From a virus, in the IMG/VR virus record IMGVR_UViG_3300047160_007655, positions 6,780-70,779 of that record: a DNA stretch of 64,000 nt; one strand, written 5' to 3'. The notes under the pieces were generated by a model. The model was not told the DNA's origin. It saw nothing but the letters and a program-made list of their open reading frames with translations, and searched no databases. This document shows positions 1 through 64,000 of this stretch, one piece after another. Position 1 is the stretch's first letter. Every line of letters begins with the position of its first letter. The translations under genes were made by a program, and so were the position numbers.

Positions 1-1
1 C

Positions 2-61
2 AAACCGTATCTCACCTCAGACAAGAAAATCGTGAAAGGTCATCTGGTGCTCTCCAAATGA
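2..61 (+). CDS. 3' end of a plus-strand gene truncated by the window edge (KPYLTSDKKIVKGHLVLSK*)
   Basis: Open frame ending TGA at 59-61, converging on the end of the minus-strand arm. Confidence 0.4.
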   Translation, partial: KPYLTSDKKIVKGHLVLSK

Positions 62-69
62 CTCGTGGT

Positions 70-750
70 TCAAATCACTGGCTTCAATATTTGCGCGAGC
101 AAACGCCCGCCTCCGGGGCTCGGACCTGATGTTGGCGCCCCCGGCTGAGACTGTGCAATCCGGGCCGCCAGAAGCTTCTGCTGCACCTTAGAAGGAAGGG
201 GCGTGTTTGGCTCCTGCATCGCGCCAGTTGCCTGCTGCGGCGGCGTCTGGGGAGTCGGCAAAGCCGGTCCTGACGGCACTTGCATCCGACCCAACGCTGG
301 GTGCTTAGACGGGTCGCCGGTCCCTACTTCGTGGTCAACCTTGTTCCACGGCGGCGCAATAAGCTCCAGTTTGCCCATCTTATCGGCGGCCTGAATGTCC
401 TGCGGGTGCACGTAAAAAGAATTAAACACCACTCCGGTGTGGCCTGAGTGGCTTTTGTAAAAGCCAAACCCGGCCTGCTCCAACGCTTCCTTGTGCTCCA
501 CAATTTCCTTGGCAGCGTCTTGGTGTTTAAACTCCTCAATCGGCATCGAGACGGCCGCCGGGCTGCCTGCGATTAACGCTTGGATGGCCGGTCGCTTCAG
601 GAGGGCGGGCGGAAACGCCTGCGCCTGTTCCTGCGGAGAATCTACCGGCGGGGTGTTGGGATTGCCTTGTGCTGGCTGTGCCTGCGCTGGTTGTGTCGGC
701 GGCTGTGCCTGCGGAGCGGGCTGGACATCTGGCTGCATTGGTGTTGCCAT
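70..750 (-). CDS. Pro/Gln-rich hypothetical protein, probably late/virion
   Basis: 226-aa ORF directly preceded by the GTAACTATCT motif at 754-763. Confidence 0.75.
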   Translation of the reverse strand: MATPMQPDVQPAPQAQPPTQPAQAQPAQGNPNTPPVDSPQEQAQAFPPALLKRPAIQALIAGSPAAVSMPIEEFKHQDAAKEIVEHKEALEQAGFGFYKSHSGHTGVVFNSFYVHPQDIQAADKMGKLELIAPPWNKVDHEVGTGDPSKHPALGRMQVPSGPALPTPQTPPQQATGAMQEPNTPLPSKVQQKLLAARIAQSQPGAPTSGPSPGGGRLLAQILKPVI

Positions 751-759
751 AAAAGATAG

Positions 760-939
760 TTACTTGGATTCGCGCACTTGTCGCTTTTTAATTTTCGGCT
801 CTAGGCTGGATTCTTCCAGTTCCTTCAGCCGGGCCGAAAGCTCTGACTGAAAGTCATCGGTAGTGCGGGAGTGCGCGATGCGCGCCGACTGCTGCATCTC
901 GGGGGTGTAATGCGTCTTAGGGTTCAGCTTATTGTTCAT
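760..939 (-). CDS. 59-aa hypothetical protein (MNNKLNPKTHY...RESK)
   Basis: Read manually; its ATG overlaps the giant gene's TGA (ATGA) and its TAA lies inside the motif at 754-763. Confidence 0.55.
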   Translation of the reverse strand: MNNKLNPKTHYTPEMQQSARIAHSRTTDDFQSELSARLKELEESSLEPKIKKRQVRESK

Positions 940-3900
940 TGTCTTAGGTTACGGGGCTGTATATCAAATAGTCCGGCCTGCTCCATCGGCTTGGCCCGAC
1001 TTTCGGCCGCCTGCTTGGCAAGCCGCTGCTGGATGCCAGACTTGAGCATTTCAGTCTTCTGCATCTCTTTTCGAAAATCACCAAGGTCCAACCGGCCCCA
1101 GCCGTTGTCAGCCCATAGCTTCTTCTCTGCGAACCAGAGCGCCCCTTGGAGGGCATCCGGTTCGATGCCGAGCTTTTCGGCAGCATACCGGAACGCCTTT
1201 TGGCTGAAAGCAAAATCTGCATCGTTGACGCCTTTTCCGTTCTTCGGGAGAATGCGCCAGCGGTCCATGAAATCTGAATAGCCGAGCCGCCGCATCGTCC
1301 GGTCGGCCCACACATCCACGGTAGCCTCGTGGCCCGTCCCGAGGAGGTTCTTTACAAAGTTGAGAGTCTTCGGCCCAGCCGACTTTTCGAGCCATTCCCG
1401 GGCCAGTACTTGCAGCACTGCATCAGAGCTCACGCCGAATTTCTGCCCGTTACTCTGGCGCGGCAAAAGGCCGTGCTCGTGAATCCATTGAGCCAGATAC
1501 GTAGCCTCGCTAGGTGTCTTGGGCGGCTTGGCCACCTTCCCGGCGTCCACCTGTTTGTCGTACCACTTCGCCAGCTTTCCGTCCGCCAGCTTGTCTACGC
1601 CCTCCTGATACTTCTTCAGAAGCTTGTCGTACCGGCCGCTTTTGTATCCCTCAAGGGCGTCCAGTGCATAGGCATAGTTGCTATCCGGCGCATTCTGCGG
1701 AGATGTGGCGGCCAACAGCTCGGCCATCATCTGTGCGTGCTTGCCAAACATCGCCTTGAGCTTCGGCACAAAATCGGAATACCACTTGAGTCCGGAGTCG
1801 TACTCCGGCGTGCCCTCGTACTTGCGCGCCTCGCTCGCCAATCGGTCGCCAAATTCCTGCACCGCTTTTCCTTCGGAGCCCGCTTGTTTGTACAGCGGCG
1901 AGTTGACAATATCGGAGCTGACTTCGGGGTCTTGCCCGTTGACCTTGTTGAATACTACGGCTTCAGGAAAATGCGTCTTGAGTTCCGCGTTGGTCATGTC
2001 GGCCGCCTCGCGAGAGCTGAGCGCTTTTCGCGTGCCGATACCGGCGAGGCTGAGCTCTTCTGGTCTATTGGTTGGCGCGGGAATTCTTTTTCCAAAATCC
2101 AGCCCCATCGAAAAAGGCTCGCCGCCGGGGAGCTGCGAATAAAAATCGAGGTTCTTTGCGTCCTTGCCTACGACAGTGTTCTCATGTTTCGCCGGAGTCA
2201 GAGAGCCATCGCCGTACAATAGCCCCTTGTTGATTAGGACTGACTCTTGGCCGTACTTGTTGCCGTACTGCTGCGCCTCCTCGGGAGTCATCCCGGGCAC
2301 GAGAAAATTCCGGCCTTGGTCAACGCCTTTGTAGTAGCCGCGCACCTCGTGCGGATTGTAGCCATCTGCAATGAGAGCCTTTTCGAGGTTGTCATTGGCC
2401 GCCTCGTTCACATCGTTGTTGCCGGGGCCGAGGGATTCTTTGGTGGCCGTGACTATGGCCCAGTTGGGCTGCTTGAGCGCGGCCGGGAGAGACGTAGCCT
2501 CTTTGAAGTCGTCTGCTGAGGGCGCCGCCGCGATTCGCTCCGGCTGGCTAGAGGGCTTAAACTGGTGGAACGGAGGATACGCCGTATAATCAGAATATTG
2601 GGAATGGATTTTGACCGGCAGTTTCGTTTCTCCTGCCTCCGCAGCTTGAACGATTCGATGCATCCCATCTTCAACGATTGCTTTTCCGGTATTCGGGTTG
2701 TATGCAATAAGCGGCTCGCCCTCGGTCTTCGAGCCTCGTCCTGACCGAATATTTTGAAGCGTCACAGCATATGCGTTTTTTCCCACTGAAAGAGCTGAAA
2801 GTGGAACTGACACAGTAATAGGCTCGTTCCGGTCTACTCCTTGTCGCAATTTTTCTATAACATCCGCATTTAGTCCCTTTGGAGAAAATTGCACATCCTG
2901 CGGAATGGCCGAGGTAACCCGGGCCATCATGTGCCCGGTAGGCCCCTCGAATGTGTCGCTGACCGAAGTCGGCTCGCCAAAAAGGTTGCCCCTAATCCGA
3001 TTGATTTTCGGATTGATGACATCACCGGTTAGGTTCTTCACGCCGCGCTGCTGCAAATCGGTTGCGAGTTCCCGGTAAAGCGTGCTGGCTATTCCTTTGC
3101 CCTGCTCGTCTGGATTCACTCGGACGGAGCCTACAAAGGCATCATCTGGGCCTGTCTGATGGGCGTCCATTGAGGCCACGACTTTGCCCGAGGGGTCAGT
3201 CACCTCGTACGCCAACATGCCGGTTCCGTAATCGGTGCGATTGATTTTCAATCCGCGCTCTTCAAGGTCGCGCCCGGCCTGAGTCTTGGGCATGAACTGC
3301 TCGGTGGCCTTCATGGAGCGCACCGGCGTCTTGGTGAACTTCGCAACCGCGTTTGCGTCTCGATTCACATAGCCTTCAAATCCGGCTTGGTGAATCCGGT
3401 TCTCGTACATGGTGACGGCGGCCCGCGTGTCCATCGGTGCGTATCCCTGCGATTCGAGCTCAGACGATGTGGGATACAGCCCTTGCGGGTCCTCCTGAAA
3501 ATCATACAGCCGCCCCGAGCGAACCTCCGCCTTGTAGCGCAAGTCGCCAAGGCCCGGCTCTTTTTCATAGCCCTTTGTTCCGAGGTAAGTGCGAGGGACA
3601 TACAGCTCCGGGTAGTCCCGGCGCCGGGTCGCTTCGGCGCCTGCAATGCCAGTCCCGTGCATGGCGGGGTCCAGTTCCTTGAGCCCTTCCACATCGCTGT
3701 AATGAATGAGCGGCTCTTTCTTTTCTCCGGCCTTTGGTTTGAACTGGGCGCCGGTCTTGTCGACAACATCTATATTGCCCGGCGTTTTGGACTTGTCGTA
3801 ATCCTCGAAAACAGCTTTGTCGATGCTGTCATTATCCACGCCAGTGGCGCGCCAAGCGTCCAGCAGCTTAGTGCCACGGTAATGGGTGACGATTGCGGAG

Positions 3901-6900
3901 TTTTGGTCAGGAGCAGCAGCTTGTGCATCATGGAAACCAGACAAAAATCGGTCTTTGAACTCGTTAAAAGTCTCTCCGCCGGGCGGACGTTTATCTGGAT
4001 TGGCCGTTAGGTCGCGAATCTTCGGCAACATATCGGAGGTAGGCTTGCCCTCGATAGTCGGCCCAAAATTCCACGGCCTCAGCCGGTCATCCGAGGTGAT
4101 AGTGGCCCCGGGATTTTCTTTCTGAATCGCCCGAGCCGTTTCCATCGTCCGGTCAAGGTCAGATGAAAAAATCTGTTTGACCCCGCCCTGCTTGGCAACA
4201 TCGGTTGCCGCCGTAGCCGCCTCTGCCCGGCCCTTGTTGTCCAGAGGCACGTTGATGTGGCCCCGGATAAGGTCTTTGTCCGGGTCGGCATTGTTCATCT
4301 CGGTTGAACCGTGCCGGACAATGAATGTCTTTGGCCGGAATTGTTTTCCACCGGTCTCAATCAATCGCTGCGGATTAATCGTACCTTGCTTTTTTCCGAA
4401 ATTGTACGCTTCGAGCTGGTCGGCTTCGTCACTGTCTAACCGGGCCTCGCCTTGCTTAATTTGCTGAAGCTCCAGAGCGCGCTCGTACGCTTCACTGCGG
4501 TCCAAAAACTCGCCCTCGTTGGTGACAAAGCCGTCTACTAATCCCTCCGGGCGATTCATGGCGCCCAGCATCAAATCATCTTCGCTCATATCGGGATGTT
4601 TTTCCCGAAGGTATTCCATCGTTGCCTGAGCGTGAATCAGCCCCTCGTACATTTTGCCGGAGTCTTCATCCATCACGGCGGCCATCTTTACGGCGCGAGG
4701 ATTCTTGCTGGGCGCGAATTGCATGGTAGGTTCGCCAGCAAGTCCGGCGTTCCTCTGTTTCATGCTGTTGACCCGGTCTTCCAACTCCTTAAAAAGTTCT
4801 TCCGAAGGGAGCAGATTTTTTGGGTCCGCAAATTGTCTCTTCTCGAACGGCACAAAATCGGGGTCTCCTTTTACGGGCAAAGACCCATCAGCCCGGCGCA
4901 TGTGCCGTCCAGCAAAGTACCACGAGCTTTGCATCAAAAGCTCAGACATCAAAGCGCGGCGAGCTTCGGGCGAAAACAGTTGATAATGCGTAAGTAAGGC
5001 GTTGTACTCTCCACGGGGTCCAAACTCATTGCCTTCGGGCGTGTGACCGAAAAAGTCGTGAACGAATCTCAGAACTTCATTTACGTTCAGCTCATATCCG
5101 TGTCGAACAATGCCCGAGGGCGCTGTCAGGAGGTTATTCTGAATCTCTGGGGACGCCGCTTCCAATCCTCCGGCGGCGCCAAACTCGGTCGCTGTCGGGA
5201 GGAAATAAAGATGCTTGTTGTTGATGACATCGGCAACCATATCTCGGGAGCTCTTGTAAGGCTCGCCTTTGTTAGGCCACGGCTCAACATCAATGCCCGA
5301 GTCAATGATGCGCTGCCCTTGGTCTTTCATCTCTTGCAGCATCTGACGGTACCCCGCGATTACCTTCGGGTCATTGGGGGCGTGTGGGGTATCTTCCAGA
5401 TAATCCGCCAGCCGCATCAAATAATCCATCGGCACGGGCTGATTATTTGGCAGCACCGGCTTGGGAAGCCCTATAGATTCAGCGTAGTCATCCGACATTC
5501 TCGCCGCTTCGGGATTTCGAAGCCGGTCTCGCGCCGGGAGAGCCTGAAAAGATTTTTCCACTTCTGGTGCAGGAACAACCGATGCGGGACGGTCTTCTTC
5601 ACCACGCCGAGGCATGAATCCCGCCTGTAAGGTCAGGGTATTGCCTCCGAATTTCGTCTGCTCTCCGGCGTGCTCAGCATGAGCAATGTTTCGGAGGTTT
5701 AAACGCTGATACGATTCGAGCATCTCCGGCACATTTCCGAGCGCGGCGATTTCGTTGCGCAGAGGATTGACTTCCTGAACCTCGCGACCTTCAATACCCA
5801 AAGCCCTCGCTGCCCTGCCCTCGAACGAACCACGAGGCACTACCGGCGGTTGGACCCGGCCCGGGAGTGTAGCTTGAGAAACCTCTTGGCCCAGAATATT
5901 ACCGGGGACACGAGCCTCGCCAGTGGAAATGCGAGGGGTCTTGGGGAGCTGGCCGGTTCCAAACAGCATGGAGATAAAGTCGGCTTTACGCTGGTCAAGG
6001 GCGCCCGCACCCTCACGCAGAGGAGGCGCGTACGCTCCAGCTGCCGTTGCTTCGCGAGGAACAACGAGTGGAAGTCCGGAGCCAGTTCTTCCGGCCTGCT
6101 GATTACGAGTGAACGACTGCGTGTCATTTAAAAGCTCCTGCCATGCGGCGGGTGTCAGCTCGCCATTTTTGATTTCGTACGGCGCAAGGTCGGACCGGCC
6201 TTTCTGTCCGAGGAAAGCCGCGAGCCGGACAGCGTTGGCCGCGAAAACTTCGGGCACCCAACCGCCCCACTGCTTTTCGCCGTTTGCCAGCGAGAAAATT
6301 CGGTGCGGGAAAAATAGCTTGGGATAAAGGGCGCGTACGGAGTCGGGCAACGAGCGGTACGCTTCAATAATAGCCCGGCGGACCTTCCGAGACTGAACCG
6401 GCGCACCGGCGGGCTCATTGGGCGCGCTCCGATAGTCCACCTTGACGCCGGACTGCTGTCCCTGCGCTTCGGCTAACAGCCCGGAGACTTCACGCTGGGT
6501 CATCGTTGCGCCGGGCGCACGTTCATCCGGAACGCTGGCGTTGATTTGTGCGGTTTCTGCTGGTGGCTGCGGCGTCTGCGGCACTGGTGCGGGTCTTCCG
6601 CCGGTTGGCAGAATCGGAGGTTGCGCACCCGCCTGTGCTGGTTGCTCCCCAGTAGGGAGTGCCTGACGGATGCGCTCAATTGTATCGGCGCTTAGCGGCA
6701 GCCCGAGACCTTCGCTGGTTCGGCCTGCGAGCGGCTCTTGGCCGAAAAACTGCATGACTTGGCCGAGGGTCCGGGCGATTTTCTCCGGCATCTGTTTGCC
6801 GGGCTCAAGGGTTGGACCTGAGTGTTTAAACCACGCATCGAAATTTTCCGCGAGCTTTTCCCGAGCGATGTATCGGTCAGACACCGCTTGCTGCTCTTCC

Positions 6901-8975
6901 GGCGTCAGCACTGTGCGCCAGTCCACCGGTCCTTGCTGGGTGATGTTGTCCTTTATCTGCTGCTCGGTCGGCATTTCGCCGCCGGTCCGTTGAGCTTCCT
7001 GCGAGTACTGCAAGGCCGTCTGACGGTATAACTTCTCCAATGCCTCGGCTTGGCCCCAGCCTGATTTGTCCAGAACGACAGACCGCCAATCCGGACCCGT
7101 ATCCGAGCGGTTAAGCAGAGAAGCGTAATAGCGGCCAAAAGCATCCCACTGATTAGCATATTGATTTTTAACTGTGGAGTCTAAGTCGCGCAGTGTAGAT
7201 TCGCCGAGCACGTCTTCGAGGGCGTGAAAAGCCTCGTGCGGCGCGGAGCCGGGCTCCGTCACGACAATGACTTTCTTGGCGTTGCCGTTCTTATCGGTCA
7301 GCGTAGTTGTGAAACCGTCTTCGCTCGCGAGTTCGGCAGCTCGGTCCGCAGAAACCCCGGATTGCGTGAGAGCGTTTTGAATCTGTTCCTGATTGTCACC
7401 AACAAAGATTTGCGCATTGGGGTTTAAACGCTGCAAAAGCAGACGAGTCGCGTTGACGCGAGTTCGCTGGCCCGGCGTAAGCACGCCAAAAGCCGAATTG
7501 TGCATGTCCTCCAACGCAGGAAGGGACCCATCCGAGGGAATGGGATTATTTACATCGAAACCTCGCGGCGCGACAATCTGCCCGCTGATAACATGGCGCC
7601 CAACCTGTCTGGCCCCACCGAGGAGGCCGAAAGCCGTTCCCAAACCGACTGCGGCTTGGCGTTCCTGCGGAGTGTCTGCCCCAGCAGCTTGCCCAACGTC
7701 AAACGCCGCTCCCTTGGCGAATTCAGCAGCCGCTGTTGGTGAAGCTTGGACAATATCTTTGATGGCTTGTGCATAGTCGGATTTCATCGGGGCTTTACCG
7801 GCGACTTGCGCGCCCCAATCGGCAAAGTCATTGAATCCGGCTTGAGCTGCCTTGGCGGCAGTGGTGATGGGCTTGCTCACGAGTCGCCCGGCAAACCCTC
7901 CGCCAATCTCAGGCACTAATCCGGCGTGCTCGGCAACCGTTCCGAGAGCCTCCTGAGCCAAGGCCCCAGCGGCATGATGACCTGCGGCAATTCCAGCGGC
8001 GAGCGCCGCAGCGGGTCCAAATTTTTCAACTCCCTTTGCCGCCAGTGCGCCGCCTTTTCCAGCCACCTGCATAGTTGTCCCCACGCCTTTTTCGAGCGCG
8101 GGAGTAATTCGGGAGGCAAGGTCAAACTCAGGGAGTATGGTTCGTCCAGCGGCCCCGGCCAATCGAGTCGCACCGCCAATCGCTTCCCACGAAAATGGGT
8201 CGGTAAGTTTGGCCGTTTCCTCCGGCTGGACTTGCTGCGTTGGCTCTCCTCCGGTAATTGCTTGCGGGATTGGTCCTTGACCGGCGGCGATTTTACCGGC
8301 CTGCTCGTGCAAGGCGAGCGCATCGAAAAGGGCGTTGCGCTTGTCGTTGTCGTCATATTCGTCCAGCCCTTTCGTAATTCCGAGGCCCCGGCCTGCGGCT
8401 TTCGCGGCTTTGCTGGCGCCGGTAAGAAGCCCGGTCATGCCCTGCTCGATGGAGCTCCAAGCGGTAGCTAACGCTGAGCGACCGGCCGATTGCTCCTCTT
8501 CGGCGTCCTTTAGCTCCTCGGGAGTCGCGCCGGGCTTGGCTGCCTTACCAAGGCTATTCAACAGATTAATCGTGCCGCCAGTGGCTAGCGCGCCAAACCG
8601 ACCAAGCCCCGCAAAAGTGTGGGCTACGTTCTTGAGGCTCCCGCCGACCGTGAGACCTTTGTACCACGGTTGCTCGCGCAGCTGATGATAGGCGTCCGCC
8701 ACCTTATCAACCATCCTCGGGTCCGTTTGCAGGTCCGGCCGGGCGGCGAATTGGGAGACCAAATCAAACTTGTCGCCTGATTGAGTTGTCAGGTCGGCAA
8801 GGTCTTTCGCAGATAGAGAGAACGGGTCAACAGGTTTGCCATCCTCGCCGACAAGCTGTCCCGGCTGCACTTGAGGTGATGGCGCTGGTTGACTCTGAGC
8901 CTGCTGCCAGTATTGGCTTTGCTCTTCCGGCGAAACCTGAGCGGCTTGGCCGGTCTCTGCGTCTACAAACGGCAT
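936..8975 (-). CDS. Giant polyvalent virion/ejection protein: zincin-like HExxH region, HDxxGH domain, histidine phosphatase, ART-like, GNAT, ParB-like, DUF3293-like and DNA-glycosylase-like domains
   Basis: Motifs HEAFH..EKLAE; RFVHDFFGH; IVRHGST..FSSDLDRTMETA..PPGGETF..IVTH; VRVNPDEQGKGIASTLY; VEDGMHRI; LLAATSPQ..KTLNF..TVDVW; position at the end of the ejection-protein block. Confidence 0.85.
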   Translation of the reverse strand: MPFVDAETGQAAQVSPEEQSQYWQQAQSQPAPSPQVQPGQLVGEDGKPVDPFSLSAKDLADLTTQSGDKFDLVSQFAARPDLQTDPRMVDKVADAYHQLREQPWYKGLTVGGSLKNVAHTFAGLGRFGALATGGTINLLNSLGKAAKPGATPEELKDAEEEQSAGRSALATAWSSIEQGMTGLLTGASKAAKAAGRGLGITKGLDEYDDNDKRNALFDALALHEQAGKIAAGQGPIPQAITGGEPTQQVQPEETAKLTDPFSWEAIGGATRLAGAAGRTILPEFDLASRITPALEKGVGTTMQVAGKGGALAAKGVEKFGPAAALAAGIAAGHHAAGALAQEALGTVAEHAGLVPEIGGGFAGRLVSKPITTAAKAAQAGFNDFADWGAQVAGKAPMKSDYAQAIKDIVQASPTAAAEFAKGAAFDVGQAAGADTPQERQAAVGLGTAFGLLGGARQVGRHVISGQIVAPRGFDVNNPIPSDGSLPALEDMHNSAFGVLTPGQRTRVNATRLLLQRLNPNAQIFVGDNQEQIQNALTQSGVSADRAAELASEDGFTTTLTDKNGNAKKVIVVTEPGSAPHEAFHALEDVLGESTLRDLDSTVKNQYANQWDAFGRYYASLLNRSDTGPDWRSVVLDKSGWGQAEALEKLYRQTALQYSQEAQRTGGEMPTEQQIKDNITQQGPVDWRTVLTPEEQQAVSDRYIAREKLAENFDAWFKHSGPTLEPGKQMPEKIARTLGQVMQFFGQEPLAGRTSEGLGLPLSADTIERIRQALPTGEQPAQAGAQPPILPTGGRPAPVPQTPQPPAETAQINASVPDERAPGATMTQREVSGLLAEAQGQQSGVKVDYRSAPNEPAGAPVQSRKVRRAIIEAYRSLPDSVRALYPKLFFPHRIFSLANGEKQWGGWVPEVFAANAVRLAAFLGQKGRSDLAPYEIKNGELTPAAWQELLNDTQSFTRNQQAGRTGSGLPLVVPREATAAGAYAPPLREGAGALDQRKADFISMLFGTGQLPKTPRISTGEARVPGNILGQEVSQATLPGRVQPPVVPRGSFEGRAARALGIEGREVQEVNPLRNEIAALGNVPEMLESYQRLNLRNIAHAEHAGEQTKFGGNTLTLQAGFMPRRGEEDRPASVVPAPEVEKSFQALPARDRLRNPEAARMSDDYAESIGLPKPVLPNNQPVPMDYLMRLADYLEDTPHAPNDPKVIAGYRQMLQEMKDQGQRIIDSGIDVEPWPNKGEPYKSSRDMVADVINNKHLYFLPTATEFGAAGGLEAASPEIQNNLLTAPSGIVRHGYELNVNEVLRFVHDFFGHTPEGNEFGPRGEYNALLTHYQLFSPEARRALMSELLMQSSWYFAGRHMRRADGSLPVKGDPDFVPFEKRQFADPKNLLPSEELFKELEDRVNSMKQRNAGLAGEPTMQFAPSKNPRAVKMAAVMDEDSGKMYEGLIHAQATMEYLREKHPDMSEDDLMLGAMNRPEGLVDGFVTNEGEFLDRSEAYERALELQQIKQGEARLDSDEADQLEAYNFGKKQGTINPQRLIETGGKQFRPKTFIVRHGSTEMNNADPDKDLIRGHINVPLDNKGRAEAATAATDVAKQGGVKQIFSSDLDRTMETARAIQKENPGATITSDDRLRPWNFGPTIEGKPTSDMLPKIRDLTANPDKRPPGGETFNEFKDRFLSGFHDAQAAAPDQNSAIVTHYRGTKLLDAWRATGVDNDSIDKAVFEDYDKSKTPGNIDVVDKTGAQFKPKAGEKKEPLIHYSDVEGLKELDPAMHGTGIAGAEATRRRDYPELYVPRTYLGTKGYEKEPGLGDLRYKAEVRSGRLYDFQEDPQGLYPTSSELESQGYAPMDTRAAVTMYENRIHQAGFEGYVNRDANAVAKFTKTPVRSMKATEQFMPKTQAGRDLEERGLKINRTDYGTGMLAYEVTDPSGKVVASMDAHQTGPDDAFVGSVRVNPDEQGKGIASTLYRELATDLQQRGVKNLTGDVINPKINRIRGNLFGEPTSVSDTFEGPTGHMMARVTSAIPQDVQFSPKGLNADVIEKLRQGVDRNEPITVSVPLSALSVGKNAYAVTLQNIRSGRGSKTEGEPLIAYNPNTGKAIVEDGMHRIVQAAEAGETKLPVKIHSQYSDYTAYPPFHQFKPSSQPERIAAAPSADDFKEATSLPAALKQPNWAIVTATKESLGPGNNDVNEAANDNLEKALIADGYNPHEVRGYYKGVDQGRNFLVPGMTPEEAQQYGNKYGQESVLINKGLLYGDGSLTPAKHENTVVGKDAKNLDFYSQLPGGEPFSMGLDFGKRIPAPTNRPEELSLAGIGTRKALSSREAADMTNAELKTHFPEAVVFNKVNGQDPEVSSDIVNSPLYKQAGSEGKAVQEFGDRLASEARKYEGTPEYDSGLKWYSDFVPKLKAMFGKHAQMMAELLAATSPQNAPDSNYAYALDALEGYKSGRYDKLLKKYQEGVDKLADGKLAKWYDKQVDAGKVAKPPKTPSEATYLAQWIHEHGLLPRQSNGQKFGVSSDAVLQVLAREWLEKSAGPKTLNFVKNLLGTGHEATVDVWADRTMRRLGYSDFMDRWRILPKNGKGVNDADFAFSQKAFRYAAEKLGIEPDALQGALWFAEKKLWADNGWGRLDLGDFRKEMQKTEMLKSGIQQRLAKQAAESRAKPMEQAGLFDIQPRNLRQ

Positions 8976-8978
8976 ATT

Positions 8979-9485
8979 TTATTGCTGGGTAGCTCGCTGC
9001 TTAGCGAGCCGGTCAAGAGCCTCGGTAGCAGGCATCTCAACATTGACGGGAGCGCGGTTGGTGGCATTCGCATCCAAAGCAGCAGACCGGGCAGCCCGCT
9101 TCATCGCATCAGTCGCAGGGAGCTGGGCTTTCATGGCTCGAATGTGCGCTTGTGCTCGTTGAGCGTCGGCCGCTTGCATTGCCAAATCGTGCAGCTTGTC
9201 GTGAGAATAATTTGTTCCCGAAGCAACCATTGCATGTGCTTGATTCATCGCGTTGGTATAATCCGAGTTTGCCTTGTCCGCAGCATCCGACAACTTTTTG
9301 TGCCGTGCCTCAAGCTCTTTTTGCGTCTCAACTTTCGGCACCTCAACGTGCGAATCTATATTGTTGGGATTGAGCGGATTTAATGGATTAATCAACTGCA
9401 TCGGATTCAGCCACTGGTCCGGGCGGCTCATAATGCCCGGATGGGCTGGGTTTGAATCAAACTCGTCATCATCGTTGTATGGCAT
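8979..9485 (-). CDS. Hypothetical protein, probably internal virion
   Basis: 168-aa Ala-rich helical ORF tightly packed in the late operon. Confidence 0.7.
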   Translation of the reverse strand: MPYNDDDEFDSNPAHPGIMSRPDQWLNPMQLINPLNPLNPNNIDSHVEVPKVETQKELEARHKKLSDAADKANSDYTNAMNQAHAMVASGTNYSHDKLHDLAMQAADAQRAQAHIRAMKAQLPATDAMKRAARSAALDANATNRAPVNVEMPATEALDRLAKQRATQQ

Positions 9486-9491
9486 AAAAAC

Positions 9492-11159
9492 TTATGGATT
9501 TGGCACCCAGCGCAGCTTTCGCCCCGAAGGGAGCGTGACCGTAGGACCGGCGGCTTGTGCGGTAGCTCCTTCAATTTCACCAGCAGGAGACACGACTGGA
9601 ATGTCTTGGTCAGGCGGCGCTCCCGAAGCAATTCGTGACTCATTCGCATCGAGTTGTTTGCCCAGCTGCTGAGCCTGAGCAAGTCCGGCCTGAATGGATT
9701 TCTCTTTGCCGAGATACGCGCCGCGACCAACACGCCAGAGGTTCTGACGCTGCTCCGGAGACAGGGCGCCTTTCTTCAAAAGCACTCGCTCAACGAGCGA
9801 TTTAAAATTTGGTATGCGCGCCGCTTGGTCAACGAGTTTGTCCCATTTGAATTCGCGAATTACAGCCTGTGGGTCGTGTAGCTTGATGAAATTCGAAACA
9901 AGACCAATATCCTCCGCATTCAAATCAGCATCACCCATCCGTTGTTGCTGCGGCGTAAACTTGTTTATATTGCGAACCGCATCGGCCATCGAGTTGTAGT
10001 ATCCGACTGACTCGGCCCATTTCTTATAAGTCTCTTTTCCAATCTCCGTCTTGTACACTTCAGGCGCGGTTTCGCCGGGCTGAGTGATATATCCTAACGT
10101 TGGCGGCCGAGCAGGGACTGGTGTAACCAGCTGCGCCTGCGCAGGCGCCGGAGTTGTCGCAACGGGCGTAACTGTTGGTTGCGCAGATGCTGAAGGTAAA
10201 GGATACTGAGCGTCTACAAAACCCTGAATGGTCTCGGGGCTGGCCTTGGCGGCAAATTGCTCTGCGTCTTCGGCGCCCTGCGTCTTCAAATACTGCGCGT
10301 ATTCGGCGCGGTACGTGCCCTCGTTTTGCGGCGTCACAATAGTCCGGACCGGCCCGGGCGTTCCTTGGCCCTGCCCCTGAATCGGAATGCCCGGAGCACC
10401 TCGCTCACCCTCACTCGGATTTTCGATAGGTATTTGACCCCGCATCGGATGCGTGTCCGGCATCAACTGATTAATCTGATGTACATAATACCAATAGGTA
10501 TCGGACCCATTAGCCCCAAGGTTTTTCTGCGGGGGAGTTACGTCTTCATTAAAGGCATTAAAAACTACCAGATGCTTCTGGCCCGCTGTATCCGTAATTT
10601 CTTTTGTGGACGCCGGAGTCAAGCGCGTTAGCCAGCTCTGAAGGGCGTTGTTCTTTGCGAGGATGTCATTGCCCGCCTGCGCGGCCTTGGCAAAATCGGT
10701 CGTGCCATCCGGCCGGACGTACTTCTGCATCGACTCACCGTACCACGGGCCGATTTTCTGAAGGGTATCGAGGCCGCCCTCGCCATAAATATTAGTGGCT
10801 TGCTGTTTGGCAATCTGCTGTTGCGCCAGCGCGGTAGCGCCCGGCAGCGTTTGAGACCCGGCCTGTGCCGTCTGCTGCGCAAGCTGGTTTTGCGCTGCGG
10901 TTGCGCCGTAGGCCGAGGTGCGGGCCTTAATCGCGTCAGGCGAAACGTACTCGCCGAGCTCTTCGAGCAAGGCGCGTTTCTTCGCCTGCCCAACCGCGCC
11001 GATTCGGTCAACGATGTCCTGCGTATTGATGAAGCCGTTATGGACGGCGTCCACCAGCTGCTTCACAGCATCTGGCGTGACGATTGGCTGAATGTTTGGC
11101 ACTGCGGGCTGAGCCGCAATGTTTAACGGTTGTACGTCTGGAGCTCCGGGTCCTGCCAT
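9492..11159 (-). CDS. Putative internal virion/DNA-ejection protein
   Basis: Gln/Ala/Pro-rich; between pilot-like and giant genes; start moved to MAGPG, 4 nt after the upstream stop. Confidence 0.65.
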   Translation of the reverse strand: MAGPGAPDVQPLNIAAQPAVPNIQPIVTPDAVKQLVDAVHNGFINTQDIVDRIGAVGQAKKRALLEELGEYVSPDAIKARTSAYGATAAQNQLAQQTAQAGSQTLPGATALAQQQIAKQQATNIYGEGGLDTLQKIGPWYGESMQKYVRPDGTTDFAKAAQAGNDILAKNNALQSWLTRLTPASTKEITDTAGQKHLVVFNAFNEDVTPPQKNLGANGSDTYWYYVHQINQLMPDTHPMRGQIPIENPSEGERGAPGIPIQGQGQGTPGPVRTIVTPQNEGTYRAEYAQYLKTQGAEDAEQFAAKASPETIQGFVDAQYPLPSASAQPTVTPVATTPAPAQAQLVTPVPARPPTLGYITQPGETAPEVYKTEIGKETYKKWAESVGYYNSMADAVRNINKFTPQQQRMGDADLNAEDIGLVSNFIKLHDPQAVIREFKWDKLVDQAARIPNFKSLVERVLLKKGALSPEQRQNLWRVGRGAYLGKEKSIQAGLAQAQQLGKQLDANESRIASGAPPDQDIPVVSPAGEIEGATAQAAGPTVTLPSGRKLRWVPNP

Positions 11160-11163
11160 ATTA

Positions 11164-12123
11164 TCATAATCCTCGGCCGTAAAGGTCCATCGAAAGACCG
11201 GCATTGTTATTTACTTGTTTACCCCCACCGCCTAGTCCAACACTGCCAATTCCCGAAACGGCTGAACCAATCGCATTCCCCCAGATAGCACCTTGTGCTA
11301 ACTGGCCCGCAGCTTGAACACCGGCCTGTTGTCCGATGGCCTGATTCAAAGCGCCGACTCGATTGAGCCACACGTTTGCAATCTGAGAGCCCCCAAGCCC
11401 GGCCTGCGGAGTTGCGTTCGCGCCGATACCAAAAGCCGTGCCGGAGCCTTGCAACTGCTGAAGCTGCACGGCCGACAGGTTGGGAAACAGAGATTGCAAA
11501 ATGTTTTGCCGACTCTGTTCCAAATTCTGCGCGGACGTGAGCAGCTGGGCCGCCTGTTGCTGCCGCTGCTGTTGCAACTGGATACCTGCGGTTCCTAAAA
11601 TCGTTCGCAGCTGCTGTCCGCCGATGCCCTGTCCGGACGCTGACTGGGTTGTCATGCCGGACGATTCGAGCCCGGCTTGCACCAGCTGCGCCTCCACATC
11701 GGGAGGAAGAGTGGCGCCCGCTTTGAGCTGAGATAAGGCGGCGTCGATAAGCTGGTTCTGCCCTTGCTGAGTTGCGCCAGCGTTCTTGATGGCGTCCTGC
11801 GCCGCCTGTTGCGCTATCGCAGTAGACGGCGAGCCCGCACCAAATCCGCCCGCCTGTTGGGCAATGCCCTGTGCGGCGGTTTGCTCGGCTGACGCTAGGC
11901 CGGGAAACAACTGGCCGAGCAGCTTTTGCTGATTCTGCGCTCTCTGAAAATCGGCTTGAGTGGCCAGCTGCTGCACCTGCTCTGGGTTCATCCCAGAGGT
12001 GATGTTCTGCTGTATCTGACCAATCGCTGCTGATTGAAGAGCGGTCGCTTTTCGCGCCGCATCTCCCGCTATAAAGGCGCCCGCGATTTGTCCGGCCGCG
12101 CCGAAAAGTCCGCCAAAATCCAT
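11164..12123 (-). CDS. Putative pilot/DNA-transfer protein
   Basis: Gly/Ala-rich hydrophobic N-terminus (MDFGGLFGAAGQIAGAFIAG), Gln-rich body, typical of podovirus ejection proteins; preceded by late motif. Confidence 0.65.
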   Translation of the reverse strand: MDFGGLFGAAGQIAGAFIAGDAARKATALQSAAIGQIQQNITSGMNPEQVQQLATQADFQRAQNQQKLLGQLFPGLASAEQTAAQGIAQQAGGFGAGSPSTAIAQQAAQDAIKNAGATQQGQNQLIDAALSQLKAGATLPPDVEAQLVQAGLESSGMTTQSASGQGIGGQQLRTILGTAGIQLQQQRQQQAAQLLTSAQNLEQSRQNILQSLFPNLSAVQLQQLQGSGTAFGIGANATPQAGLGGSQIANVWLNRVGALNQAIGQQAGVQAAGQLAQGAIWGNAIGSAVSGIGSVGLGGGGKQVNNNAGLSMDLYGRGL

Positions 12124-12160
12124 ACTCTTTAGATAGTTACCTGAATTAGGCCCGCCGTCA

Positions 12161-12991
12161 TTATGTTTTAATCATCGCAAACAGGGCGATTTGCGGGACG
12201 ATATAGGCCGAGGCGGCCTGTAGCTGTAGATGGTCCGTCGCGGCGTCTCCAAAGGTCGCTCCGGCAGCCCTTTGGGGAATGCCCGGGCTAGGCTGCTGAA
12301 CGTACACCGGGCTGCCTCCGGCATCCTGCGTTGCCGCGCTGAAAATTCGGCCCCGGCTGGCCGTGTCCGAATCGCCCCAAATAACCCAGCCCGGGTTGAT
12401 TTGAATTGCGGAAGCGGCCGTCTGCGCCATTACGTGCTTGACATCCCCGGGAGAGCCGGAGACCGTCCGCCACGTACCGCGCTCCCAGTGAATCAGAACA
12501 TTGATGTCAGTATCAAAATACTGCTGAAGATTAATCGGGGCACCGGGCCGGTTTGCCGTAGAGCCGGACTGCGGGACCGAATTAAACGGCTGCCACGAGG
12601 TGCCGTTCCAAAAATACCAGCTTAGCGGCGTACCAAACCCGTTGGGGTTTTGGTCCGTCGAATTGGCAGTTGTCTGTAGCCAGACCGGCGGAGTGTTAGT
12701 CGCCGGAGTCGCGTTCCCGATGAAAAACGGAATGGTCAACGAAGCGCTGATATCCTGCGGCACGTACGCACTCGCCGTATCGGACCACACCCACCATTGA
12801 GTGCCGCCCTTGAGCCACGGCCCCACGTTGGTCGTCGGCGCCACGTCCCCAATGAAAATAAAGTTGGCTCCGTTGGGCGAAACGATTCGCATGCGCTGCA
12901 CCATCGCGGTTAGCAGGTCGTTGGGGCCGCCTTTGAACGTCGGAGGCAGCGGCGCCGCCTGTACAATTAGTGCTGTGTCTTTTAAGCTCAT
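12161..12991 (-). CDS. Putative tail protein
   Basis: Trp/Pro/Thr-rich beta-type composition within the tail block; start moved to MSLKDT. Confidence 0.6.
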   Translation of the reverse strand: MSLKDTALIVQAAPLPPTFKGGPNDLLTAMVQRMRIVSPNGANFIFIGDVAPTTNVGPWLKGGTQWWVWSDTASAYVPQDISASLTIPFFIGNATPATNTPPVWLQTTANSTDQNPNGFGTPLSWYFWNGTSWQPFNSVPQSGSTANRPGAPINLQQYFDTDINVLIHWERGTWRTVSGSPGDVKHVMAQTAASAIQINPGWVIWGDSDTASRGRIFSAATQDAGGSPVYVQQPSPGIPQRAAGATFGDAATDHLQLQAASAYIVPQIALFAMIKT

Positions 12992-12995
12992 AAAA

Positions 12996-13847
12996 TTATG
13001 TGTAGCCCCCACCAAATGAGGTTCGAGCTGCTTGTACTAACCCAAACAGGGTTTGTTCTTGCGCATTAGAAAGCGCAGTGTGGACAGACGTAAAAGTGTG
13101 CCAGTTTTGTGATGGGTTGCCCAGAGTGCCCAGCTTTGAAATCTGAAAATTCCCATTGGGTCTATGCGTAAAAGTCAAATCGGTTCCACTCGAAGTGACC
13201 GGCCCGGTCGCTCCGTTCATTCGGAGCGCATAACAGTTGTTGATTGCCGTACGATTCAATGATTGATACACGTAAACATTTGGCGCATTTGAAAAGGCAG
13301 GCATGACCAAGGTGCTCGTAAAATAAATCATTCCTTGGGTACCTGCCACACCAAACCCTTCGTACGCTGCAAAATTGGCTGCGCCCTGAACCACTCCGGC
13401 GCTTGAGCTATCGCTTAATCCGTACATGCTCACGCCCGCGTTGTTGTCGCTTGCGAGCGCTGTTGAGATGTTTATGCCAGTGTCTAAATGCGTTGAATCA
13501 CCGATAAGCCGCAAACCGGCGACAGTGATATCTTCGGGTGCGGGAGCCACACCGATTGCTGACCACAGTGCATTGCCCGCCGTAAAATAAAGAGGCGTCT
13601 GGGCCTCAATCAATCCTCCCGGCGAATAGAGATTTACGGCAATCATCGCGGAGTCCAGACCGGCGGAAATCAGCCCACACCAGAACGTAGCCATAACGTT
13701 TTTGGTGATTTGCGAGGGCGCTGCTCCACCATTAGCCACCACTTGCGTTGCCCAAGCATTTGCCACGGTGGTTCCAGCGGCGCAAGGGCCGCCTGCTGCG
13801 CGTTGCGGACTTGCCAAGAGTCGTCTAACGATTACTGGGTTTGGCAT
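12996..13847 (-). CDS. Putative tail/virion-surface protein
   Basis: 283 aa, Gly/Ala/Thr/Asn-rich, located in the tail block. Confidence 0.55.
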   Translation of the reverse strand: MPNPVIVRRLLASPQRAAGGPCAAGTTVANAWATQVVANGGAAPSQITKNVMATFWCGLISAGLDSAMIAVNLYSPGGLIEAQTPLYFTAGNALWSAIGVAPAPEDITVAGLRLIGDSTHLDTGINISTALASDNNAGVSMYGLSDSSSAGVVQGAANFAAYEGFGVAGTQGMIYFTSTLVMPAFSNAPNVYVYQSLNRTAINNCYALRMNGATGPVTSSGTDLTFTHRPNGNFQISKLGTLGNPSQNWHTFTSVHTALSNAQEQTLFGLVQAARTSFGGGYT

Positions 13848-13853
13848 ATGGCT

Positions 13854-15899
13854 TTATTCAAATCCTAATCCGGTAGACAGGATGGGCGGCACAAGCGCCG
13901 CCAGTTCTGCCTCCGCTAATTTTGTTGCAATAATTTCCGCCACTCGATTGGCAGCCCGTTGCGAGACCACGCTCTCTGCCTGCCCCGCAGCGATGGCCAT
14001 AAAGTCCTCAAACGAAACCTGCGCCGATTCGGTCGATTCAAAATGGTACTCCGGCGCGACTGCCAGCATCGCAACCAGCTCTTCCATCGTCTGCGCCTGA
14101 GCGCCCGAGCCGTCATATCGCACGGCGTTCAATCCGGTTTCGTCTTGGCAAGCAGTGCCGTCGCCGTCAGTGTCAGGGGGCACAGAAAACGCCCAAGGCC
14201 GAATCCACCGAATCGTAACTGGTCCGTGGCCCACGATGGCAAGCTGGAAAGATTCGTCGATATTGTCATTGTCCGGACGCTCCACGGGACAGGACCCATC
14301 AAGGTTCGGGTCCGGTTGCGTGTTCGCATCCTCAGTTCGGAGGACCCGAGATTGAGGTTTAAAGGCAAAAATCGGGCTGTTGATGTCGAGTGTGAGTTCA
14401 CTGGAAAGGGACCCCTGCGAGATGGCCAGCTTCTTGTTCATTATTTGCCGGAACGCGCCGCGAGTGCCGCCCGCGTAGTAGACGCCAATGTCCAAATCTT
14501 CCGACAGCGCCGCGAGCGCTACATCCACCCAAGCTAAGCGGCATCTTTCCCCCGGCGGCTTGCCCGGCGATGCCGCCGTCTGGCCGAAGTAACCCCGCGT
14601 TTCCATTTTCCAAGCAATCGGGCAACCATTGTCGAGACGCTCAGGTCTAAAAGCTTGCCAAAGACGATTCTTGCCATCAGTATCAACAGAGACATAGTAA
14701 ATCCGCTCCTCGCTGGCAATCTCGCCGTACACCCATTCAACCGGGCGCGTGCCTGTCCAGTAGCCGGACCAGCACGGGCCGGAGTCATCGCTCAAAGTCG
14801 TCAAGCTCGCGTTGTTCAGCACCCAAGTATGTTTGTTGTACACGTCCTCGGCCGGAACGCTCATAAGCAAGTACTGACCGAAGGAAGCAGCAGCCACTAA
14901 GCCAAGGTCTTCATTCAAGAGCGACTTGCTGACGAGCATTTCATTGTCTCGAATCGGCAACCGGGCCGTCAATTTACCGCTGGTGGCTGGGTCAAAAATC
15001 GCGATGCCGCCTGCCGAAAACCACACCACGTGGCCGTAGTGCGAGAGCGCGGACCGGTTCGAAAAGCATCCGACCTGCAAAATTTCTGTCTGGAAATTCG
15101 GAGTCGTCGGCCAAGTGCTACGGTCGCGAATGTTCGCCTGCAAAATGCTGGCGTCGATGCTGGTGAACACCATTAGCTGAGGCGACTCAATCGAGGGCGT
15201 CGGGACCATCGCCGTCACTTCGTCCTTGAAGTAGAAGCTGGTCGTGCCGCCGAGATAAATTTGCTCGCGGAACGAAAACGGATTGGCGATGTCGCTCGCA
15301 AACACCTGATTGCCGTCCGCCACCCATAGCCGGTCGCCTACCCACCGAATCATGGAGCCGGAGGGCGTGCCAAAAGCATCTCCTCGGACGTGCCCGTTCG
15401 CGGAGCCATCGTACCACGCTGGAGCCGTAAAGCCGCCGTCCTGAATGAACATGACGGCCTTAGGCGGGATGACTTTGATGGGGGCCGAAAAAACCGTTGA
15501 CAGCCGTTCGGCGGCTTGTATGGTCAAGGCCCAAAACACCTGCTTCGCGTTGGGCGAGAGTTGGATGTTTGGCAGTACCGTCCAGTCAGTGAACGGAAAT
15601 GAGCTGACGTAAATCTGCCCCGAGATGGCAACCAGTATTTGCTCGATGCCGACTAGCGGCCGGAAAATCGCGCAGCCTTGCAGGTTGCCGTCTGGCAGCA
15701 GCTTGATGCATTTGTAGCCGGGGCGGCACGAAAATGCGCCGCCGAGGTTAATCATGTTTTCGGCAGACCAAGCGTAGCCGAGCGGCAATTGCGAGGGGTC
15801 GCAGTCCGATTTCACTCCTCTGAAAAATGTGGAGTCGAAGTCGATGATGCGAGCCGTCAACTGCGGCCCCTGCTGAGTGCCTTGTCCGCTGGTTGCCAT
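13854..15899 (-). CDS. Tail nozzle / tubular protein B-like (P22 gp10/T7 gp12 position)
   Basis: 681-aa beta-propeller-like protein (AENMINLGG..RPGY; WVGDRLWVA; VGCFSNRS) following an adaptor-size gene. Confidence 0.65.
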   Translation of the reverse strand: MATSGQGTQQGPQLTARIIDFDSTFFRGVKSDCDPSQLPLGYAWSAENMINLGGAFSCRPGYKCIKLLPDGNLQGCAIFRPLVGIEQILVAISGQIYVSSFPFTDWTVLPNIQLSPNAKQVFWALTIQAAERLSTVFSAPIKVIPPKAVMFIQDGGFTAPAWYDGSANGHVRGDAFGTPSGSMIRWVGDRLWVADGNQVFASDIANPFSFREQIYLGGTTSFYFKDEVTAMVPTPSIESPQLMVFTSIDASILQANIRDRSTWPTTPNFQTEILQVGCFSNRSALSHYGHVVWFSAGGIAIFDPATSGKLTARLPIRDNEMLVSKSLLNEDLGLVAAASFGQYLLMSVPAEDVYNKHTWVLNNASLTTLSDDSGPCWSGYWTGTRPVEWVYGEIASEERIYYVSVDTDGKNRLWQAFRPERLDNGCPIAWKMETRGYFGQTAASPGKPPGERCRLAWVDVALAALSEDLDIGVYYAGGTRGAFRQIMNKKLAISQGSLSSELTLDINSPIFAFKPQSRVLRTEDANTQPDPNLDGSCPVERPDNDNIDESFQLAIVGHGPVTIRWIRPWAFSVPPDTDGDGTACQDETGLNAVRYDGSGAQAQTMEELVAMLAVAPEYHFESTESAQVSFEDFMAIAAGQAESVVSQRAANRVAEIIATKLAEAELAALVPPILSTGLGFE

Positions 15900-16903
15900 T
15901 ACCGGATATCGTAATCGTACTTGTCACGAGGGTTGCTCATATCGAGCACCTGAATCGGATTGTATGTCGGCGGCTCCGCTTTGAGTTGCGCTTCAATCTC
16001 CATGCGCGCCCCGTCCGCCTCGCACGAGTGTGCGTCCGCGTAAAATTTGTCGTTGTAATTCTTCACCGCTTGCAGCATGACGAGCAGTCCCCGGCGGCTG
16101 CGCAGGGGGATATGGTCCCAACGCGACTTAAACACCGGATTGTTTTTGAGATATGCAATCCGGACCCAATTGCACGAGCGATTAAGTTGGAGGCGCGTGT
16201 AATTAGGTACTTGTTCATCGGGCTCGTACACCGCGAGGTTAATACCGGTCGTTCCAGAAGAGTCGACTGTAGCGAGTCGAATATTTCCCACTGTAATATC
16301 TTTGAAGACGTTAGTAATACGCGCAATGTTGGGTGCTTCAACGTCGGGGATTGCGGCGCCAAAAACGGTCGGCACCAAGTACCCGTCGCACCATTGCCCG
16401 TTGACTTGATGCCTCAACACCTGCCCCTTGTCATCGTAGCCATAGATAATCAACTTCTTGCCGTTGTCCGCTTCTGTCTGCAAGTACGCCACCACTTTCG
16501 CCGGAGTGATAATATCGCGCATCGTACAAAAATTGTGCCCTCGGTCGTCGGCCGCCCATTCACAAATCGTCCGGCAGCTGCCCGGCCCATTTAGATGGAA
16601 CTGGAAAAGCTCGCCCCGAAACAATACAGGCTGTCCGCCCACTTGAATGCCAATGACCGTTTCGACTTCACGCGGAAGTGACACGCAGCGGCGCCCGCAG
16701 CCCGCCGGTGAGTTACAAATAGAGCCCGTCACCGCGCAGGAACATCCGGCCGTGCACACGTCGAGGTATCCGCGCAGGCCGTCAAGGTCCGCCTTGTTGG
16801 CAGTGAGTGCCACGGCATCGCTAATCCACTTCAGCAGAAGTGCGTCATTGCAATTGCCGACCGTTTTCTTCGCTTCGTCCCAGATGTCGTTAATCAAAAA
16901 CAT
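15899..16903 (-). CDS. Putative head-tail adaptor / tubular protein A-like
   Basis: 334 aa, synteny; Cys-rich insert CTAGCSC..C..CGRRC. Confidence 0.55.
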   Translation of the reverse strand: MFLINDIWDEAKKTVGNCNDALLLKWISDAVALTANKADLDGLRGYLDVCTAGCSCAVTGSICNSPAGCGRRCVSLPREVETVIGIQVGGQPVLFRGELFQFHLNGPGSCRTICEWAADDRGHNFCTMRDIITPAKVVAYLQTEADNGKKLIIYGYDDKGQVLRHQVNGQWCDGYLVPTVFGAAIPDVEAPNIARITNVFKDITVGNIRLATVDSSGTTGINLAVYEPDEQVPNYTRLQLNRSCNWVRIAYLKNNPVFKSRWDHIPLRSRRGLLVMLQAVKNYNDKFYADAHSCEADGARMEIEAQLKAEPPTYNPIQVLDMSNPRDKYDYDIR

Positions 16904-17319
16904 TAGTAGGCGCCCTCTTCCTTATCCTCACCGCCCTCGTCATTCTCATGTTTCTTCGAGAGCTCGCGAGCAATCTTGTCCAGCGCATCGCTGGCGGCGT
17001 CATAGCTGCGCGCCGGGATGTGCGCCTCGGGTTCTTCGCCGTCAACCTTGTTGATGGTGCGAACTTCGATTTTACACTCGTACCAGTGCTTACCATCCTT
17101 GCCTACGTAACTGGTTTCCTCGCGCTTCACGACTTTCACAAGCAGCTCGCAGGCGTCTGGCAGCTCAAGGTCTAATGGGCCGCAGTAATGAAAATGCGGA
17201 TAAACAACTTCATCCGGGTCGCCTAGCCCACCGATAACATCATTCATGTGGTCCATCGGAGGACCCGGCGGACGGTGCTCATTTTTCTCTTCTCGGGTGA
17301 CGCCTAAATTCGCTTCCAT
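16903..17319 (-). CDS. Acidic hypothetical protein
   Basis: 138-aa ORF, late motif 7 nt upstream, 1-nt overlap with the next gene. Confidence 0.7.
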   Translation of the reverse strand: MEANLGVTREEKNEHRPPGPPMDHMNDVIGGLGDPDEVVYPHFHYCGPLDLELPDACELLVKVVKREETSYVGKDGKHWYECKIEVRTINKVDGEEPEAHIPARSYDAASDALDKIARELSKKHENDEGGEDKEEGAY

Positions 17320-17340
17320 ACTCTTTAGATAGTTACCGTA

Positions 17341-17538
17341 TTAGGGGTTCTTGACTACCAAAACATAGGGCGGTACGGCCGCCGTTTTTGTGCCTCCCTG
17401 CGGGCGTTTGCAGCTGTGCGACAACAGTCCGCCAACGTGCGGCGGCGTCACCGAAGGGTCGTTCGAATATCCGGCCGGAGTGTCTTTGACTCGCGGCGTA
17501 CATTTGCCCACCGTGCTGTGCTTATTGCCCTGTCTCAT
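17341..17538 (-). CDS. Small hypothetical virion protein
   Basis: 65 aa, ATGA overlap with the upstream fibre gene. Confidence 0.6.
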   Translation of the reverse strand: MRQGNKHSTVGKCTPRVKDTPAGYSNDPSVTPPHVGGLLSHSCKRPQGGTKTAAVPPYVLVVKNP

Positions 17539-18653
17539 AGCTTAATCCATTTTATGAAGTTTGGACCGGCCCCACCAAACCCTTGCTTGTTCGGGCCGCT
17601 AATCGAAGTCTTTGCGTACAGCCGCCACGAGGCAACGCTCCCCGTGGTGTTTGTCAAAATAAGCGGAATCATAAAAAACATGCTGGCGCCTGTCGCGGCA
17701 TTCGACACTGAAGTAAATACTCGCTCAGCGCCCGGAACGTCAGTCAGCGTTGGGTCAACCACCTTCAAAAACACACTGCCAGACAACGTCCCGCCTCCGA
17801 GGTTTGACCAAGACCCAAACGCCATGAACAGTACCAAATATGTCGAAAGAGAATTGTCCGGGGTCGTAAACAACGCGCCGGTTGGGGAATAAACGCTGGT
17901 CAACGCGCCCGCACCGAGGACCGGCGAGGCTCCGCTTTGCAGGTGCGTTGCGGAGCCTTTGTTTCCCTGCTGTCCCGTTATGCCGGTCGCGCCGGTTGGC
18001 CCTTGATTTCCCGCGTTGCCCGTATCGCCTTTCGGGCCTTTCGGACCTTGGACGGTTATGCCCGGCAGTCCGGCAATGATTACGATTGCTCCAGACGGAA
18101 TGATGGGCGGAGAGGACGAAAATGGCGACAGCAGTTGAAACAGCACTGACGTGCCGGACACGTTCAACACTGTATAAAACCCGGAGCCCGCAATCTCTGC
18201 GAAGAGCCCGGGCTGCACGACTTGGTTTGGCGCGACCTGAATGGAAATGTACGGCTGCGCGAGCGTCGGCTGGTCAAAATCCTGCGCCGTCTCGGTGAAA
18301 GCGTCGGGGCCGACCGCGCCTGCCGCGCCGGAGGCTCCTGCTGGGCCAGCTATGCCGTGGATGCCCGTTTCAAACAGCCGGAAAAAATAACACCCGAGCG
18401 ATTCGCCGGGCTGCCGAGGATTGGAAGCGATACCGGCATCGAGACCGCACGGCAGTTGCCACGCCACGTTGCCGCCCACATTTGCTTTTCCAACCGCCCC
18501 AAAAAACTGGGTCGTGAAAGTGTCAATCTGTGTCGGAAGCAACGCACAGCCCGGCGTATTGCAGGGATTGTTACATTGCATGAACGAACGGGTGCAGGCG
18601 TCCAAAGGATTTGGATTGCCCGGGGCCGTTCCGCACTCTGTGCAAATTCCCAT
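17535..18653 (-). CDS. Collagen-repeat fibre protein 2
   Basis: Gly-X-Y runs (GPKGPKGDTGNAGNQGPTGATG); Cys-rich N-terminus shared with its neighbour. Confidence 0.8.
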   Translation of the reverse strand: MGICTECGTAPGNPNPLDACTRSFMQCNNPCNTPGCALLPTQIDTFTTQFFGAVGKANVGGNVAWQLPCGLDAGIASNPRQPGESLGCYFFRLFETGIHGIAGPAGASGAAGAVGPDAFTETAQDFDQPTLAQPYISIQVAPNQVVQPGLFAEIAGSGFYTVLNVSGTSVLFQLLSPFSSSPPIIPSGAIVIIAGLPGITVQGPKGPKGDTGNAGNQGPTGATGITGQQGNKGSATHLQSGASPVLGAGALTSVYSPTGALFTTPDNSLSTYLVLFMAFGSWSNLGGGTLSGSVFLKVVDPTLTDVPGAERVFTSVSNAATGASMFFMIPLILTNTTGSVASWRLYAKTSISGPNKQGFGGAGPNFIKWIKL

Positions 18654-19793
18654 TTACGCAATCTGAAACCAGCTCAAGGAGGACCGGCCAGCGGTTACGG
18701 AATACGCTCCCGAGCCGTTGGTGTAGAACGCCTGAACTGCGATTGTCTGATTCAACGCCGTGGTTGTAACTAATCCTGACAGTGAAAAGCTCATCTCGCC
18801 GCCGGTGACTACCGTGCCCGCGTTTACGAATGTCACGGCCCCAGCCAGCTGAGCGTTCAGCGATGTGTTGTAGAGCGCCAACGTAGCCGCATTACCTCCC
18901 GCAACCGCAATGCCCACCACATCAAATGAGGCTATCACGGCATATGTTCCCACGGCCGTGGCCAAGAAAGAAAAGTCTCCTGCGGCGCCGAAGTTGACCG
19001 TTGTTTGAGTGGCGCCTGTAATACTGTAGTCCGAGCCGGTGGCGCCCGTCACGTAGCCGTTGTTTGATAGCAGATTGTCGCCAGACGGCCCGGTCGGCCC
19101 GGTTGCGCCCTGCGGCCCCTGACTTCCTACTGGGCCGATTGGACCCGTGTCGCCCTTGTCGCCCTTCGGTCCGGGGATGGTGGCGCCGGGCGAGCCGGTC
19201 GGAACAACCAACTTGCCCGCCGGAACAAAACCCGCGCCGGGGAACTTAGACAACAGAGTGATTGTAAGCGAGCCGGACGAATTGCCTCCGCTGATTTGAT
19301 ACCAGCCAGAGGTGTCAACGAAAACGTAACTGCCCACCAACATGGCGGGATTGAAAAAAGTTTGGATGGTAATGGAGCCGCCAACCGCCGGAGTGTTGAA
19401 CGGAGCCGTAGTTACCGTGTAGGCGTTGTGCCCTTGAGGCCCCTGTGCGCCATTCGTCCCAGCTGGCCCAGTAAGACCAATAATTCCATCGTTAAACAGG
19501 CGAAGAAAATAACAGGCCAGCCCTTCATCAGCGCCACGAGGATTATTAGGCAAACCAACATCGAGGCCGCAAGGTAATGACCAAACAACCTCGCCATTAA
19601 CCTCGGTCTTGATGACATCACCGAAAAAGTTTTTGGTAAAATTCTCAACGCGGCTGGGGAGCGACTCGCAGTCGACAGTATTGTGAACCTCGATTTTGCA
19701 CGGGTTGTCGCACTGCATGAACGAGCGCGTGCAGGCATCCAATGGATTTGGATTGCCCGGTTGTCCGTCTCCGCATTCAGTGCAGCCGCCCAT
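18654..19793 (-). CDS. Collagen-repeat fibre protein 1
   Basis: Gly-X-Y runs (GPKGDKGDTGPIGPVGSQGPQG); paralog of 17535-18653. Confidence 0.8.
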   Translation of the reverse strand: MGGCTECGDGQPGNPNPLDACTRSFMQCDNPCKIEVHNTVDCESLPSRVENFTKNFFGDVIKTEVNGEVVWSLPCGLDVGLPNNPRGADEGLACYFLRLFNDGIIGLTGPAGTNGAQGPQGHNAYTVTTAPFNTPAVGGSITIQTFFNPAMLVGSYVFVDTSGWYQISGGNSSGSLTITLLSKFPGAGFVPAGKLVVPTGSPGATIPGPKGDKGDTGPIGPVGSQGPQGATGPTGPSGDNLLSNNGYVTGATGSDYSITGATQTTVNFGAAGDFSFLATAVGTYAVIASFDVVGIAVAGGNAATLALYNTSLNAQLAGAVTFVNAGTVVTGGEMSFSLSGLVTTTALNQTIAVQAFYTNGSGAYSVTAGRSSLSWFQIA

Positions 19794-20536
19794 TATTTTA
19801 TTCCTTTCACCAACGTTTGAACATCCTCATCCTGCGCCGTCTGGTGGTTGGCCGTGAATGCCCCGAGAACTTTGTCCTTCAAGTCCGCGTCCTTGATTTC
19901 ATTGGTAATCCACGTCTTAAACGCCTGTCCACCGGCGACAACCTGCTTGAGCGCTTTACCCGCCACATCCTCGGCAACATGGAGCCCACCAATAGCGACA
20001 GTCGCAGGGACAGCCGTTGGAGGATACGCTTGAAGCCCCTCGATGACGAGCTTGGCCAGATGCCATCCAACCACAACAAAGAGCACCACACCGCCGACCC
20101 AAACAAAATAAGGAATTTGCAAAAGCCCGGTTCCCTCAATTTTCTTGCCCGCATTTTTATCGTTGTCTTCCGCGAACGCCGCGACTTTCTGGTCGTGCTT
20201 GCCCACTGCGCTATTTAAACGAGCAGCGGCCTTTCCTGAATCCGTCGAGGGCGAAACCGGTGGCCCGAGCGATGTTGACACAGCGTCCGCGAGCTTCTCG
20301 GCCTCGCGGGCTGGAGACAGGACGTAGGGACTCGCGTTCTCCTTTAACGCCTCGTCTACCGTTTCCTGAGTCTTCTGCTTCGCCAAAGCAGCCGCTTCGC
20401 GCTGCAACTCCTCCTGCTTCGCAGTTGGCTGCGGAAATTTGTGGACCTTATCTTGGAAAAACTCAACCTTCTTCGGAATGAGTGAGCACCCGCATAAGCT
20501 AAGGACTATCGGTGTGAGAAGGAGGAGCTTTTTCAT
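19793..20536 (-). CDS. Lipoprotein with coiled coil and internal TM helix (spanin-like)
   Basis: MKKLLLLTPIVLSLCGC lipobox-type signal; helical region; TM segment IPYFVWVGGVVLFVVVGW. Confidence 0.6.
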   Translation of the reverse strand: MKKLLLLTPIVLSLCGCSLIPKKVEFFQDKVHKFPQPTAKQEELQREAAALAKQKTQETVDEALKENASPYVLSPAREAEKLADAVSTSLGPPVSPSTDSGKAAARLNSAVGKHDQKVAAFAEDNDKNAGKKIEGTGLLQIPYFVWVGGVVLFVVVGWHLAKLVIEGLQAYPPTAVPATVAIGGLHVAEDVAGKALKQVVAGGQAFKTWITNEIKDADLKDKVLGAFTANHQTAQDEDVQTLVKGIK

Positions 20537-20720
20537 TTTTCTTGGGGAGGTATTTTCGAACGATGTGCCAGACAACCGAGGCCGCCGCAATCAGCTGTAA
20601 AATAACCAGAATGAAAGCCAAAATCGGCTGCGCCTCGGTTATGAGTCTGTGGACGGTGTTGACAGCGATGTTGCCCGTCGCCACTGCCACAAGTTTGATG
20701 TCGCCAGAGTGAACACTCAT
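20499..20720 (-). CDS. Putative holin
   Basis: 73 aa with TM segment ILAFILVILQLIAAASVVW and basic C-tail; overlaps the lipoprotein gene. Confidence 0.5.
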   Translation of the reverse strand: MSVHSGDIKLVAVATGNIAVNTVHRLITEAQPILAFILVILQLIAAASVVWHIVRKYLPKKNEKAPPSHTDSP

Positions 20721-21359
20721 TTAGTCTTGGAGAATGCCGAGAAAGCCATTCAACGGACTGGTTGTTGCCCACGTAGGAGTGCCGGTCGTAACGAGTACGC
20801 CGTACAGGCTGGTGCCTGCCGCGCCTCGAAGAGCGATGCCCAGCCCGCTTTTGATTGCGACAGCCGTGGTGTTGATTACGGTGTAATCGGACGCTCCGAT
20901 GTTGACTTGAGCAATGAGGTTGAGCAAGGCATTACCGTAGGTAAATGCTGACTTGTCGCTAGCTGCGAATCCAGAAGCGCCGGTTGGATTCACGTTGAAA
21001 AGCATGAACGTCATCGCAGCAGCTTGGTTTGATGTGTCCGACAGGGTCAGAGACTCCAAAATGCCGGTGCCGTTGGCAATCCGCAGGGCGTTTGCAAACG
21101 TAATCAGTCCGCCTACGCAATTCCCCGCCGAATACATAGCGGCCTGCACGGTCGGCGCGTACCTAATTAACGCGGTATACCCGCCCACGTTGCCGCTGAT
21201 GCCGCTCGTGGTTTGCGTAGTCGAGTTTGTGGTGGCGTTGTTTACAATCGAGGTGACGTTCGCCGAAGGAGGGGTCACGAGCCCGAATTGCAACGTTGCC
21301 AAAATCTTCCCCAGTAGGGTGTTTGTGTTGTCACCGGGACGGCCTAAATTATCGCTCAT
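20721..21359 (-). CDS. Putative capsid decoration/structural protein
   Basis: 212 aa, Thr/Ala/Gly-rich, immediately after the capsid gene. Confidence 0.55.
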   Translation of the reverse strand: MSDNLGRPGDNTNTLLGKILATLQFGLVTPPSANVTSIVNNATTNSTTQTTSGISGNVGGYTALIRYAPTVQAAMYSAGNCVGGLITFANALRIANGTGILESLTLSDTSNQAAAMTFMLFNVNPTGASGFAASDKSAFTYGNALLNLIAQVNIGASDYTVINTTAVAIKSGLGIALRGAAGTSLYGVLVTTGTPTWATTSPLNGFLGILQD

Positions 21360-21383
21360 AAAAAACTTTCTGTCTGCTTAGTA

Positions 21384-21415
21384 AGAGGGGCTCCGGCTAA
21401 GCCCGGAGCCCCTCT
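21384..21415 (-). terminator. 13-bp hairpin downstream of the major capsid gene
   Basis: AGAGGGGCTCCGG-6 nt-CCGGAGCCCCTCT; U-tract weak, so possibly leaky. Confidence 0.6.
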
Positions 21416-21455
21416 GTGTTCCCTACCCCGTGACCCTCATGGAGTCACTTATTGT

Positions 21456-22775
21456 TTACAGCGTCGGAACGCCGGGGCCGATGACTGGCGATTCATTGTC
21501 GCCGCAGACGCCCACTTGGACGTAGCTGAAGGCGCCGCTGAAGCTGGAGCTGTTAGTAGTCTGGCAGCTCACGAGCCCTAAGTCTGCGGTGCAGCGTCCG
21601 TACAGAATCGGTACGATGTGCTGCGGGCGCAGGGGCCGATAGGCCCGGGTGATTTGATACTTGTGCCAACCGAAGTCACCCCATTGATTACATTGGTTGT
21701 CAATCTGGTAGTGCCATTCGAGCTCGCCCATGTGAAGCTGAGGCGCGAACTTGAACGAACCTTCGCCCACGTATTTCTCGGGGACGAGGCGTTCAAAAGA
21801 GCCGTCACCGAAGAGCATGCCGACTTCGTAAGGAGCCGTCAACCAAGCCGGATTGGGCTTGGCGAAGGCAACGCCGCGAGCCGGGTTCGAGACCACGACT
21901 ACGGGATTTACGAGAGCCAGCGTACCATCCGGATTAAAGCCGGTAGCGCGCAGCGGGCGTTGGTCGACACCGAAAGCGATGCCACGATAAGCAGGAGACT
22001 GCTCGAAGCTGTAAGCGGTGAGAGTGGTCTCGCCCAGCTTGTAACCGCCGGTCGTCAAACCAATCATCACGTTCTGGACGCCGACTTCGGAGCGGAAATA
22101 TTCCACTTGGTCGGAGCCGCCGATGAAACGGAAGTGCGGCATCCCTTGGTCTTGCGAGTACCATTCGGCGAAAAGCACTTCGCGCATATACCGGGCGATG
22201 TAGTGCAGCGCCTTGAAGGTCATGGGACCCGTAGGCAACAGCGGCGCGAACTTCACGCCGAGGTCGGTTTCGAGCCCGCCGGTGAACAGCGAGTTGAAAT
22301 CGTAATTAGCGTTCGCGGTGAATTTCGAGGCGGACCGGAGGTACGTCTGAGCGCGAATGTCGGCGTTGATGTACTGGACGACAAGCTTCTTCAGCGAGTC
22401 CTCGGCCATTACATAGCTGCCTTTGAAAGCAGCGTAGCCTTTCTTAACGCAGATGTTGGGACCACGGCCACGGAAAGATTCGAGCCGCAGAGTAAACTCA
22501 ACCGTATCGGTCAAGTCCTGCACGCCGTTCTGACCGCAGATGTCAGTGTCGCAGACGAAAGTCGGAATGGCCAGCGAATCGCCGGGGGCCGCTTGCATCT
22601 GAACGACTGAACGAATTGCGTCGGATGTTCCGGACGGAAATACGCCGCCGGAGATTACGTTCATGTAAGGAGCGTTGGCTGCGAGAGCCTTAGCAATAGT
22701 TCCCACGATTCTGTTAGTGTCCTTAGACGCTATGTCAGAAATCGCAGAAGGGTCATCACAAAAAAACGAACTCAT
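21456..22775 (-). CDS. Major capsid protein
   Basis: 439 aa, own late motif, long leader and 3' hairpin; downstream of portal and scaffold. Confidence 0.75.
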   Translation of the reverse strand: MSSFFCDDPSAISDIASKDTNRIVGTIAKALAANAPYMNVISGGVFPSGTSDAIRSVVQMQAAPGDSLAIPTFVCDTDICGQNGVQDLTDTVEFTLRLESFRGRGPNICVKKGYAAFKGSYVMAEDSLKKLVVQYINADIRAQTYLRSASKFTANANYDFNSLFTGGLETDLGVKFAPLLPTGPMTFKALHYIARYMREVLFAEWYSQDQGMPHFRFIGGSDQVEYFRSEVGVQNVMIGLTTGGYKLGETTLTAYSFEQSPAYRGIAFGVDQRPLRATGFNPDGTLALVNPVVVVSNPARGVAFAKPNPAWLTAPYEVGMLFGDGSFERLVPEKYVGEGSFKFAPQLHMGELEWHYQIDNQCNQWGDFGWHKYQITRAYRPLRPQHIVPILYGRCTADLGLVSCQTTNSSSFSGAFSYVQVGVCGDNESPVIGPGVPTL

Positions 22776-22992
22776 AAGTAAAAACTGTCTTTCGAACGGT
22801 TGTCTAACTCTCGTTCAAGAGTGTTGCAAACGGTGCTGAGCAACGCAGTCTCTACTTTTGGCCAGCAAGCAGAAGTTAAGTAAGGCCGTCTAGGAGACGC
22901 CACTCCCTAGCCGTAAGGCGTCAGAAGATAGTTACCGGACTATGAAATGTTTGCCACCACTTTTATTCCTACGACTTTTTAATAAATGCACG

Positions 22993-23766
22993 TCATAAAC
23001 GAAACTTTCGCTTACAAGCGAGCCGTGCATAACCCATTCGTTTTAATACGTCGAGGGTTTTAATCGAATGAAGAAATATAGCTTTATGATGCCAGACTTG
23101 ATTTGCCATCAACGAACAGCCCGGTTCATAAATCGACTGTCCTCCCGCCCCTGCTGTTACTGTGGGACAACTTACTCCATCGAAATTAAGAAAGTTACCA
23201 TACGGAGCTCCAGACTTGACGCACCATGCCATCATTGCCCAGTCAATAAAAGGAGTGTTTACGTCGGCCTTTACTTCCTCGGCGACCGTCAGCAATCGCT
23301 CGATAACTTCCCGGCTGCAAAAGTACGGCGGCTGAAAAGCGAGGTGCGGCCACGGGTAATCCGGCGCCCGCTTGTGGTCGTGCATCGCGTCACTGACCAC
23401 GTTTGACCAGAGCACGTCCGGTCGCTCGTACAGATAGTCCGGAAGCTGCGGCGACAGGCACACCGAGTCCGAATCATTCATCAGAAAAAACTTGTGCGGA
23501 TACTCCAGCAGGATTTTGAAGTGCTCGATTTGCCGGTCGAGCGAAAGCTGCCCGATGTAGGCACGCTTGCCGCCGGTGCGATATTCTACGCCGCTCCATC
23601 TGCCGCAATTCTTTTCGTTGATGGGCGAGTCGTCCGGTGAGAGCACGACAACCGGGCATTTGTGGTGCTTGTAGTACACCATCGCGTTGCGTATCTGATG
23701 TGAGTCCCCGGAGTAGCCGTGAACCGAAACCAGAGTATCGGGATTGCTAGCGGGGCCGGTCTTCAT
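22993..23766 (-). CDS. Putative glycosyltransferase (GT-A-like)
   Basis: FFLMNDSDSVCL DxD motif; within the sugar cassette; start moved to MKTGP after the gmd stop. Confidence 0.55.
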   Translation of the reverse strand: MKTGPASNPDTLVSVHGYSGDSHQIRNAMVYYKHHKCPVVVLSPDDSPINEKNCGRWSGVEYRTGGKRAYIGQLSLDRQIEHFKILLEYPHKFFLMNDSDSVCLSPQLPDYLYERPDVLWSNVVSDAMHDHKRAPDYPWPHLAFQPPYFCSREVIERLLTVAEEVKADVNTPFIDWAMMAWCVKSGAPYGNFLNFDGVSCPTVTAGAGGQSIYEPGCSLMANQVWHHKAIFLHSIKTLDVLKRMGYARLACKRKFRL

Positions 23767-23768
23767 AT

Positions 23769-24731
23769 CTAACGCGGGCGTTCCAACGCTTGAATATCGG
23801 CCATTACCATCTCGTACACCAATTCGGTAAACGACACCTTTGGCTGCCATCCTAATACCTTTCTTGCTTTGGTTGAGTCGCCACAAAGTGCGTCCACTTC
23901 CGCCGGACGAAAATACTTGGAGTCCGAAATGGTATAGTCCATCCAATTAAGGTCCACCACTTCGAAAGCGAGCTTGGCGAATTCGGCTACTGTATGCATT
24001 TCTCCGGTCGCTATGACATAGTCTCCGGGCGCCGGTTGCTGCAACATTAGCCACATTGCCTCGGCGTAGTCTCGGGCGTGGCCCCAATCGCGCTTGGCTT
24101 CGACATTGCCGAGGGCGAGAACGTCTTGGAGCCCGGCCTTGATGCGTGCAACTGCGCGGGTAATTTTACGTGTGACGAAGGTCTCGCCGCGCCGGGGCGA
24201 CTCGTGATTAAACAGGATGCCGTTGCTGGCGTGGAGACCGTAGGACTCACGATAGTTGACCGTGGCCCAATACGCAAAAACTTTCGCGCAACCGTAAGGA
24301 CTCCTCGGATGAAACGGAGTATTTTCATTTTGTGGAGGGGGTGAACTGCCAAACATCTCGCTACTGGACGCCTGATAGTATCGCGGCTGAATGCGCGCCT
24401 CGCGAACGGCCTCAAGCATTCGGATTGCGCCCGTGCCGGTAACGTCTGCCGTATACTCGGGCGCGTCGAAACTCACGCGGACGTGCGACATTGCCCCCAA
24501 ATTAAAAACCTCGTCCGGTTGAATGCGCTGCAACAGCGTTGTGAGACTTCCGCCATCCGCCAAGTCTCCGTGATGCATGTGGAGCTGGTCCCAGATGTGG
24601 TCAATGCGGCCCGTACTAAAAGAGCTGACCCGGCGCATCAAGCCGTGCACCTCATAGCCCTTGCTTAGAAGCAGTTCCGCCAGATATGACCCTGTCTGCC
24701 CTGTTACTCCGCTAATAAATGCTCGTGGCAT
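23769..24731 (-). CDS. gmd: GDP-mannose 4,6-dehydratase
   Basis: [64 protein letters not shown]. Confidence 0.95.
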
Positions 24732-25642
24732 AAAAAATCCTCGTACGCTTTTGCGAGTCCCGGCATCAGGCCCGTCTGCGCCTGCCAACCGAGCTCGTAC
24801 ATTTTTGTTGAATCAATGGTCCGGTCCGGGGTGCCGTCCGGCCGGGAATGGTCCCACACTATCTTGCCCTTGAAGCCAACCACGTCGGCAATCGCCTCCG
24901 CGAGGGTGCTGAGCTGAAAAAGTCCTTGCCGATTTCCGATGTTAATGGCGGTTCCTTCCGAATATTTCTGCATTAACACCAAAAGGGCGTCCGCTAGGTC
25001 TTCCGAGTACAAAAACTCACGCAGTGGACGGCCGGTGCCCCAGAGCACTACCTCGTCCTTGCCTTTCGCCTCGTGCATCCGGCGAAGCATGCCCGGAATG
25101 ACGTGCGAATTGTTCAGATTGTAATTGTCGCCGGGGCCATACAGGTTAGTCGGCATGCAGGAGATAAAATCCGCGCCGAATTGCTTCCGGTATGTTTGGC
25201 AAAGCTTGATGCCGGAGATTTTCGCGAGCGCGTACCCTTCATTAGAGGGTTCGAGCGCGCCGGTCAACAACGACTCTTCCCGAATCGGGACCTGAGCGTG
25301 CTTAGGATACGCGCACGCGCTCCCAAGAAACAAAAGTTTTGTTACACCATAGTCATGCGCGGCCGAAATCACATTGTTCTGTATTTTGAGGTTATTCAGC
25401 AGCGCGTGTGCAGGAAAATCGGTGTGAAACTGAATCCCTCCGACCGCAGCGGCGCACATAATCACGTATTGGGGCCGCATCGTGTCAAAGTAATACCTCG
25501 TGTCTGTTTCGTTGCACAAATCCAGCTCTCGGTGCGTTGGAACGAGAAGATTCCAATATCCACAATCTTTTAATCGCTGCACCACGGCCCGGCCGACCAG
25601 TCCTCGGGCGCCGGTAATGAATATCTTGTCATCACCGTTCAT
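24704..25642 (-). CDS. fcl: GDP-L-fucose synthase
   Basis: [72 protein letters not shown]. Confidence 0.95.
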
Positions 25643-26400
25643 TTGTCCTTTACCTCTACTCGAAACCGGGGCGCGTTCGCCTGCCCGAGTAGGTTTTTTC
25701 GCCCCCAGTAAATCAAATCGTTGCTTTTGTCGCCGTGAGACCAGATGATATCCTTCGCAACCAAGTCTTTCCATTCGTCCTCGGAAAAACTGAGCGTTGC
25801 ATAGAGGCTTTTCATGCCCGGGATGTCGGCAACGCCGCGAAGCTTGAACGCTTCCCAGCCGACCCAGTCCCAGCCGCCTTGTTTTGTCTTCCAGCCACCT
25901 CGGCAGAACCACCTGAGCTGCTTCGGGTCAGCGTTTATCAAACAGTTTCCGTTTATGTGCTCAACCGGCGGAGGGATGTATGCCCCAGCCTGAAAAATTG
26001 GCGACTTTTCGTTGGCCTTGTCCCATGCGGCGTGCATTTTCTGGAGCCAATTACGTTGCACAGGCGCCCCGTCGCCCTCACAGAGGAAAACGGCCTTGTA
26101 CTGGGGCACTTTTTTGGCTTCAATCATGCACATAGTCCACTCAATCACCATATCGGCAAGAAAATTGCAGCCGTTGGGCCATCCCGTATCGCCGAAGGGA
26201 CTTTTGTAGACGAATAGATTGAACTTTCGAGAAACGTGCGAGACGATTTCGGTCGGCGCCGGGCAATCGAAGCGATGAACGAACAAAAAATCGGCAAGCT
26301 CGGAGTGCTTGGGCTCCAAATCGGCGAGAAACTTAGCGAGGCGAATCGCCTGCTGCAAGTCTCCGGACCAACATTGAAGTGCTATGAGTATTTTGTCCAT
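25639..26400 (-). CDS. Putative glycosyltransferase-like protein
   Basis: GWPNGCN, VFLCEGDGAP, HINGN, GWDW motifs; in the sugar cassette. Confidence 0.5.
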   Translation of the reverse strand: MDKILIALQCWSGDLQQAIRLAKFLADLEPKHSELADFLFVHRFDCPAPTEIVSHVSRKFNLFVYKSPFGDTGWPNGCNFLADMVIEWTMCMIEAKKVPQYKAVFLCEGDGAPVQRNWLQKMHAAWDKANEKSPIFQAGAYIPPPVEHINGNCLINADPKQLRWFCRGGWKTKQGGWDWVGWEAFKLRGVADIPGMKSLYATLSFSEDEWKDLVAKDIIWSHGDKSNDLIYWGRKNLLGQANAPRFRVEVKDK

Positions 26401-26401
26401 G

Positions 26402-27280
26402 TCAATAGCAAAATGTGCCGAGGTGGCCGCAGCGCAGTCCCAAATCTACGTGCGGAGTGTGCCCGGCCGCCGCAGCGCGCAAACAAAAGGATACATCCTC
26501 GCCCACCCCTAGCACGTTTTCCTGTTTCGTCAAAGCTAGAGCGGTGTTTAAACGCTGTAAAACATCGTACGCGGAGCTAGCCGTCAGGGGTTTGCTCTGA
26601 ACATCGGTTAGGGTTTTCTCCACCGAGTCGACTAGGGACGCTTCGGTGCTCGTGAACCAGTTGCCGGTGCCGTCTCCGTTCTTCCGCGAGAGCCGGGGGA
26701 AGCGCTTTTCGATATCTTCAAACACCGTGCGATGGATAAGAATGCAGCCCGTCCCCACCCAACGCGTAGGTTTACAAATATCGTGAGGACCTTTACGAGC
26801 AAAAGCCGCCTCTTGGCTATCCGCAGCTCCTTCGCCATAGACCGCCGGACCATTGAGAGATTGGCGACCGAAATAGAGGGCGCCAACGAGGTTTTTCTTG
26901 TGCGAGAGTAATCGGTCGAGGGCATGCAGCTCCATGAATTGCTTCGGAAAGTTGAATCCGGTATATGCGCGGTAAATATCCGCATTGCCGGTCGGCACAA
27001 CCATGTCGTCATCCACCATCATCAGCCAATCGCAGGTCGACTCCAAAAAGATTTTCGCGATGTGATTGCGGGAATGAACTACAAACGCATCGCCGAAGTG
27101 AAGAAAAGACGTGGCCCGGCGAGAATCAATGAGACGCTGGACGCAGAACGAGGTGATGGGATTGACTGTCTTTTGCCACGGCAGGCCAATCATAACCTTG
27201 GCGCCGAGCATGGTGACAGACTGCGGCGGATAAGACACCGCAGACTGCGTGTATCCTGTGTTGGGTAGGGAACCGGGCAT
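26402..27280 (-). CDS. Glycosyltransferase, GT-A (family 2-like)
   Basis: SRNHIA..WLMMVDDDM; VGTGCILIHRTVF; GEDVSFCLRA; VDLGLRCGHLG. Confidence 0.8.
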   Translation of the reverse strand: MPGSLPNTGYTQSAVSYPPQSVTMLGAKVMIGLPWQKTVNPITSFCVQRLIDSRRATSFLHFGDAFVVHSRNHIAKIFLESTCDWLMMVDDDMVVPTGNADIYRAYTGFNFPKQFMELHALDRLLSHKKNLVGALYFGRQSLNGPAVYGEGAADSQEAAFARKGPHDICKPTRWVGTGCILIHRTVFEDIEKRFPRLSRKNGDGTGNWFTSTEASLVDSVEKTLTDVQSKPLTASSAYDVLQRLNTALALTKQENVLGVGEDVSFCLRAAAAGHTPHVDLGLRCGHLGTFCY

Positions 27281-28641
27281 TAGGCAGCTAGACCTTTAGC
27301 ACGTCGTTCCTCCGTCACCTGCCGGGCAAGTGAGTCGAGAGCGTCCGTCGCCGGAGTCGTAAATTGATTTGCTTTCGGCGTGACTTGTGCGGCGCCGCCG
27401 GTAGGCGCCTGAGACTCGGGCGTGCGCGAGCGAGCTGCCTTCTTCACGCTATCCTTATACTCGCGCAGCGAGGTGGCCTCTTTTTCCAGCGCATCATACT
27501 TCGCTTTTAGAGCATCATGCACGCGCTGAAGGTTGAAAAGCTGAGCCATGCCGGTAAGCATGATGGCGCGCATCTTCGGCGAGTTATCATTGATTGCCTC
27601 TTCGAGCTGGGCCTTCGTCTGCTCCACAAATTTATTGTGAGTCTCGGCAGCCTCTTTCTCTTCTTTGGTCGCGTTGCTGGCCGCCGTCTGCGGCTTCGTC
27701 CATTCCAGCGCGCCGAAAAGAGACCCAAGCTCGGTGCGAGTTGAATCGGTGTGGACCGTGGCCTCCTTCGAGAGCTGCGATTGCCGCTCGTTCAAGTACT
27801 GACCGAGGTTGGCCTTGGTGTCTTTGATGGCATGGTCTTTCTTGTACTTCGCCATCTCGATATCGGCCAACTTCGATTCAATCAGCCGCTGCATTGTTGA
27901 ATCGTTGACCGATTTGAAAATCTCGGTCCAAATTACCATGTCGGGGCCGCCGAGCTCCTGAATTTTCTTGATGGTAGCCTCGTTGATAACCGGAGATTTT
28001 CGAAGTTGGGCGTAGATGAATTCCCGAGCCTCGTCGATGCCCTTATCGAATTCCTTAAACTTCGGGTCGAAGTCCACATCGAGCTTGGCGCGCCACTCGC
28101 GCAGGTCTTTCAGCTCTTTGGATTGCGCCTGCTGCTCCGGCGTCTGAATGGAGCTTTTCTTCTGAAATTCGGCGAGCTCATTTTTTGCCTTTTCAAGGTC
28201 CGCCTGAAGCGCACTGATTTCCTGAGTAGCCTTGAGTTTGATTGAGGCAAAAGCCTCCGCCGACTTCGGACTGGCGTTGGGAGGCAGGCCGGGCTGGTCT
28301 TTGAAAATGTCGTCCGCTTTCTTCAGCCCCTCGGCGCGCTCGGCCTCCGCTTTCTTGGTGGCCTCCGCATCGGTTGCCGCTTTCTTGGCCGCCTCAGCTT
28401 CGGCGGCTTTCTTCGCGGCGTCATCAGCCGGAGGGACCGGCGGCTGTTGGTCGTCCGCCTTGGGAGGTGTGCCAGACCTCTCCTCCGCTTTCTTCATCAG
28501 CGCGTCGAGTGTGTCCTCGGTTTGCTTGTGCTGAAGCGGGTCGATTTTGGCAGTAGATTGTCCGGCCATATCCTGAGCTGCCACCTTGGCGGCAACTTCG
28601 GCGTTGTGCGTGGCGGAGTCGATTGCGGGTGCGTCGGGCAT
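27280..28641 (-). CDS. Putative capsid scaffolding protein
   Basis: Charged coiled-coil 453 aa between portal and capsid genes. Confidence 0.6.
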   Translation of the reverse strand: MPDAPAIDSATHNAEVAAKVAAQDMAGQSTAKIDPLQHKQTEDTLDALMKKAEERSGTPPKADDQQPPVPPADDAAKKAAEAEAAKKAATDAEATKKAEAERAEGLKKADDIFKDQPGLPPNASPKSAEAFASIKLKATQEISALQADLEKAKNELAEFQKKSSIQTPEQQAQSKELKDLREWRAKLDVDFDPKFKEFDKGIDEAREFIYAQLRKSPVINEATIKKIQELGGPDMVIWTEIFKSVNDSTMQRLIESKLADIEMAKYKKDHAIKDTKANLGQYLNERQSQLSKEATVHTDSTRTELGSLFGALEWTKPQTAASNATKEEKEAAETHNKFVEQTKAQLEEAINDNSPKMRAIMLTGMAQLFNLQRVHDALKAKYDALEKEATSLREYKDSVKKAARSRTPESQAPTGGAAQVTPKANQFTTPATDALDSLARQVTEERRAKGLAA

Positions 28642-28644
28642 ATG

Positions 28645-29001
28645 TTATAAGAGATGGGGTACGTCGGTTTGTAGGACTCGAAACTCGGGAGGTGCGGGGT
28701 CGTTCAACTTCTTTCCATCGTCCCACGCCGCATCATTCGTGAGCTCTGGATAATTTTCTATCACTTTCGGCGCGCCTTGTTGCTCATGGGCCATCCCGAG
28801 CAGCTCGGTTGCCGAGGATTGAAAACCTCGCAGCTCGCCGGAGCGAATCAAAATAGCATTCACATCGCCGGTCGCCAAGAGCGTCGGCGCCGCTTCCAAA
28901 AGCCGGGGGATAATGCGCTTGCCGGTCGGGGTGTCGAGAAACTTAGACCACGTACTCGCGTCTTCGTTTGTCCACTGTAGGGGGGAGGCAACAACTTCCA
29001 T
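28645..29001 (-). CDS. Hypothetical protein following the portal
   Basis: 118 aa; WSKFLDTPTGKR resembles small post-portal phage proteins. Confidence 0.65.
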   Translation of the reverse strand: MEVVASPLQWTNEDASTWSKFLDTPTGKRIIPRLLEAAPTLLATGDVNAILIRSGELRGFQSSATELLGMAHEQQGAPKVIENYPELTNDAAWDDGKKLNDPAPPEFRVLQTDVPHLL

Positions 29002-29002
29002 A

Positions 29003-31165
29003 TTATTGGGCTGGGGGAGCCGCGCCCTGCGGCATGGGTACTACATTCGAGGGCGGAGCGCCGCCCGGCTGTCCTTGGTCTTGTCCTTGCACCTGCTGGG
29101 CCTGCTGTGCGAGGGCTTGCTTCTGCTGCTCGATTTGTTCGAGCTGCGGGAGCGCTTTGCTGAGCTTGCCAACCAGTTCGCCGACCTGCGCCAGCGCTTC
29201 TTTCTTCACACCTTGCTGGATGGCCTGATTATAATGCTCGTTCAAGTGCGCGAGCAGTGCTTTGAATTCCGGCAGCCCTATCGAGCCGCTGGATACCTGC
29301 GCAGCCATCTGCTGCGCATCCGGCATCAGCTCCTGCAAATGAATCATGTGATTGTCGCGAGGCGATACGGGCACCGGGTGTCCGGCACTCAAAAGCATAG
29401 TCTCCAAATCCTGCTGCCGGGACTGCTCCGCCGTCTCCGAGGGGTCGTTGTCGGGCAGCAAAAGCCTCTCGGCAAAGTCGGCGCCGATTCGGGCCGTAAG
29501 GTCTTCGACTTCCAGACGCCGCTGGTTGTAAAGCGGGTTGCCTTTCTTTTCCTGCGCAATCGTCACGATTAGCTGACGCTCCAATGGAGTCAAGTCAGCG
29601 ACCGTACCGGCCACCGAGCTATTCGCTAGTTCTTCGAGCTCTTCCCGAGTCATCTTCTCAAGCAGACGCTCCTGCATTTCCTTGGCGTCCTCGTCCATCG
29701 TTTCGGGGTCGCACATTTTGCGCTGCATGCCCTGAATCAACTTCGCAAACTGCTCCATGAACCGGGTGATTTTGCTATCGCGACCTTCCTCCTGACGGGA
29801 GGCTAAAAGATTCCACGCGGCCGGGGAGCGCATCGCCTCACCAGCATTCTGCAAATTCGGGACCGACACCGAGCCGATAAGCTGGTCAACCAGCTGGCCC
29901 ACGTAGGCATCGAGCTTCAAAAAGCCGTCAACGTTGCCGTCGATTTTCTGTTCGAGCAACTGCCAGCCGGTCGGAATAATCAACGCTGTGCCGACCACGT
30001 TCATCCGGAAAGTGTGAATCCGCTTCTGGTCGCCTTGGATGATGGTCTTACCGGACATAATGAGCCGGTCGACAACCTCATTTCGAATTCGGTCCTGCAT
30101 GCCAGCGAGCTCGTAAATATCACGTCCGATTCCCTTCGAGCCATGCAACGTGCCGTTACCGCGCTGATACGTGAAAAACGCCATCGCCTCACAAGTGCAA
30201 TCAAACTCGTCTAAGACTTCCTGAATTTTGAGCATGCCCGGCCCCGCGAGCCGGTAGTGACTAACCTTCCCAGTAACCTCACGAGCGTACAGGTTATAAA
30301 CCACAATGACAGAGTTGCCAGCCATGTAGCTAGCGCCAATAGTAAGCTCACGCAACGCATTCTGATACCAAGTCTCCAAAGTTCCGCCCACGTTCAGCCG
30401 GTCGCGAATTTGCATCGGCGAGGCTGTGTTGATAGCTTCGCGAGCGTTAGCTAAATCAAATCCGGCATCGGTCGCCGCCTCTGGGTTTCGAATCTGGTCG
30501 AACAGCTCGTGCGGGAGCAGGGTCTCCTTCACAATCACAATCTGCGCCAAAGCGGCATCGGATTTGGTGCCATCGGCCGCAAAAGAGTCCTCTTGGTCGA
30601 ACGCCTTCGCCTGAGACGAATACCGGTCAAGCCAAGTGACTACTGTGTGCCCAAATAAGGCATTATTAAAGGCCACGCTCTCAAGAAAAGAGCGCCAGCT
30701 CTCACGAGCCCGAATCGTATTAGTAATCTCTTTCCTAAACTCTTCGGTTTTCTCGGTCGGGTTCTGCCATTTGTCCGACAGGGACGCATTTGTAAAATAC
30801 TTCAGATTGTCAACGGCTGCCAAAAATCGGGGCGCCACTTTCTCAATCATCGAAGGAAGCGGCTTGCTGGTGTAGTTCGAACGCCAGCCCAGCCCTTCAG
30901 CTTCCAGTTTGTACGAGTCGTACGGCCTTTCGGCATTATATTTCGCGAGTATCCGCGAGTTCACAATAGACCGATTACGGCCCGCCATGACAACCGTACG
31001 CACCACGTCGCGAGCCATCTCAATGCTCGTGATACTGCGCTGCGTAGGCTCGCCACTGCCTTCCAAGGCAATCTTGGGAGAGGCAATAACACTACCGAGA
31101 TAATTCTGGGCAAAACCGGGCGCGGTGATGCCACCCGGACCCATCAAATTCGGATAATCAGGCAT
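29003..31165 (-). CDS. Portal protein
   Basis: 720 aa, downstream of terminase; HGSKGIG; PVSPRDNHMIHLQE and Gln-rich tail typical of podovirus portals. Confidence 0.8.
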   Translation of the reverse strand: MPDYPNLMGPGGITAPGFAQNYLGSVIASPKIALEGSGEPTQRSITSIEMARDVVRTVVMAGRNRSIVNSRILAKYNAERPYDSYKLEAEGLGWRSNYTSKPLPSMIEKVAPRFLAAVDNLKYFTNASLSDKWQNPTEKTEEFRKEITNTIRARESWRSFLESVAFNNALFGHTVVTWLDRYSSQAKAFDQEDSFAADGTKSDAALAQIVIVKETLLPHELFDQIRNPEAATDAGFDLANAREAINTASPMQIRDRLNVGGTLETWYQNALRELTIGASYMAGNSVIVVYNLYAREVTGKVSHYRLAGPGMLKIQEVLDEFDCTCEAMAFFTYQRGNGTLHGSKGIGRDIYELAGMQDRIRNEVVDRLIMSGKTIIQGDQKRIHTFRMNVVGTALIIPTGWQLLEQKIDGNVDGFLKLDAYVGQLVDQLIGSVSVPNLQNAGEAMRSPAAWNLLASRQEEGRDSKITRFMEQFAKLIQGMQRKMCDPETMDEDAKEMQERLLEKMTREELEELANSSVAGTVADLTPLERQLIVTIAQEKKGNPLYNQRRLEVEDLTARIGADFAERLLLPDNDPSETAEQSRQQDLETMLLSAGHPVPVSPRDNHMIHLQELMPDAQQMAAQVSSGSIGLPEFKALLAHLNEHYNQAIQQGVKKEALAQVGELVGKLSKALPQLEQIEQQKQALAQQAQQVQGQDQGQPGGAPPSNVVPMPQGAAPPAQ

Positions 31166-31198
31166 ACGACTTGTCTTGAGATAGTTACCGGGAAAAGG

Positions 31199-31459
31199 CT
31201 ACTTGTCAGACGTTTTCTTATACTGCTTGGCAATCCAAACAGCGGGCCACCAGCCCCGGGGGCAGCTCTCCGGCGCCAGCGAGACCTTTGCGGCAATCAG
31301 GCACTTGCAAATGCCGCAGATGCCCTCCTTGTTATGCGGGCAAGCCGAGCATTCGCCGTACCGTTGATTCACGGTCCTCGCCGGGGCCAAAATCTCGTAC
31401 CCCATCAGCCGGGCGTACTGGATGCGCGCCCAAGCGCAGACGAACCTAAACCACATCAT
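31199..31459 (-). CDS. Small Cys-rich (metal-binding) protein
   Basis: RYGECSACP..CGICKC..K..CPRGWW. Confidence 0.65.
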   Translation of the reverse strand: MMWFRFVCAWARIQYARLMGYEILAPARTVNQRYGECSACPHNKEGICGICKCLIAAKVSLAPESCPRGWWPAVWIAKQYKKTSDK

Positions 31460-32019
31460 AGCTGCCTCCGTCTCCAACAGTGCGCCGGTAGCTCTGCGTT
31501 TTCCACGGCGTCAAGGTCGATGTGAACTGCCGTAGGCAGGTCTTCCCCCATCACTATGCAACCGTTTAAACGCCCATCGAGAAAACGGTTGCCGAGCACT
31601 TGCCGCCGGAGCTCAGTCAGCGCAGCGCGGCAGCTCGCGCACCCGTCTTGCAGCGGAGTGTTCCTGTCGCATGACGCGCAAATGTCGGCGCGCTTCCGGG
31701 CGAGCGGCTCTTCGACAAAACGCTTAGTCTGGTTTCCTCGAACTGCGTTCAGCCAGTTAATCAGCTTCGTCTTCAACGAAGTCTTTTTCAACTGGAGCTC
31801 TCGCCGTCCATCTGACTCGGAGCAAAGAACCGGGTTTCTCGCGCACGCCTGCGCGATGACTTCAGACTCCGGGTCGCCCGGCGGAGCGCCCTTGCGGCGC
31901 CGATAAGCCTTGACACGAGCCACCACACCAGCCCAAGTATCAGCAAAATGTCGTACGCCGTCTGAGTCTTTGAAATAGTGTCCATCGTGAGGATGAATGT
32001 TGACGTTGATGCTCCTCAT
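31456..32019 (-). CDS. Cys-rich hypothetical protein
   Basis: RADICASC, CASC, C..CW; 4-nt overlaps on both sides. Confidence 0.7.
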   Translation of the reverse strand: MRSINVNIHPHDGHYFKDSDGVRHFADTWAGVVARVKAYRRRKGAPPGDPESEVIAQACARNPVLCSESDGRRELQLKKTSLKTKLINWLNAVRGNQTKRFVEEPLARKRADICASCDRNTPLQDGCASCRAALTELRRQVLGNRFLDGRLNGCIVMGEDLPTAVHIDLDAVENAELPAHCWRRRQL

Positions 32020-33971
32020 AGGATTGTTTCGAGGTTGCGATTGAACTGGCCGTCTCGCTCGTCCAAAAAGTCAGACTGGCTGGACGGGTCCACCCGCGCC
32101 GAGTCGGGATAGCTGCCGGGCCAATCGTCCGACCAGCCGTCCGCGCCGGGCATATCGATAAAATCACCTCGCCGGGAGAACACAAGCCCGCTGCCTTTCC
32201 GGGCGGCGTGCACGCACAACGTAAGTGAATCGGCTTCGTTGGGCGAGGTGAATCCTCGCGACTTGTAATCGGCCTTGGATTCTACCTTGGCCTTCCCCAC
32301 CTGCGTACGAAAACGCCTTTGAGTAAGCTGCTGAGTGAGCTTCGATAAATCGAGAGCCGGATTAAGCAGGAGGTAACCAAACTCGCCCCACTGCCTCGTC
32401 GCGAACCACAAAACCGAAAACATTCGTTCATAAAGTTCCTTGCAGGTCTTGGTATCCTCCTGCATCAGCTTTTCCTCGCCCGCGCTTTCCGAATAGTTCA
32501 CATCGTGAATCTGCGTCCCCCACTCGTACCGCAGAATATCCGCTACGCCAGCGCCGTGGCCGGTACGGTCGCACGCAAAAAACTCGGGCGAGACTCCGGC
32601 CTTGCGGTTCATATCCAGCACGTTGTTTTTCATCGTGATGGTTTCGCCTTTCGGCAAAACAAACTGCTGCGTAACTTCCAAGCCCCAGCGGGGCACGAGC
32701 TGGCCCCGGGGGTCCTTGAACATCACCGTCTGCCCCTGCGGAAATTCCAAATTCGGCGGTAGCTTCATGCCGGACGCTTTGCCCCACTTGCCGAGCGTGT
32801 AAACCGCCTCGTCACCACCCTCAAGGGCCAAGTCCACTCCCACACAAGGCGTAGGAGGGTCGTACCAAATGAATTCTCCGCGCATTTTCGGCAGCATCCC
32901 CGGAGGTATAACAACCGCTTCCATTCCCATCGAGGGATACATGCCTCGGCCCATCGTGCGGTAGCCCGGCGCGTTCCGGCCGCCTGCTCCCTGCGCTATG
33001 GCTTCGAGGCCATCACGAGTCTGCAAACCGGGAAAAATAATCCTGCCCTGAAGAACATTCTCACACTGTTCGCCGTCGAGTCGTAATACTTCCCATCCTC
33101 TGACGGACCGCCAGCGAAAATGAACGTCCTCGTCAAGGGCTGCCCAGCCGAAAGGAGGCTCAGCGCGTTTACCGACTTCGTCAGTGGCGTTGGTCGGGTT
33201 GTATGCTCCAAAAATTTTGAAGCCTTGGGAGCCCTTTTCAATTTCTGACAGGACGTTATCAATATCCAGCCAGACACCGTTAGGGATATTTTCGATTTCA
33301 TCTAGGAAAATAAACATGCGCGACAGCGGCCCAAACAGGGGGTGAACCTGTTCGCGAGGGCGCCGGTGGCCGCCTTGCAACCGGCCCGCCTTTTTGGTAT
33401 TGCCCTTTGGAATGACGACTCCTTTGATGGAGCTCATTTGGTCCCGCCGGTCGATGCCGATGAACAGCTCTCCAATTTCGCCGGGCAGTTCGAGCGAGGA
33501 GTTTTTATGGAGACCAACCAAATGGGAAAACAGATTTTGCTCCAAGTGGTCTTCAGACGGCCCGAGCACGCGAATCGTGGTGTACTTCGGGTCTCGAATC
33601 CATTCCAGCAAAAAGCGCACGCCCATCGAAAAGCTTTTGCCCATCTTCGCGGCGCCCATGATGAGTCCTCGGTCCGAGGTATCAAAGAGCTGCCACACGG
33701 CGCGCACTGACGAGGGCTCGAATGTGAACATATTGGGTGTCCACAAAATCGCAGCCGCTTCCGGAAATCCTCCGTTGTCCAGCAATCCGGTGAGGAAGGT
33801 CTTCAGGAGTGTCTGCGCCTTGACCGTGCTGCCCTTGGTGTTCAGCCCGAGCTGACGCCGGGGAATTTTCAGCAGGTCCGCCACTGCGCAGGCCGCTTCG
33901 TTGTACTCGCGCCGGTGAACCAGCGGAGCAATCTCAAAAGCGGTTTTACTCGCGGCCGGGCTTAGTCCCAT
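32016..33971 (-). CDS. terL: Terminase large subunit
   Basis: Walker A GAAKMGKS, Walker B IFLDE, nuclease motifs GVDLALEGGDE, DRTGHGAGVAD, SPNEADSL. Confidence 0.88.
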   Translation of the reverse strand: MGLSPAASKTAFEIAPLVHRREYNEAACAVADLLKIPRRQLGLNTKGSTVKAQTLLKTFLTGLLDNGGFPEAAAILWTPNMFTFEPSSVRAVWQLFDTSDRGLIMGAAKMGKSFSMGVRFLLEWIRDPKYTTIRVLGPSEDHLEQNLFSHLVGLHKNSSLELPGEIGELFIGIDRRDQMSSIKGVVIPKGNTKKAGRLQGGHRRPREQVHPLFGPLSRMFIFLDEIENIPNGVWLDIDNVLSEIEKGSQGFKIFGAYNPTNATDEVGKRAEPPFGWAALDEDVHFRWRSVRGWEVLRLDGEQCENVLQGRIIFPGLQTRDGLEAIAQGAGGRNAPGYRTMGRGMYPSMGMEAVVIPPGMLPKMRGEFIWYDPPTPCVGVDLALEGGDEAVYTLGKWGKASGMKLPPNLEFPQGQTVMFKDPRGQLVPRWGLEVTQQFVLPKGETITMKNNVLDMNRKAGVSPEFFACDRTGHGAGVADILRYEWGTQIHDVNYSESAGEEKLMQEDTKTCKELYERMFSVLWFATRQWGEFGYLLLNPALDLSKLTQQLTQRRFRTQVGKAKVESKADYKSRGFTSPNEADSLTLCVHAARKGSGLVFSRRGDFIDMPGADGWSDDWPGSYPDSARVDPSSQSDFLDERDGQFNRNLETIL

Positions 33972-34276
33972 TTTCGTCCACTGTTGCGTACGGTCTCTTC
34001 GGTCGAGCCCGCAGGAAATTCCACAATCCCCGCTGTAAGCCAGCTGCGCGTGCCTAGCTTCGCTCTGCGAATCGGCGCTTTTGGGGATTGTGAAAAATTA
34101 ATATCGTTAAATGTGCTGAGCCGGTGCTTGCGGCGCCCGGCGCGCCGCTCCATCGCCCGGCTGTCTTCCGAGGGAATAATCAACTTGACCGTCCATCCGT
34201 TTGCCTCCCACGACTTCGCCCAGACCCGCGCCAGCGGGTGCGGGTCCGCCGGGTCAAACCTCGCAAAAATAAGCAT
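33962..34276 (-). CDS. Hypothetical protein
   Basis: 104 aa overlapping the terL start; WAKSWEANGW. Confidence 0.6.
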   Translation of the reverse strand: MLIFARFDPADPHPLARVWAKSWEANGWTVKLIIPSEDSRAMERRAGRRKHRLSTFNDINFSQSPKAPIRRAKLGTRSWLTAGIVEFPAGSTEETVRNSGRKWD

Positions 34277-34466
34277 GGGTAGAGAACACGTTGAGGTTTG
34301 GGTTTACGGTTTGAGGTTCTTGGTGTCGTTGATTATGGTGTTGATTTGGGACTGCGTTTTTGGATTCTTTCGAAGAAAGAGAACCAAAGCAACGGCAGTG
34401 CCGATAACGGGCCAGCACGACAAGTCCAACAATCGCGCCGACCCCGGTAATAGAGGCTTGCATCAT
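34254..34466 (-). CDS. Small hypothetical protein with hydrophobic N-terminus
   Basis: Late motif 5 nt upstream of the ATG. Confidence 0.45.
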   Translation of the reverse strand: MMQASITGVGAIVGLVVLARYRHCRCFGSLSSKESKNAVPNQHHNQRHQEPQTVNPNLNVFSTHAYFCEV

Positions 34467-34502
34467 ACGCTAGATAGTTACCTCCCGGGGGCCTCCTGTC
34501 AC

Positions 34503-34540
34503 AAAAATAAAAAAGGGCGCCAGCAAGTAACCGGCGCCCT
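34503..34540 (-). terminator. Rho-independent terminator
   Basis: AGGGCGCC-11 nt-GGCGCCCT followed by TTTTTATTTTT on the minus strand. Confidence 0.75.
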
Positions 34541-34742
34541 AATATGAACGAACTGCGGCGAGCTTACTTCATAATCTCGCCTTTCTTTTGGCCGGGCCAA
34601 GGGCCGTTTTTGTGGGCAGGTTCTGCTCCATTCTGGATGCGGGCCAACCGGCGCTCGCACGCTTCTTTGTGCAAGGCGCACGCCTGCTCAACTGCGTCAG
34701 TCTTTCGACTGGTGTGAATAAAACTCTGATTTGCGTTTCCTC

Positions 34743-35486
34743 TCATATTACTTCCCGGCTTGCTATTTTTTGTACGGCTTTACGTGTCCATAGGCTGCCA
34801 TGCCGTGTGCGGTAACCCATTTTGTTTAAACTACGAGAAATCTGGGCGTAACTTTCCTTCATACGCACCATGTCTCGGAGGATGCTTAAAATTCCCTCTT
34901 CGCCCGGAAGCATTCCGTACGGTTTGACTCCCTCGCAGCGCTTTCCGGTTTTTCGGATTTTTTCCCGGGCTACGCGCATTTTGTTTACAAGAACGGCTTT
35001 TTCCCACTGCGCGATGGCGCCGAAAATCTGTCTAATCAAAGTACGGGAAGGGTCTCCATTATCGTTCGCGATATCAATTGCGACTCCTTGGTCCGCTGCA
35101 TACACCTTTATTCCGCGCTTTCGGCACTCGCTGAGGAGCGTCTCCTGCACCATCAAGTCGCGGGCGAGCCGGTCCATTCGTTCCACAACCAGCGCAGGCG
35201 TGTTCATATGCAGGTCGCGGCTGCCAAAATCCACGTATCCGGGCGCCGTTTGCTTTTCCTTCCACGCCTGTTGAAACTCTTCCACCCACTGAATGAACCG
35301 CAAAAAGGCAGGGCGGTCTACTCCATCTACCGTGCCAGACACTCCCTGCTCAAAAAACTCGGAGCCCATTGGGGTGAACCCGTTCGCATCCATAAAGGCA
35401 CGAATCTGCTCCCGCTGACGCTCTGGGCCATCCCCTTCCAGCTGCCCCTTGCCGCTAACCCGGATATAGGCAAAAGCGTACTTCAT
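34743..35486 (-). CDS. Serine recombinase (resolvase/invertase family)
   Basis: AYIRVS..Q, GVSG..RPAF, VVERMDRLARD, C-terminal HTH (SYAQISRSLN..W). Confidence 0.9.
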   Translation of the reverse strand: MKYAFAYIRVSGKGQLEGDGPERQREQIRAFMDANGFTPMGSEFFEQGVSGTVDGVDRPAFLRFIQWVEEFQQAWKEKQTAPGYVDFGSRDLHMNTPALVVERMDRLARDLMVQETLLSECRKRGIKVYAADQGVAIDIANDNGDPSRTLIRQIFGAIAQWEKAVLVNKMRVAREKIRKTGKRCEGVKPYGMLPGEEGILSILRDMVRMKESYAQISRSLNKMGYRTRHGSLWTRKAVQKIASREVI

Positions 35487-35647
35487 TTCCGGTTTCCTTC
35501 CTTGATGCCCCGGGCGATGCCCTCCGCTATGCCGCGCCCGAGCGACTCAGGCACGTTGGTGATGGCCGAGGTAATCCCCCAGCACACTAGCCCCAAAAAG
35601 AGCCACGGTCCGGCCCACAAAATCGTTGCAAATATGATTTCAAACAT
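35483..35647 (-). CDS. 54-aa membrane protein
   Basis: Read manually (MFEIIFATILWAGPWLFLGLVCWG...); TG-C-TAGGGT 6 nt upstream; ATGA overlap with the recombinase. Confidence 0.55.
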   Translation of the reverse strand: MFEIIFATILWAGPWLFLGLVCWGITSAITNVPESLGRGIAEGIARGIKEGNRK

Positions 35648-35673
35648 GCCTACACCCTAGCACACTTCCGGGC

Positions 35674-35709
35674 AAAAAGAAGGGGCCGCCGTACGAATTC
35701 AGCGGCCCT
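35674..35709 (-). terminator. Rho-independent terminator
   Basis: GGGCCGCT-loop-GGCGGCCC then CTTCTTTTTG on the minus strand. Confidence 0.65.
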
Positions 35710-35729
35710 AATGACACGTATTAGACTGT

Positions 35730-36014
35730 TTAAGGACTGGTGAATTTAGGAAGAACTGGCGCCTGAACCGAGCTCGCCTGACCCGCTGAGTTGGACCCAA
35801 CGTAGGCGATGAACAGAACCAGTGTGGAGAAAGGACGCAACTTCATTGCATCTTGGAATGCACCGGTAGTGGAGAATCCCGTGGAGCTCGCCACTTGAGC
35901 AAGCCGGGCGATGAAAGCTTCATCGGCCGGAGTCTCGTAAGCGGACGAGAGCCGGAGGAACGCCGAAGCGGCTTGAAGTGCTTGCGTCTGGCTGGTTGAG
36001 AGATAAGTAGACAT
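35730..36014 (-). CDS. 94-aa protein paralogous to the C-terminal domain of 38075-39361
   Basis: Manual alignment; GGAGG upstream of the ATG. Confidence 0.65.
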   Translation of the reverse strand: MSTYLSTSQTQALQAASAFLRLSSAYETPADEAFIARLAQVASSTGFSTTGAFQDAMKLRPFSTLVLFIAYVGSNSAGQASSVQAPVLPKFTSP

Positions 36015-36028
36015 ATTCGCGGGCCTCC

Positions 36029-36697
36029 TTACAGAGTGATAGAGACGGTGTTCGAGGTGCTCAGGAAATCCTGATTCAACTGGCCCGTGCTGGACTGGGG
36101 CGGGCAATGCGCCACGACCACGTACGATAACGTACCGATGCCGGGCGGCAAGTCCTCGCTCCACGTCGCTGACGCCCCAGAAGCGCCCTGTTCGAATTCG
36201 TTGATGAAGGCAATCGAGCGAAAAGCCGAGCTGTTAATCGAGCGCCGGATTTCGAACGAGCGCACGTCAGTCGGCACAAGGCCAGCGAGTGTCCAGCCCA
36301 AAATAACTTGCGTGAAGCCGGGCAGTCCGCCGCCGATGCCGGACGCCGGTTTGCTGCCGAGCGCTACCGTCACTTCGCCGGTGGCCGCTTCCGTAGTCAC
36401 GTTCACCTGATTGCTGTAAATGCTGGTGCCCGCTGCGTCAACTCCGCCTCGCGTCACTGTGGCAACGACCCGGTACGCCCAGTCACCGAGCCCCGGAGTG
36501 TCGTTCAAAGTCTGCGGTGAAGTCGGCGCAATCGCAGAAGCGATAGTAGACCAGCCATCATCGCCCGCACCAAAGTACTTTCGCTGGACAGCAAAAGCGG
36601 TGATAGGCGGAAACCCGGGGTCGACATTCGTCCAACTCAACGCTACGGTTGAGCCGGAGACATTCGCCACGAGGGTGTTAAAAATTTCGATGCTCAT
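36029..36697 (-). CDS. Tandem fibronectin type III-like protein
   Basis: VALSWT..FAVQRK..W..DT..YRVVA..SN pattern occurs twice. Confidence 0.7.
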   Translation of the reverse strand: MSIEIFNTLVANVSGSTVALSWTNVDPGFPPITAFAVQRKYFGAGDDGWSTIASAIAPTSPQTLNDTPGLGDWAYRVVATVTRGGVDAAGTSIYSNQVNVTTEAATGEVTVALGSKPASGIGGGLPGFTQVILGWTLAGLVPTDVRSFEIRRSINSSAFRSIAFINEFEQGASGASATWSEDLPPGIGTLSYVVVAHCPPQSSTGQLNQDFLSTSNTVSITL

Positions 36698-36776
36698 AGT
36701 ATCCTTAATGTGTCAGTCAATCAGTCTAACGGTCGCTAGATAGTTACCCAACGACCGATGACCCGCTACTGAAAAT

Positions 36777-36918
36777 TGGCGCGGCGAGGAGGATTTGAAC
36801 CTCCGCATGGCGTCTCTCTCCTTCGGTCCTCAATGCTTTCTCGGAGTCGCTATCCACGCGCTGCACTGCTCGCTTGGTCTCTCGAAGCGCCCCCTTGCCA
36901 ATTCGGGGTCACCGCCGC
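36777..36918 (-). ncRNA. Atypical 142-nt tRNA-like RNA
   Basis: Acceptor GCGGCGG/TCGCCGC + G-CCA; D arm CCCC-GAATTGGCAA-GGGG; T arm GGAGG-TTCAAAT-CCTCC; 9-nt anticodon loop and ~66-nt variable region. Confidence 0.7.
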
Positions 36919-36924
36919 ACTTGA

Positions 36925-37195
36925 AATTCCCTCTTGGGACTTTTACCCCAGTTTACGAGTAGCCGAGTTCCGCTACTTACTGTCCGGCGGCGACCGGAAT
37001 CTGTGCTCAAACTTAGCGGTTTGAGTTACCCGTTTGCATTACGGGGCCTTTGCGCCGAGGGGGCTAGCACATCCCTACATGCGCTTTTTTTTTCTGGTGA
37101 AGAGACCGTTTACCGAATCTCTCGGACTGGTCCGGCATTGCCCTTCCCCGTTCCCGGGTTTCTGCTTCAGCCGTTTCTCTATGGCCAGAAAAGTA
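36925..37195 (-). ncRNA. Candidate structured RNA(s)
   Basis: Gap lacking a sense-strand ORF with many stems (TTTTCTGG..CCAGAAAA; CTCAAAC/GTTTGAG; TCCGG/CCGGA; AGTAGC/GCTACT). Confidence 0.45.
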
Positions 37196-37336
37196 TCAAA
37201 GAACTTTTGTCTTTCGCAGCAGAAAATATCCCACCGCTGAAACTATCAACGTCTTCGCGGCGAAGCTCACGAGCTCCAGCGCCATCTGCAAAAATGCAAT
37301 CGTCAGTGCCTGTCCTAAACCCATAGCTTCACTCAT
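37196..37336 (-). CDS. 46-aa hydrophobic protein
   Basis: Read manually (MSEAMGLGQALTIAFLQMALELVSFAAK...); late motif 5 nt upstream. Confidence 0.55.
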   Translation of the reverse strand: MSEAMGLGQALTIAFLQMALELVSFAAKTLIVSAVGYFLLRKTKVL

Positions 37337-37354
37337 ACAGGAGATAGTTACCGG

Positions 37355-38032
37355 CTACTTCTTCGGACGCAACGTCAATTTCAGAATTCGATTGCCGCTG
37401 GGCGCCACGGTTGTGGTGTCATAGTCCACCATGATGGGCGTGAAGGTTCCGACGTGCTCCGGCAGTTCGATAGCGAGGGTGAAAACCGCCTCGGCCGGTC
37501 GCGGTTCTGTGACTCGGGATTCGGTCTCTGGAGTCGGAGCGGGGGTCTCGGACTGCTGCAATTTCTCGCACGCCAGTTTGTACGTAATTGACTCGCTAAG
37601 AATCCGCTTCTTTAATTCTTCAGCTCTTTCCGCTGTGATTTCCCGGGTCGGAACTTTTCCCCGGATGCCCTCTCCCGAGCAGAGCTTGGTGTAGTTGAAA
37701 AATGTGCATGAGATTTCCCAACTTCCAGACGATGTAAAATAGTCCACCCTGCCCACTTCGTTAATTCGGTAGAGCGGCGCGTACGTAGCGTTAATCGCCT
37801 CAAAATATCGGACCGCCAATTCGATAGGGGCGCTTGGAAATATTTTCTTCGCGGCGAGCGCCGAGAGTTTAATTACCCATCTATCGTTTACAACTTCCCC
37901 AACCCGGCTAACGGCCTCGTACCAGAGACTATTGCTCAGGTATTCCGGCACTGCATCCGGCGCGGACCCGGTGGTAATTCGATACAGGTCCCCCGTGCAC
38001 TTATTAAAATAGTACTCGTAAAAATTCGACAT
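37355..38032 (-). CDS. Hypothetical protein with its own sigma70-type promoter
   Basis: CTTTCA-17-TATGGT-6 nt-ATG; lower GC than neighbours. Confidence 0.65.
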   Translation of the reverse strand: MSNFYEYYFNKCTGDLYRITTGSAPDAVPEYLSNSLWYEAVSRVGEVVNDRWVIKLSALAAKKIFPSAPIELAVRYFEAINATYAPLYRINEVGRVDYFTSSGSWEISCTFFNYTKLCSGEGIRGKVPTREITAERAEELKKRILSESITYKLACEKLQQSETPAPTPETESRVTEPRPAEAVFTLAIELPEHVGTFTPIMVDYDTTTVAPSGNRILKLTLRPKK

Positions 38033-38074
38033 GCCGATACCATAGCACACCTGTCAAATTTTGAAAGCATTATT

Positions 38075-39361
38075 TTATGAGAGGGGCAGTTTTATCGAAC
38101 CAGGCCGACCTGTCGCCATCACAAACGCCAGCAAAGCACTGAGAGGACGCTCTGATACTGCCTCGTGGAATTGACCGGTGTTCTGAGCGAACCCCACTGC
38201 AATAGCAACCGGCGCAATTCGGGCCAGCCAATCCGGCTGAGGCGGCCATTCAAATACCGCCGCATTTTTTAAATACGCGAGCGCGGTTTGTAACTGCTGG
38301 ACTTGCGCAGCCGTCATTGCCGAGCCTCCAGTAAACCCGCTATATTGCAATGTCAAGTCAGGACTGAAGGTCCCTCCGCCAAACGCGAACCCCACATCGG
38401 CTGGAATCCCCGTTACCGTTGTTGGGGTTATGTGAATCGTCGCCGCTGGAGAATATGTCCCGCCCCTTATCAACAAAGCTAGCCAATCGCCGTTCGAGCC
38501 CACAATCGCAAACGGTCCAACCCACGTCCCGCCGGTTATCAACAGTTTTACGAGTGAAGCACCTGTCGCACTTGAAGGATTGCCCAAAATAAATTTCACC
38601 GCGCCATATGTCCCGTCAGCAATCGTCAAGTTCGTCGCTGAGTTTCCGTGAACCGACATTCCCACCAGCTGCAACGTTCCAGTCACATTCAAATTCGTGA
38701 ATGTACTATTTATAATCCTCCCCAACCTTGTTTCCAGCTGTCCGAGAATTCCCGAAATAGTACAATCCCTGATAGTCAAAACTGCGCCTGATGGCGTGAC
38801 TATTCCAGAATAATTCCCAGCCGCTAGGACGGGCGCCGAGACCGGACTTACATAGGGAAACACGCCCCCCACCGTAACAGAGCCCGAATATCCTCCAGTC
38901 GGCCCAGTCGAAACTGTTCCTGAAAAAATAATCACTTCATCTGTAGCGGGGTTTGGCAGCCTTCCCGCCGCCACTGCCGGTATGTTTGAGGACGACGATA
39001 TAAAGCCCGGATAAAAGTACCAGTTGCCGACCGTGTTCCAGTTTCCATCCGGCGCCGGACCCGAGCCCGTGTTCGGACCGTAGCATATCGAATATCTCAA
39101 AAATGCCGTCTGTGTCTGCACACTGCCCGCTGCGTTTGTAACGATGCAATAATACGCCCCAATTGTACCCGCGTTTACGGCCGGATTGTAAACGTTGGAA
39201 GTCGCACCAAGTATCAGCCCACCGTTAAGATACCACTGATATGTCGGAGCCGGAGTCGTTGCGGTAGACACTATGACTAAAAAACCATTCTGCACCGAAT
39301 TAGCCGAGCCGGGCGGCCCACACTGGTCTTGCGGCTGTTGGTCAATACTAATAAAGGCCAT
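38075..39361 (-). CDS. Ig-like domain plus beta-rich passenger-like protein
   Basis: IDQQPQ..PTYQWYLNG..I.GAT..GAYYCIVTNAAGSV Ig signature; GNWNTVGNW; Gly/Thr-rich body. Confidence 0.75.
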   Translation of the reverse strand: MAFISIDQQPQDQCGPPGSANSVQNGFLVIVSTATTPAPTYQWYLNGGLILGATSNVYNPAVNAGTIGAYYCIVTNAAGSVQTQTAFLRYSICYGPNTGSGPAPDGNWNTVGNWYFYPGFISSSSNIPAVAAGRLPNPATDEVIIFSGTVSTGPTGGYSGSVTVGGVFPYVSPVSAPVLAAGNYSGIVTPSGAVLTIRDCTISGILGQLETRLGRIINSTFTNLNVTGTLQLVGMSVHGNSATNLTIADGTYGAVKFILGNPSSATGASLVKLLITGGTWVGPFAIVGSNGDWLALLIRGGTYSPAATIHITPTTVTGIPADVGFAFGGGTFSPDLTLQYSGFTGGSAMTAAQVQQLQTALAYLKNAAVFEWPPQPDWLARIAPVAIAVGFAQNTGQFHEAVSERPLSALLAFVMATGRPGSIKLPLS

Positions 39362-39363
39362 AC

Positions 39364-39918
39364 TTATTCTCTCCGAATATATAGCGTCTGGTCGATGGCC
39401 TTTGCCGCAGCATCTACCTGAAACGCCTCCCAATCTGTATTTAAAAACTTAGCGATGCAGGTGGCCGAATATTTTGGAGATGCACACACCAAATCATAAT
39501 TCAACTGCAATGCCCCGGCCGGTTTTACTTTCTGCCACAACAAAAATTGCTCGGACGACTTCGCCAATCTCTCCTCGATTGGAAAGACGGCATTCTCCAT
39601 TTTATTGTATTCTGCCGCGATGGCGCGCCACGAATTCTGGATTCCTGTGAGGGAGCGCGCCATGAAAATAAACCGGTAGTCCGCCGGTACGCTGGCGAGC
39701 CGGTCCGGCGATAAGAGCTTGAAGCAGTTAGTAAATTCGCCGCGCCGGATTTTGCCGGGGCATTCATATAGGCCGTACGGATTTCGAAATAGGGTAGTCG
39801 TGACGGCATCGAGCTGGGGAGTCTCTACATCGACTGCAAGTCCTCCCGCTTCCAAAATACGCATCATCATCGAAGTTCCGCTTCGTGCCTGCCCGCAAAC
39901 ACATACTCTGGGTGTCAT
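39364..39918 (-). CDS. Sulfotransferase-family protein
   Basis: VCGQARSGTSMMMRILEAGG PAPS-binding loop; NPYGLYE; FIFMARS..S; start set by the late motif. Confidence 0.7.
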   Translation of the reverse strand: MTPRVCVCGQARSGTSMMMRILEAGGLAVDVETPQLDAVTTTLFRNPYGLYECPGKIRRGEFTNCFKLLSPDRLASVPADYRFIFMARSLTGIQNSWRAIAAEYNKMENAVFPIEERLAKSSEQFLLWQKVKPAGALQLNYDLVCASPKYSATCIAKFLNTDWEAFQVDAAAKAIDQTLYIRRE

Positions 39919-40255
39919 CCTTAAATAGTTACCAAAAATAGGACACTGCGCACGAGCGAATTTTTTTATCTCGCGTTTGAGGGGGAAAGCGGAAGCGCTG
40001 CCATCCAAACCCCCCGAGGGGGTCAGCCGGTCGGGGAGGGGGCCGGACCGGCGGAAAGCGGCCAAACGTCACGCCGAAACGCCCTGCCGCCGGGGCCTGA
40101 CCCCGATTCCGGCGAATCGAGGGACAACGATGGGGCTGAACGCCGAGACGGCAGGCCATAGTCGGACCTAAGCTCTGCCCGGGGCATTCTCGCCACGTCG
40201 CGAGCTCGATTCGCTTAGTTCTGCGATTTCTGTCAGGACAGAAATGACTGAAATA

Positions 40256-41047
40256 TCAGATAGGACTGTCAGCTGGCGCTGCTGGCGCTGCCATCGCTGC
40301 GGTAACGTCTGCCTGCTCACTCGAAGGGGGAAGGGATTTTCCGTTTGCTGATTTAAGTTTGGCATCAGCATCCGCCGCGCTGGGGGCTTTGAGAACTTCA
40401 GCCATCGCTGTCTGAATCAGTGCATGTACTTCCACAACCGCAGTTGTGTCGCTCTTGTCATCATCACGGGACGTGCGCTCGGTGACAGTATCGTTGAGCG
40501 CTGCGTAGGTCATAGAAGCCATCTTTTCGAGGGCCGCGCACAAGTCTGAAAACGGTTTGCAGTTGAGTACTTTCTCGATTCGCTGAGACGAGCCTACGCC
40601 CCGAATAATTTGCGTGTAGCACTGTTCAAACAATTGGTCATCAGTCAACAAATAAAGCCTGTTCACCATTCGCTGCAAAACTATTCGCATCCGGTGAGCA
40701 ATCACAAAGTTTGAAGCGCGAGAGATGGCGCGCTCCAAATCGCCGGGGCGCCCGGACTTCTTCAACTCCAACAAGCTCTTGATTCGCTCCGGCCATTTCA
40801 GCTCCTCGGAAATTTGGGAAACGATTGAGACATCCACACCGAGGGTGAGGGCAGTGCGCTCAACGTCGCCAGCAAAACCGCAATAGATTTGAAAAGCATT
40901 TTCCAAATCGACGCCGTGTTTGCTCTCTCTGGAAACTTGGTCAATGTGGTCAAGTTGGCGGAGGTTCTCTTCAATCTTCGCTTGGCCCGAGCGCAGATAG
41001 CCGATGTTGCTCGGCTTCTGTTTATCGGCAGACATTCTCTTGGACAT
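40256..41047 (-). CDS. Putative terminase small subunit / HTH protein
   Basis: N-terminal HTH-like segment (AFQIY..VERTALTLGV..W), helical body, first large gene of the packaging arm. Confidence 0.45.
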   Translation of the reverse strand: MSKRMSADKQKPSNIGYLRSGQAKIEENLRQLDHIDQVSRESKHGVDLENAFQIYCGFAGDVERTALTLGVDVSIVSQISEELKWPERIKSLLELKKSGRPGDLERAISRASNFVIAHRMRIVLQRMVNRLYLLTDDQLFEQCYTQIIRGVGSSQRIEKVLNCKPFSDLCAALEKMASMTYAALNDTVTERTSRDDDKSDTTAVVEVHALIQTAMAEVLKAPSAADADAKLKSANGKSLPPSSEQADVTAAMAAPAAPADSPI

Positions 41048-41260
41048 TTTAGAAAAAAATGAACGTGCCCGAGCGCAGATAGCCGATGTTGCTCGGCTTC
41101 TGTTTATCGGCAGACATTCTCTTGGACATTTTAGCAGACATTCTCTTGGACATTTTAGAAAAAAATGAACGTGCCCGAGCGCAGATAGCCGATGTTGGGC
41201 TTCTGTTTATCGGCAGACATTCTCTTGGACATTTTTAGAAAAAGATGAACGTGCCCGAGC
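40985..41260. repeat. ~82-bp tandem repeat (3 copies plus 8-bp remnant) covering the start of 40256-41047
   Basis: Units start GCCCGAGC at 40985, 41067, 41173 and 41253; 24-bp internal duplication in unit 2. Confidence 0.95.
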
Positions 41261-41354
41261 TACTCGTGTTCACGCGGTAAATCAATTCGGCTGCGAGCAG
41301 TTCAAGCAGAACGGCTGCGGCTATGCCGAGCAAAAAACATGCCCACCATTTCAT
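41235..41354 (-). CDS. 39-aa membrane peptide
   Basis: Read manually: MKWWACFLLGIAAAVLLELLAAELIY...; ATGA overlap with the upstream gene. Confidence 0.5.
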   Translation of the reverse strand: MKWWACFLLGIAAAVLLELLAAELIYRVNTSSSGTFIFF

Positions 41355-41575
41355 TGGAGTGGCATCGGCCGAGATTCGAGAATGGCGCGCTGGTACCAGC
41401 CGAGGCCATACATGCCGCGCATATAGACATAATACTCCTCGTCTTGATTAGCGTGCCCGTCATCGCCTTGAAACAAAAGCGGCGTGAGGCAGTCGAGATT
41501 GCGACAGCGCCGGGCGCTCTTGTCGACGGTGGGCTGCTTGCACTTGGGACAGTGGGTCGGCGGGAGGGTCTTCAT
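41351..41575 (-). CDS. Small zinc-ribbon protein
   Basis: CPKC..CRNLDC. Confidence 0.6.
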   Translation of the reverse strand: MKTLPPTHCPKCKQPTVDKSARRCRNLDCLTPLLFQGDDGHANQDEEYYVYMRGMYGLGWYQRAILESRPMPLQ

Positions 41576-41976
41576 GGGGCCTTCAGAATACGCAGTAGTT
41601 CGGAAGCCGGGACAAAGCCGATGGGCTTGCGATTGATGTAAAAAAGCACGCCATCCAAAGTGGCAATAAATTCATCCGCTATTACTTCAATGGGTTTGGG
41701 CTCGCTTGCGACATAAACGTGGTAGGTATTCATTGACTGGTGCCTTGATTTTTGAGGGTAGCCTGCTGAGCGGTCCAAAAAGCGGCGCGCTTGTTCTGGC
41801 GGTGCTCGCTGCGCGCAATCTGCGCCAGCCGCTGCAAATCAGGCCCGTGGGCGGCAAAAAGGCCGTTCGCGACCTGACTGGGCTGTTTTCGGCGTTTCAC
41901 CGTGAGATAGTTACCGGCCAAAAGTGCCGGAGCAACCAAAATCTCAAAATTTTCATCAAAAGCACAAAAAGTGCGA

Positions 41977-42170
41977 GTTTGGTAAAGTAGGAATCGTTGA
42001 CTCTGTTGACGTCGCCACTCGAAAATCGTATAGGTTTAAAAGGGTAGCTCCAACTTTACTTATTGTATATTATTTAAAATTTAAAAAGGTTTGTTGTATC
42101 TACCCTTTTAAACCTATACGATTTTCGAGTGGCGACGTCAACAGAGTCAACGATTCCTACTTTACCAAAC
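41977..42170. repeat. Perfect 71-bp inverted repeat with 52-bp AT-rich spacer
   Basis: 41977-42047 is the exact reverse complement of 42100-42170. Confidence 0.97.
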
Positions 42171-42222
42171 CGCGTACTGCCCCGGCCTGTTACTTTTTTC
42201 AGTTGACACGGCGTTCCGGCGC

Positions 42223-42233
42223 GGTAACTATCT
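42223..42233 (+). promoter_or_regulatory. GGTAACTATCT motif (representative of 13 copies)
   Basis: Always co-oriented with and upstream of a gene; all positions listed in findings. Confidence 0.8.
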
Positions 42234-42239
42234 GACGAT

Positions 42240-42962
42240 ATGACAGACCAGAACCAGACAGAGTCCCCGAGGATAACCCGCAAAACGACGTTCCGCGACC
42301 CGGACCTAGATATTCTGCGGCGCCGCCTCTCTGACGTGATTTTCAAAACCGTGCCGCTGGACGGCGATGCCCGCTATATAGAGATAGACGCAGCGGCTGA
42401 AAGGAAGCGGCTGAAGACCTGCCACTGCGTTGGCTATTCGATAATGATTCGGCTCTACGCCGGGGGCTTGCAGCATTCGCTCGCGACTTTTAAAGCCGTT
42501 GAAGCGCCTACGGCTGCCCGCATTGCCGACATGGTGCTTCATCGAATGGGTAAATGGCGCCTGAAGTTCGAGCAATCCCTCGCTCCGGCCGATTACAACT
42601 ACACGCCAGAGCAAGCCGAAGCCGATTGGAAGAATGAACCGCACATTGCCGAAATCATCCGGGCGATGGCCGAGCGCTTGGAGACGCTGGGCTTTTTGAT
42701 TGTGCCCGGCAAAGTACAGCGCGTGTCGGCCCCGGCGATTTTGCGGGAGAGCAATCCAATGCAAGAGCAGCTGAATAGAATCGAGCTCTCACTTCAAGCA
42801 CTGAGCCAAGCCGTTTTTCAGCTTACTTCGTTGCTGTGCAGCCATAATTTTTATTATGCCTCCAACCAACTACCACAATCTACTCCGCCTTTTCTGTCAC
42901 CTCCCGGCACGGTGATTTGCAGTACCGCCTCATTTAACGAGAAAGGAGAAAAACAGCCATGA
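42240..42962 (+). CDS. Putative DNA-binding protein (AP2-like segment)
   Basis: IRLYAGGLQHSLATF..TAARIADM..YNY resembles the AP2 consensus LGtF..eAAraYD..Nf. Confidence 0.5.
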   Translation: MTDQNQTESPRITRKTTFRDPDLDILRRRLSDVIFKTVPLDGDARYIEIDAAAERKRLKTCHCVGYSIMIRLYAGGLQHSLATFKAVEAPTAARIADMVLHRMGKWRLKFEQSLAPADYNYTPEQAEADWKNEPHIAEIIRAMAERLETLGFLIVPGKVQRVSAPAILRESNPMQEQLNRIELSLQALSQAVFQLTSLLCSHNFYYASNQLPQSTPPFLSPPGTVICSTASFNEKGEKQP

Positions 42963-43252
42963 AAGTGGATGAACTTCGAAAGATTCTCGCCCCGCTGAAT
43001 GGAGACGAGGAGGTATTAATGCCCGTTGTGGTGGAGGACAAAGTCCAAATGGTTGTGGTAGATAAAAGCCACTGGATGTATGTTTATATTTCGCCGGATG
43101 GATTTATACACGAAGCACAAGCGACGGCTTATCAAAGGCGGGATGTAATCGTGCTATTTTCGAATGCCCACACACGAGTCGAATACACTCGCGGCCACCA
43201 GCCCCGGTTTAAACGGAGAGTATGGCCGGATTCTTTAAACGAAACAATATGA
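42959..43252 (+). CDS. Hypothetical protein
   Basis: MKVDELRKIL-type small phage protein, 4-nt overlap. Confidence 0.65.
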   Translation: MKVDELRKILAPLNGDEEVLMPVVVEDKVQMVVVDKSHWMYVYISPDGFIHEAQATAYQRRDVIVLFSNAHTRVEYTRGHQPRFKRRVWPDSLNETI

Positions 43253-43449
43253 CAGCAGGTGAGCTGGCGGACCAGCTAAAATCAATCCCTCGCGAAACGC
43301 TAATCGTTTTGGATGACGGCGACGGCTTTTATTCCCGCGTGCTGGTTGACCAAACCAAGATTAAGCACTGGAAAATTCTCCCGGGCATCGAGCAACCGGA
43401 CAATGATGATACCGAATTGAAAAGCGTGCTCCGCTTTTCTCCCAAATAA
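43249..43449 (+). CDS. Hypothetical protein
   Basis: MTAGELADQLKSIP-type small phage protein. Confidence 0.65.
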   Translation: MTAGELADQLKSIPRETLIVLDDGDGFYSRVLVDQTKIKHWKILPGIEQPDNDDTELKSVLRFSPK

Positions 43450-43486
43450 TGCTTTCAACGTTCCGGCGTTCTGCTACACTGCCGCT

Positions 43487-43687
43487 ATGTTCAATATCTT
43501 ATTGAAGTCTGAGGAACTGCGGCAGCAAGCGCTGGCGCAGTTATGGCTGGACACTTATTCTCGATGCCGCGCTGCGGCTGTTGCGCTTCCGGAAGTGGTG
43601 TTAGGCAGTCGGGATGAATGGGCCGCTCAAAAGGCGGACGAGGCCGCTAAACAAATACACTCTCGCTTATATGGCCGACAAAAATAA
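43487..43687 (+). CDS. Hypothetical protein (leaderless)
   Basis: CTTTCA-17-TACACT-6 nt-ATG. Confidence 0.6.
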   Translation: MFNILLKSEELRQQALAQLWLDTYSRCRAAAVALPEVVLGSRDEWAAQKADEAAKQIHSRLYGRQK

Positions 43688-43883
43688 ATTCTATCTGCTG
43701 ACGCAAAACGAAAAGGCACTTTGGATTGCCGTCACGGCAAACAAAGGTGCGCCAGCAGCCGACTTGGCAGTTGAGCTTTTCCGCCGCCGGATTCACCCGG
43801 CCAGTGACGAGGATTTTTCGGAGAGCAACGTGCCGGGTATGATTACGGCGCTCGACGAACTGAATGAAGTGATTAAAAAATAA
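43671..43883 (+). CDS. Hypothetical protein
   Basis: ORF starting MADKNKF, packed between neighbours. Confidence 0.55.
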   Translation: MADKNKFYLLTQNEKALWIAVTANKGAPAADLAVELFRRRIHPASDEDFSESNVPGMITALDELNEVIKK

Positions 43884-43906
43884 GACCAGTCAATCGAATA
43901 AGCCAA

Positions 43907-44254
43907 ATGAGCCAACTAATTAATCCCAACCAGCGTTTAAACGTCAGCCCCACCGACTTGGTGCTGGAGCCTGCTTCGGCGCAATCGCTTTCCGCCGCAG
44001 TGATTCGCTATCGCGAATTAACCAAGTCAGCTATTATTAACCCTCGGGATGAAGCCGAGATTGTCGGACTCCAGAAGTTTTTGCTGGAGTCGATGATTAA
44101 CTACGGCGGCAACCTGATTGGCTGCTGGGTGGCCGTGAAGCAGGAATATGAACCTCTGCTTAGGTCTCTCGCGCTTATCGGCAACCGGCTCAAGGTGATG
44201 ACCGAGAACCGCACCGAGGAAAATAACCTCAACAAAGAAACTGCGCCTGAATAA
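43907..44254 (+). CDS. Hypothetical protein
   Basis: 115-aa ORF, operon packing. Confidence 0.65.
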   Translation: MSQLINPNQRLNVSPTDLVLEPASAQSLSAAVIRYRELTKSAIINPRDEAEIVGLQKFLLESMINYGGNLIGCWVAVKQEYEPLLRSLALIGNRLKVMTENRTEENNLNKETAPE

Positions 44255-44613
44255 TGCCGAGCATAAAGAACAAGTGGAAGACGAGCGGCCGGACTCGCGA
44301 CCTGCTAAGCTCGCATCCCGGCCAGAACGGCAAGGGCAGTGTAGATAGGACAACCGACGATGAAGCCTACCGAAATAATTACGCGGATATTGATTGGAGT
44401 GGAAACGCCAGTCGTGATGAAAAGTTGGGGACTGGATTGGACACTGCACAATCCTCGCCGGGTGTTTTGCCCGCTGTGCCGGAGGCGCAACACTGTCAAA
44501 TTGCGGAGTGTGGAGTCAGGTCTCCCCAACCGCTATTTGCCCCCGTATCAGCTCCCTCAACCAGAACCGCGCCGCCTCTCAAAGGGGTTAGGGCAAGCTA
44601 TCTCAAGCACTGA
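44254..44613 (+). CDS. Hypothetical protein
   Basis: GKGSVDR..YRNNYADIDW motif seen in small phage proteins. Confidence 0.55.
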   Translation: MPSIKNKWKTSGRTRDLLSSHPGQNGKGSVDRTTDDEAYRNNYADIDWSGNASRDEKLGTGLDTAQSSPGVLPAVPEAQHCQIAECGVRSPQPLFAPVSAPSTRTAPPLKGVRASYLKH

Positions 44614-44658
44614 ATATGAATGCACCTATTCCGGGTGCAAAGGATTAACATTCAAACA

Positions 44659-45114
44659 ATGAAAAAACTACTCGCACTTATCGGGCTAGCTGTCTCTCTG
44701 CTGGCGTCACCAACAAAAACCCAAGCCATCGGCGGCTGCTCTCTGACTTGGACCCCGAATCTGACTTTCTTCTGGTCCGGAGGAAGTGTCAATGTCCGTC
44801 AGGCAAACGGCGGCTCTTACTGGGTCACCGGCAACTCTGCTTACAACGGCGCTCAATACAGCTTGGGGGAGGGTGACTACGTATACATCATTCCCCCGAA
44901 CTGCGCAGTATGGACGTGGGGCTACACCTCGTTCTGCGTATGCGACAACCACGGCAACGAAGTTTGTGGAAACCCGACTGCCCAGACCCTCGGCGGCGCG
45001 ATTTATCAGCAGAGGGAGGTTCTGATGGACTGCCAGTGTCCTAACGGCGGCTCTAGCTGGTCCTTCATCTTCGTTTTCCAGAAATACTGTCAGCTGCCTC
45101 CTAACGGGCAGTAG
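44659..45114 (+). CDS. Secreted Cys-rich protein
   Basis: Sec signal MKKLLALIGLAVSLLASPTKTQA; 8 Cys in the mature part. Confidence 0.7.
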   Translation: MKKLLALIGLAVSLLASPTKTQAIGGCSLTWTPNLTFFWSGGSVNVRQANGGSYWVTGNSAYNGAQYSLGEGDYVYIIPPNCAVWTWGYTSFCVCDNHGNEVCGNPTAQTLGGAIYQQREVLMDCQCPNGGSSWSFIFVFQKYCQLPPNGQ

Positions 45115-45161
45115 CCTTTGACTGTTTCAACTATTCCAACAACCGACGGCAAACTAAAACA

Positions 45162-45527
45162 ATGAAGAAACTTATCTCAATCGCTGTGCTGGCCCTCGGG
45201 CTGGCTTTCACATCGCTCGCTGGTCCCGGCGGTCAAATCCCCGGCGGAGGCACTCCCTCGCCCGCTGGCTCGCCCCTCGTGTGCGAGTATTACAGCTGTG
45301 ACCATTACCACGGCGGCTATGAAATCAACGTAGTCACCAAAGGCAACGGCTACTGGCAGGTGTTCTGCGTTGACCACACAACTGGCGTTGTGTCGTGCAT
45401 TTTCACTCAGCATTGCGCGACCCCGTTCACTACGCCTTGGGCGACGTGGATACCGTCCTCTGACGTGTGCGAATTTTACCTCGTGACCTATCAGGTCAAC
45501 GGCTATCGGCAAATCACCCACCTGTGA
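45162..45527 (+). CDS. Secreted Cys-rich protein
   Basis: Sec signal MKKLISIAVLALGLAFTSLA; 6 Cys. Confidence 0.7.
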   Translation: MKKLISIAVLALGLAFTSLAGPGGQIPGGGTPSPAGSPLVCEYYSCDHYHGGYEINVVTKGNGYWQVFCVDHTTGVVSCIFTQHCATPFTTPWATWIPSSDVCEFYLVTYQVNGYRQITHL

Positions 45528-45937
45528 TTAAACCAAGAATAATTGCGGTGGATTTCGATGGAACGCTCGTCACGCACGAGTATCCAAAGGTCGGGATTGA
45601 AGTGCCCGGCGCCGTCAAGGTTGTCGGCGAGTTGATTGAGGCCGGGCATCGGATTATTCTCTGGACAATGCGCCACGACCAAGGATTGATTGACGCGCAC
45701 AATTGGATGATAGCCCACAACATCCCACCGTGGGCAATCAACCACAACCCGGAACAGAGCAGCTGGACGGATTCGAACAAAGCATACGCCAATCTCTACA
45801 TTGATGACGCCGCCTGCGGGTGTCCTCTGATTGAGCCGTGGTTTTCCGCATGCTGCTCCGTACTTCCCAAATCTGACCGGCCCTATGTTAATTGGTCCAA
45901 AGTCGAGGCGTTGCTAAGAAATAATAATTATTTATGA
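45524..45937 (+). CDS. HAD-superfamily phosphatase
   Basis: IIAVDFDGTLV, IILWTMR, KAYANLYIDD. Confidence 0.85.
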   Translation: MIKPRIIAVDFDGTLVTHEYPKVGIEVPGAVKVVGELIEAGHRIILWTMRHDQGLIDAHNWMIAHNIPPWAINHNPEQSSWTDSNKAYANLYIDDAACGCPLIEPWFSACCSVLPKSDRPYVNWSKVEALLRNNNYL

Positions 45938-46009
45938 TGACAGCACTTCTAGTCTGGTTCATTTTCACTATCTGGGCGGCGCTCAGCTTCTGCGCCGCTG
46001 CTGCGGAAA

Positions 46010-46621
46010 ATGATTAACTCTAACATCACCGGCGCAATTTTCTGCGCGCTGCAACGGCAGGTGACGTTCTGGCGTTCTGCCTTTCAGGCGGCATGGGTCT
46101 CGGCGTGCGACAAACACACGAAACAGCGTCAGCTCGTCCAGCGCATCGAACTGGATACCAAAACGTCCAAAGAAGCTGCTCGCCGTCTGAAGCAAATCGA
46201 AGAGAGCTACTGTGATGCCGGGCTTCAGCTGCTCGCCCTCGATGCTGAGCACCAGCTGCTCAAGCTCCGCTCGCCAACGCAACTCAACAAAGAATATGAA
46301 AATCAAGTGCTCGCTGTTTCGCTGGGTCGGCCTGATATGTCTCCGACTAGGCTGGCTGACGCTCAGCATGGCAAACAACTCATTCAGACAGTCGAAGCCT
46401 TGGCCACTTCTATTGCAAGCTCTTTCGAAAGAGCGGGACTCCTCACGGCTCCTCCGCGAAGTCCACAAGCTCGTCTACTTGAAGAACTGCGGAACCTGTT
46501 TGACGGATGCGGCATACTCAACTGGCCCGTTCACGCTGGAAGAATTGCTGACCAATCGCGGCGCGTTCAGCGAATATCTGAGTTTTCGGGCATGCCAACA
46601 ACAGCGCCAATCGATGTGTAA
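46010..46621 (+). CDS. Hypothetical protein (frame of 3' half uncertain)
   Basis: 203-aa ORF; a competing frame 46212-46628 exists. Confidence 0.4.
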   Translation: MINSNITGAIFCALQRQVTFWRSAFQAAWVSACDKHTKQRQLVQRIELDTKTSKEAARRLKQIEESYCDAGLQLLALDAEHQLLKLRSPTQLNKEYENQVLAVSLGRPDMSPTRLADAQHGKQLIQTVEALATSIASSFERAGLLTAPPRSPQARLLEELRNLFDGCGILNWPVHAGRIADQSRRVQRISEFSGMPTTAPIDV

Positions 46622-46624
46622 AAT

Positions 46625-46957
46625 ATGATTAAACTAAATCCGGAACGCGCCAAGGTAATGGCCCAGCTCGAAGCGCTGGACACGGAACTGCAAGAAAAGC
46701 TTAGCGCCAATCGGGCGCACCAGAGTCAACTCAAGCTGGCGCAAATTTGGGATAGCTGCCGGGTCAGAATCGGCACCATCGTGAAGAAAAAGCACGACGG
46801 AAAAATTTACATGGTGAAGAGCGTGGACCCAGACTGGTATGGCGACCTGCCCCGAGTTGAAGCCGTGATGCAGAAGAAAGACAAAAGCTTTGGCAATCGG
46901 CTTTGGACGCTGTGGCCTAGCGAGTATGAAGTAATAGAGGAGGCCGAGGCCCAATGA
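46625..46957 (+). CDS. Hypothetical protein
   Basis: Coiled coil plus SH3-like beta region (KKDKSFG). Confidence 0.65.
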   Translation: MIKLNPERAKVMAQLEALDTELQEKLSANRAHQSQLKLAQIWDSCRVRIGTIVKKKHDGKIYMVKSVDPDWYGDLPRVEAVMQKKDKSFGNRLWTLWPSEYEVIEEAEAQ

Positions 46958-47057
46958 AAAAATATTCCAGCACAAGCATAACAATTGACCTGCTGTTTTT
47001 GTTGCTCGGCGCCGCCGTCCTCTGGCTCCTCTGGGCGATGGTGGCTCCTCTCGGCCA

Positions 47058-47414
47058 ATGAACAGGCGTGTCTTTCTTCGAGCGCTCGGAATCCTTGCGG
47101 CTGCATCCACATCACCTTTAGCGGCCGCCGCACCGTCCATCGCTGAGAAAGTTTCGGGGCCGGTCCACAAGTTTGCCCTAAAACGGATGGGGCCGAAGCC
47201 GGAGCAGATTCAGGCCGTAATCAATCCAGACTGGGTAGAGGCGCCGTACGAGCTGGTATTTTTCATCGCGGATTATGCCGATTGCAGGAGCTCTCAATTT
47301 GACCCGGCGCCGGTACGCTTCCGTAACCGCGCATCGGCCGACTGGTATTTTGACTATATGGCGGGCAAAATGCCCCCCGAAGTTTATTGGAAAAAGATTG
47401 CTTCCAGCACTTGA
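47058..47414 (+). CDS. Protein with Tat-type signal peptide
   Basis: MNRRVFLRALGILAAA twin-arginine motif. Confidence 0.65.
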   Translation: MNRRVFLRALGILAAASTSPLAAAAPSIAEKVSGPVHKFALKRMGPKPEQIQAVINPDWVEAPYELVFFIADYADCRSSQFDPAPVRFRNRASADWYFDYMAGKMPPEVYWKKIASST

Positions 47415-47447
47415 CAGGGAGCCGCCCTCGTGTATATTGAGGGCATG
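47411..47447 (+). promoter_or_regulatory. sigma70-type leaderless promoter
   Basis: TTGACA-16-TATATT-6 nt-ATG. Confidence 0.75.
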
Positions 47448-47642
47448 AGTAAAAAACATTTCGAAGCCGCCGCAGCGCGAATCGCTGGTCTACGTAAAGT
47501 CGCCGCCCTTATCCCAGAGGCTGATGCCCGGGCTCACCAAATGGCAGCCGCCGACGGCGCCGAGGCCATCGTGATTGCGCTGGGGCAGGAATTTAATCCC
47601 CGGTTCGATGTCGCCCGTTTTCACGCCGCCTGCCAACCTTAA
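47445..47642 (+). CDS. Hypothetical protein
   Basis: MSKKHFEAAA..NPRFDVARFHAAC, a recurrent small phage protein pattern. Confidence 0.7.
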   Translation: MSKKHFEAAAARIAGLRKVAALIPEADARAHQMAAADGAEAIVIALGQEFNPRFDVARFHAACQP

Positions 47643-47652
47643 AGGACTGTAT

Positions 47653-47889
47653 ATGAAAGACTTAAAAGGTTATCTTGTTCTCTCCGTTTCCGATCTCCGC
47701 AATATGCTCAAAGTCGCCCGCGAGCAGGCCCACAAGGAGGGCTATCGCGGCCGAGCCTCGGGCAAGTGGTGCTTGGTGCTGTCGGACATCACCTTGAGCG
47801 ATGTTGGGACCAGCGAGGACGGCGAGCTGCAAATCAGCTCCTACGACATCGCGTACAGGGTCCGCGCTATCCGAAAGGCTGGGAAATGA
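47653..47889 (+). CDS. Hypothetical protein
   Basis: AAGGA upstream of MKDLKGY. Confidence 0.6.
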   Translation: MKDLKGYLVLSVSDLRNMLKVAREQAHKEGYRGRASGKWCLVLSDITLSDVGTSEDGELQISSYDIAYRVRAIRKAGK

Positions 47890-47944
47890 AGCGGCGCATC
47901 CGGCAGAACATTTGGGGCAACTGGTATGGACATGAGGGGCGCGC

Positions 47945-47981
47945 TTGACAAGCCGCCGGACCTGTGCCACATTGAGGTATG
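47945..47981 (+). promoter_or_regulatory. sigma70-type leaderless promoter, repeat copy 1
   Basis: TTGACA-17-CACATT-5 nt-ATG; 36/37 identical to 48244-48280. Confidence 0.75.
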
Positions 47982-48242
47982 TTTTACAATATTCAAGAAC
48001 AGGAAGAGTGGGAATACCAGCTCAACGCGAAGGCCGATTACTTGTCCGAAGCTTTCGGCGACGAGGGCCGCAGACTTGCAGCGCAAGGGGCTGATGAAAT
48101 GGCCGAGGGCATGGGTTTTACCTCCTATGCCGCATATCGGTCAGCGCTGGCTGAAGAGGCGCGCCGCCAGCGCTGCGCCAACGCCATCCGGGCCAATCAC
48201 GCCGAAGCTTGCCAGCTTCCGTCAGATGACATCCCTTTTTGA
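47979..48242 (+). CDS. Hypothetical protein
   Basis: Bounded by the repeated promoters; ends DDIPF (SSB-like tail). Confidence 0.7.
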   Translation: MFYNIQEQEEWEYQLNAKADYLSEAFGDEGRRLAAQGADEMAEGMGFTSYAAYRSALAEEARRQRCANAIRANHAEACQLPSDDIPF

Positions 48243-48243
48243 T

Positions 48244-48280
48244 TTGACAAGCCGCCGGACCTGTGCCATATTGAGGTATG
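48244..48280 (+). promoter_or_regulatory. sigma70-type leaderless promoter, repeat copy 2
   Basis: TTGACA-17-CATATT-5 nt-ATG. Confidence 0.8.
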
Positions 48281-48538
48281 TCTAACATTTATTTTGAAAC
48301 TTTCGGTGAAGCGATTGACGGAGCTATCGGCGCCATCCATGCCCGCAACGGTGTGCTGATTTCCTCTTGCTATGAGGCAAGCGAGGTCATGGGTGCGGAG
48401 CCCATCAACTACAACCAGACCCGGACTTTCGACTTCCCCATCGAATTTCTGAAGGGCAAGCCGACCCGCAAGTATTATCACGTCTCGATTTACCGGATGC
48501 CGTCCGGTCGCTACGAGCTCACGACCTACGTGTTATAG
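48278..48538 (+). CDS. Hypothetical protein
   Basis: YFETFGEAI..HVSIYRMPSGRYELTTY small phage protein. Confidence 0.7.
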   Translation: MSNIYFETFGEAIDGAIGAIHARNGVLISSCYEASEVMGAEPINYNQTRTFDFPIEFLKGKPTRKYYHVSIYRMPSGRYELTTYVL

Positions 48539-48567
48539 CACTTGACAGCGTTTAAATATAGGAGTCT

Positions 48568-49002
48568 ATGAAATACGTCCAGCCAAAAGACAGAGCCAAC
48601 GAGGTGCGCGCAATGGAGCAGGTCCGGCGCGAGTGCCTCCGCCTGATGCCCGGGAGCCGCTGGGAAGTGCGCCAAGAGAGCGACGAGAACTGCTTTGACG
48701 GCTCCCTGTATCGCGACGGCAAGCTTTTCGCCATCGTGGAAGTGCGGGGCCGCAACGGCGACCCCTCGCGATATAGCGAGTGGCACACCCGGAAGTCGAA
48801 AGTCGACAAACTCGTATCGATTGCCCGGCGGGACGGCGTGAAATGCCTCTTGGTGATTACTTGGAACGGCGCCCCCTATCTGGCCGATGCCGTCAAGTTC
48901 CCGCCTCTCCAGTCTCATATGTCCGGCCGCACCGACCGGAACAACCCGGCCGATTGGGAGGAGCTCTACCTCATTCCGTCCAACCTCTTTTATCGAATTT
49001 GA
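48568..49002 (+). CDS. PD-(D/E)xK-like nuclease
   Basis: E..FDGSLYRDGKLFAIVEVRGR pattern. Confidence 0.55.
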   Translation: MKYVQPKDRANEVRAMEQVRRECLRLMPGSRWEVRQESDENCFDGSLYRDGKLFAIVEVRGRNGDPSRYSEWHTRKSKVDKLVSIARRDGVKCLLVITWNGAPYLADAVKFPPLQSHMSGRTDRNNPADWEELYLIPSNLFYRI

Positions 49003-49015
49003 GAAATATTGAATT

Positions 49016-49357
49016 ATGAAACTATCCCTTCCTGACCGTCTTCGACACCTCGCCGAGTCGCTACCTAAAAAATTTCTACGAGTCAAGGCGAAAGTGATGG
49101 TCCCCCAGCTTGGGAGAAAAACTCCTGTTGAAGCTTCCCGAACTTTTTGGACGTTCCAGAAATCCATTCGCCCCGACGGGACGCTTTCATTTGTAGAATG
49201 CGATTGTGCTGGCTGCAATGACAGCGCCGCTATCGAAGCCGGGAATGGGGGAGTTATGACGATATTTATTTGCAAGCCGGACGACATTATATGGGAACGC
49301 CCGGGGCACTACGATAAGCGTTACGACTGCTTGGTGGAAGATAAAAAACCCATTTGA
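49016..49357 (+). CDS. Hypothetical protein
   Basis: 113-aa ORF whose stop lies in the next -35 box. Confidence 0.6.
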   Translation: MKLSLPDRLRHLAESLPKKFLRVKAKVMVPQLGRKTPVEASRTFWTFQKSIRPDGTLSFVECDCAGCNDSAAIEAGNGGVMTIFICKPDDIIWERPGHYDKRYDCLVEDKKPI

Positions 49358-49391
49358 CAAGCCGCTAGATGTGTGCCATAATGTAGGCATG
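49354..49391 (+). promoter_or_regulatory. sigma70-type leaderless promoter of the helicase
   Basis: TTGACA-17-CATAAT (TG extension)-6 nt-ATG. Confidence 0.8.
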
Positions 49392-51194
49392 ACTGAGATT
49401 TTGAATCAACTGAGCTGGAGCGCTGAGCCTGTCCAACTGCCGAAAGGCCGTCCCGCCTTTGTGGCGACCCCTACCCCGGCGTTCTGGACGCTCTGGCGTT
49501 CCAGCAAGGATGATGTGAAAGCCGCCGGTTACTTCGTTGACAAGGTGGATGGCCAGTTCATCGTTTTGCATCGCCACAACCTAGCTGCCGCGACTGTCAC
49601 CGCCACAAGCCTTCCTTCCGCTGCGGACATCGTTGTTCCGGCCGCTACCGAAGTGGTTTATGTCCGCCAAGCCGAGCGCATCGAAGGTTTTGTTGCCCAG
49701 CCCGCGCCGGAAGACCGCAACTGGACGGCCGAGCAGCACGCAATTTTCGAGTGGTTTCGGACCTACAATCCAGCTGAGCTGGCTCTTGAGGTTGTCGCCC
49801 GCGCCGGGACCGGCAAAACCACTGTTATCAAAATCGCGATGACGATGGCTGCCGAAGCGCGCATTCTCTACGCTGTGTTTGGCAAGCGCAACCAGCTCGA
49901 AGCGCAGGACGTGATTTGCGACCCTCGCGTTGACGTGCTGACTCTGCACGCTCTGGGTTTCCGCTTCATCAAAAACGTTTGGAGCAACGTGACGGTTGAT
50001 AAAGACGTGGAAGTGGCCCGCGTGCTGGCTGCTGGCGCCGAACTGGCCCCCGACGAAGTCGTCAGCGCCATTGTCAAACTGGTCTCGCTCGCCAAGAATC
50101 GTTTCCTCTGGCCATCGGTGGAAGAGCTGACCGAGCTGGCCGACCAGCCGCAGGTTTTCCAGCCCGAATTCGAAGCCGCCGGATGGAACATTGCCCGCCT
50201 CGCGGAATGCGCTCTGGGAGCAATGAAGCAATCGCTGGTGCGCGATTCTTTGAACCGCATCTCTTTCGACGACATGGTTTGGCTTCCGGTTGCCGCCAAT
50301 TGGGTCCGGCAGGAATATGACATGGTTTGCGTTGACGAGTGCCAAGACATGAACATGCCGCAACTCACGATGGCCCGCCTCGCCTGCCGCAAAGACGGCC
50401 GCATCGTGATAGTCGGCGACGACCGTCAGGCCATTTTCGGTTTTCGCGGCGCCGTTCAAGACGGAATGGGAATGATGCAGAAGCAGCTCAACGCCGCTGT
50501 CAAAACTCTCACGGTTACTTTCCGCTGCGGGCAGGAGATTGTGGAAGCGGCCCAGAAGTTTGTGCCGGATTACAAAGCGGCCCCGAGCGCGCCTCACGCC
50601 ATTCTGCGCGACATCGACATCAGCTTGGTAGCGGCGCAAGCGATGCCGGGTGATGCCATCCTGAGCCGCTATAATGCCCCGCTGATGCCCCTCTGTCTGG
50701 CGCTCCTGCGCAAAGGCGTCTCGGCTCGCATCGAAGGCCGTCAAATCGGCAAGGAGCTTGCCGCGCTGGCTCGCAAAATGAAGGCTCGCAGCGTTCCCCA
50801 GTTCATCACCAAGGTAAGCAGCTGGGCCGACAGCCAGACTCGCCGCTTTCAGAAGAGCAAGAACGCGGAAGCGAAGTTGGAGCAGATTCAAGACACCGCT
50901 GCGACCCTCGTTGCAGTCGCCGAGGGCGCCAGCAGCGTGAATGAAGTGCTGAGCCGCCTTGAGAACCTTTTTGTTGACTCCAAGACCGGCGAAAAGGCGC
51001 ACGCCGTGGTCCTGAGCAGCACGCACAAGGCCAAGGGGCTGGAATGGAATCGAGTTTTTCTGGTGGCCGACAGCTACAAGAAACACATTCAAGGCGGCGA
51101 GGAAGAAAATCTTTACTACGTCGCGATGACCCGGGCAAAGACTGAGCTGGTGCACGCTTGGGGACAAATTAACGAGCAAATCAAAAATAACTAA
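49389..51194 (+). CDS. UvrD/Rep-family SF1 helicase
   Basis: ARAGTGKTT, VDECQD, VGDDRQAIFGFRGA, TFRC, STHKAKGLEW, YVAMTRAK. Confidence 0.92.
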   Translation: MTEILNQLSWSAEPVQLPKGRPAFVATPTPAFWTLWRSSKDDVKAAGYFVDKVDGQFIVLHRHNLAAATVTATSLPSAADIVVPAATEVVYVRQAERIEGFVAQPAPEDRNWTAEQHAIFEWFRTYNPAELALEVVARAGTGKTTVIKIAMTMAAEARILYAVFGKRNQLEAQDVICDPRVDVLTLHALGFRFIKNVWSNVTVDKDVEVARVLAAGAELAPDEVVSAIVKLVSLAKNRFLWPSVEELTELADQPQVFQPEFEAAGWNIARLAECALGAMKQSLVRDSLNRISFDDMVWLPVAANWVRQEYDMVCVDECQDMNMPQLTMARLACRKDGRIVIVGDDRQAIFGFRGAVQDGMGMMQKQLNAAVKTLTVTFRCGQEIVEAAQKFVPDYKAAPSAPHAILRDIDISLVAAQAMPGDAILSRYNAPLMPLCLALLRKGVSARIEGRQIGKELAALARKMKARSVPQFITKVSSWADSQTRRFQKSKNAEAKLEQIQDTAATLVAVAEGASSVNEVLSRLENLFVDSKTGEKAHAVVLSSTHKAKGLEWNRVFLVADSYKKHIQGGEEENLYYVAMTRAKTELVHAWGQINEQIKNN

Positions 51195-51379
51195 AAACAA
51201 AAATGAACGCAAAAATAATCCAGATAGCAATACTACCCGAAAGCGAAGAGCGATGGGCGTCTCTATTGGCACTGACCGCCGATGGCCGCATTTTCAAAAA
51301 GACCATGCCCGGCAGCGACCATTCGGACAGACCTTGGGAAGAGGTGCTAACCAAAGAATTTGATAACTAAAGAAAAAAT

Positions 51380-52054
51380 ATGACATTCGAGGAATTGAAC
51401 AAAAAACTGAACGGCGCTGAGCTAGCAAAAAATTGGCGGCAAGCCAAAGGAGGGGGCTGGATTCATGAAGGCGCCGAGGTGGATGACGAAAATTCGATTA
51501 AAGAAAATGCACTTGTTTGGGGTCGGGTCTCCGGCACTGCGCAGGTCTCCGGTGATGCGCAGGTCTACGACAATGCGAAGGTCTTCAGCAATGCGCGGGT
51601 CTTCGGCAATGCGCAGGTCTTCGGCAATGCGCAGGTCTCCGGCGATGCGTGGGTCTTCGGCAATGCGTGGGTCTTCGGCAATGCGCTGGTCTGCGGCAAT
51701 GCGCGGGTCTGCGGCGATGCGCTGGTCTCCGGTGATGCGCAGGTCTTCGGCAATGCGCGGGTCTTCGGCAATGCGCGGGTCTTCGGCAATGCGCAGGTCT
51801 TCGGCAATGCGCTGGTCTGCGGCAATGCGCGGGTCTGCGGCGATGCATGGGCACAGTCTCCCCTTTTTATTGTTGGTTCTCGGCACTCGCTGACAAATGC
51901 CAAAAGAGGGCATATTCAAATTGGATGCCAATGCCAGACTTTTGCTTGGTGGAAAAAGAACGGAGCAAAGCTGGCAAAGGAAAGTGGCTACTCTGAGGCA
52001 GAAATCGAAGAGTATGCCGCTTACGTAAAGCTGTTTTGTAAAATTGGAAAGTAA
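51380..52054 (+). CDS. Hexapeptide-repeat (left-handed beta-helix-like) protein
   Basis: Tandem (V-F/S/C-G-N/D-A-x) repeats; IQIGCQ..W C-domain. Confidence 0.85.
   Translation: MTFEELNKKLNGAELAKNWRQAKGGGWIHEGAEVDDENSIKENALVWGRVSGTAQVSGDAQVYDNAKVFSNARVFGNAQVFGNAQVSGDAWVFGNAWVFGNALVCGNARVCGDALVSGDAQVFGNARVFGNARVFGNAQVFGNALVCGNARVCGDAWAQSPLFIVGSRHSLTNAKRGHIQIGCQCQTFAWWKKNGAKLAKESGYSEAEIEEYAAYVKLFCKIGK
51526..51848 (+). repeat. 18-bp coding tandem repeat
   Basis: GTCTTCGGCAATGCGC(A/G)G variants, about 18 units. Confidence 0.9.
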
Positions 52055-52061
52055 AAAAAAC

Positions 52062-52703
52062 ATGAACCGACACGTAAACAAACACAAAATGGTCAAACTT
52101 AGCCCTCGGCCCGGACTCCGAGAAGTGGCATTTGACCACATGCCCAAAACAGTGGCCACTGAAATCCTTTGCAAGCCGGGCGCGAAGCTGAGCAACCGCG
52201 ACCGGAAGGTTTTGATGCGAGCTCGCGAGACTCGTTACGAGGCCGATATTGACATTGACCAAGAACAGCGAGTCGAACACCGGCTGGCTTTTCGGATGGC
52301 GCAAAAGCCGTGGGCTACGCTATGCCGCTTCAAGAAGCGCTGCACGACCCGGCGTTTTCTCGTCCAGCGAATGCACGCAACGCTGTCCCGGCGTGCCGAC
52401 GAACTGGGGCAACGTACAGGTCCTCCCAGCCAGTCCGAGGCGATGACGCTCCTGCTCATTGACAAGCAGCTGGCTGAATTGGCACTGCGTGCCGCCCGGC
52501 TCGATTTGGTTGCCGATGCCGTTGACGCCGAGATGCGCAACCGGAAAGCCTCGCAGGCCAGCATCAAGAAGTTGATTGACTCCTTGTTTGGCGCCCCCAA
52601 CTTTGCGCGCCGACTGAAAAAACTGCTTTCAGAACAGCGGCCCTCTGCTATAGTGTCGACAGATGCGAAAGCAGACAAATGCCGACCTTGCGTGAAAAGC
52701 TAA
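52062..52703 (+). CDS. Basic helical hypothetical protein
   Basis: Arg-rich ORF. Confidence 0.55.
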   Translation: MNRHVNKHKMVKLSPRPGLREVAFDHMPKTVATEILCKPGAKLSNRDRKVLMRARETRYEADIDIDQEQRVEHRLAFRMAQKPWATLCRFKKRCTTRRFLVQRMHATLSRRADELGQRTGPPSQSEAMTLLLIDKQLAELALRAARLDLVADAVDAEMRNRKASQASIKKLIDSLFGAPNFARRLKKLLSEQRPSAIVSTDAKADKCRPCVKS

Positions 52704-52787
52704 GCTGGATGGGGCTGGATGACCCGAATGTCATCCGGCCCCGTGTGGCGGAGTCGGCGAGAGTAACTGAAAAAACAAAACTGATAT

Positions 52788-53810
52788 ATGAGCGAGAGTG
52801 GAGATTTGAAAGCCGCGCCAGCAACGCCAGTGGATATGACAACTCAGCTGAAGGCTCAGCTGGATGCCCAGCAAAAGCTAATCGACCAGAAGCTAGCCGA
52901 GCTCCAAATGATTCAGTCGACGGCAATGCCAATGACTCCGGCAGCGCAACAGGAGAGTAAGGAATACTCCGCGCCCGGCGGACGCCACGGCGAGACCCAA
53001 ACCACTCTGGAAGACCCGGCGCTTTTCACGCAAGGCGCGCCGGTGGCGCCTGCCATCACGGCCGCTCAGCGTGGACGTGTGCTACACAATTTTGAAGGAG
53101 CTGCACCCGGTGTCACCCCTAACCCCGTGGCCCCTCTGGCAGCTCCTCAACCGGCGGCATCTTTTAACTTGCCGCCGGTGCTCTTCTTTACCGGCCTATC
53201 CGGTGCGGGCAAATCGCATCTAGTAAACCTAATGGGCGCGCACGAGCTCAAGGTCAGCGATTGCATTCTCGCTCTTGCGTCACAGTTTTTCCCGAGTGTG
53301 CAGCACTCCGGTGACTTCGTTCAGACGACCCTTATTTGGGGAGCCGGGTACACTGACGCGAAGTATCCCATCAGCCCGGCGCGCCTGCTTTTTGTCAACT
53401 ACGCCCGGACTATATGGGAAGACTTTGGCACCCCGGGATTTTGGCAGCGGCAAATTTTCCGAGACGCGCAGAAGATGCTCGCCGAGGATGGCGTCCGAGT
53501 AGTCATCACGACTGTAACGGACGACCAGACGTTTACCTATCTCAAGGAACAAGGCGCGCAGCACTGGCACGTAATGTGCAGCCCGGCAGCGATGCAGACC
53601 CGGCCGAAACGGCAGGGCGCCTCGGCCGAGCTGGCAACCAAACTGCAACAGCAGCTACAGCAGGACTTGTCAGTCCGCCGGGATGGCCAGCGTTTAAACT
53701 GCATATGGACATCCCCGGACGTGCTCAACCCGGCTCGGCTCTACACCGTGCCGGATTTTCTCCAGCTTGTGAATCAACAAATGACGAGCGGGCCTGTGAC
53801 GGGAGAGTAA
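52788..53810 (+). CDS. P-loop (d)NMP-kinase-like protein with low-complexity N-terminus
   Basis: LFFTGLSGAGKSHL; WG; FGTPGFW; VVITTV. Confidence 0.6.
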   Translation: MSESGDLKAAPATPVDMTTQLKAQLDAQQKLIDQKLAELQMIQSTAMPMTPAAQQESKEYSAPGGRHGETQTTLEDPALFTQGAPVAPAITAAQRGRVLHNFEGAAPGVTPNPVAPLAAPQPAASFNLPPVLFFTGLSGAGKSHLVNLMGAHELKVSDCILALASQFFPSVQHSGDFVQTTLIWGAGYTDAKYPISPARLLFVNYARTIWEDFGTPGFWQRQIFRDAQKMLAEDGVRVVITTVTDDQTFTYLKEQGAQHWHVMCSPAAMQTRPKRQGASAELATKLQQQLQQDLSVRRDGQRLNCIWTSPDVLNPARLYTVPDFLQLVNQQMTSGPVTGE

Positions 53811-53819
53811 CTATCTAGC

Positions 53820-54038
53820 ATGAAAAGACCTTCTGCTAAAGACCCTAAGCTCGCGAAAGTGGCTCAGGAAACAGGACAAGACGATGCAACTTTTTGGCCG
53901 GGCGATGCCCTGCTGAAACCCGGAACGATAAACAAGAAAACCATAAAAATTGGCGACGGAGTTCTGACTGAAGAGACCCGATTGCCGGAAATGCTCAATG
54001 ATGGAAAACTTAATAACGACGGCTCAAACGCCCGCTAA
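53820..54038 (+). CDS. Hypothetical protein
   Basis: Late motif 3 nt upstream. Confidence 0.55.
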   Translation: MKRPSAKDPKLAKVAQETGQDDATFWPGDALLKPGTINKKTIKIGDGVLTEETRLPEMLNDGKLNNDGSNAR

Positions 54039-54402
54039 AAAGAGAGTGTATCTTGCTGGCCCGATGCGAGGGATACGCGACTTCAACTTTCCCGCATTCC
54101 ACGAAGCGACAGCGAGGCTACGTGAGATGGGATATGAAGTATTCAGCGCCGCTGAATTCGAGGAAGCGCAATTTGGAGTCGGATTCAACAAATCGGAAAC
54201 TGGCGACTTGAAAGACATCGCGCACCTTGCGTGGGATTTTCGCGCCGCCTTTTTCAAAGACTGCGAATACATCACGTTGCAAGCCGATGCCGTGGTGTGC
54301 CTCTCCGGATGGGAAAAATCCAAAGGCGCGACGGCTGAAGTCGCAATTGCCCGAGCACTGTCCATTCCTGTTTTGGACGCTACAACCTTACTGCCCCTAT
54401 GA
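53998..54402 (+). CDS. Nucleoside deoxyribosyltransferase-fold protein (DUF4406-like)
   Basis: RVYLAGPMRG..FNFPAF; ADAVVCLSGWEKSKGATAE. Confidence 0.8.
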   Translation: MMENLITTAQTPAKKRVYLAGPMRGIRDFNFPAFHEATARLREMGYEVFSAAEFEEAQFGVGFNKSETGDLKDIAHLAWDFRAAFFKDCEYITLQADAVVCLSGWEKSKGATAEVAIARALSIPVLDATTLLPL

Positions 54403-54860
54403 ACAGCCCACTCAACGACATTTTGGACGAGCGAAACGAAGTGACCGAGCAGGAAATCATGGACGCTTACAAAACCTCCATCGACAAAGCCCGCCAGCAC
54501 GGCGTAGGGATAGGAATGGGCGGCGCGCCGACCCGGGCGCGCAGCCTGCCATCCGATGCCAAGGAGCGGAAACGGTTTCCTCTTGCTTCCGGGGTTTTGT
54601 TTTACTTCCCTGACGCCCTTTGCGCAGTTGCCGAGCTATCTCAAATCGGCAACGACCAGCACAATCCGGGCAAGCCGTTGCACTGGGACCGGAGCAAAAG
54701 CGGCGACGAGGCGGACACGCTAATGCGGCATCTCGTGCAAAGCGGCACTCGTGATAAAGACGGCGTACGACACTCAGCTAAAGTTGCTTGGCGTGCACTC
54801 GCATTGCTCCAGAAGGAAATCGAGGCCGAGCTCAACGCCGAAACTGACGTTCCCTTTTGA
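54399..54860 (+). CDS. dATP/dGTP diphosphohydrolase-like protein (DUF5664-like)
   Basis: FPDALCAVAELSQIGNDQH..W..LMRHL..HSAKVAWRALA. Confidence 0.7.
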   Translation: MNSPLNDILDERNEVTEQEIMDAYKTSIDKARQHGVGIGMGGAPTRARSLPSDAKERKRFPLASGVLFYFPDALCAVAELSQIGNDQHNPGKPLHWDRSKSGDEADTLMRHLVQSGTRDKDGVRHSAKVAWRALALLQKEIEAELNAETDVPF

Positions 54861-55115
54861 TTAAGGTATTCAATAACCTGTCCTCGTGGGACGGCGGAAT
54901 CCACGGGATACTGATGCAGTATCCCGTGTTCTGTTTCGTCTGGTTCATCGGGGTGACTCTCTGTTGTGTCGCCGTGGTGGCCCGAGAACTTTTTGACCAC
55001 AAGAAATGAGTGAAAAGACCAGCTGGGTAGTAAAGGTCCGGTGTGTCGTTGAAAAAACTCTCGTGACTCACGAGTGTACCTTTGACGAGGCACACAAAGA
55101 CCCCTTCGACTACGT

Positions 55116-56702
55116 TTGTTCCGAAGAAAAAGAAAGCATGACCGATTACGAAGTAGTCTCGGTCAACCGAAACGATTGAACCTTGCCGAGTTGCCATTCA
55201 TCCAGTCTCGTCTCCGGCCGCACCAGCAGGCGCCGTTCGAGCAGATGCGCCGCATTTTGTCCCAGCGATGCGCCGCGCTGGACGAATCCGATACCGGCGT
55301 GGGCAAGTCTTATCTCGCCAGCGCATTTGCGCATCTCTACGACGAGCCCACACTAATTGTAGGCCCCAAGATTGCCGAAAATACATGGCTGCGCGCCGCC
55401 AAACACTTCAATGATAAATTCTCTTATGTGGGATATGAAAAGCTTAGAGCTGGAAACACTCCTTACGGAAAATGGTCTAACAGTGACCGACGCCGTGAGA
55501 AGTTTTTTCAGTGCACAAACTGCCTTTGTAAATTCGACCCCGAATATATTGACGATTGGTTTCCATGTCCCCACCATTCCGCCGGTATTCATTGCTTTGA
55601 CTCGAAGTCTAAGCGGGCAGATTACGGCGACTTTAAATTTGACCCCGCCGTCCGGTGCGTTGTATTCGACGAGGCGCATCGTGGCAATGGCTGGCATTCA
55701 ATCAACGCCGAAATAATTATCGCGGCGCGGAGGCAGAATATAAAAACTCTGGCGCTCTCCGCAACTCCCGCCGTGACTCCGCTGCAAATGAGAGCGCTGG
55801 GCTACCTGTTGGACCTGCACAATGACAACACTGACCTACTATCATCCAGAACCCGAGCACCCGGCAGACTCCTCTGTCCATCTTTTAAAAGATGGCTGTC
55901 TCCTCTGGGCTGTCGCTACTCTGCTGAATTTCATGGCTACCATTGGTTTTCTTCTCCTGAGTGTCAGCAACAAATCATGGACAGCATACGGGCGGATATT
56001 ATACCCAGCCGTGGCATACGGATTAGACGTGAAGACATCGCAGGCTTTCCTGAATGCGATATTCGTGCCGAGCTTTACACCTTGGACGACCCGCGTGCGG
56101 TTGACTCTTGCTACATGGAGATGGCCGGGGCTCTCGCTCAAGTGGCAGCTCGACGAGCTGGCGATAAGTGTCCCGAGCTCGCCATCACCGACGGAATGCG
56201 ACAGCGACAGGAAGTCGAGCTCCTCAAAGTGCCGGTGTTCGAAGAGCTAGCCAACGATTATCTGACTCAAGGATACTCTGTTGTCTTCTTCGTCAACTTT
56301 CGCCAGACGATTGAAGAGCTGCTGAAGCGCTTCCCGTGGGCCGGAGTAATCGACGGGCAAACCAAAAATAGAGACCAGTATGTCGACAAGTTCCAAGAAA
56401 ATTCTCTGCGGGTACTCATTTGCAATTCTGAAGCTGGCGGGATTAATCTGTCTCTTCAAGATTTGGATGGCCGTCATCCTCGCGCTGGGCTTGTCTCTGC
56501 GAACTTTAGTGCAGTCAGCCTCCTTCAGGTATTGGGCCGACTTCCTCGTGACGGCGGGCGCTCTCGCAGTCTATACCGTATTATTTTTGCAGCGGAAACG
56601 ATTGAAGAAGATGTTTACGAGAAAGTGAATCCGAAGCTGGCCAATCTGGGCGCCCTGCTCGATTCGGACCTGCTCCCCAATTTATTGAAAATACGCCCTT
56701 GA
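55116..56702 (+). CDS. SF2 (SNF2-like) helicase with Cys-rich insertion; start uncertain (possibly TTG 55176)
   Basis: LRPHQ, DTGVGKS, FDEAH, LSATP, AGGINLSL, QVLGRLPR. Confidence 0.85.
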   Translation: MFRRKRKHDRLRSSLGQPKRLNLAELPFIQSRLRPHQQAPFEQMRRILSQRCAALDESDTGVGKSYLASAFAHLYDEPTLIVGPKIAENTWLRAAKHFNDKFSYVGYEKLRAGNTPYGKWSNSDRRREKFFQCTNCLCKFDPEYIDDWFPCPHHSAGIHCFDSKSKRADYGDFKFDPAVRCVVFDEAHRGNGWHSINAEIIIAARRQNIKTLALSATPAVTPLQMRALGYLLDLHNDNTDLLSSRTRAPGRLLCPSFKRWLSPLGCRYSAEFHGYHWFSSPECQQQIMDSIRADIIPSRGIRIRREDIAGFPECDIRAELYTLDDPRAVDSCYMEMAGALAQVAARRAGDKCPELAITDGMRQRQEVELLKVPVFEELANDYLTQGYSVVFFVNFRQTIEELLKRFPWAGVIDGQTKNRDQYVDKFQENSLRVLICNSEAGGINLSLQDLDGRHPRAGLVSANFSAVSLLQVLGRLPRDGGRSRSLYRIIFAAETIEEDVYEKVNPKLANLGALLDSDLLPNLLKIRP

Positions 56703-56732
56703 CAAGTCGCCGGGGGTGTGCGAAAGTGCCTT

Positions 56733-57005
56733 ATGCATGGCTTAGACCAGATTGTCCGAATGAACCGGGAAGCCGCCAATAAGCGGCCGATTGAGACCAA
56801 TTTCGAACGGCATTGTTCCTTTACCGGGGATGCGCAGACAGGCATCGTCCTGCATTCCGCCAAGCTCCGGAACACGGTGCACCTTGCTGGCAACCGGCTC
56901 CGGCCGGACACCAGCCCGGCGGCGAAGTTCCTCCGGCTCATGCGGAAAACTCCGCTGAACAATCAGGCGGCTCAAGACGCCCTAATCGAATCTTATTTTG
57001 TATGA
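56733..57005 (+). CDS. Hypothetical protein (leaderless)
   Basis: TTGACA at 56699, 17-nt spacer, weak -10, ATG at 56733. Confidence 0.6.
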   Translation: MHGLDQIVRMNREAANKRPIETNFERHCSFTGDAQTGIVLHSAKLRNTVHLAGNRLRPDTSPAAKFLRLMRKTPLNNQAAQDALIESYFV

Positions 57006-57222
57006 ATGACATCCTCGGTCCTCAAACCCTCTGGGTGATTGTTGCCGTGCTTGTGGTGGCCGTTATAGCCGCCAAGCTGCTTATGGACGCCCTTTTTGAC
57101 TGATTAATGAACCAACTTTTCTCATTTGTGACAAAACGCCTGCTGGCCCGGCAGAGCTTTCCCGAGGTGCCCCCGTGGGTCAAACCCAGCCTCCGGCGCC
57201 CAAACATCTTTCGAAAACTCCC

Positions 57223-57885
57223 ATGAACTTGACGAGACTCTCATTTCAGCAGCTCTACAAACTGGCGAAACCCGAAACGCTAATGCGCGTCACGGCAGCC
57301 TACCACACCGCGCTCCGGCGGCGCTGGGATGCCGCCAAAATCGGCGAGCCGTTCATTGTCTCGCACGCCGCCGCATTTTATCCGGAGGTGGCCCGCGCTT
57401 TCGCGCCAGTCTTGAAAGTGCTTCGAGGCCGGGAGCTTCCAATCGCCCTTCGCCGTGCCGCCAACCGCACTTGCTGCCCGTTGACGCCCGGCGCGCTTTT
57501 CCCGCTGGTGCGATTGGACGCACGCCGCTATCCCAACAACAAACTCCGCCGGGCGCATGCTGACCTGATTTTGCTGCACTGCCAGAACCACCACGTGCCC
57601 GCCATAATTCACTCCTGCGATTTTGGCGAGGGCATCGACTGGGAAATTTACATCGAGGCCGGGCCTTTAACTGCGCAGCTGTTGCGCTACAAAAGCGGTC
57701 CCGCTCTCGCCTTGCTGGCAGCGCACTCCGCGCCGAATGCCAAGGTGATGAACGTCCTTTGGTGGATACCGCAGGACGCCAAAATACATGCTACGGTCAA
57801 TCCGACTGTATGGCCCGCTAACGTGCCCAACGCTCAGGAGATTGGCCGGGAATGGTTCGAGTATGAACAGGAGGCACGAGCGTGA
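57223..57885 (+). CDS. Hypothetical protein
   Basis: Long ORF with plausible ATG. Confidence 0.55.
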   Translation: MNLTRLSFQQLYKLAKPETLMRVTAAYHTALRRRWDAAKIGEPFIVSHAAAFYPEVARAFAPVLKVLRGRELPIALRRAANRTCCPLTPGALFPLVRLDARRYPNNKLRRAHADLILLHCQNHHVPAIIHSCDFGEGIDWEIYIEAGPLTAQLLRYKSGPALALLAAHSAPNAKVMNVLWWIPQDAKIHATVNPTVWPANVPNAQEIGREWFEYEQEARA

Positions 57886-58271
57886 ATAAAGAGGAAGCAA
57901 TACAAAGTGCGCTAAAATGGCTGCATGAGTCGCCTAGCGGTGGCTCTTATTGTTGGTGCGGGAATAGCCGAGGCCACCAGCTCGGCACTTGTCACGAATG
58001 TGGTCAGCCTTTTGACACCCCGGGGAACCAGTTATCTCGGGGAGATATGATGATTCGCTGGAGAAGGCAGCCAGTAAGAGACGTACGAGAAATTTTAAAG
58101 CCCTCAATGGAAAGAGACCGCCAGTTGGTAATGTTTGGACATTGGCGCTATCAAAGGAGCTGGCCAGACCGCCCGGATTGGAATGATTTTAAGTTTGAGG
58201 ATTTCCAAAGGGCTTTCGAGTTGTTCGAAAGCGAATTAGAAGGTGAAGACGTACAAACAGCAAGCAATTGA
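57882..58271 (+). CDS. Hypothetical Cys-containing protein
   Basis: CWCG..CHECG. Confidence 0.55.
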   Translation: MNKEEAIQSALKWLHESPSGGSYCWCGNSRGHQLGTCHECGQPFDTPGNQLSRGDMMIRWRRQPVRDVREILKPSMERDRQLVMFGHWRYQRSWPDRPDWNDFKFEDFQRAFELFESELEGEDVQTASN

Positions 58272-58541
58272 CCGGCTTTGACTGGCGCGAGCATGAACAA
58301 GCACACTTGCCAGATGACGGTGTCTGACGATGGCCGAAATGATACGGGTGTGCCAAGCTATTGGCCTTGTGACAAACCAGCAAAAGCTTGGATACCGGAC
58401 CAATACAACCGTGAAGGATGGAAGGGCAGGCAATACTTGTGTGGATTACATGCTGGCGTTTTTGACCGGCGGGCGGCAAAACGTGGGCAACCCCTTTCAA
58501 ACAGGATTGAAGACGTACAAACAGCAAGCACTTGACCGGCT
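58244..58541 (+). repeat. 34-bp direct repeat (58244-58277 and 58508-58541) flanking a small gene
   Basis: TGAAGACGTACAAACAGCAAGCA(A/C)TTGACCGGCT. Confidence 0.9.
58278..58535 (+). CDS. Small C-C-C-H zinc-finger-like protein
   Basis: C..C.KPA..YLCGLH; start may be ATG 58293. Confidence 0.55.
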   Translation: MTGASMNKHTCQMTVSDDGRNDTGVPSYWPCDKPAKAWIPDQYNREGWKGRQYLCGLHAGVFDRRAAKRGQPLSNRIEDVQTAST

Positions 58542-58610
58542 GACTTGGCGGACGATTTTTGTCGTAATGATTTTAGTTGCGCTGATGCTCTGACTTGGTA
58601 ACTATTATGC

Positions 58611-58802
58611 ATGCCAGTAAAGACTCGAAAACTTCCCGGCGGCAAGGTCCGCGTATCGACTCCCGGCGGCGTAAAGGCGAAAGCCACCACTCCCGCAAAG
58701 GCAGCTCGGCAAAAGCGATTGCTCAACGCAGTGGAGCACGGCTGGAAGCCAACCGGCGACAAGGCGCAAGACCTGAAAAGCCGGGTTATGCAGAAGTATT
58801 AA
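58611..58802 (+). CDS. Small very basic protein, possibly virion DNA-binding
   Basis: MPVKTRK..AKATTPAKAARQKRLLNAVEHGWKP; late-motif variant just upstream. Confidence 0.7.
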   Translation: MPVKTRKLPGGKVRVSTPGGVKAKATTPAKAARQKRLLNAVEHGWKPTGDKAQDLKSRVMQKY

Positions 58803-59149
58803 GCTGTTGGCTCTGCGGCGGCGCCTACGCCAACTGCAAAGTCATAGTGGCCCGCGACGTGCCCGGAGGTATTGAAACCTCTCCGCATCCAGTGCACGTC
58901 CATCTTGGTTGCTGGATGGATATGGATGATTAAGATTGTGGATGCGTAAAAAAGAAAGAATCAAAATTATGAGTAAAGAAAAATACGACGAAAACGAAAT
59001 GCTCCTCTGTGTTCAGGCTCCTCCCGAAAAGCGGGGCACCCACTTTACCAGTCACACTACCCCGTGGGACAAATTCGAACGGCGCCGCATCCGGCTGAGT
59101 CGGCGGCAATGCAAAGCGACCCGGGCCTTTTTCACCGTGCAGGAGGCGT

Positions 59150-59356
59150 ATGCCGCTCTCTAAGAGAAAACACAATCACGACACCTCGGCGCATCGGAGT
59201 TTAAACGAACTGGGAGCCCGGCTCGCTGCCGCACTTCCCGAGCTCCGCACCCAAAAAGACGTGGCTGCCGAGCTGGGCATTAGCGCTCAGGCAGTCGGAC
59301 AAATCGAACGCCGGGCGCTGGCGAAACTGGCGCAGGCAATTCTCTCTGACGTATGA
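59150..59356 (+). CDS. HTH protein resembling sigma70 region 4
   Basis: RTQKDVAAELGISAQAVGQIERRALAKL. Confidence 0.75.
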   Translation: MPLSKRKHNHDTSAHRSLNELGARLAAALPELRTQKDVAAELGISAQAVGQIERRALAKLAQAILSDV

Positions 59357-60324
59357 ACCTCCCTACCATTCCTAAAATTTACGCCCTTGGCACTCGCTTC
59401 AACGCGCAAATTTTCGACAACGTTGTCCAAGTTGAGGAGAAAATTGATGGCTCGCAATTCTCCTTCGGCAATGTGAAAGGCAATGTCGAATGCCGCAGCA
59501 AGGGCCAGCCGATTGACCCGGCCGACCCCGGCATGTTCAAGAGCGCTGTCGACTACGTTCGAACCTTGACTCTGTTCGAGGGTGTTGTGTATCAATGCGA
59601 ATTTCTTGCGAAGGCGAAGCATAACGTTCTGGCCTACTCTCGCACCCCTAAAAATAATCTGGTTCTGTTTGATGTGCGGACTCCGAGCGGAGCTTATTTA
59701 AACAATACAGACCGCGGTATTGCCGCCATTAATATCGGCATTGAGCCGGTAAAGACCTTATTCCAAGGCCGACTAACGCAGTTCACCGCCCCAGCGGCAA
59801 TTGCCGAATGGCACAATACCGAGTCTCAGCTAGGAGGGGTTAAGATTGAGGGGGTGGTGATTAAGAACTACATCGCGCAGCATCCAGAAAGCACGTTCTC
59901 GACGACCGCCAATCCGCTTAGTCATCCGCCGATGACCGCCAAGGTTGTCAGCGAGGCATACAAGGAACGTGTCGCGACCGTGCCTAAGAACCCGAAGGCT
60001 GGCCCGGGCGAGGTTGAACAGCGCTTGGTTAATGCCCTACGCACTGAGGCACGCTGGCTCAAGGCCATTCAGCACCTGCGCGAGGCCGGTAAACTCGTCG
60101 ACGACAATCGCGACATCGGCCCTCTTTGTAAAGAGATTCAAACGGACATACTAGCCGAGGAAACCGACTGGATTAAGCAGCAGCTGTTCGACGAATTCTC
60201 GAAGGATATTCTGCGCGGTGTAGTGAACGGCTTCGCGCAGTTTTATCAAAAGCTGCTGGCAAATGGTCCGAGTGTCTATCAGGAATTTTATCACAACACA
60301 AAACCCACTTTGCAGGGCGTATGA
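59353..60324 (+). CDS. ATP-dependent RNA ligase (Rnl2-like)
   Basis: Motif I EEKIDGSQ, III QCEF, IIIa LFDV, IV EGVVIK, V AKVV. Confidence 0.8.
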   Translation: MNLPTIPKIYALGTRFNAQIFDNVVQVEEKIDGSQFSFGNVKGNVECRSKGQPIDPADPGMFKSAVDYVRTLTLFEGVVYQCEFLAKAKHNVLAYSRTPKNNLVLFDVRTPSGAYLNNTDRGIAAINIGIEPVKTLFQGRLTQFTAPAAIAEWHNTESQLGGVKIEGVVIKNYIAQHPESTFSTTANPLSHPPMTAKVVSEAYKERVATVPKNPKAGPGEVEQRLVNALRTEARWLKAIQHLREAGKLVDDNRDIGPLCKEIQTDILAEETDWIKQQLFDEFSKDILRGVVNGFAQFYQKLLANGPSVYQEFYHNTKPTLQGV

Positions 60325-60662
60325 AATACCATAGATATCTTCGGCAAGGCGAAATCATTCAACCCGGCGACGAATTTGAATTCGGGGAGAAATGGGGACC
60401 CTGTAAGGAGGCAATTGGCTCCCCGGTAAGTACCGACTTGAAAGTCTTCCGACGAACGGTTGAAGTTGACGACCCCAGAGACGCGACTCAGGCGGCGTTG
60501 GTTAAATTGCAAGAGGCATACGACGAATTGATTTACGCCGTGGCACGGAAGTTCCCAAACGAGACCCGGCATCAAACAGCTCTCCGTTATATTCAGGAAG
60601 CCGAGCAGGGAAAAGATTGGGTTTCAGTTAGCAAGCCCAGTCATGGACTGGGGCATATATGA
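60321..60662 (+). CDS. Hypothetical protein
   Basis: 113 aa with 4-nt overlaps. Confidence 0.65.
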   Translation: MKYHRYLRQGEIIQPGDEFEFGEKWGPCKEAIGSPVSTDLKVFRRTVEVDDPRDATQAALVKLQEAYDELIYAVARKFPNETRHQTALRYIQEAEQGKDWVSVSKPSHGLGHI

Positions 60663-60931
60663 AAGCATTTCGCTATACCGAAGGATTCAAGTACGTGCCC
60701 ACAATCGAAATCACGCGGCGCGGGCTCGGCAAAAATTGCTTGGGCCTGTGCCGCCGGTCCGGAAAGATTATCATTCATCCGGACCAACCTCCCCGCGAAT
60801 TTTTTGACACGGCGGTGCACGAGTTGCTGCATCGGTATCAGCCGGACATGAGCGAAGCCCGGGTAAGCGCGCTGGCGACATTCATTGTGGGCGACCTATG
60901 GGCGCTGGGTTTTAGGCGCGTCATTTTATGA
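60659..60931 (+). CDS. Minimal zincin-like metallopeptidase
   Basis: GLC..IIIHP..TAVHELLH..E. Confidence 0.65.
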   Translation: MKAFRYTEGFKYVPTIEITRRGLGKNCLGLCRRSGKIIIHPDQPPREFFDTAVHELLHRYQPDMSEARVSALATFIVGDLWALGFRRVIL

Positions 60932-60979
60932 CACTTATTGCTTTCATACTTTTGGCCGGTGTGGTAGTTTTAGCATTGC

Positions 60980-62218
60980 ATGACGGAAACGACGACAACT
61001 TCGCCTGTTAGTTCAGAGGAGAGACCGCATCATCCTTACGGCGGCTCTCAACTGCAAGCGCTCGAAGCTTGCCCGTGTTTCCGGAGCAAATCCAGCGAGC
61101 ACGAGCGGACCATCGCCGGGACCATCGGCCACAAATCGGTGGAGACCGGCGAGGTGGACGCCCGGCTCTCGGACGAGGACGCCGAAGGCGTAGCCGAGTG
61201 TTTGGATTTGGTTGAACAGCGCCGTCAGCACTTTGCACAATTGGCGCCGCCGAATACTTACATGACGGAGTTTACAGAGCTCTACCTTCCAATCGACGAC
61301 CTGACTTTTGATGATACCCCCTACACTTCTGCTGGCTACGTGGACCGGATTCTGCTCTCGTGGAACGAAAAACACGCGGAAGGTTTCGACTGGAAATTTG
61401 GGTATTGGGCGGTTGAGCAGGCGGAAAATAATCTACAAGCCTTGGTCTATTCGCTGGGTATTTTTAAACGTTGGCCGACTGTTGAGACGGTTCGCTTCTG
61501 GTTTCGTCTCCCGAATATCGGACAGATTGACCATGTAGACCTGACCCGGGACCAAATCCCGGCCATCTACCTGCGGGTTCAGGTTGTTGTGGAGCGCGCC
61601 CGCAAAGCGAGGAAATCAGGGAACTATGAAATGGCTGAGCCGCGAGTGCCGCTCTGCTGTTTCTGCGCCAACCTCGGCGAGTGCACCAAGGTGCAGCCGT
61701 TTATTTGCAAAGTCGCTCAGAAATATCATCCCGTGGAATTCCCGGCCGAGATTAACCCTTCGCTGCTCACTGACCCGCACACGACCAGCCAAGCGCTGCG
61801 TCTGGCGGCGCTGGTGAAGAGCTGGGCCGAGGCATACAAGTCTCGGCTGCACGACCGCATCCTGCGAGGCGAGGCCGACATACCCCTAGGGTATCATGTC
61901 GAGGAACGCCGGGGGCATCGTGAGGTGACTGACCCGCAGCTGTTCCGTCAAATTGCTTTGCGTCATGGGATATCTGAAGAGAAGTATAACTCGCTTTGCG
62001 GCGTGCCGGGATTTGGCGACCTTGAGGCCGTGATTAACGAGCAGACCAAGAAAGGCAAGAAGGCAGCCATTACTGCATTTGGAAAAGATTTGGAAGACCT
62101 TCACGCGGTAACGCGGGGGGATTCCTTCAGCTACCTAAAAGTCTCAAACGACCGGGAAGCTGATAAAGCAAACAAACAACGAGAACCAAAAACAATAAAG
62201 GAAAAAATAATACCATGA
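60980..62218 (+). CDS. Cas4-like PD-(D/E)xK exonuclease (DUF2800-like)
   Basis: CP..GTIGH..E..GYVD..DWKFG..NLQ..Y..CCFC..C. Confidence 0.8.
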   Translation: MTETTTTSPVSSEERPHHPYGGSQLQALEACPCFRSKSSEHERTIAGTIGHKSVETGEVDARLSDEDAEGVAECLDLVEQRRQHFAQLAPPNTYMTEFTELYLPIDDLTFDDTPYTSAGYVDRILLSWNEKHAEGFDWKFGYWAVEQAENNLQALVYSLGIFKRWPTVETVRFWFRLPNIGQIDHVDLTRDQIPAIYLRVQVVVERARKARKSGNYEMAEPRVPLCCFCANLGECTKVQPFICKVAQKYHPVEFPAEINPSLLTDPHTTSQALRLAALVKSWAEAYKSRLHDRILRGEADIPLGYHVEERRGHREVTDPQLFRQIALRHGISEEKYNSLCGVPGFGDLEAVINEQTKKGKKAAITAFGKDLEDLHAVTRGDSFSYLKVSNDREADKANKQREPKTIKEKIIP

Positions 62219-63066
62219 GTGAGGTAAGTTTTGGAGCTGGCCAGACGGCCACGGAAGCGGCGCCCGAAGCGCCGAAAGGACAATCACAACTACCAGCCAC
62301 GCAGCCTACAATGGCTGTTGGTCAAAGAATGGTTACTTTGCAGGAAATCATTCTGCCTCGCATTAACATATCGCACCCAGTCGGCGACGTGGGTAAGAGC
62401 TTTCAGCACGGGGCGATTGTTTACGACAAGCGTGAAGTGATTTTTCGCCCCGCTATCATCGATGCGCAGACGCAACATCTCAAGCAGCCCGGGTCCGAGC
62501 CTCTTACAATAGTCGTAATCGGCAAGAAAGACACCGTGTTTGTCGAAAAGGTTTCCGGCGGCGCCCGGGGCCTGACCGTGAAGTCGGAAGCGGCCGTAGT
62601 CGCTGCCGGAGGCACGACCGACTGGCGCGAATGGGACCAGAAAGGCCGCACGCAAAAGTATTTCCAGCCCATGCTGGATTTGCTCGTGGCCATCAAGCGG
62701 CCCAGCAAGACCATCGAAGGCCAGCCATATCCGGCCGACTACTCCGGTGATTCTGTCTACGGATTCGAAATCGACGGCGAGTATTACGCCCTCGCGTTCT
62801 GGGCCTGCAAAGGCTCTGCCTACACCGATGCCTGCAAGAAAGGCATTTTACAGCAACAAGTCACCGGCTGCTTGCGCAACAAGCAGACCTACGAATTCAG
62901 CTTCACGCTGACAACCCGGCTCGCCAAGCGCGGGACCAACGATGTTTGGGTGCCCGTGGTGCTTCCGAAAACCAAGACCACTCCCGCCATGCAGTTGGAG
63001 GCTCGGAACATCCTCGACCCGAGCGCCGGTTATACCGCGCCCGCCGACGACACTGCCGCCGAGTAA
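62215..63066 (+). CDS. Putative ssDNA-binding/annealing protein
   Basis: Between nuclease and polymerase genes; ILPRINI; acidic tail; own terminator. Confidence 0.5.
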   Translation: MSEVSFGAGQTATEAAPEAPKGQSQLPATQPTMAVGQRMVTLQEIILPRINISHPVGDVGKSFQHGAIVYDKREVIFRPAIIDAQTQHLKQPGSEPLTIVVIGKKDTVFVEKVSGGARGLTVKSEAAVVAAGGTTDWREWDQKGRTQKYFQPMLDLLVAIKRPSKTIEGQPYPADYSGDSVYGFEIDGEYYALAFWACKGSAYTDACKKGILQQQVTGCLRNKQTYEFSFTLTTRLAKRGTNDVWVPVVLPKTKTTPAMQLEARNILDPSAGYTAPADDTAAE

Positions 63067-63082
63067 TTGACGGTTTGATTCA

Positions 63083-63116
63083 AGGGAGGCTGCACAATAA
63101 TGCAGCCTCCCTCTTT
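63083..63116 (+). terminator. Rho-independent terminator
   Basis: AGGGAGGCTGCA-CAATAA-TGCAGCCTCCCT-CTTT. Confidence 0.75.
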
Positions 63117-63182
63117 CCATTAGGAGAACTAAAAAGTGCGAATCGCACTTGCGTTTAAACGCCGCTGTGCTATCTTGTCTGC

Positions 63183-63551
63183 ATGATAACAAAGCCATCT
63201 GAAGAGGTGCTGGACTTGTCGAGCGGCCGGTATCTGAACGAATCAGCCATTCACGCGCACGCGCTCCAGTGCTCCAAGAGCTACCGGGCCGGGAAGTTTA
63301 CCCGGGTCGGCGGCGACTTTGTAGACGAAGTCAAGGCGGACGTGGAAGCGCTTATTCGCGAAATCCGGGGCAAATACAAGACCTTGCATCCGGCCCTTTC
63401 GTTGTCTGTGGCCAGCTCAAATAGTGCTTTCACAACGGGGGCACTTTCTGATAGGGTAATGGCGGAATTGAACAATGCAATCGGAAGACTTATCCAGAAC
63501 AAGGTCCAGCGACAGCCCAGTTGCGGAAAAACCCTTGGGCGCACTCGCTAA
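63183..63551 (+). CDS. Histone-fold-like protein candidate
   Basis: YLNESAI..AL..KFTRVGGDFVDEV..[insert]..IQNKV..PSCGKTL; own leaderless promoter (TG-C-TATCTT-6 nt-ATG). Confidence 0.55.
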   Translation: MITKPSEEVLDLSSGRYLNESAIHAHALQCSKSYRAGKFTRVGGDFVDEVKADVEALIREIRGKYKTLHPALSLSVASSNSAFTTGALSDRVMAELNNAIGRLIQNKVQRQPSCGKTLGRTR

Positions 63552-63718
63552 TTGCGTTCCAGTAGTCGGCCACTGTCAGAAGCACGCCCTTGTCCACGAG
63601 GGCGTGCTTTGCCCGATGTGCGATGCCGAAATGAAATGGGACGAGCATCGAGCGCGGCTGGAAAAGCAGATTCAAATGTTGGAAGACACAATTTCGGAAC
63701 TACAGGACGCTCTCGCCG

Positions 63719-64000
63719 ATGGCAATATCAATTGACTTTGAGACATTCTGGTCTAAGAAGCTCAAGTACTCTGTCCGCACGTTGATTAACGAGGAGTATT
63801 GCAATCACGAGCTTTTCGACGCCTATATGGTGTCCGTCTCGGATGGCAAAAACTGCTGGAGCGGCTCTCCCAAGGATTTGAACTGGGCGGCGCTAGACGG
63901 CCAAGAATGGCTTTCTCACAATGCCGCTTTTGACCGGAGCGTCTACCGGCGGCTCGTGCAGCTGGGCAAAGTGCCCCAGTGCAACATCCCGGCGTGGCAT
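63719..64000 (+). CDS. DNA polymerase (family A-type), N-terminal 3'-5' exonuclease domain, truncated by the window
   Basis: Read manually: MAISIDFETF (ExoI) ... LSHNAAFDR (ExoII). Confidence 0.8.
   Translation, partial: MAISIDFETFWSKKLKYSVRTLINEEYCNHELFDAYMVSVSDGKNCWSGSPKDLNWAALDGQEWLSHNAAFDRSVYRRLVQLGKVPQCNIPAWH

Follow-up and report, generated by a model that had tools for sequence, protein, structure and literature searches.

A lineage-specific junction peptide delimits the exchangeable modules of a giant phage polyvalent protein and is a candidate processing site

The minus strand of the window (the whole 64,000-nucleotide stretch analysed) carries a giant late gene at 936–8975, a single reading frame running from 8975 to 936 that, from the list of open reading frames (ORFs) and their translations, encodes the 2679-aa protein P0001. 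Its genome is one contig of 70,779 bp from an uncultured phage of ~71 kb. The gene lies within a minus-strand block together with tail-fibre-like ORFs and a weak virion-protein match, and the plus-strand arm of the same genome encodes helicases, an RNA ligase and an exonuclease. The relatives of P0001 comprise 84 other large proteins of 1.6–4.2 thousand aa, many from contigs of ~70 kb; among cultured-phage records, the best matches span at most 14% of P0001. The chain joins unrelated domains, with His_Phos_1, GNAT and DUF7178 above Pfam cutoffs, a zincin-like domain and at least three further folded modules. By this domain mix and its late/virion gene setting, P0001 is a phage-type polyvalent protein, as an earlier sequence-only reading had proposed for its enzyme array.

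The N-terminal part of P0001 (5622–8975, minus strand; aa 1–1118) is a conserved, non-shuffled carrier whose end reads LTLQAGFMP. Between 41 and 47 relatives are collinear with it over aa 1–1120, almost without internal block boundaries, and no Pfam or PDB sequence match was found for the carrier. Within it, conservation and a structure model outline a zincin-like metallopeptidase domain at about aa 470–780 (6636–7568, minus strand), in which an HEAFH motif at aa 580–584 (window 7224–7238) is followed by a Glu helix with E706 and E710. H580, H584 and E706 are invariant in the 42-sequence alignment, where conservation of E581 and E710 reaches at least 90%. Among the aligned N-blocks, both His residues are present in 41 of 41 and the Glu in 40 (P0037 reads HDALH), and P0007 and P0008 have an HExxxH form. 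The AlphaFold2 model of the domain (pLDDT 89.6) places HExxH in a helix at model residues 136–151 and the Glu residues in a helix at 253–280, with strands 82–86, 115–121 and 127–133 ahead of the HExxH helix and a long helical insert between the two catalytic helices.

The top VIA-align rows for this model are Pro-Pro endopeptidases (PPEPs), anthrax lethal factor, collagenases and thermolysin at Z 4–6.3, where the trust level is 8; PPEP-2 (Z 6.2, 154 residues aligned), PPEP-3 (Z 6.0) and lethal factor (Z 5.8) all lie below that level. Foldseek gave no match to the model at E ≤ 0.001, no peptidase family was found for P0001 in Pfam at E ≤ 1, the domain has no PDB sequence match at E ≤ 0.1, and the precomputed annotation of P0001 is PF26092. 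The domain resembles the zincins of lethal factor and the PPEPs, a kind that we take to be MEROPS M34, in having HExxH and then a distant Glu helix, with a three-stranded sheet before the active-site helix; unlike them, it lacks sequence-profile membership, scores below the trust level and contains the long helical insert. PPEPs are described, in the accessible literature, as reading proline-containing motifs. With its HExxH and downstream Glu, the conserved N-block holds a putative zincin-like metallopeptidase, and the expectation that a zincin peptidase might accompany the enzyme array agrees with the conserved residues, the model and the fold matches of modest Z in this same polypeptide.

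Beyond the carrier, module A, the HDFFGH domain (4722–5609, minus strand, as are all segments that follow; aa 1123–1418), contains a PHROG 3170 match at aa 1298–1351 and has tblastn matches in giant proteins of cyanophage and other phages; no Pfam match was found for it. Module B, the GFVTNEGEFLDR domain (4344–4709; aa 1423–1544), is defined by its family matches: at E ≤ 0.001 it matches 142 representative proteins, almost without exception giant ones, and xFxP stands just upstream in 161 of 225 instances. One protein of 107 aa, P0199, is apparently a free-standing B module that starts right after the motif position, without the motif. Module C (3747–4331; aa 1549–1743) is a histidine phosphatase by Pfam and by fold, as labelled originally. 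Specifically, its His_Phos_1 match (96.6 bits, cutoff 21.7) begins at aa 1551, two residues past QFRP; the alignment with yeast phosphoglycerate mutase places residue 1 of that enzyme on the P of QFRP; TIGAR and phosphoglycerate mutases are matched in PDB sequence and in fold (Foldseek E = 2.8e-10); and an RHG motif, present as IVRHGST, places it in branch 1 of the histidine phosphatase superfamily.

Module D (3300–3734; aa 1748–1892) is a probable ART-PolyVal-like domain by its ESM-Atlas neighbours, 28 of 30 of which belong to the ART-PolyVal set (score 0.93), a set in whose listed clusters 22% and 54% of the proteins bear ART-PolyVal. The relatives sharing this module carry PF18760, and its structure model is poor; the ART-like label given from the sequence stands as a lead from these neighbours, but aa 1744–1892 have no Pfam match at E ≤ 1. 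Module E (2892–3287; aa 1897–2028) is a GNAT acetyltransferase, the original label being upheld by an Acetyltransf_1 match of 27.5 bits (cutoff 20.7) at aa 1922–1982. Module F (2565–2879; aa 2033–2137) is a small alpha/beta domain whose Atlas neighbours are VapB/Arc-like in 25 of 30 cases and ParB_N/sulfiredoxin in 3 of 30, with no meaningful Pfam match, and its ParB-like label was not confirmed. The chain closes with a conserved C-terminal block (936–2552; aa 2142–2679) to which 36–48 relatives align, DUF3293-like and then DUF7178 (42.5 bits). The DUF3293-like label draws on a match of 23.6 bits (E = 8.3e-5) and on PF11697 in the relatives sharing the block, but the match lies below the cutoff of 25; the glycosylase-like label found no confirmation: DUF7178 is the sole match of the C-terminal part, and comparison with PDB sequences yielded nothing better than E 0.5.

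Short peptides mark the junctions between these segments. The first, GFMP (5610–5621; aa 1119–1122), closes the carrier block, and the A, G, F and P of its AGFxP region are each at least 90% conserved in the 42-sequence alignment. QFAP (4710–4721; aa 1419–1422), QFRP (4332–4343; aa 1545–1548), QFKP (3735–3746; aa 1744–1747), QFMP (3288–3299; aa 1893–1896), QFSP (2880–2891; aa 2029–2032) and a second QFKP (2553–2564; aa 2138–2141) follow. Re-mapping on the translation returned the six QFxP copies and the GFMP variant exactly where the sequence-only reading had placed them, with K directly after four of the six, as it had also noted. Every cassette border carries a short hydrophilic linker with [A/G/T]-Q-F-x-P-[K/S], and hydrophobic content beside the motif is 0.17 and 0.14 versus 0.27 overall. 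In the AlphaFold2 model, all six motifs overlap or stand within three residues of a segment with pLDDT < 50, a result that may partly stem from breaks in alignment depth and is therefore not fully independent of the block-boundary result below. For example, QFAP lies at the end of low-confidence model residues 1–22, QFKP (aa 1744) directly ahead of residues 349–385, QFMP within 482–497, QFSP after 583–628 and QFKP (aa 2138) within 729–748, so that the AlphaFold comparison proposed for motif placement finds the motifs at or in low-confidence linkers.

Analysis of the relatives reveals that the borders of homology coincide with the peptide. Across 85 large relatives there are 198 QFxP sites, at most nine per protein and nearly all past aa 1100, and the copies all lie in the C-terminal half. 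Among 192 BLAST block starts in P0001, 53% fall within 12 aa of a motif versus 12.5% expected, with 31 starts exactly on Q and block ends peaking at +3 and +4, that is, on P. In an all-versus-all comparison of 30 proteins with at least four sites, 1263 of 5237 internal starts fall within 3 aa of Q (77.6 expected) and 603 of 5384 ends within 0 to +6 of the motif (79.3 expected), counts that rest, like those for P0001, on related, non-independent proteins. At individual junctions, 38 block ends fall in aa 1121–1140 beside GFMP, 41 block starts in aa 1401–1420 beside QFAP (15 exactly on Q), nine block ends in aa 2021–2040 beside QFSP and eight block starts exactly on the Q of QFKP (aa 2138). Module order is permuted and modules are duplicated among the relatives.

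The junction peptide is thus a family-wide delimiter of variable modules. The homolog alignment suggested with the sequence-only reading shows module gain, loss, duplication and permutation exactly at the peptide, the predicted swapping at the motif is seen in the permuted order and in boundaries on the motif, and the placement of each motif at a domain border holds by the start of the Pfam and phosphoglycerate mutase matches, the pLDDT linkers and the BLAST block boundaries. The claim that every module is delimited stands for the six cassette borders but not for the DUF3293-like/DUF7178 border, where P0001 lacks the motif and, of 29 relatives aligned by a shared anchor sequence, only 9 have it.

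That a common tetrapeptide clustered by chance in a large protein has a vanishingly small probability and is refuted by the family data. Composition predicts 0.37 QFxP copies in P0001, where six are observed; among 5000 shuffled sequences the mean was 0.35 and the maximum 4, none reaching six. QF.P also ranks first in P0001 when all short gapped patterns are scanned without bias (Poisson p = 3e-6), but taken alone this p-value is only slightly beyond the 1e-5 to 1e-6 reached by the best patterns of unrelated-motif relatives; the real weight of the enrichment therefore comes from the relatives, which carry up to nine copies with p down to 7e-17, and the positions match module borders. The shorter F.P also occurs inside domains of P0001, eight times. 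Among six-frame ORFs of at least 80 aa, only two other QFxP occur in the window, both in plus-strand ORFs; as a junction motif it is restricted to the giant ORF, both in the window and in related loci, with no copy at a plausible maturation site in any other ORF. The peptide takes a lineage-specific form (QFQP ×7, QFMP ×5, QFSP ×6, [KR]FQP ×8, FQAP(K), QAQP) that is uniform inside one protein, and the QFxP(K) form proposed earlier applies to P0001, but the family core is F-x-P with lineage-specific flanks. Pairs of sites in one protein share the x residue at a frequency of 0.413 versus 0.176 under the null (0 of 5000 permutations as high), and the same test without pairs of similar flanks leaves 142 of 343 sharing x (0 of 3000 permutations as high). 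Exchange exactly at the motif, together with this homogenisation within single proteins, would also suit a DNA-level recombination or gene-conversion site for cassette exchange of which the peptide is merely the translation, an explanation that we consider highly improbable: CAA/CAG, TTC/TTT and CCA/CCC differ among the window copies, synonymous codons likewise vary at the motif in loci L084, L086, L087 and L092 with unrelated flanking bases, and a stretch of 12 bases whose third positions vary is shorter than homologous recombination would need. Because synonymous codons differ among copies, the constraint is on the peptide, as had been supposed from the codons in the window. Collectively, these data show selection on the junction peptide at the peptide level, the copies within one protein changing together between lineages.

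Short degenerate peptides at every border are also characteristic of viral polyprotein sites and head-protease sites (T4 gp21, phiKZ gp175); unlike these, the P0001 motif occurs in one protein, other virion ORFs lack it, and the protease would probably act in cis. Pfam accessions in relatives of P0001 include those that we take to be ART-PolyVal, LPD38, LPD22 and radical SAM. The recurrence of these families is shared with the polyvalent proteins described in the accessible text of Iyer et al. 2017 (PMC5512222), as is the phage-type organisation of a giant late-gene protein with unrelated enzyme domains and a zincin-like peptidase. There, MPTase domains are proposed to process polyvalent proteins into functional units, and N4 vRNAP, ArdC and TraC1 are noted as proteins whose delivery involves no processing despite an MPTase domain (PMC5512222). 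The P0001 family differs from the account given there in having explicit, lineage-specific candidate cut sites at every variable border; the accessible text of Iyer et al. describes no junction or delimiter peptide, and its main text uses the word "linker" 0 times (PMC5512222).

MARTX toxins of Vibrio offer a parallel in anatomy, with a conserved delivery frame, central swappable effectors, a protease in the same chain and sites in unstructured segments between effectors, as given in the accessible text (PMC2900308). The likeness is one of anatomy only here, whereas MARTX processing is demonstrated, and there is no sequence or fold relationship. As described in that source, the MARTX enzyme is an InsP6-activated cysteine protease whose sites have Leu at P1, and the toxin is secreted by bacteria against eukaryotic cells, in contrast to a zincin-like domain, an F-x-P candidate site and a phage protein in the case of P0001 (PMC2900308). 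Size and a metallopeptidase domain are likewise shared, in a likeness of anatomy, with phi24B gp47, one of the large podoviral ejection polyvalent proteins, which has 2811 aa and LPD domains; some distant relatives of P0001 carry LPD38 (PF18857). In the accessible text, gp47 is discussed as an exceptionally large ejection protein that is found in the virion proteome and absent from the cryo-EM map, with packaging and ejection proposed, and neither a junction motif like that of P0001 nor any processing is reported there (10.64898/2026.04.10.717836).

The best reading that we infer, held with about even confidence, is that the phage polyvalent protein is processed at the junction peptide, with its own zincin as the probable protease. 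P0001 would consist of a ~1120-aa carrier with the zincin-like peptidase, six exchangeable enzyme or effector cassettes (in order, the HDFFGH domain, the GFVT domain, a histidine phosphatase, a probable ADP-ribosyltransferase, GNAT and a small domain) and the conserved C-terminal block (DUF3293-like and DUF7178). It would be packaged into the virion and injected. A protease, most likely the zincin of the same chain, would recognise the peptide and divide the polyprotein there into its individual enzymes, either still within the capsid or once ejection into the host has taken place. By analogy with thermolysin-type and lethal-factor-type zincins, the scissile bond would probably lie on the amino side of the conserved Phe (Phe = P1′, Pro = P3′). 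A uniform cut site would allow any flanked module to be processed correctly, and the cassettes would therefore be freely swappable. The apparently free-standing P0199, which starts past the motif position without the motif, is counted in favour together with the linkers as evidence of accessible junctions. Weighing against the reading are the delivery of N4 vRNAP, ArdC and TraC1 without processing, the modest fold similarity of the zincin-like domain, the eight F.P inside domains and the lack of a motif at the DUF3293-like/DUF7178 border. Distant relatives, too, have HExxH motifs without a comparable repeated motif, so a zincin does not imply the junction motif.

An unlikely, though still substantial, alternative is that the peptide is never cut, serving as a hinge or cap against domain interference or as a docking site for one partner while the protein acts whole; such a partner could be the capsid interior, the portal or ejection channel, or a chaperone, organising or unfolding the chain for packaging and ejection. 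The motif abuts domain ends and could thus pack on the domains; around the phosphatase, for example, one copy precedes the first strand by two residues and another closely follows the last. P0199 lacks the peptide, however, so the fold can do without it. A single co-evolving binding partner would equally account for the concerted change of the sites, but x and the residue before F vary freely among lineages, which suits an enzyme subsite better than a packed element, no partner was identified, and other virion ORFs in the window and related loci lack the motif. A rather doubtful alternative is cleavage by a separate phage maturation protease or, after ejection, by a host protease, with the zincin as an anti-host effector. 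Lineage-specific motif versions could track different hosts, and zincin sequences of the FQAP group are indistinct in alignment from those of QFxP proteins; against this, the zincin hardly varies among proteins that have the N-block, and PHROGs and Pfam identified no maturation protease among the 20 neighbouring late ORFs, almost all of them unannotatable. Head proteases normally cut head proteins too, and the confinement of the motif to the giant ORF speaks against such an enzyme. Published cases bear on both alternatives: N4 vRNAP and plasmid polyvalent proteins are delivered uncut and effector roles for MPTases are listed as an alternative in the accessible text of PMC5512222, and phi24B gp47 (2811 aa) is placed in the virion proteome without mention of processing in the corresponding text of 10.64898/2026.04.10.717836.

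No description of a junction motif, cut site or delimiter in polyvalent proteins was found in searchable passages and abstracts. The junction peptide combines concerted change between lineages, accessible linkers and a conserved zincin in the same protein. With a copy at each variable border, it pinpoints where mutagenesis and N-terminal mapping could be aimed. Giant proteins of this type can also be split by a simple rule into their modules, many of them without a known family, and a delimiter of this kind would explain cassette exchange without loss of function. If the peptide is indeed cut, site–protease pairs could be used as orthogonal processing tools.

Bacteria treat an N-terminal Phe as a primary degradation signal, which ClpS reads and passes on to ClpAP. 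A long shot on this basis is that a zincin cut before Phe leaves the released enzymes beginning with Phe and degraded via ClpS/ClpAP. The peptide would then be both release signal and timer, the injected takeover enzymes acting early and then being destroyed, and the lineage-specific flanks would be a private code shared by the protease and the cassettes of any one phage.

The giant protein is encoded on the minus strand by a gene running from 8975 to 936 (2679 aa), close to the end of the minus-strand arm. The source is a single contig of 70,779 bp, of which the window spans bases 6780–70779; its plus-strand arm carries helicases, an RNA ligase and an exonuclease, while the long minus-strand arm carries tail-fibre-like ORFs and many ORFs without a family match. 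The protein, laid out as a carrier, a series of cassettes and a tail, adds a new member to the polyvalent class. QFxP tetrapeptides begin at residues 1419, 1545, 1744, 1893, 2029 and 2138, and a GFMP variant begins at residue 1119, at the carrier end. The window positions of these peptides in the sequence-only reading agree exactly with the translated ORF, as do its observations that K directly follows four of the six QFxP copies and that codons vary synonymously among the six. Composition predicts 0.37 copies, and at least six occur in none of 5000 shuffles, the shuffle maximum being four. When every short gapped pattern is scanned blind, QF.P ranks first for the protein with p = 3e-6, a value that on its own lies only slightly past the best patterns in relatives without such a motif. 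Elsewhere in a six-frame translation of the window, ORFs of at least 80 aa contain QFxP only twice. The relatives of query residues 1100–2300 comprise 85 large proteins including the query (1.6–4.2 thousand aa, many on contigs of about 70 kb), which contain 198 QFxP sites, at most nine per protein and nearly all past residue 1100. A QFxP-type word ranks first in many of these 85 proteins, with p down to 7e-17, and at the sequence level the comparative data are the decisive evidence that the motif exceeds chance.

Where the giant protein is aligned with its relatives, the alignment blocks break at the motif. Within residues 1000–2400, 53% of 192 BLAST block starts are no more than 12 aa from a motif, where 12.5% would be expected; 31 blocks start exactly on Q, and block ends peak on P or the next residue. 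An all-against-all comparison of the 30 proteins that have four or more sites places 1263 of 5237 internal starts within 3 aa of Q (77.6 expected) and 603 of 5384 ends within 0 to +6 (79.3 expected), all such block-boundary counts being drawn from related proteins and not from independent events. Residues 1–1120 and 2140–2679 form conserved collinear blocks; between these blocks the relatives have modules in a different order, in duplicate, missing or replaced by others. With N for the carrier block and A, B, C, D, E and F for the HDFFGH domain, GFVT domain, histidine phosphatase, ART-PolyVal-like, GNAT and small-domain modules, examples are N-?-C-D-B-F-G, N-A-B-C-D-B-G-H and N-B-B-B-C-B-C-E-G-H. 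The carrier block terminates in LTLQAGFxP, whose F and P each reach 90% conservation or more across 42 sequences. The proposed homologue check, module gain and loss exactly at QFxP, is thus borne out by these breaks and exchanges, and sequence comparison identifies the motif as the module delimiter of the giant protein and its relatives. In block-based architectures, module B is present in two to six copies per protein in the relatives P0015, P0039 and P0010, so that amplification of cassettes occurs alongside their exchange.

The placement of the motif relative to the folds agrees with this role. An AlphaFold2 model of residues 1400–2320, built from 31 aligned sequences, has a mean pLDDT of 73.9 and shows domains of high confidence with segments of pLDDT below 50 between them; all six motifs overlap such a segment or sit within three residues of one. 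With some 29% of the model that near a low segment, chance would seldom place all six there (roughly 6e-4 by our arithmetic), and this result partly depends on the block analysis, since alignment depth breaks at the junctions. QFRP ends two residues ahead of strand one of the histidine phosphatase, and its Pro aligns with residue 1 of yeast phosphoglycerate mutase. In addition, over 184 sites the flanks of the motif have a hydrophobic content of 0.17 on one side and 0.14 on the other, both below the overall 0.27. The claim that the motifs sit at domain borders therefore stands, with low-pLDDT linkers, phosphatase start and hydrophobicity dip in agreement, and in the predicted structure the conserved delimiter lies in accessible linkers. 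Searched with HMMER against the full library, module B retrieves 142 representative proteins, almost all giant, and xFxP lies just upstream of 161 of 225 module-B instances in 206 proteins. P0199, a 107-aa protein, begins directly after the motif position and is without the motif, as is P0197, such instances numbering only two or three.

The module labels proposed from sequence fared unevenly. Histidine phosphatase and GNAT are secured by profile matches, the phosphatase also by PDB sequence and fold matches; in a Foldseek search with the 921-aa cassette model, histidine phosphatases are the only proteins among the matches listed, which gives a fold assignment to none of the other modules. Module D is probably ART-PolyVal-like, which retains the ART-like label in that graded form. 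For module F, Pfam and Atlas comparisons did not confirm the ParB-like label. Modules A and B match no family in the local Pfam library. The C-terminal block comprises a DUF3293-like part, below cutoff, followed by DUF7178, and PDB sequence and Pfam searches gave no support for the glycosylase-like label. The border between these two parts (residues 2283–2330, window 1986–2130) is a low-confidence linker without F-x-P. DUF3293-like and DUF7178 parts may therefore remain one piece in this phage, judging from the linker sequence. Among 29 proteins anchored on FSxGxDF, nine carry xFxP within 30 aa of this border, including QFSP and QFKP. Residues 2138–2330 (window 1986–2564) also match S-adenosylmethionine lyases (PF23780) weakly (E = 0.0072; 16.7 bits, cutoff 28), by which they could possibly be an anti-restriction SAM-degrading module.

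Each lineage carries its own version of the peptide. Specifically, QFQP occurs seven times in P0050, QFMP five times in P0045, QFSP six times in P0030 and [KR]FQP eight times in P0026; P0018 has AQFA(P), P0019, P0022, P0029 and P0031 have FQAP(K), P0033, P0034 and P0046 have QAQP or QAMP, and P0069 and P0060 have xFMP and xFSP. QFxP(K) thus holds as the delimiter of the giant protein but not as its general form, the core common to the versions being F-x-P. The same x residue is shared by 0.413 of within-protein site pairs against 0.176 when permuted (0 of 5000 permutations as high), and leaving out pairs with similar flanks does not alter the sharing (142 of 343; 0 of 3000 as high). Such sharing could be imagined as a DNA-level repeat of which the peptide is merely the translation, but copies differ in synonymous codons in the window and in the four related loci with DNA examined, which makes that reading unlikely. 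In the window and in four related loci the motif is restricted to the giant ORF. Among 80 IMG/VR loci of more distant relatives, found through the HDFFGH module, QFxP is nearly absent and no pattern rises clearly above background; PIGP in the loci L051 and L070 is a possible exception, as a further candidate delimiter. P0076, a distant relative of 3233 aa, carries [D/G/S]-I-K-A-Q-[A/V] five times between residues 1295 and 2028 (IKAQ: 5 observed, 0.04 expected), a repeat that may be an analogous delimiter in another lineage and is likewise a possible exception. In the distant relatives L056 and L058, the HDFFGH-domain match at 10001–10780 lies outside the longest ORF at 13080–18815, and the giant gene may be split there into separate genes.

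The carrier block contains a conserved zincin-like domain (HEAFH at residues 580–584) in cis with the delimiter. Both motif His residues are present in 41 of 41 N-block relatives and the Glu in 40, P0037 having HDALH; P0007 and P0008 have the HExxxH form, which passages of Iyer et al. 2017 (PMC5512222) describe. In a 42-sequence alignment H580, H584 and E706 are invariant, and E581 and E710 nearly so. The confident model of residues 440–800 (pLDDT 89.6, pTM 0.86) places three strands before the HExxH helix and a later helix with Glu residues. A Foldseek search of the zincin model against PDB gave no match at E <= 0.001; the top VIA-align matches, with Z all at or below 6.3 and rated modest by the tool itself, are the Certhrax lethal-factor-like domain, two Pro-Pro endopeptidases, anthrax lethal factor, collagenases and thermolysin. 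The domain is read as a predicted divergent zincin. PF26092 is precomputed for the giant protein.

Thermolysin-type and lethal-factor-type enzymes cut before Phe. The chain would be cut at the delimiter, most likely by the in-cis zincin, inside the capsid or after ejection; by likeness to those enzymes the cut would fall before the Phe. Such processing would make concrete the polyvalent-protein processing proposal outlined in Iyer et al. 2017 (PMC5512222). As N4 vRNAP, ArdC and TraC1 travel uncut according to passages of the same paper, a delimiter that is never cleaved and acts as a hinge or docking motif remains a serious rival. A complex prediction of the zincin (A2 residues 30–340) with Zn and the junction peptide of residues 2120–2159 scores 0.01 against a mark of 0.32 and is neutral on binding, and zincin alignments of the FQAP group and the QFxP proteins show no difference by eye. 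Cutting may also fall to another protease, but PHROGs and Pfam scans found no separate protease family in 20 late ORFs, almost all of which are without any match. The closest functional analogue of the proposed cutting is the MARTX toxin, which, in the sections consulted (PMC2900308), combines an in-cis protease, swappable effectors and sites in unstructured segments; its protease cuts at Leu, whereas the candidate site here is F-x-P. No description of a delimiter peptide in polyvalent proteins was found in the literature searched, a scope that stopped short of the supplementary alignments of Iyer et al. 2017, and the six papers found to contain 'QFxP' are irrelevant. For the polyvalent protein class, the delimiter is a feature both new and testable.

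Several other genes occur on the minus strand. A serine recombinase lies at 34743–35486 (-) in the late arm (Pfam Resolvase, E = 1.4e-23; the Recombinase match is weak). Amid structural genes are a nucleotide-sugar epimerase-like gene at 24704–25912 (-) (PHROG 540, E = 1.8e-67) and, at 39364–40065 (-), a weak sulfotransferase match (26.4 bits, cutoff 27). At 17535–19793 (-), two neighbouring ORFs (372 and 379 aa) both match tail-fibre/collagen-like PHROGs over a short stretch and are probably paralogous fibre genes.
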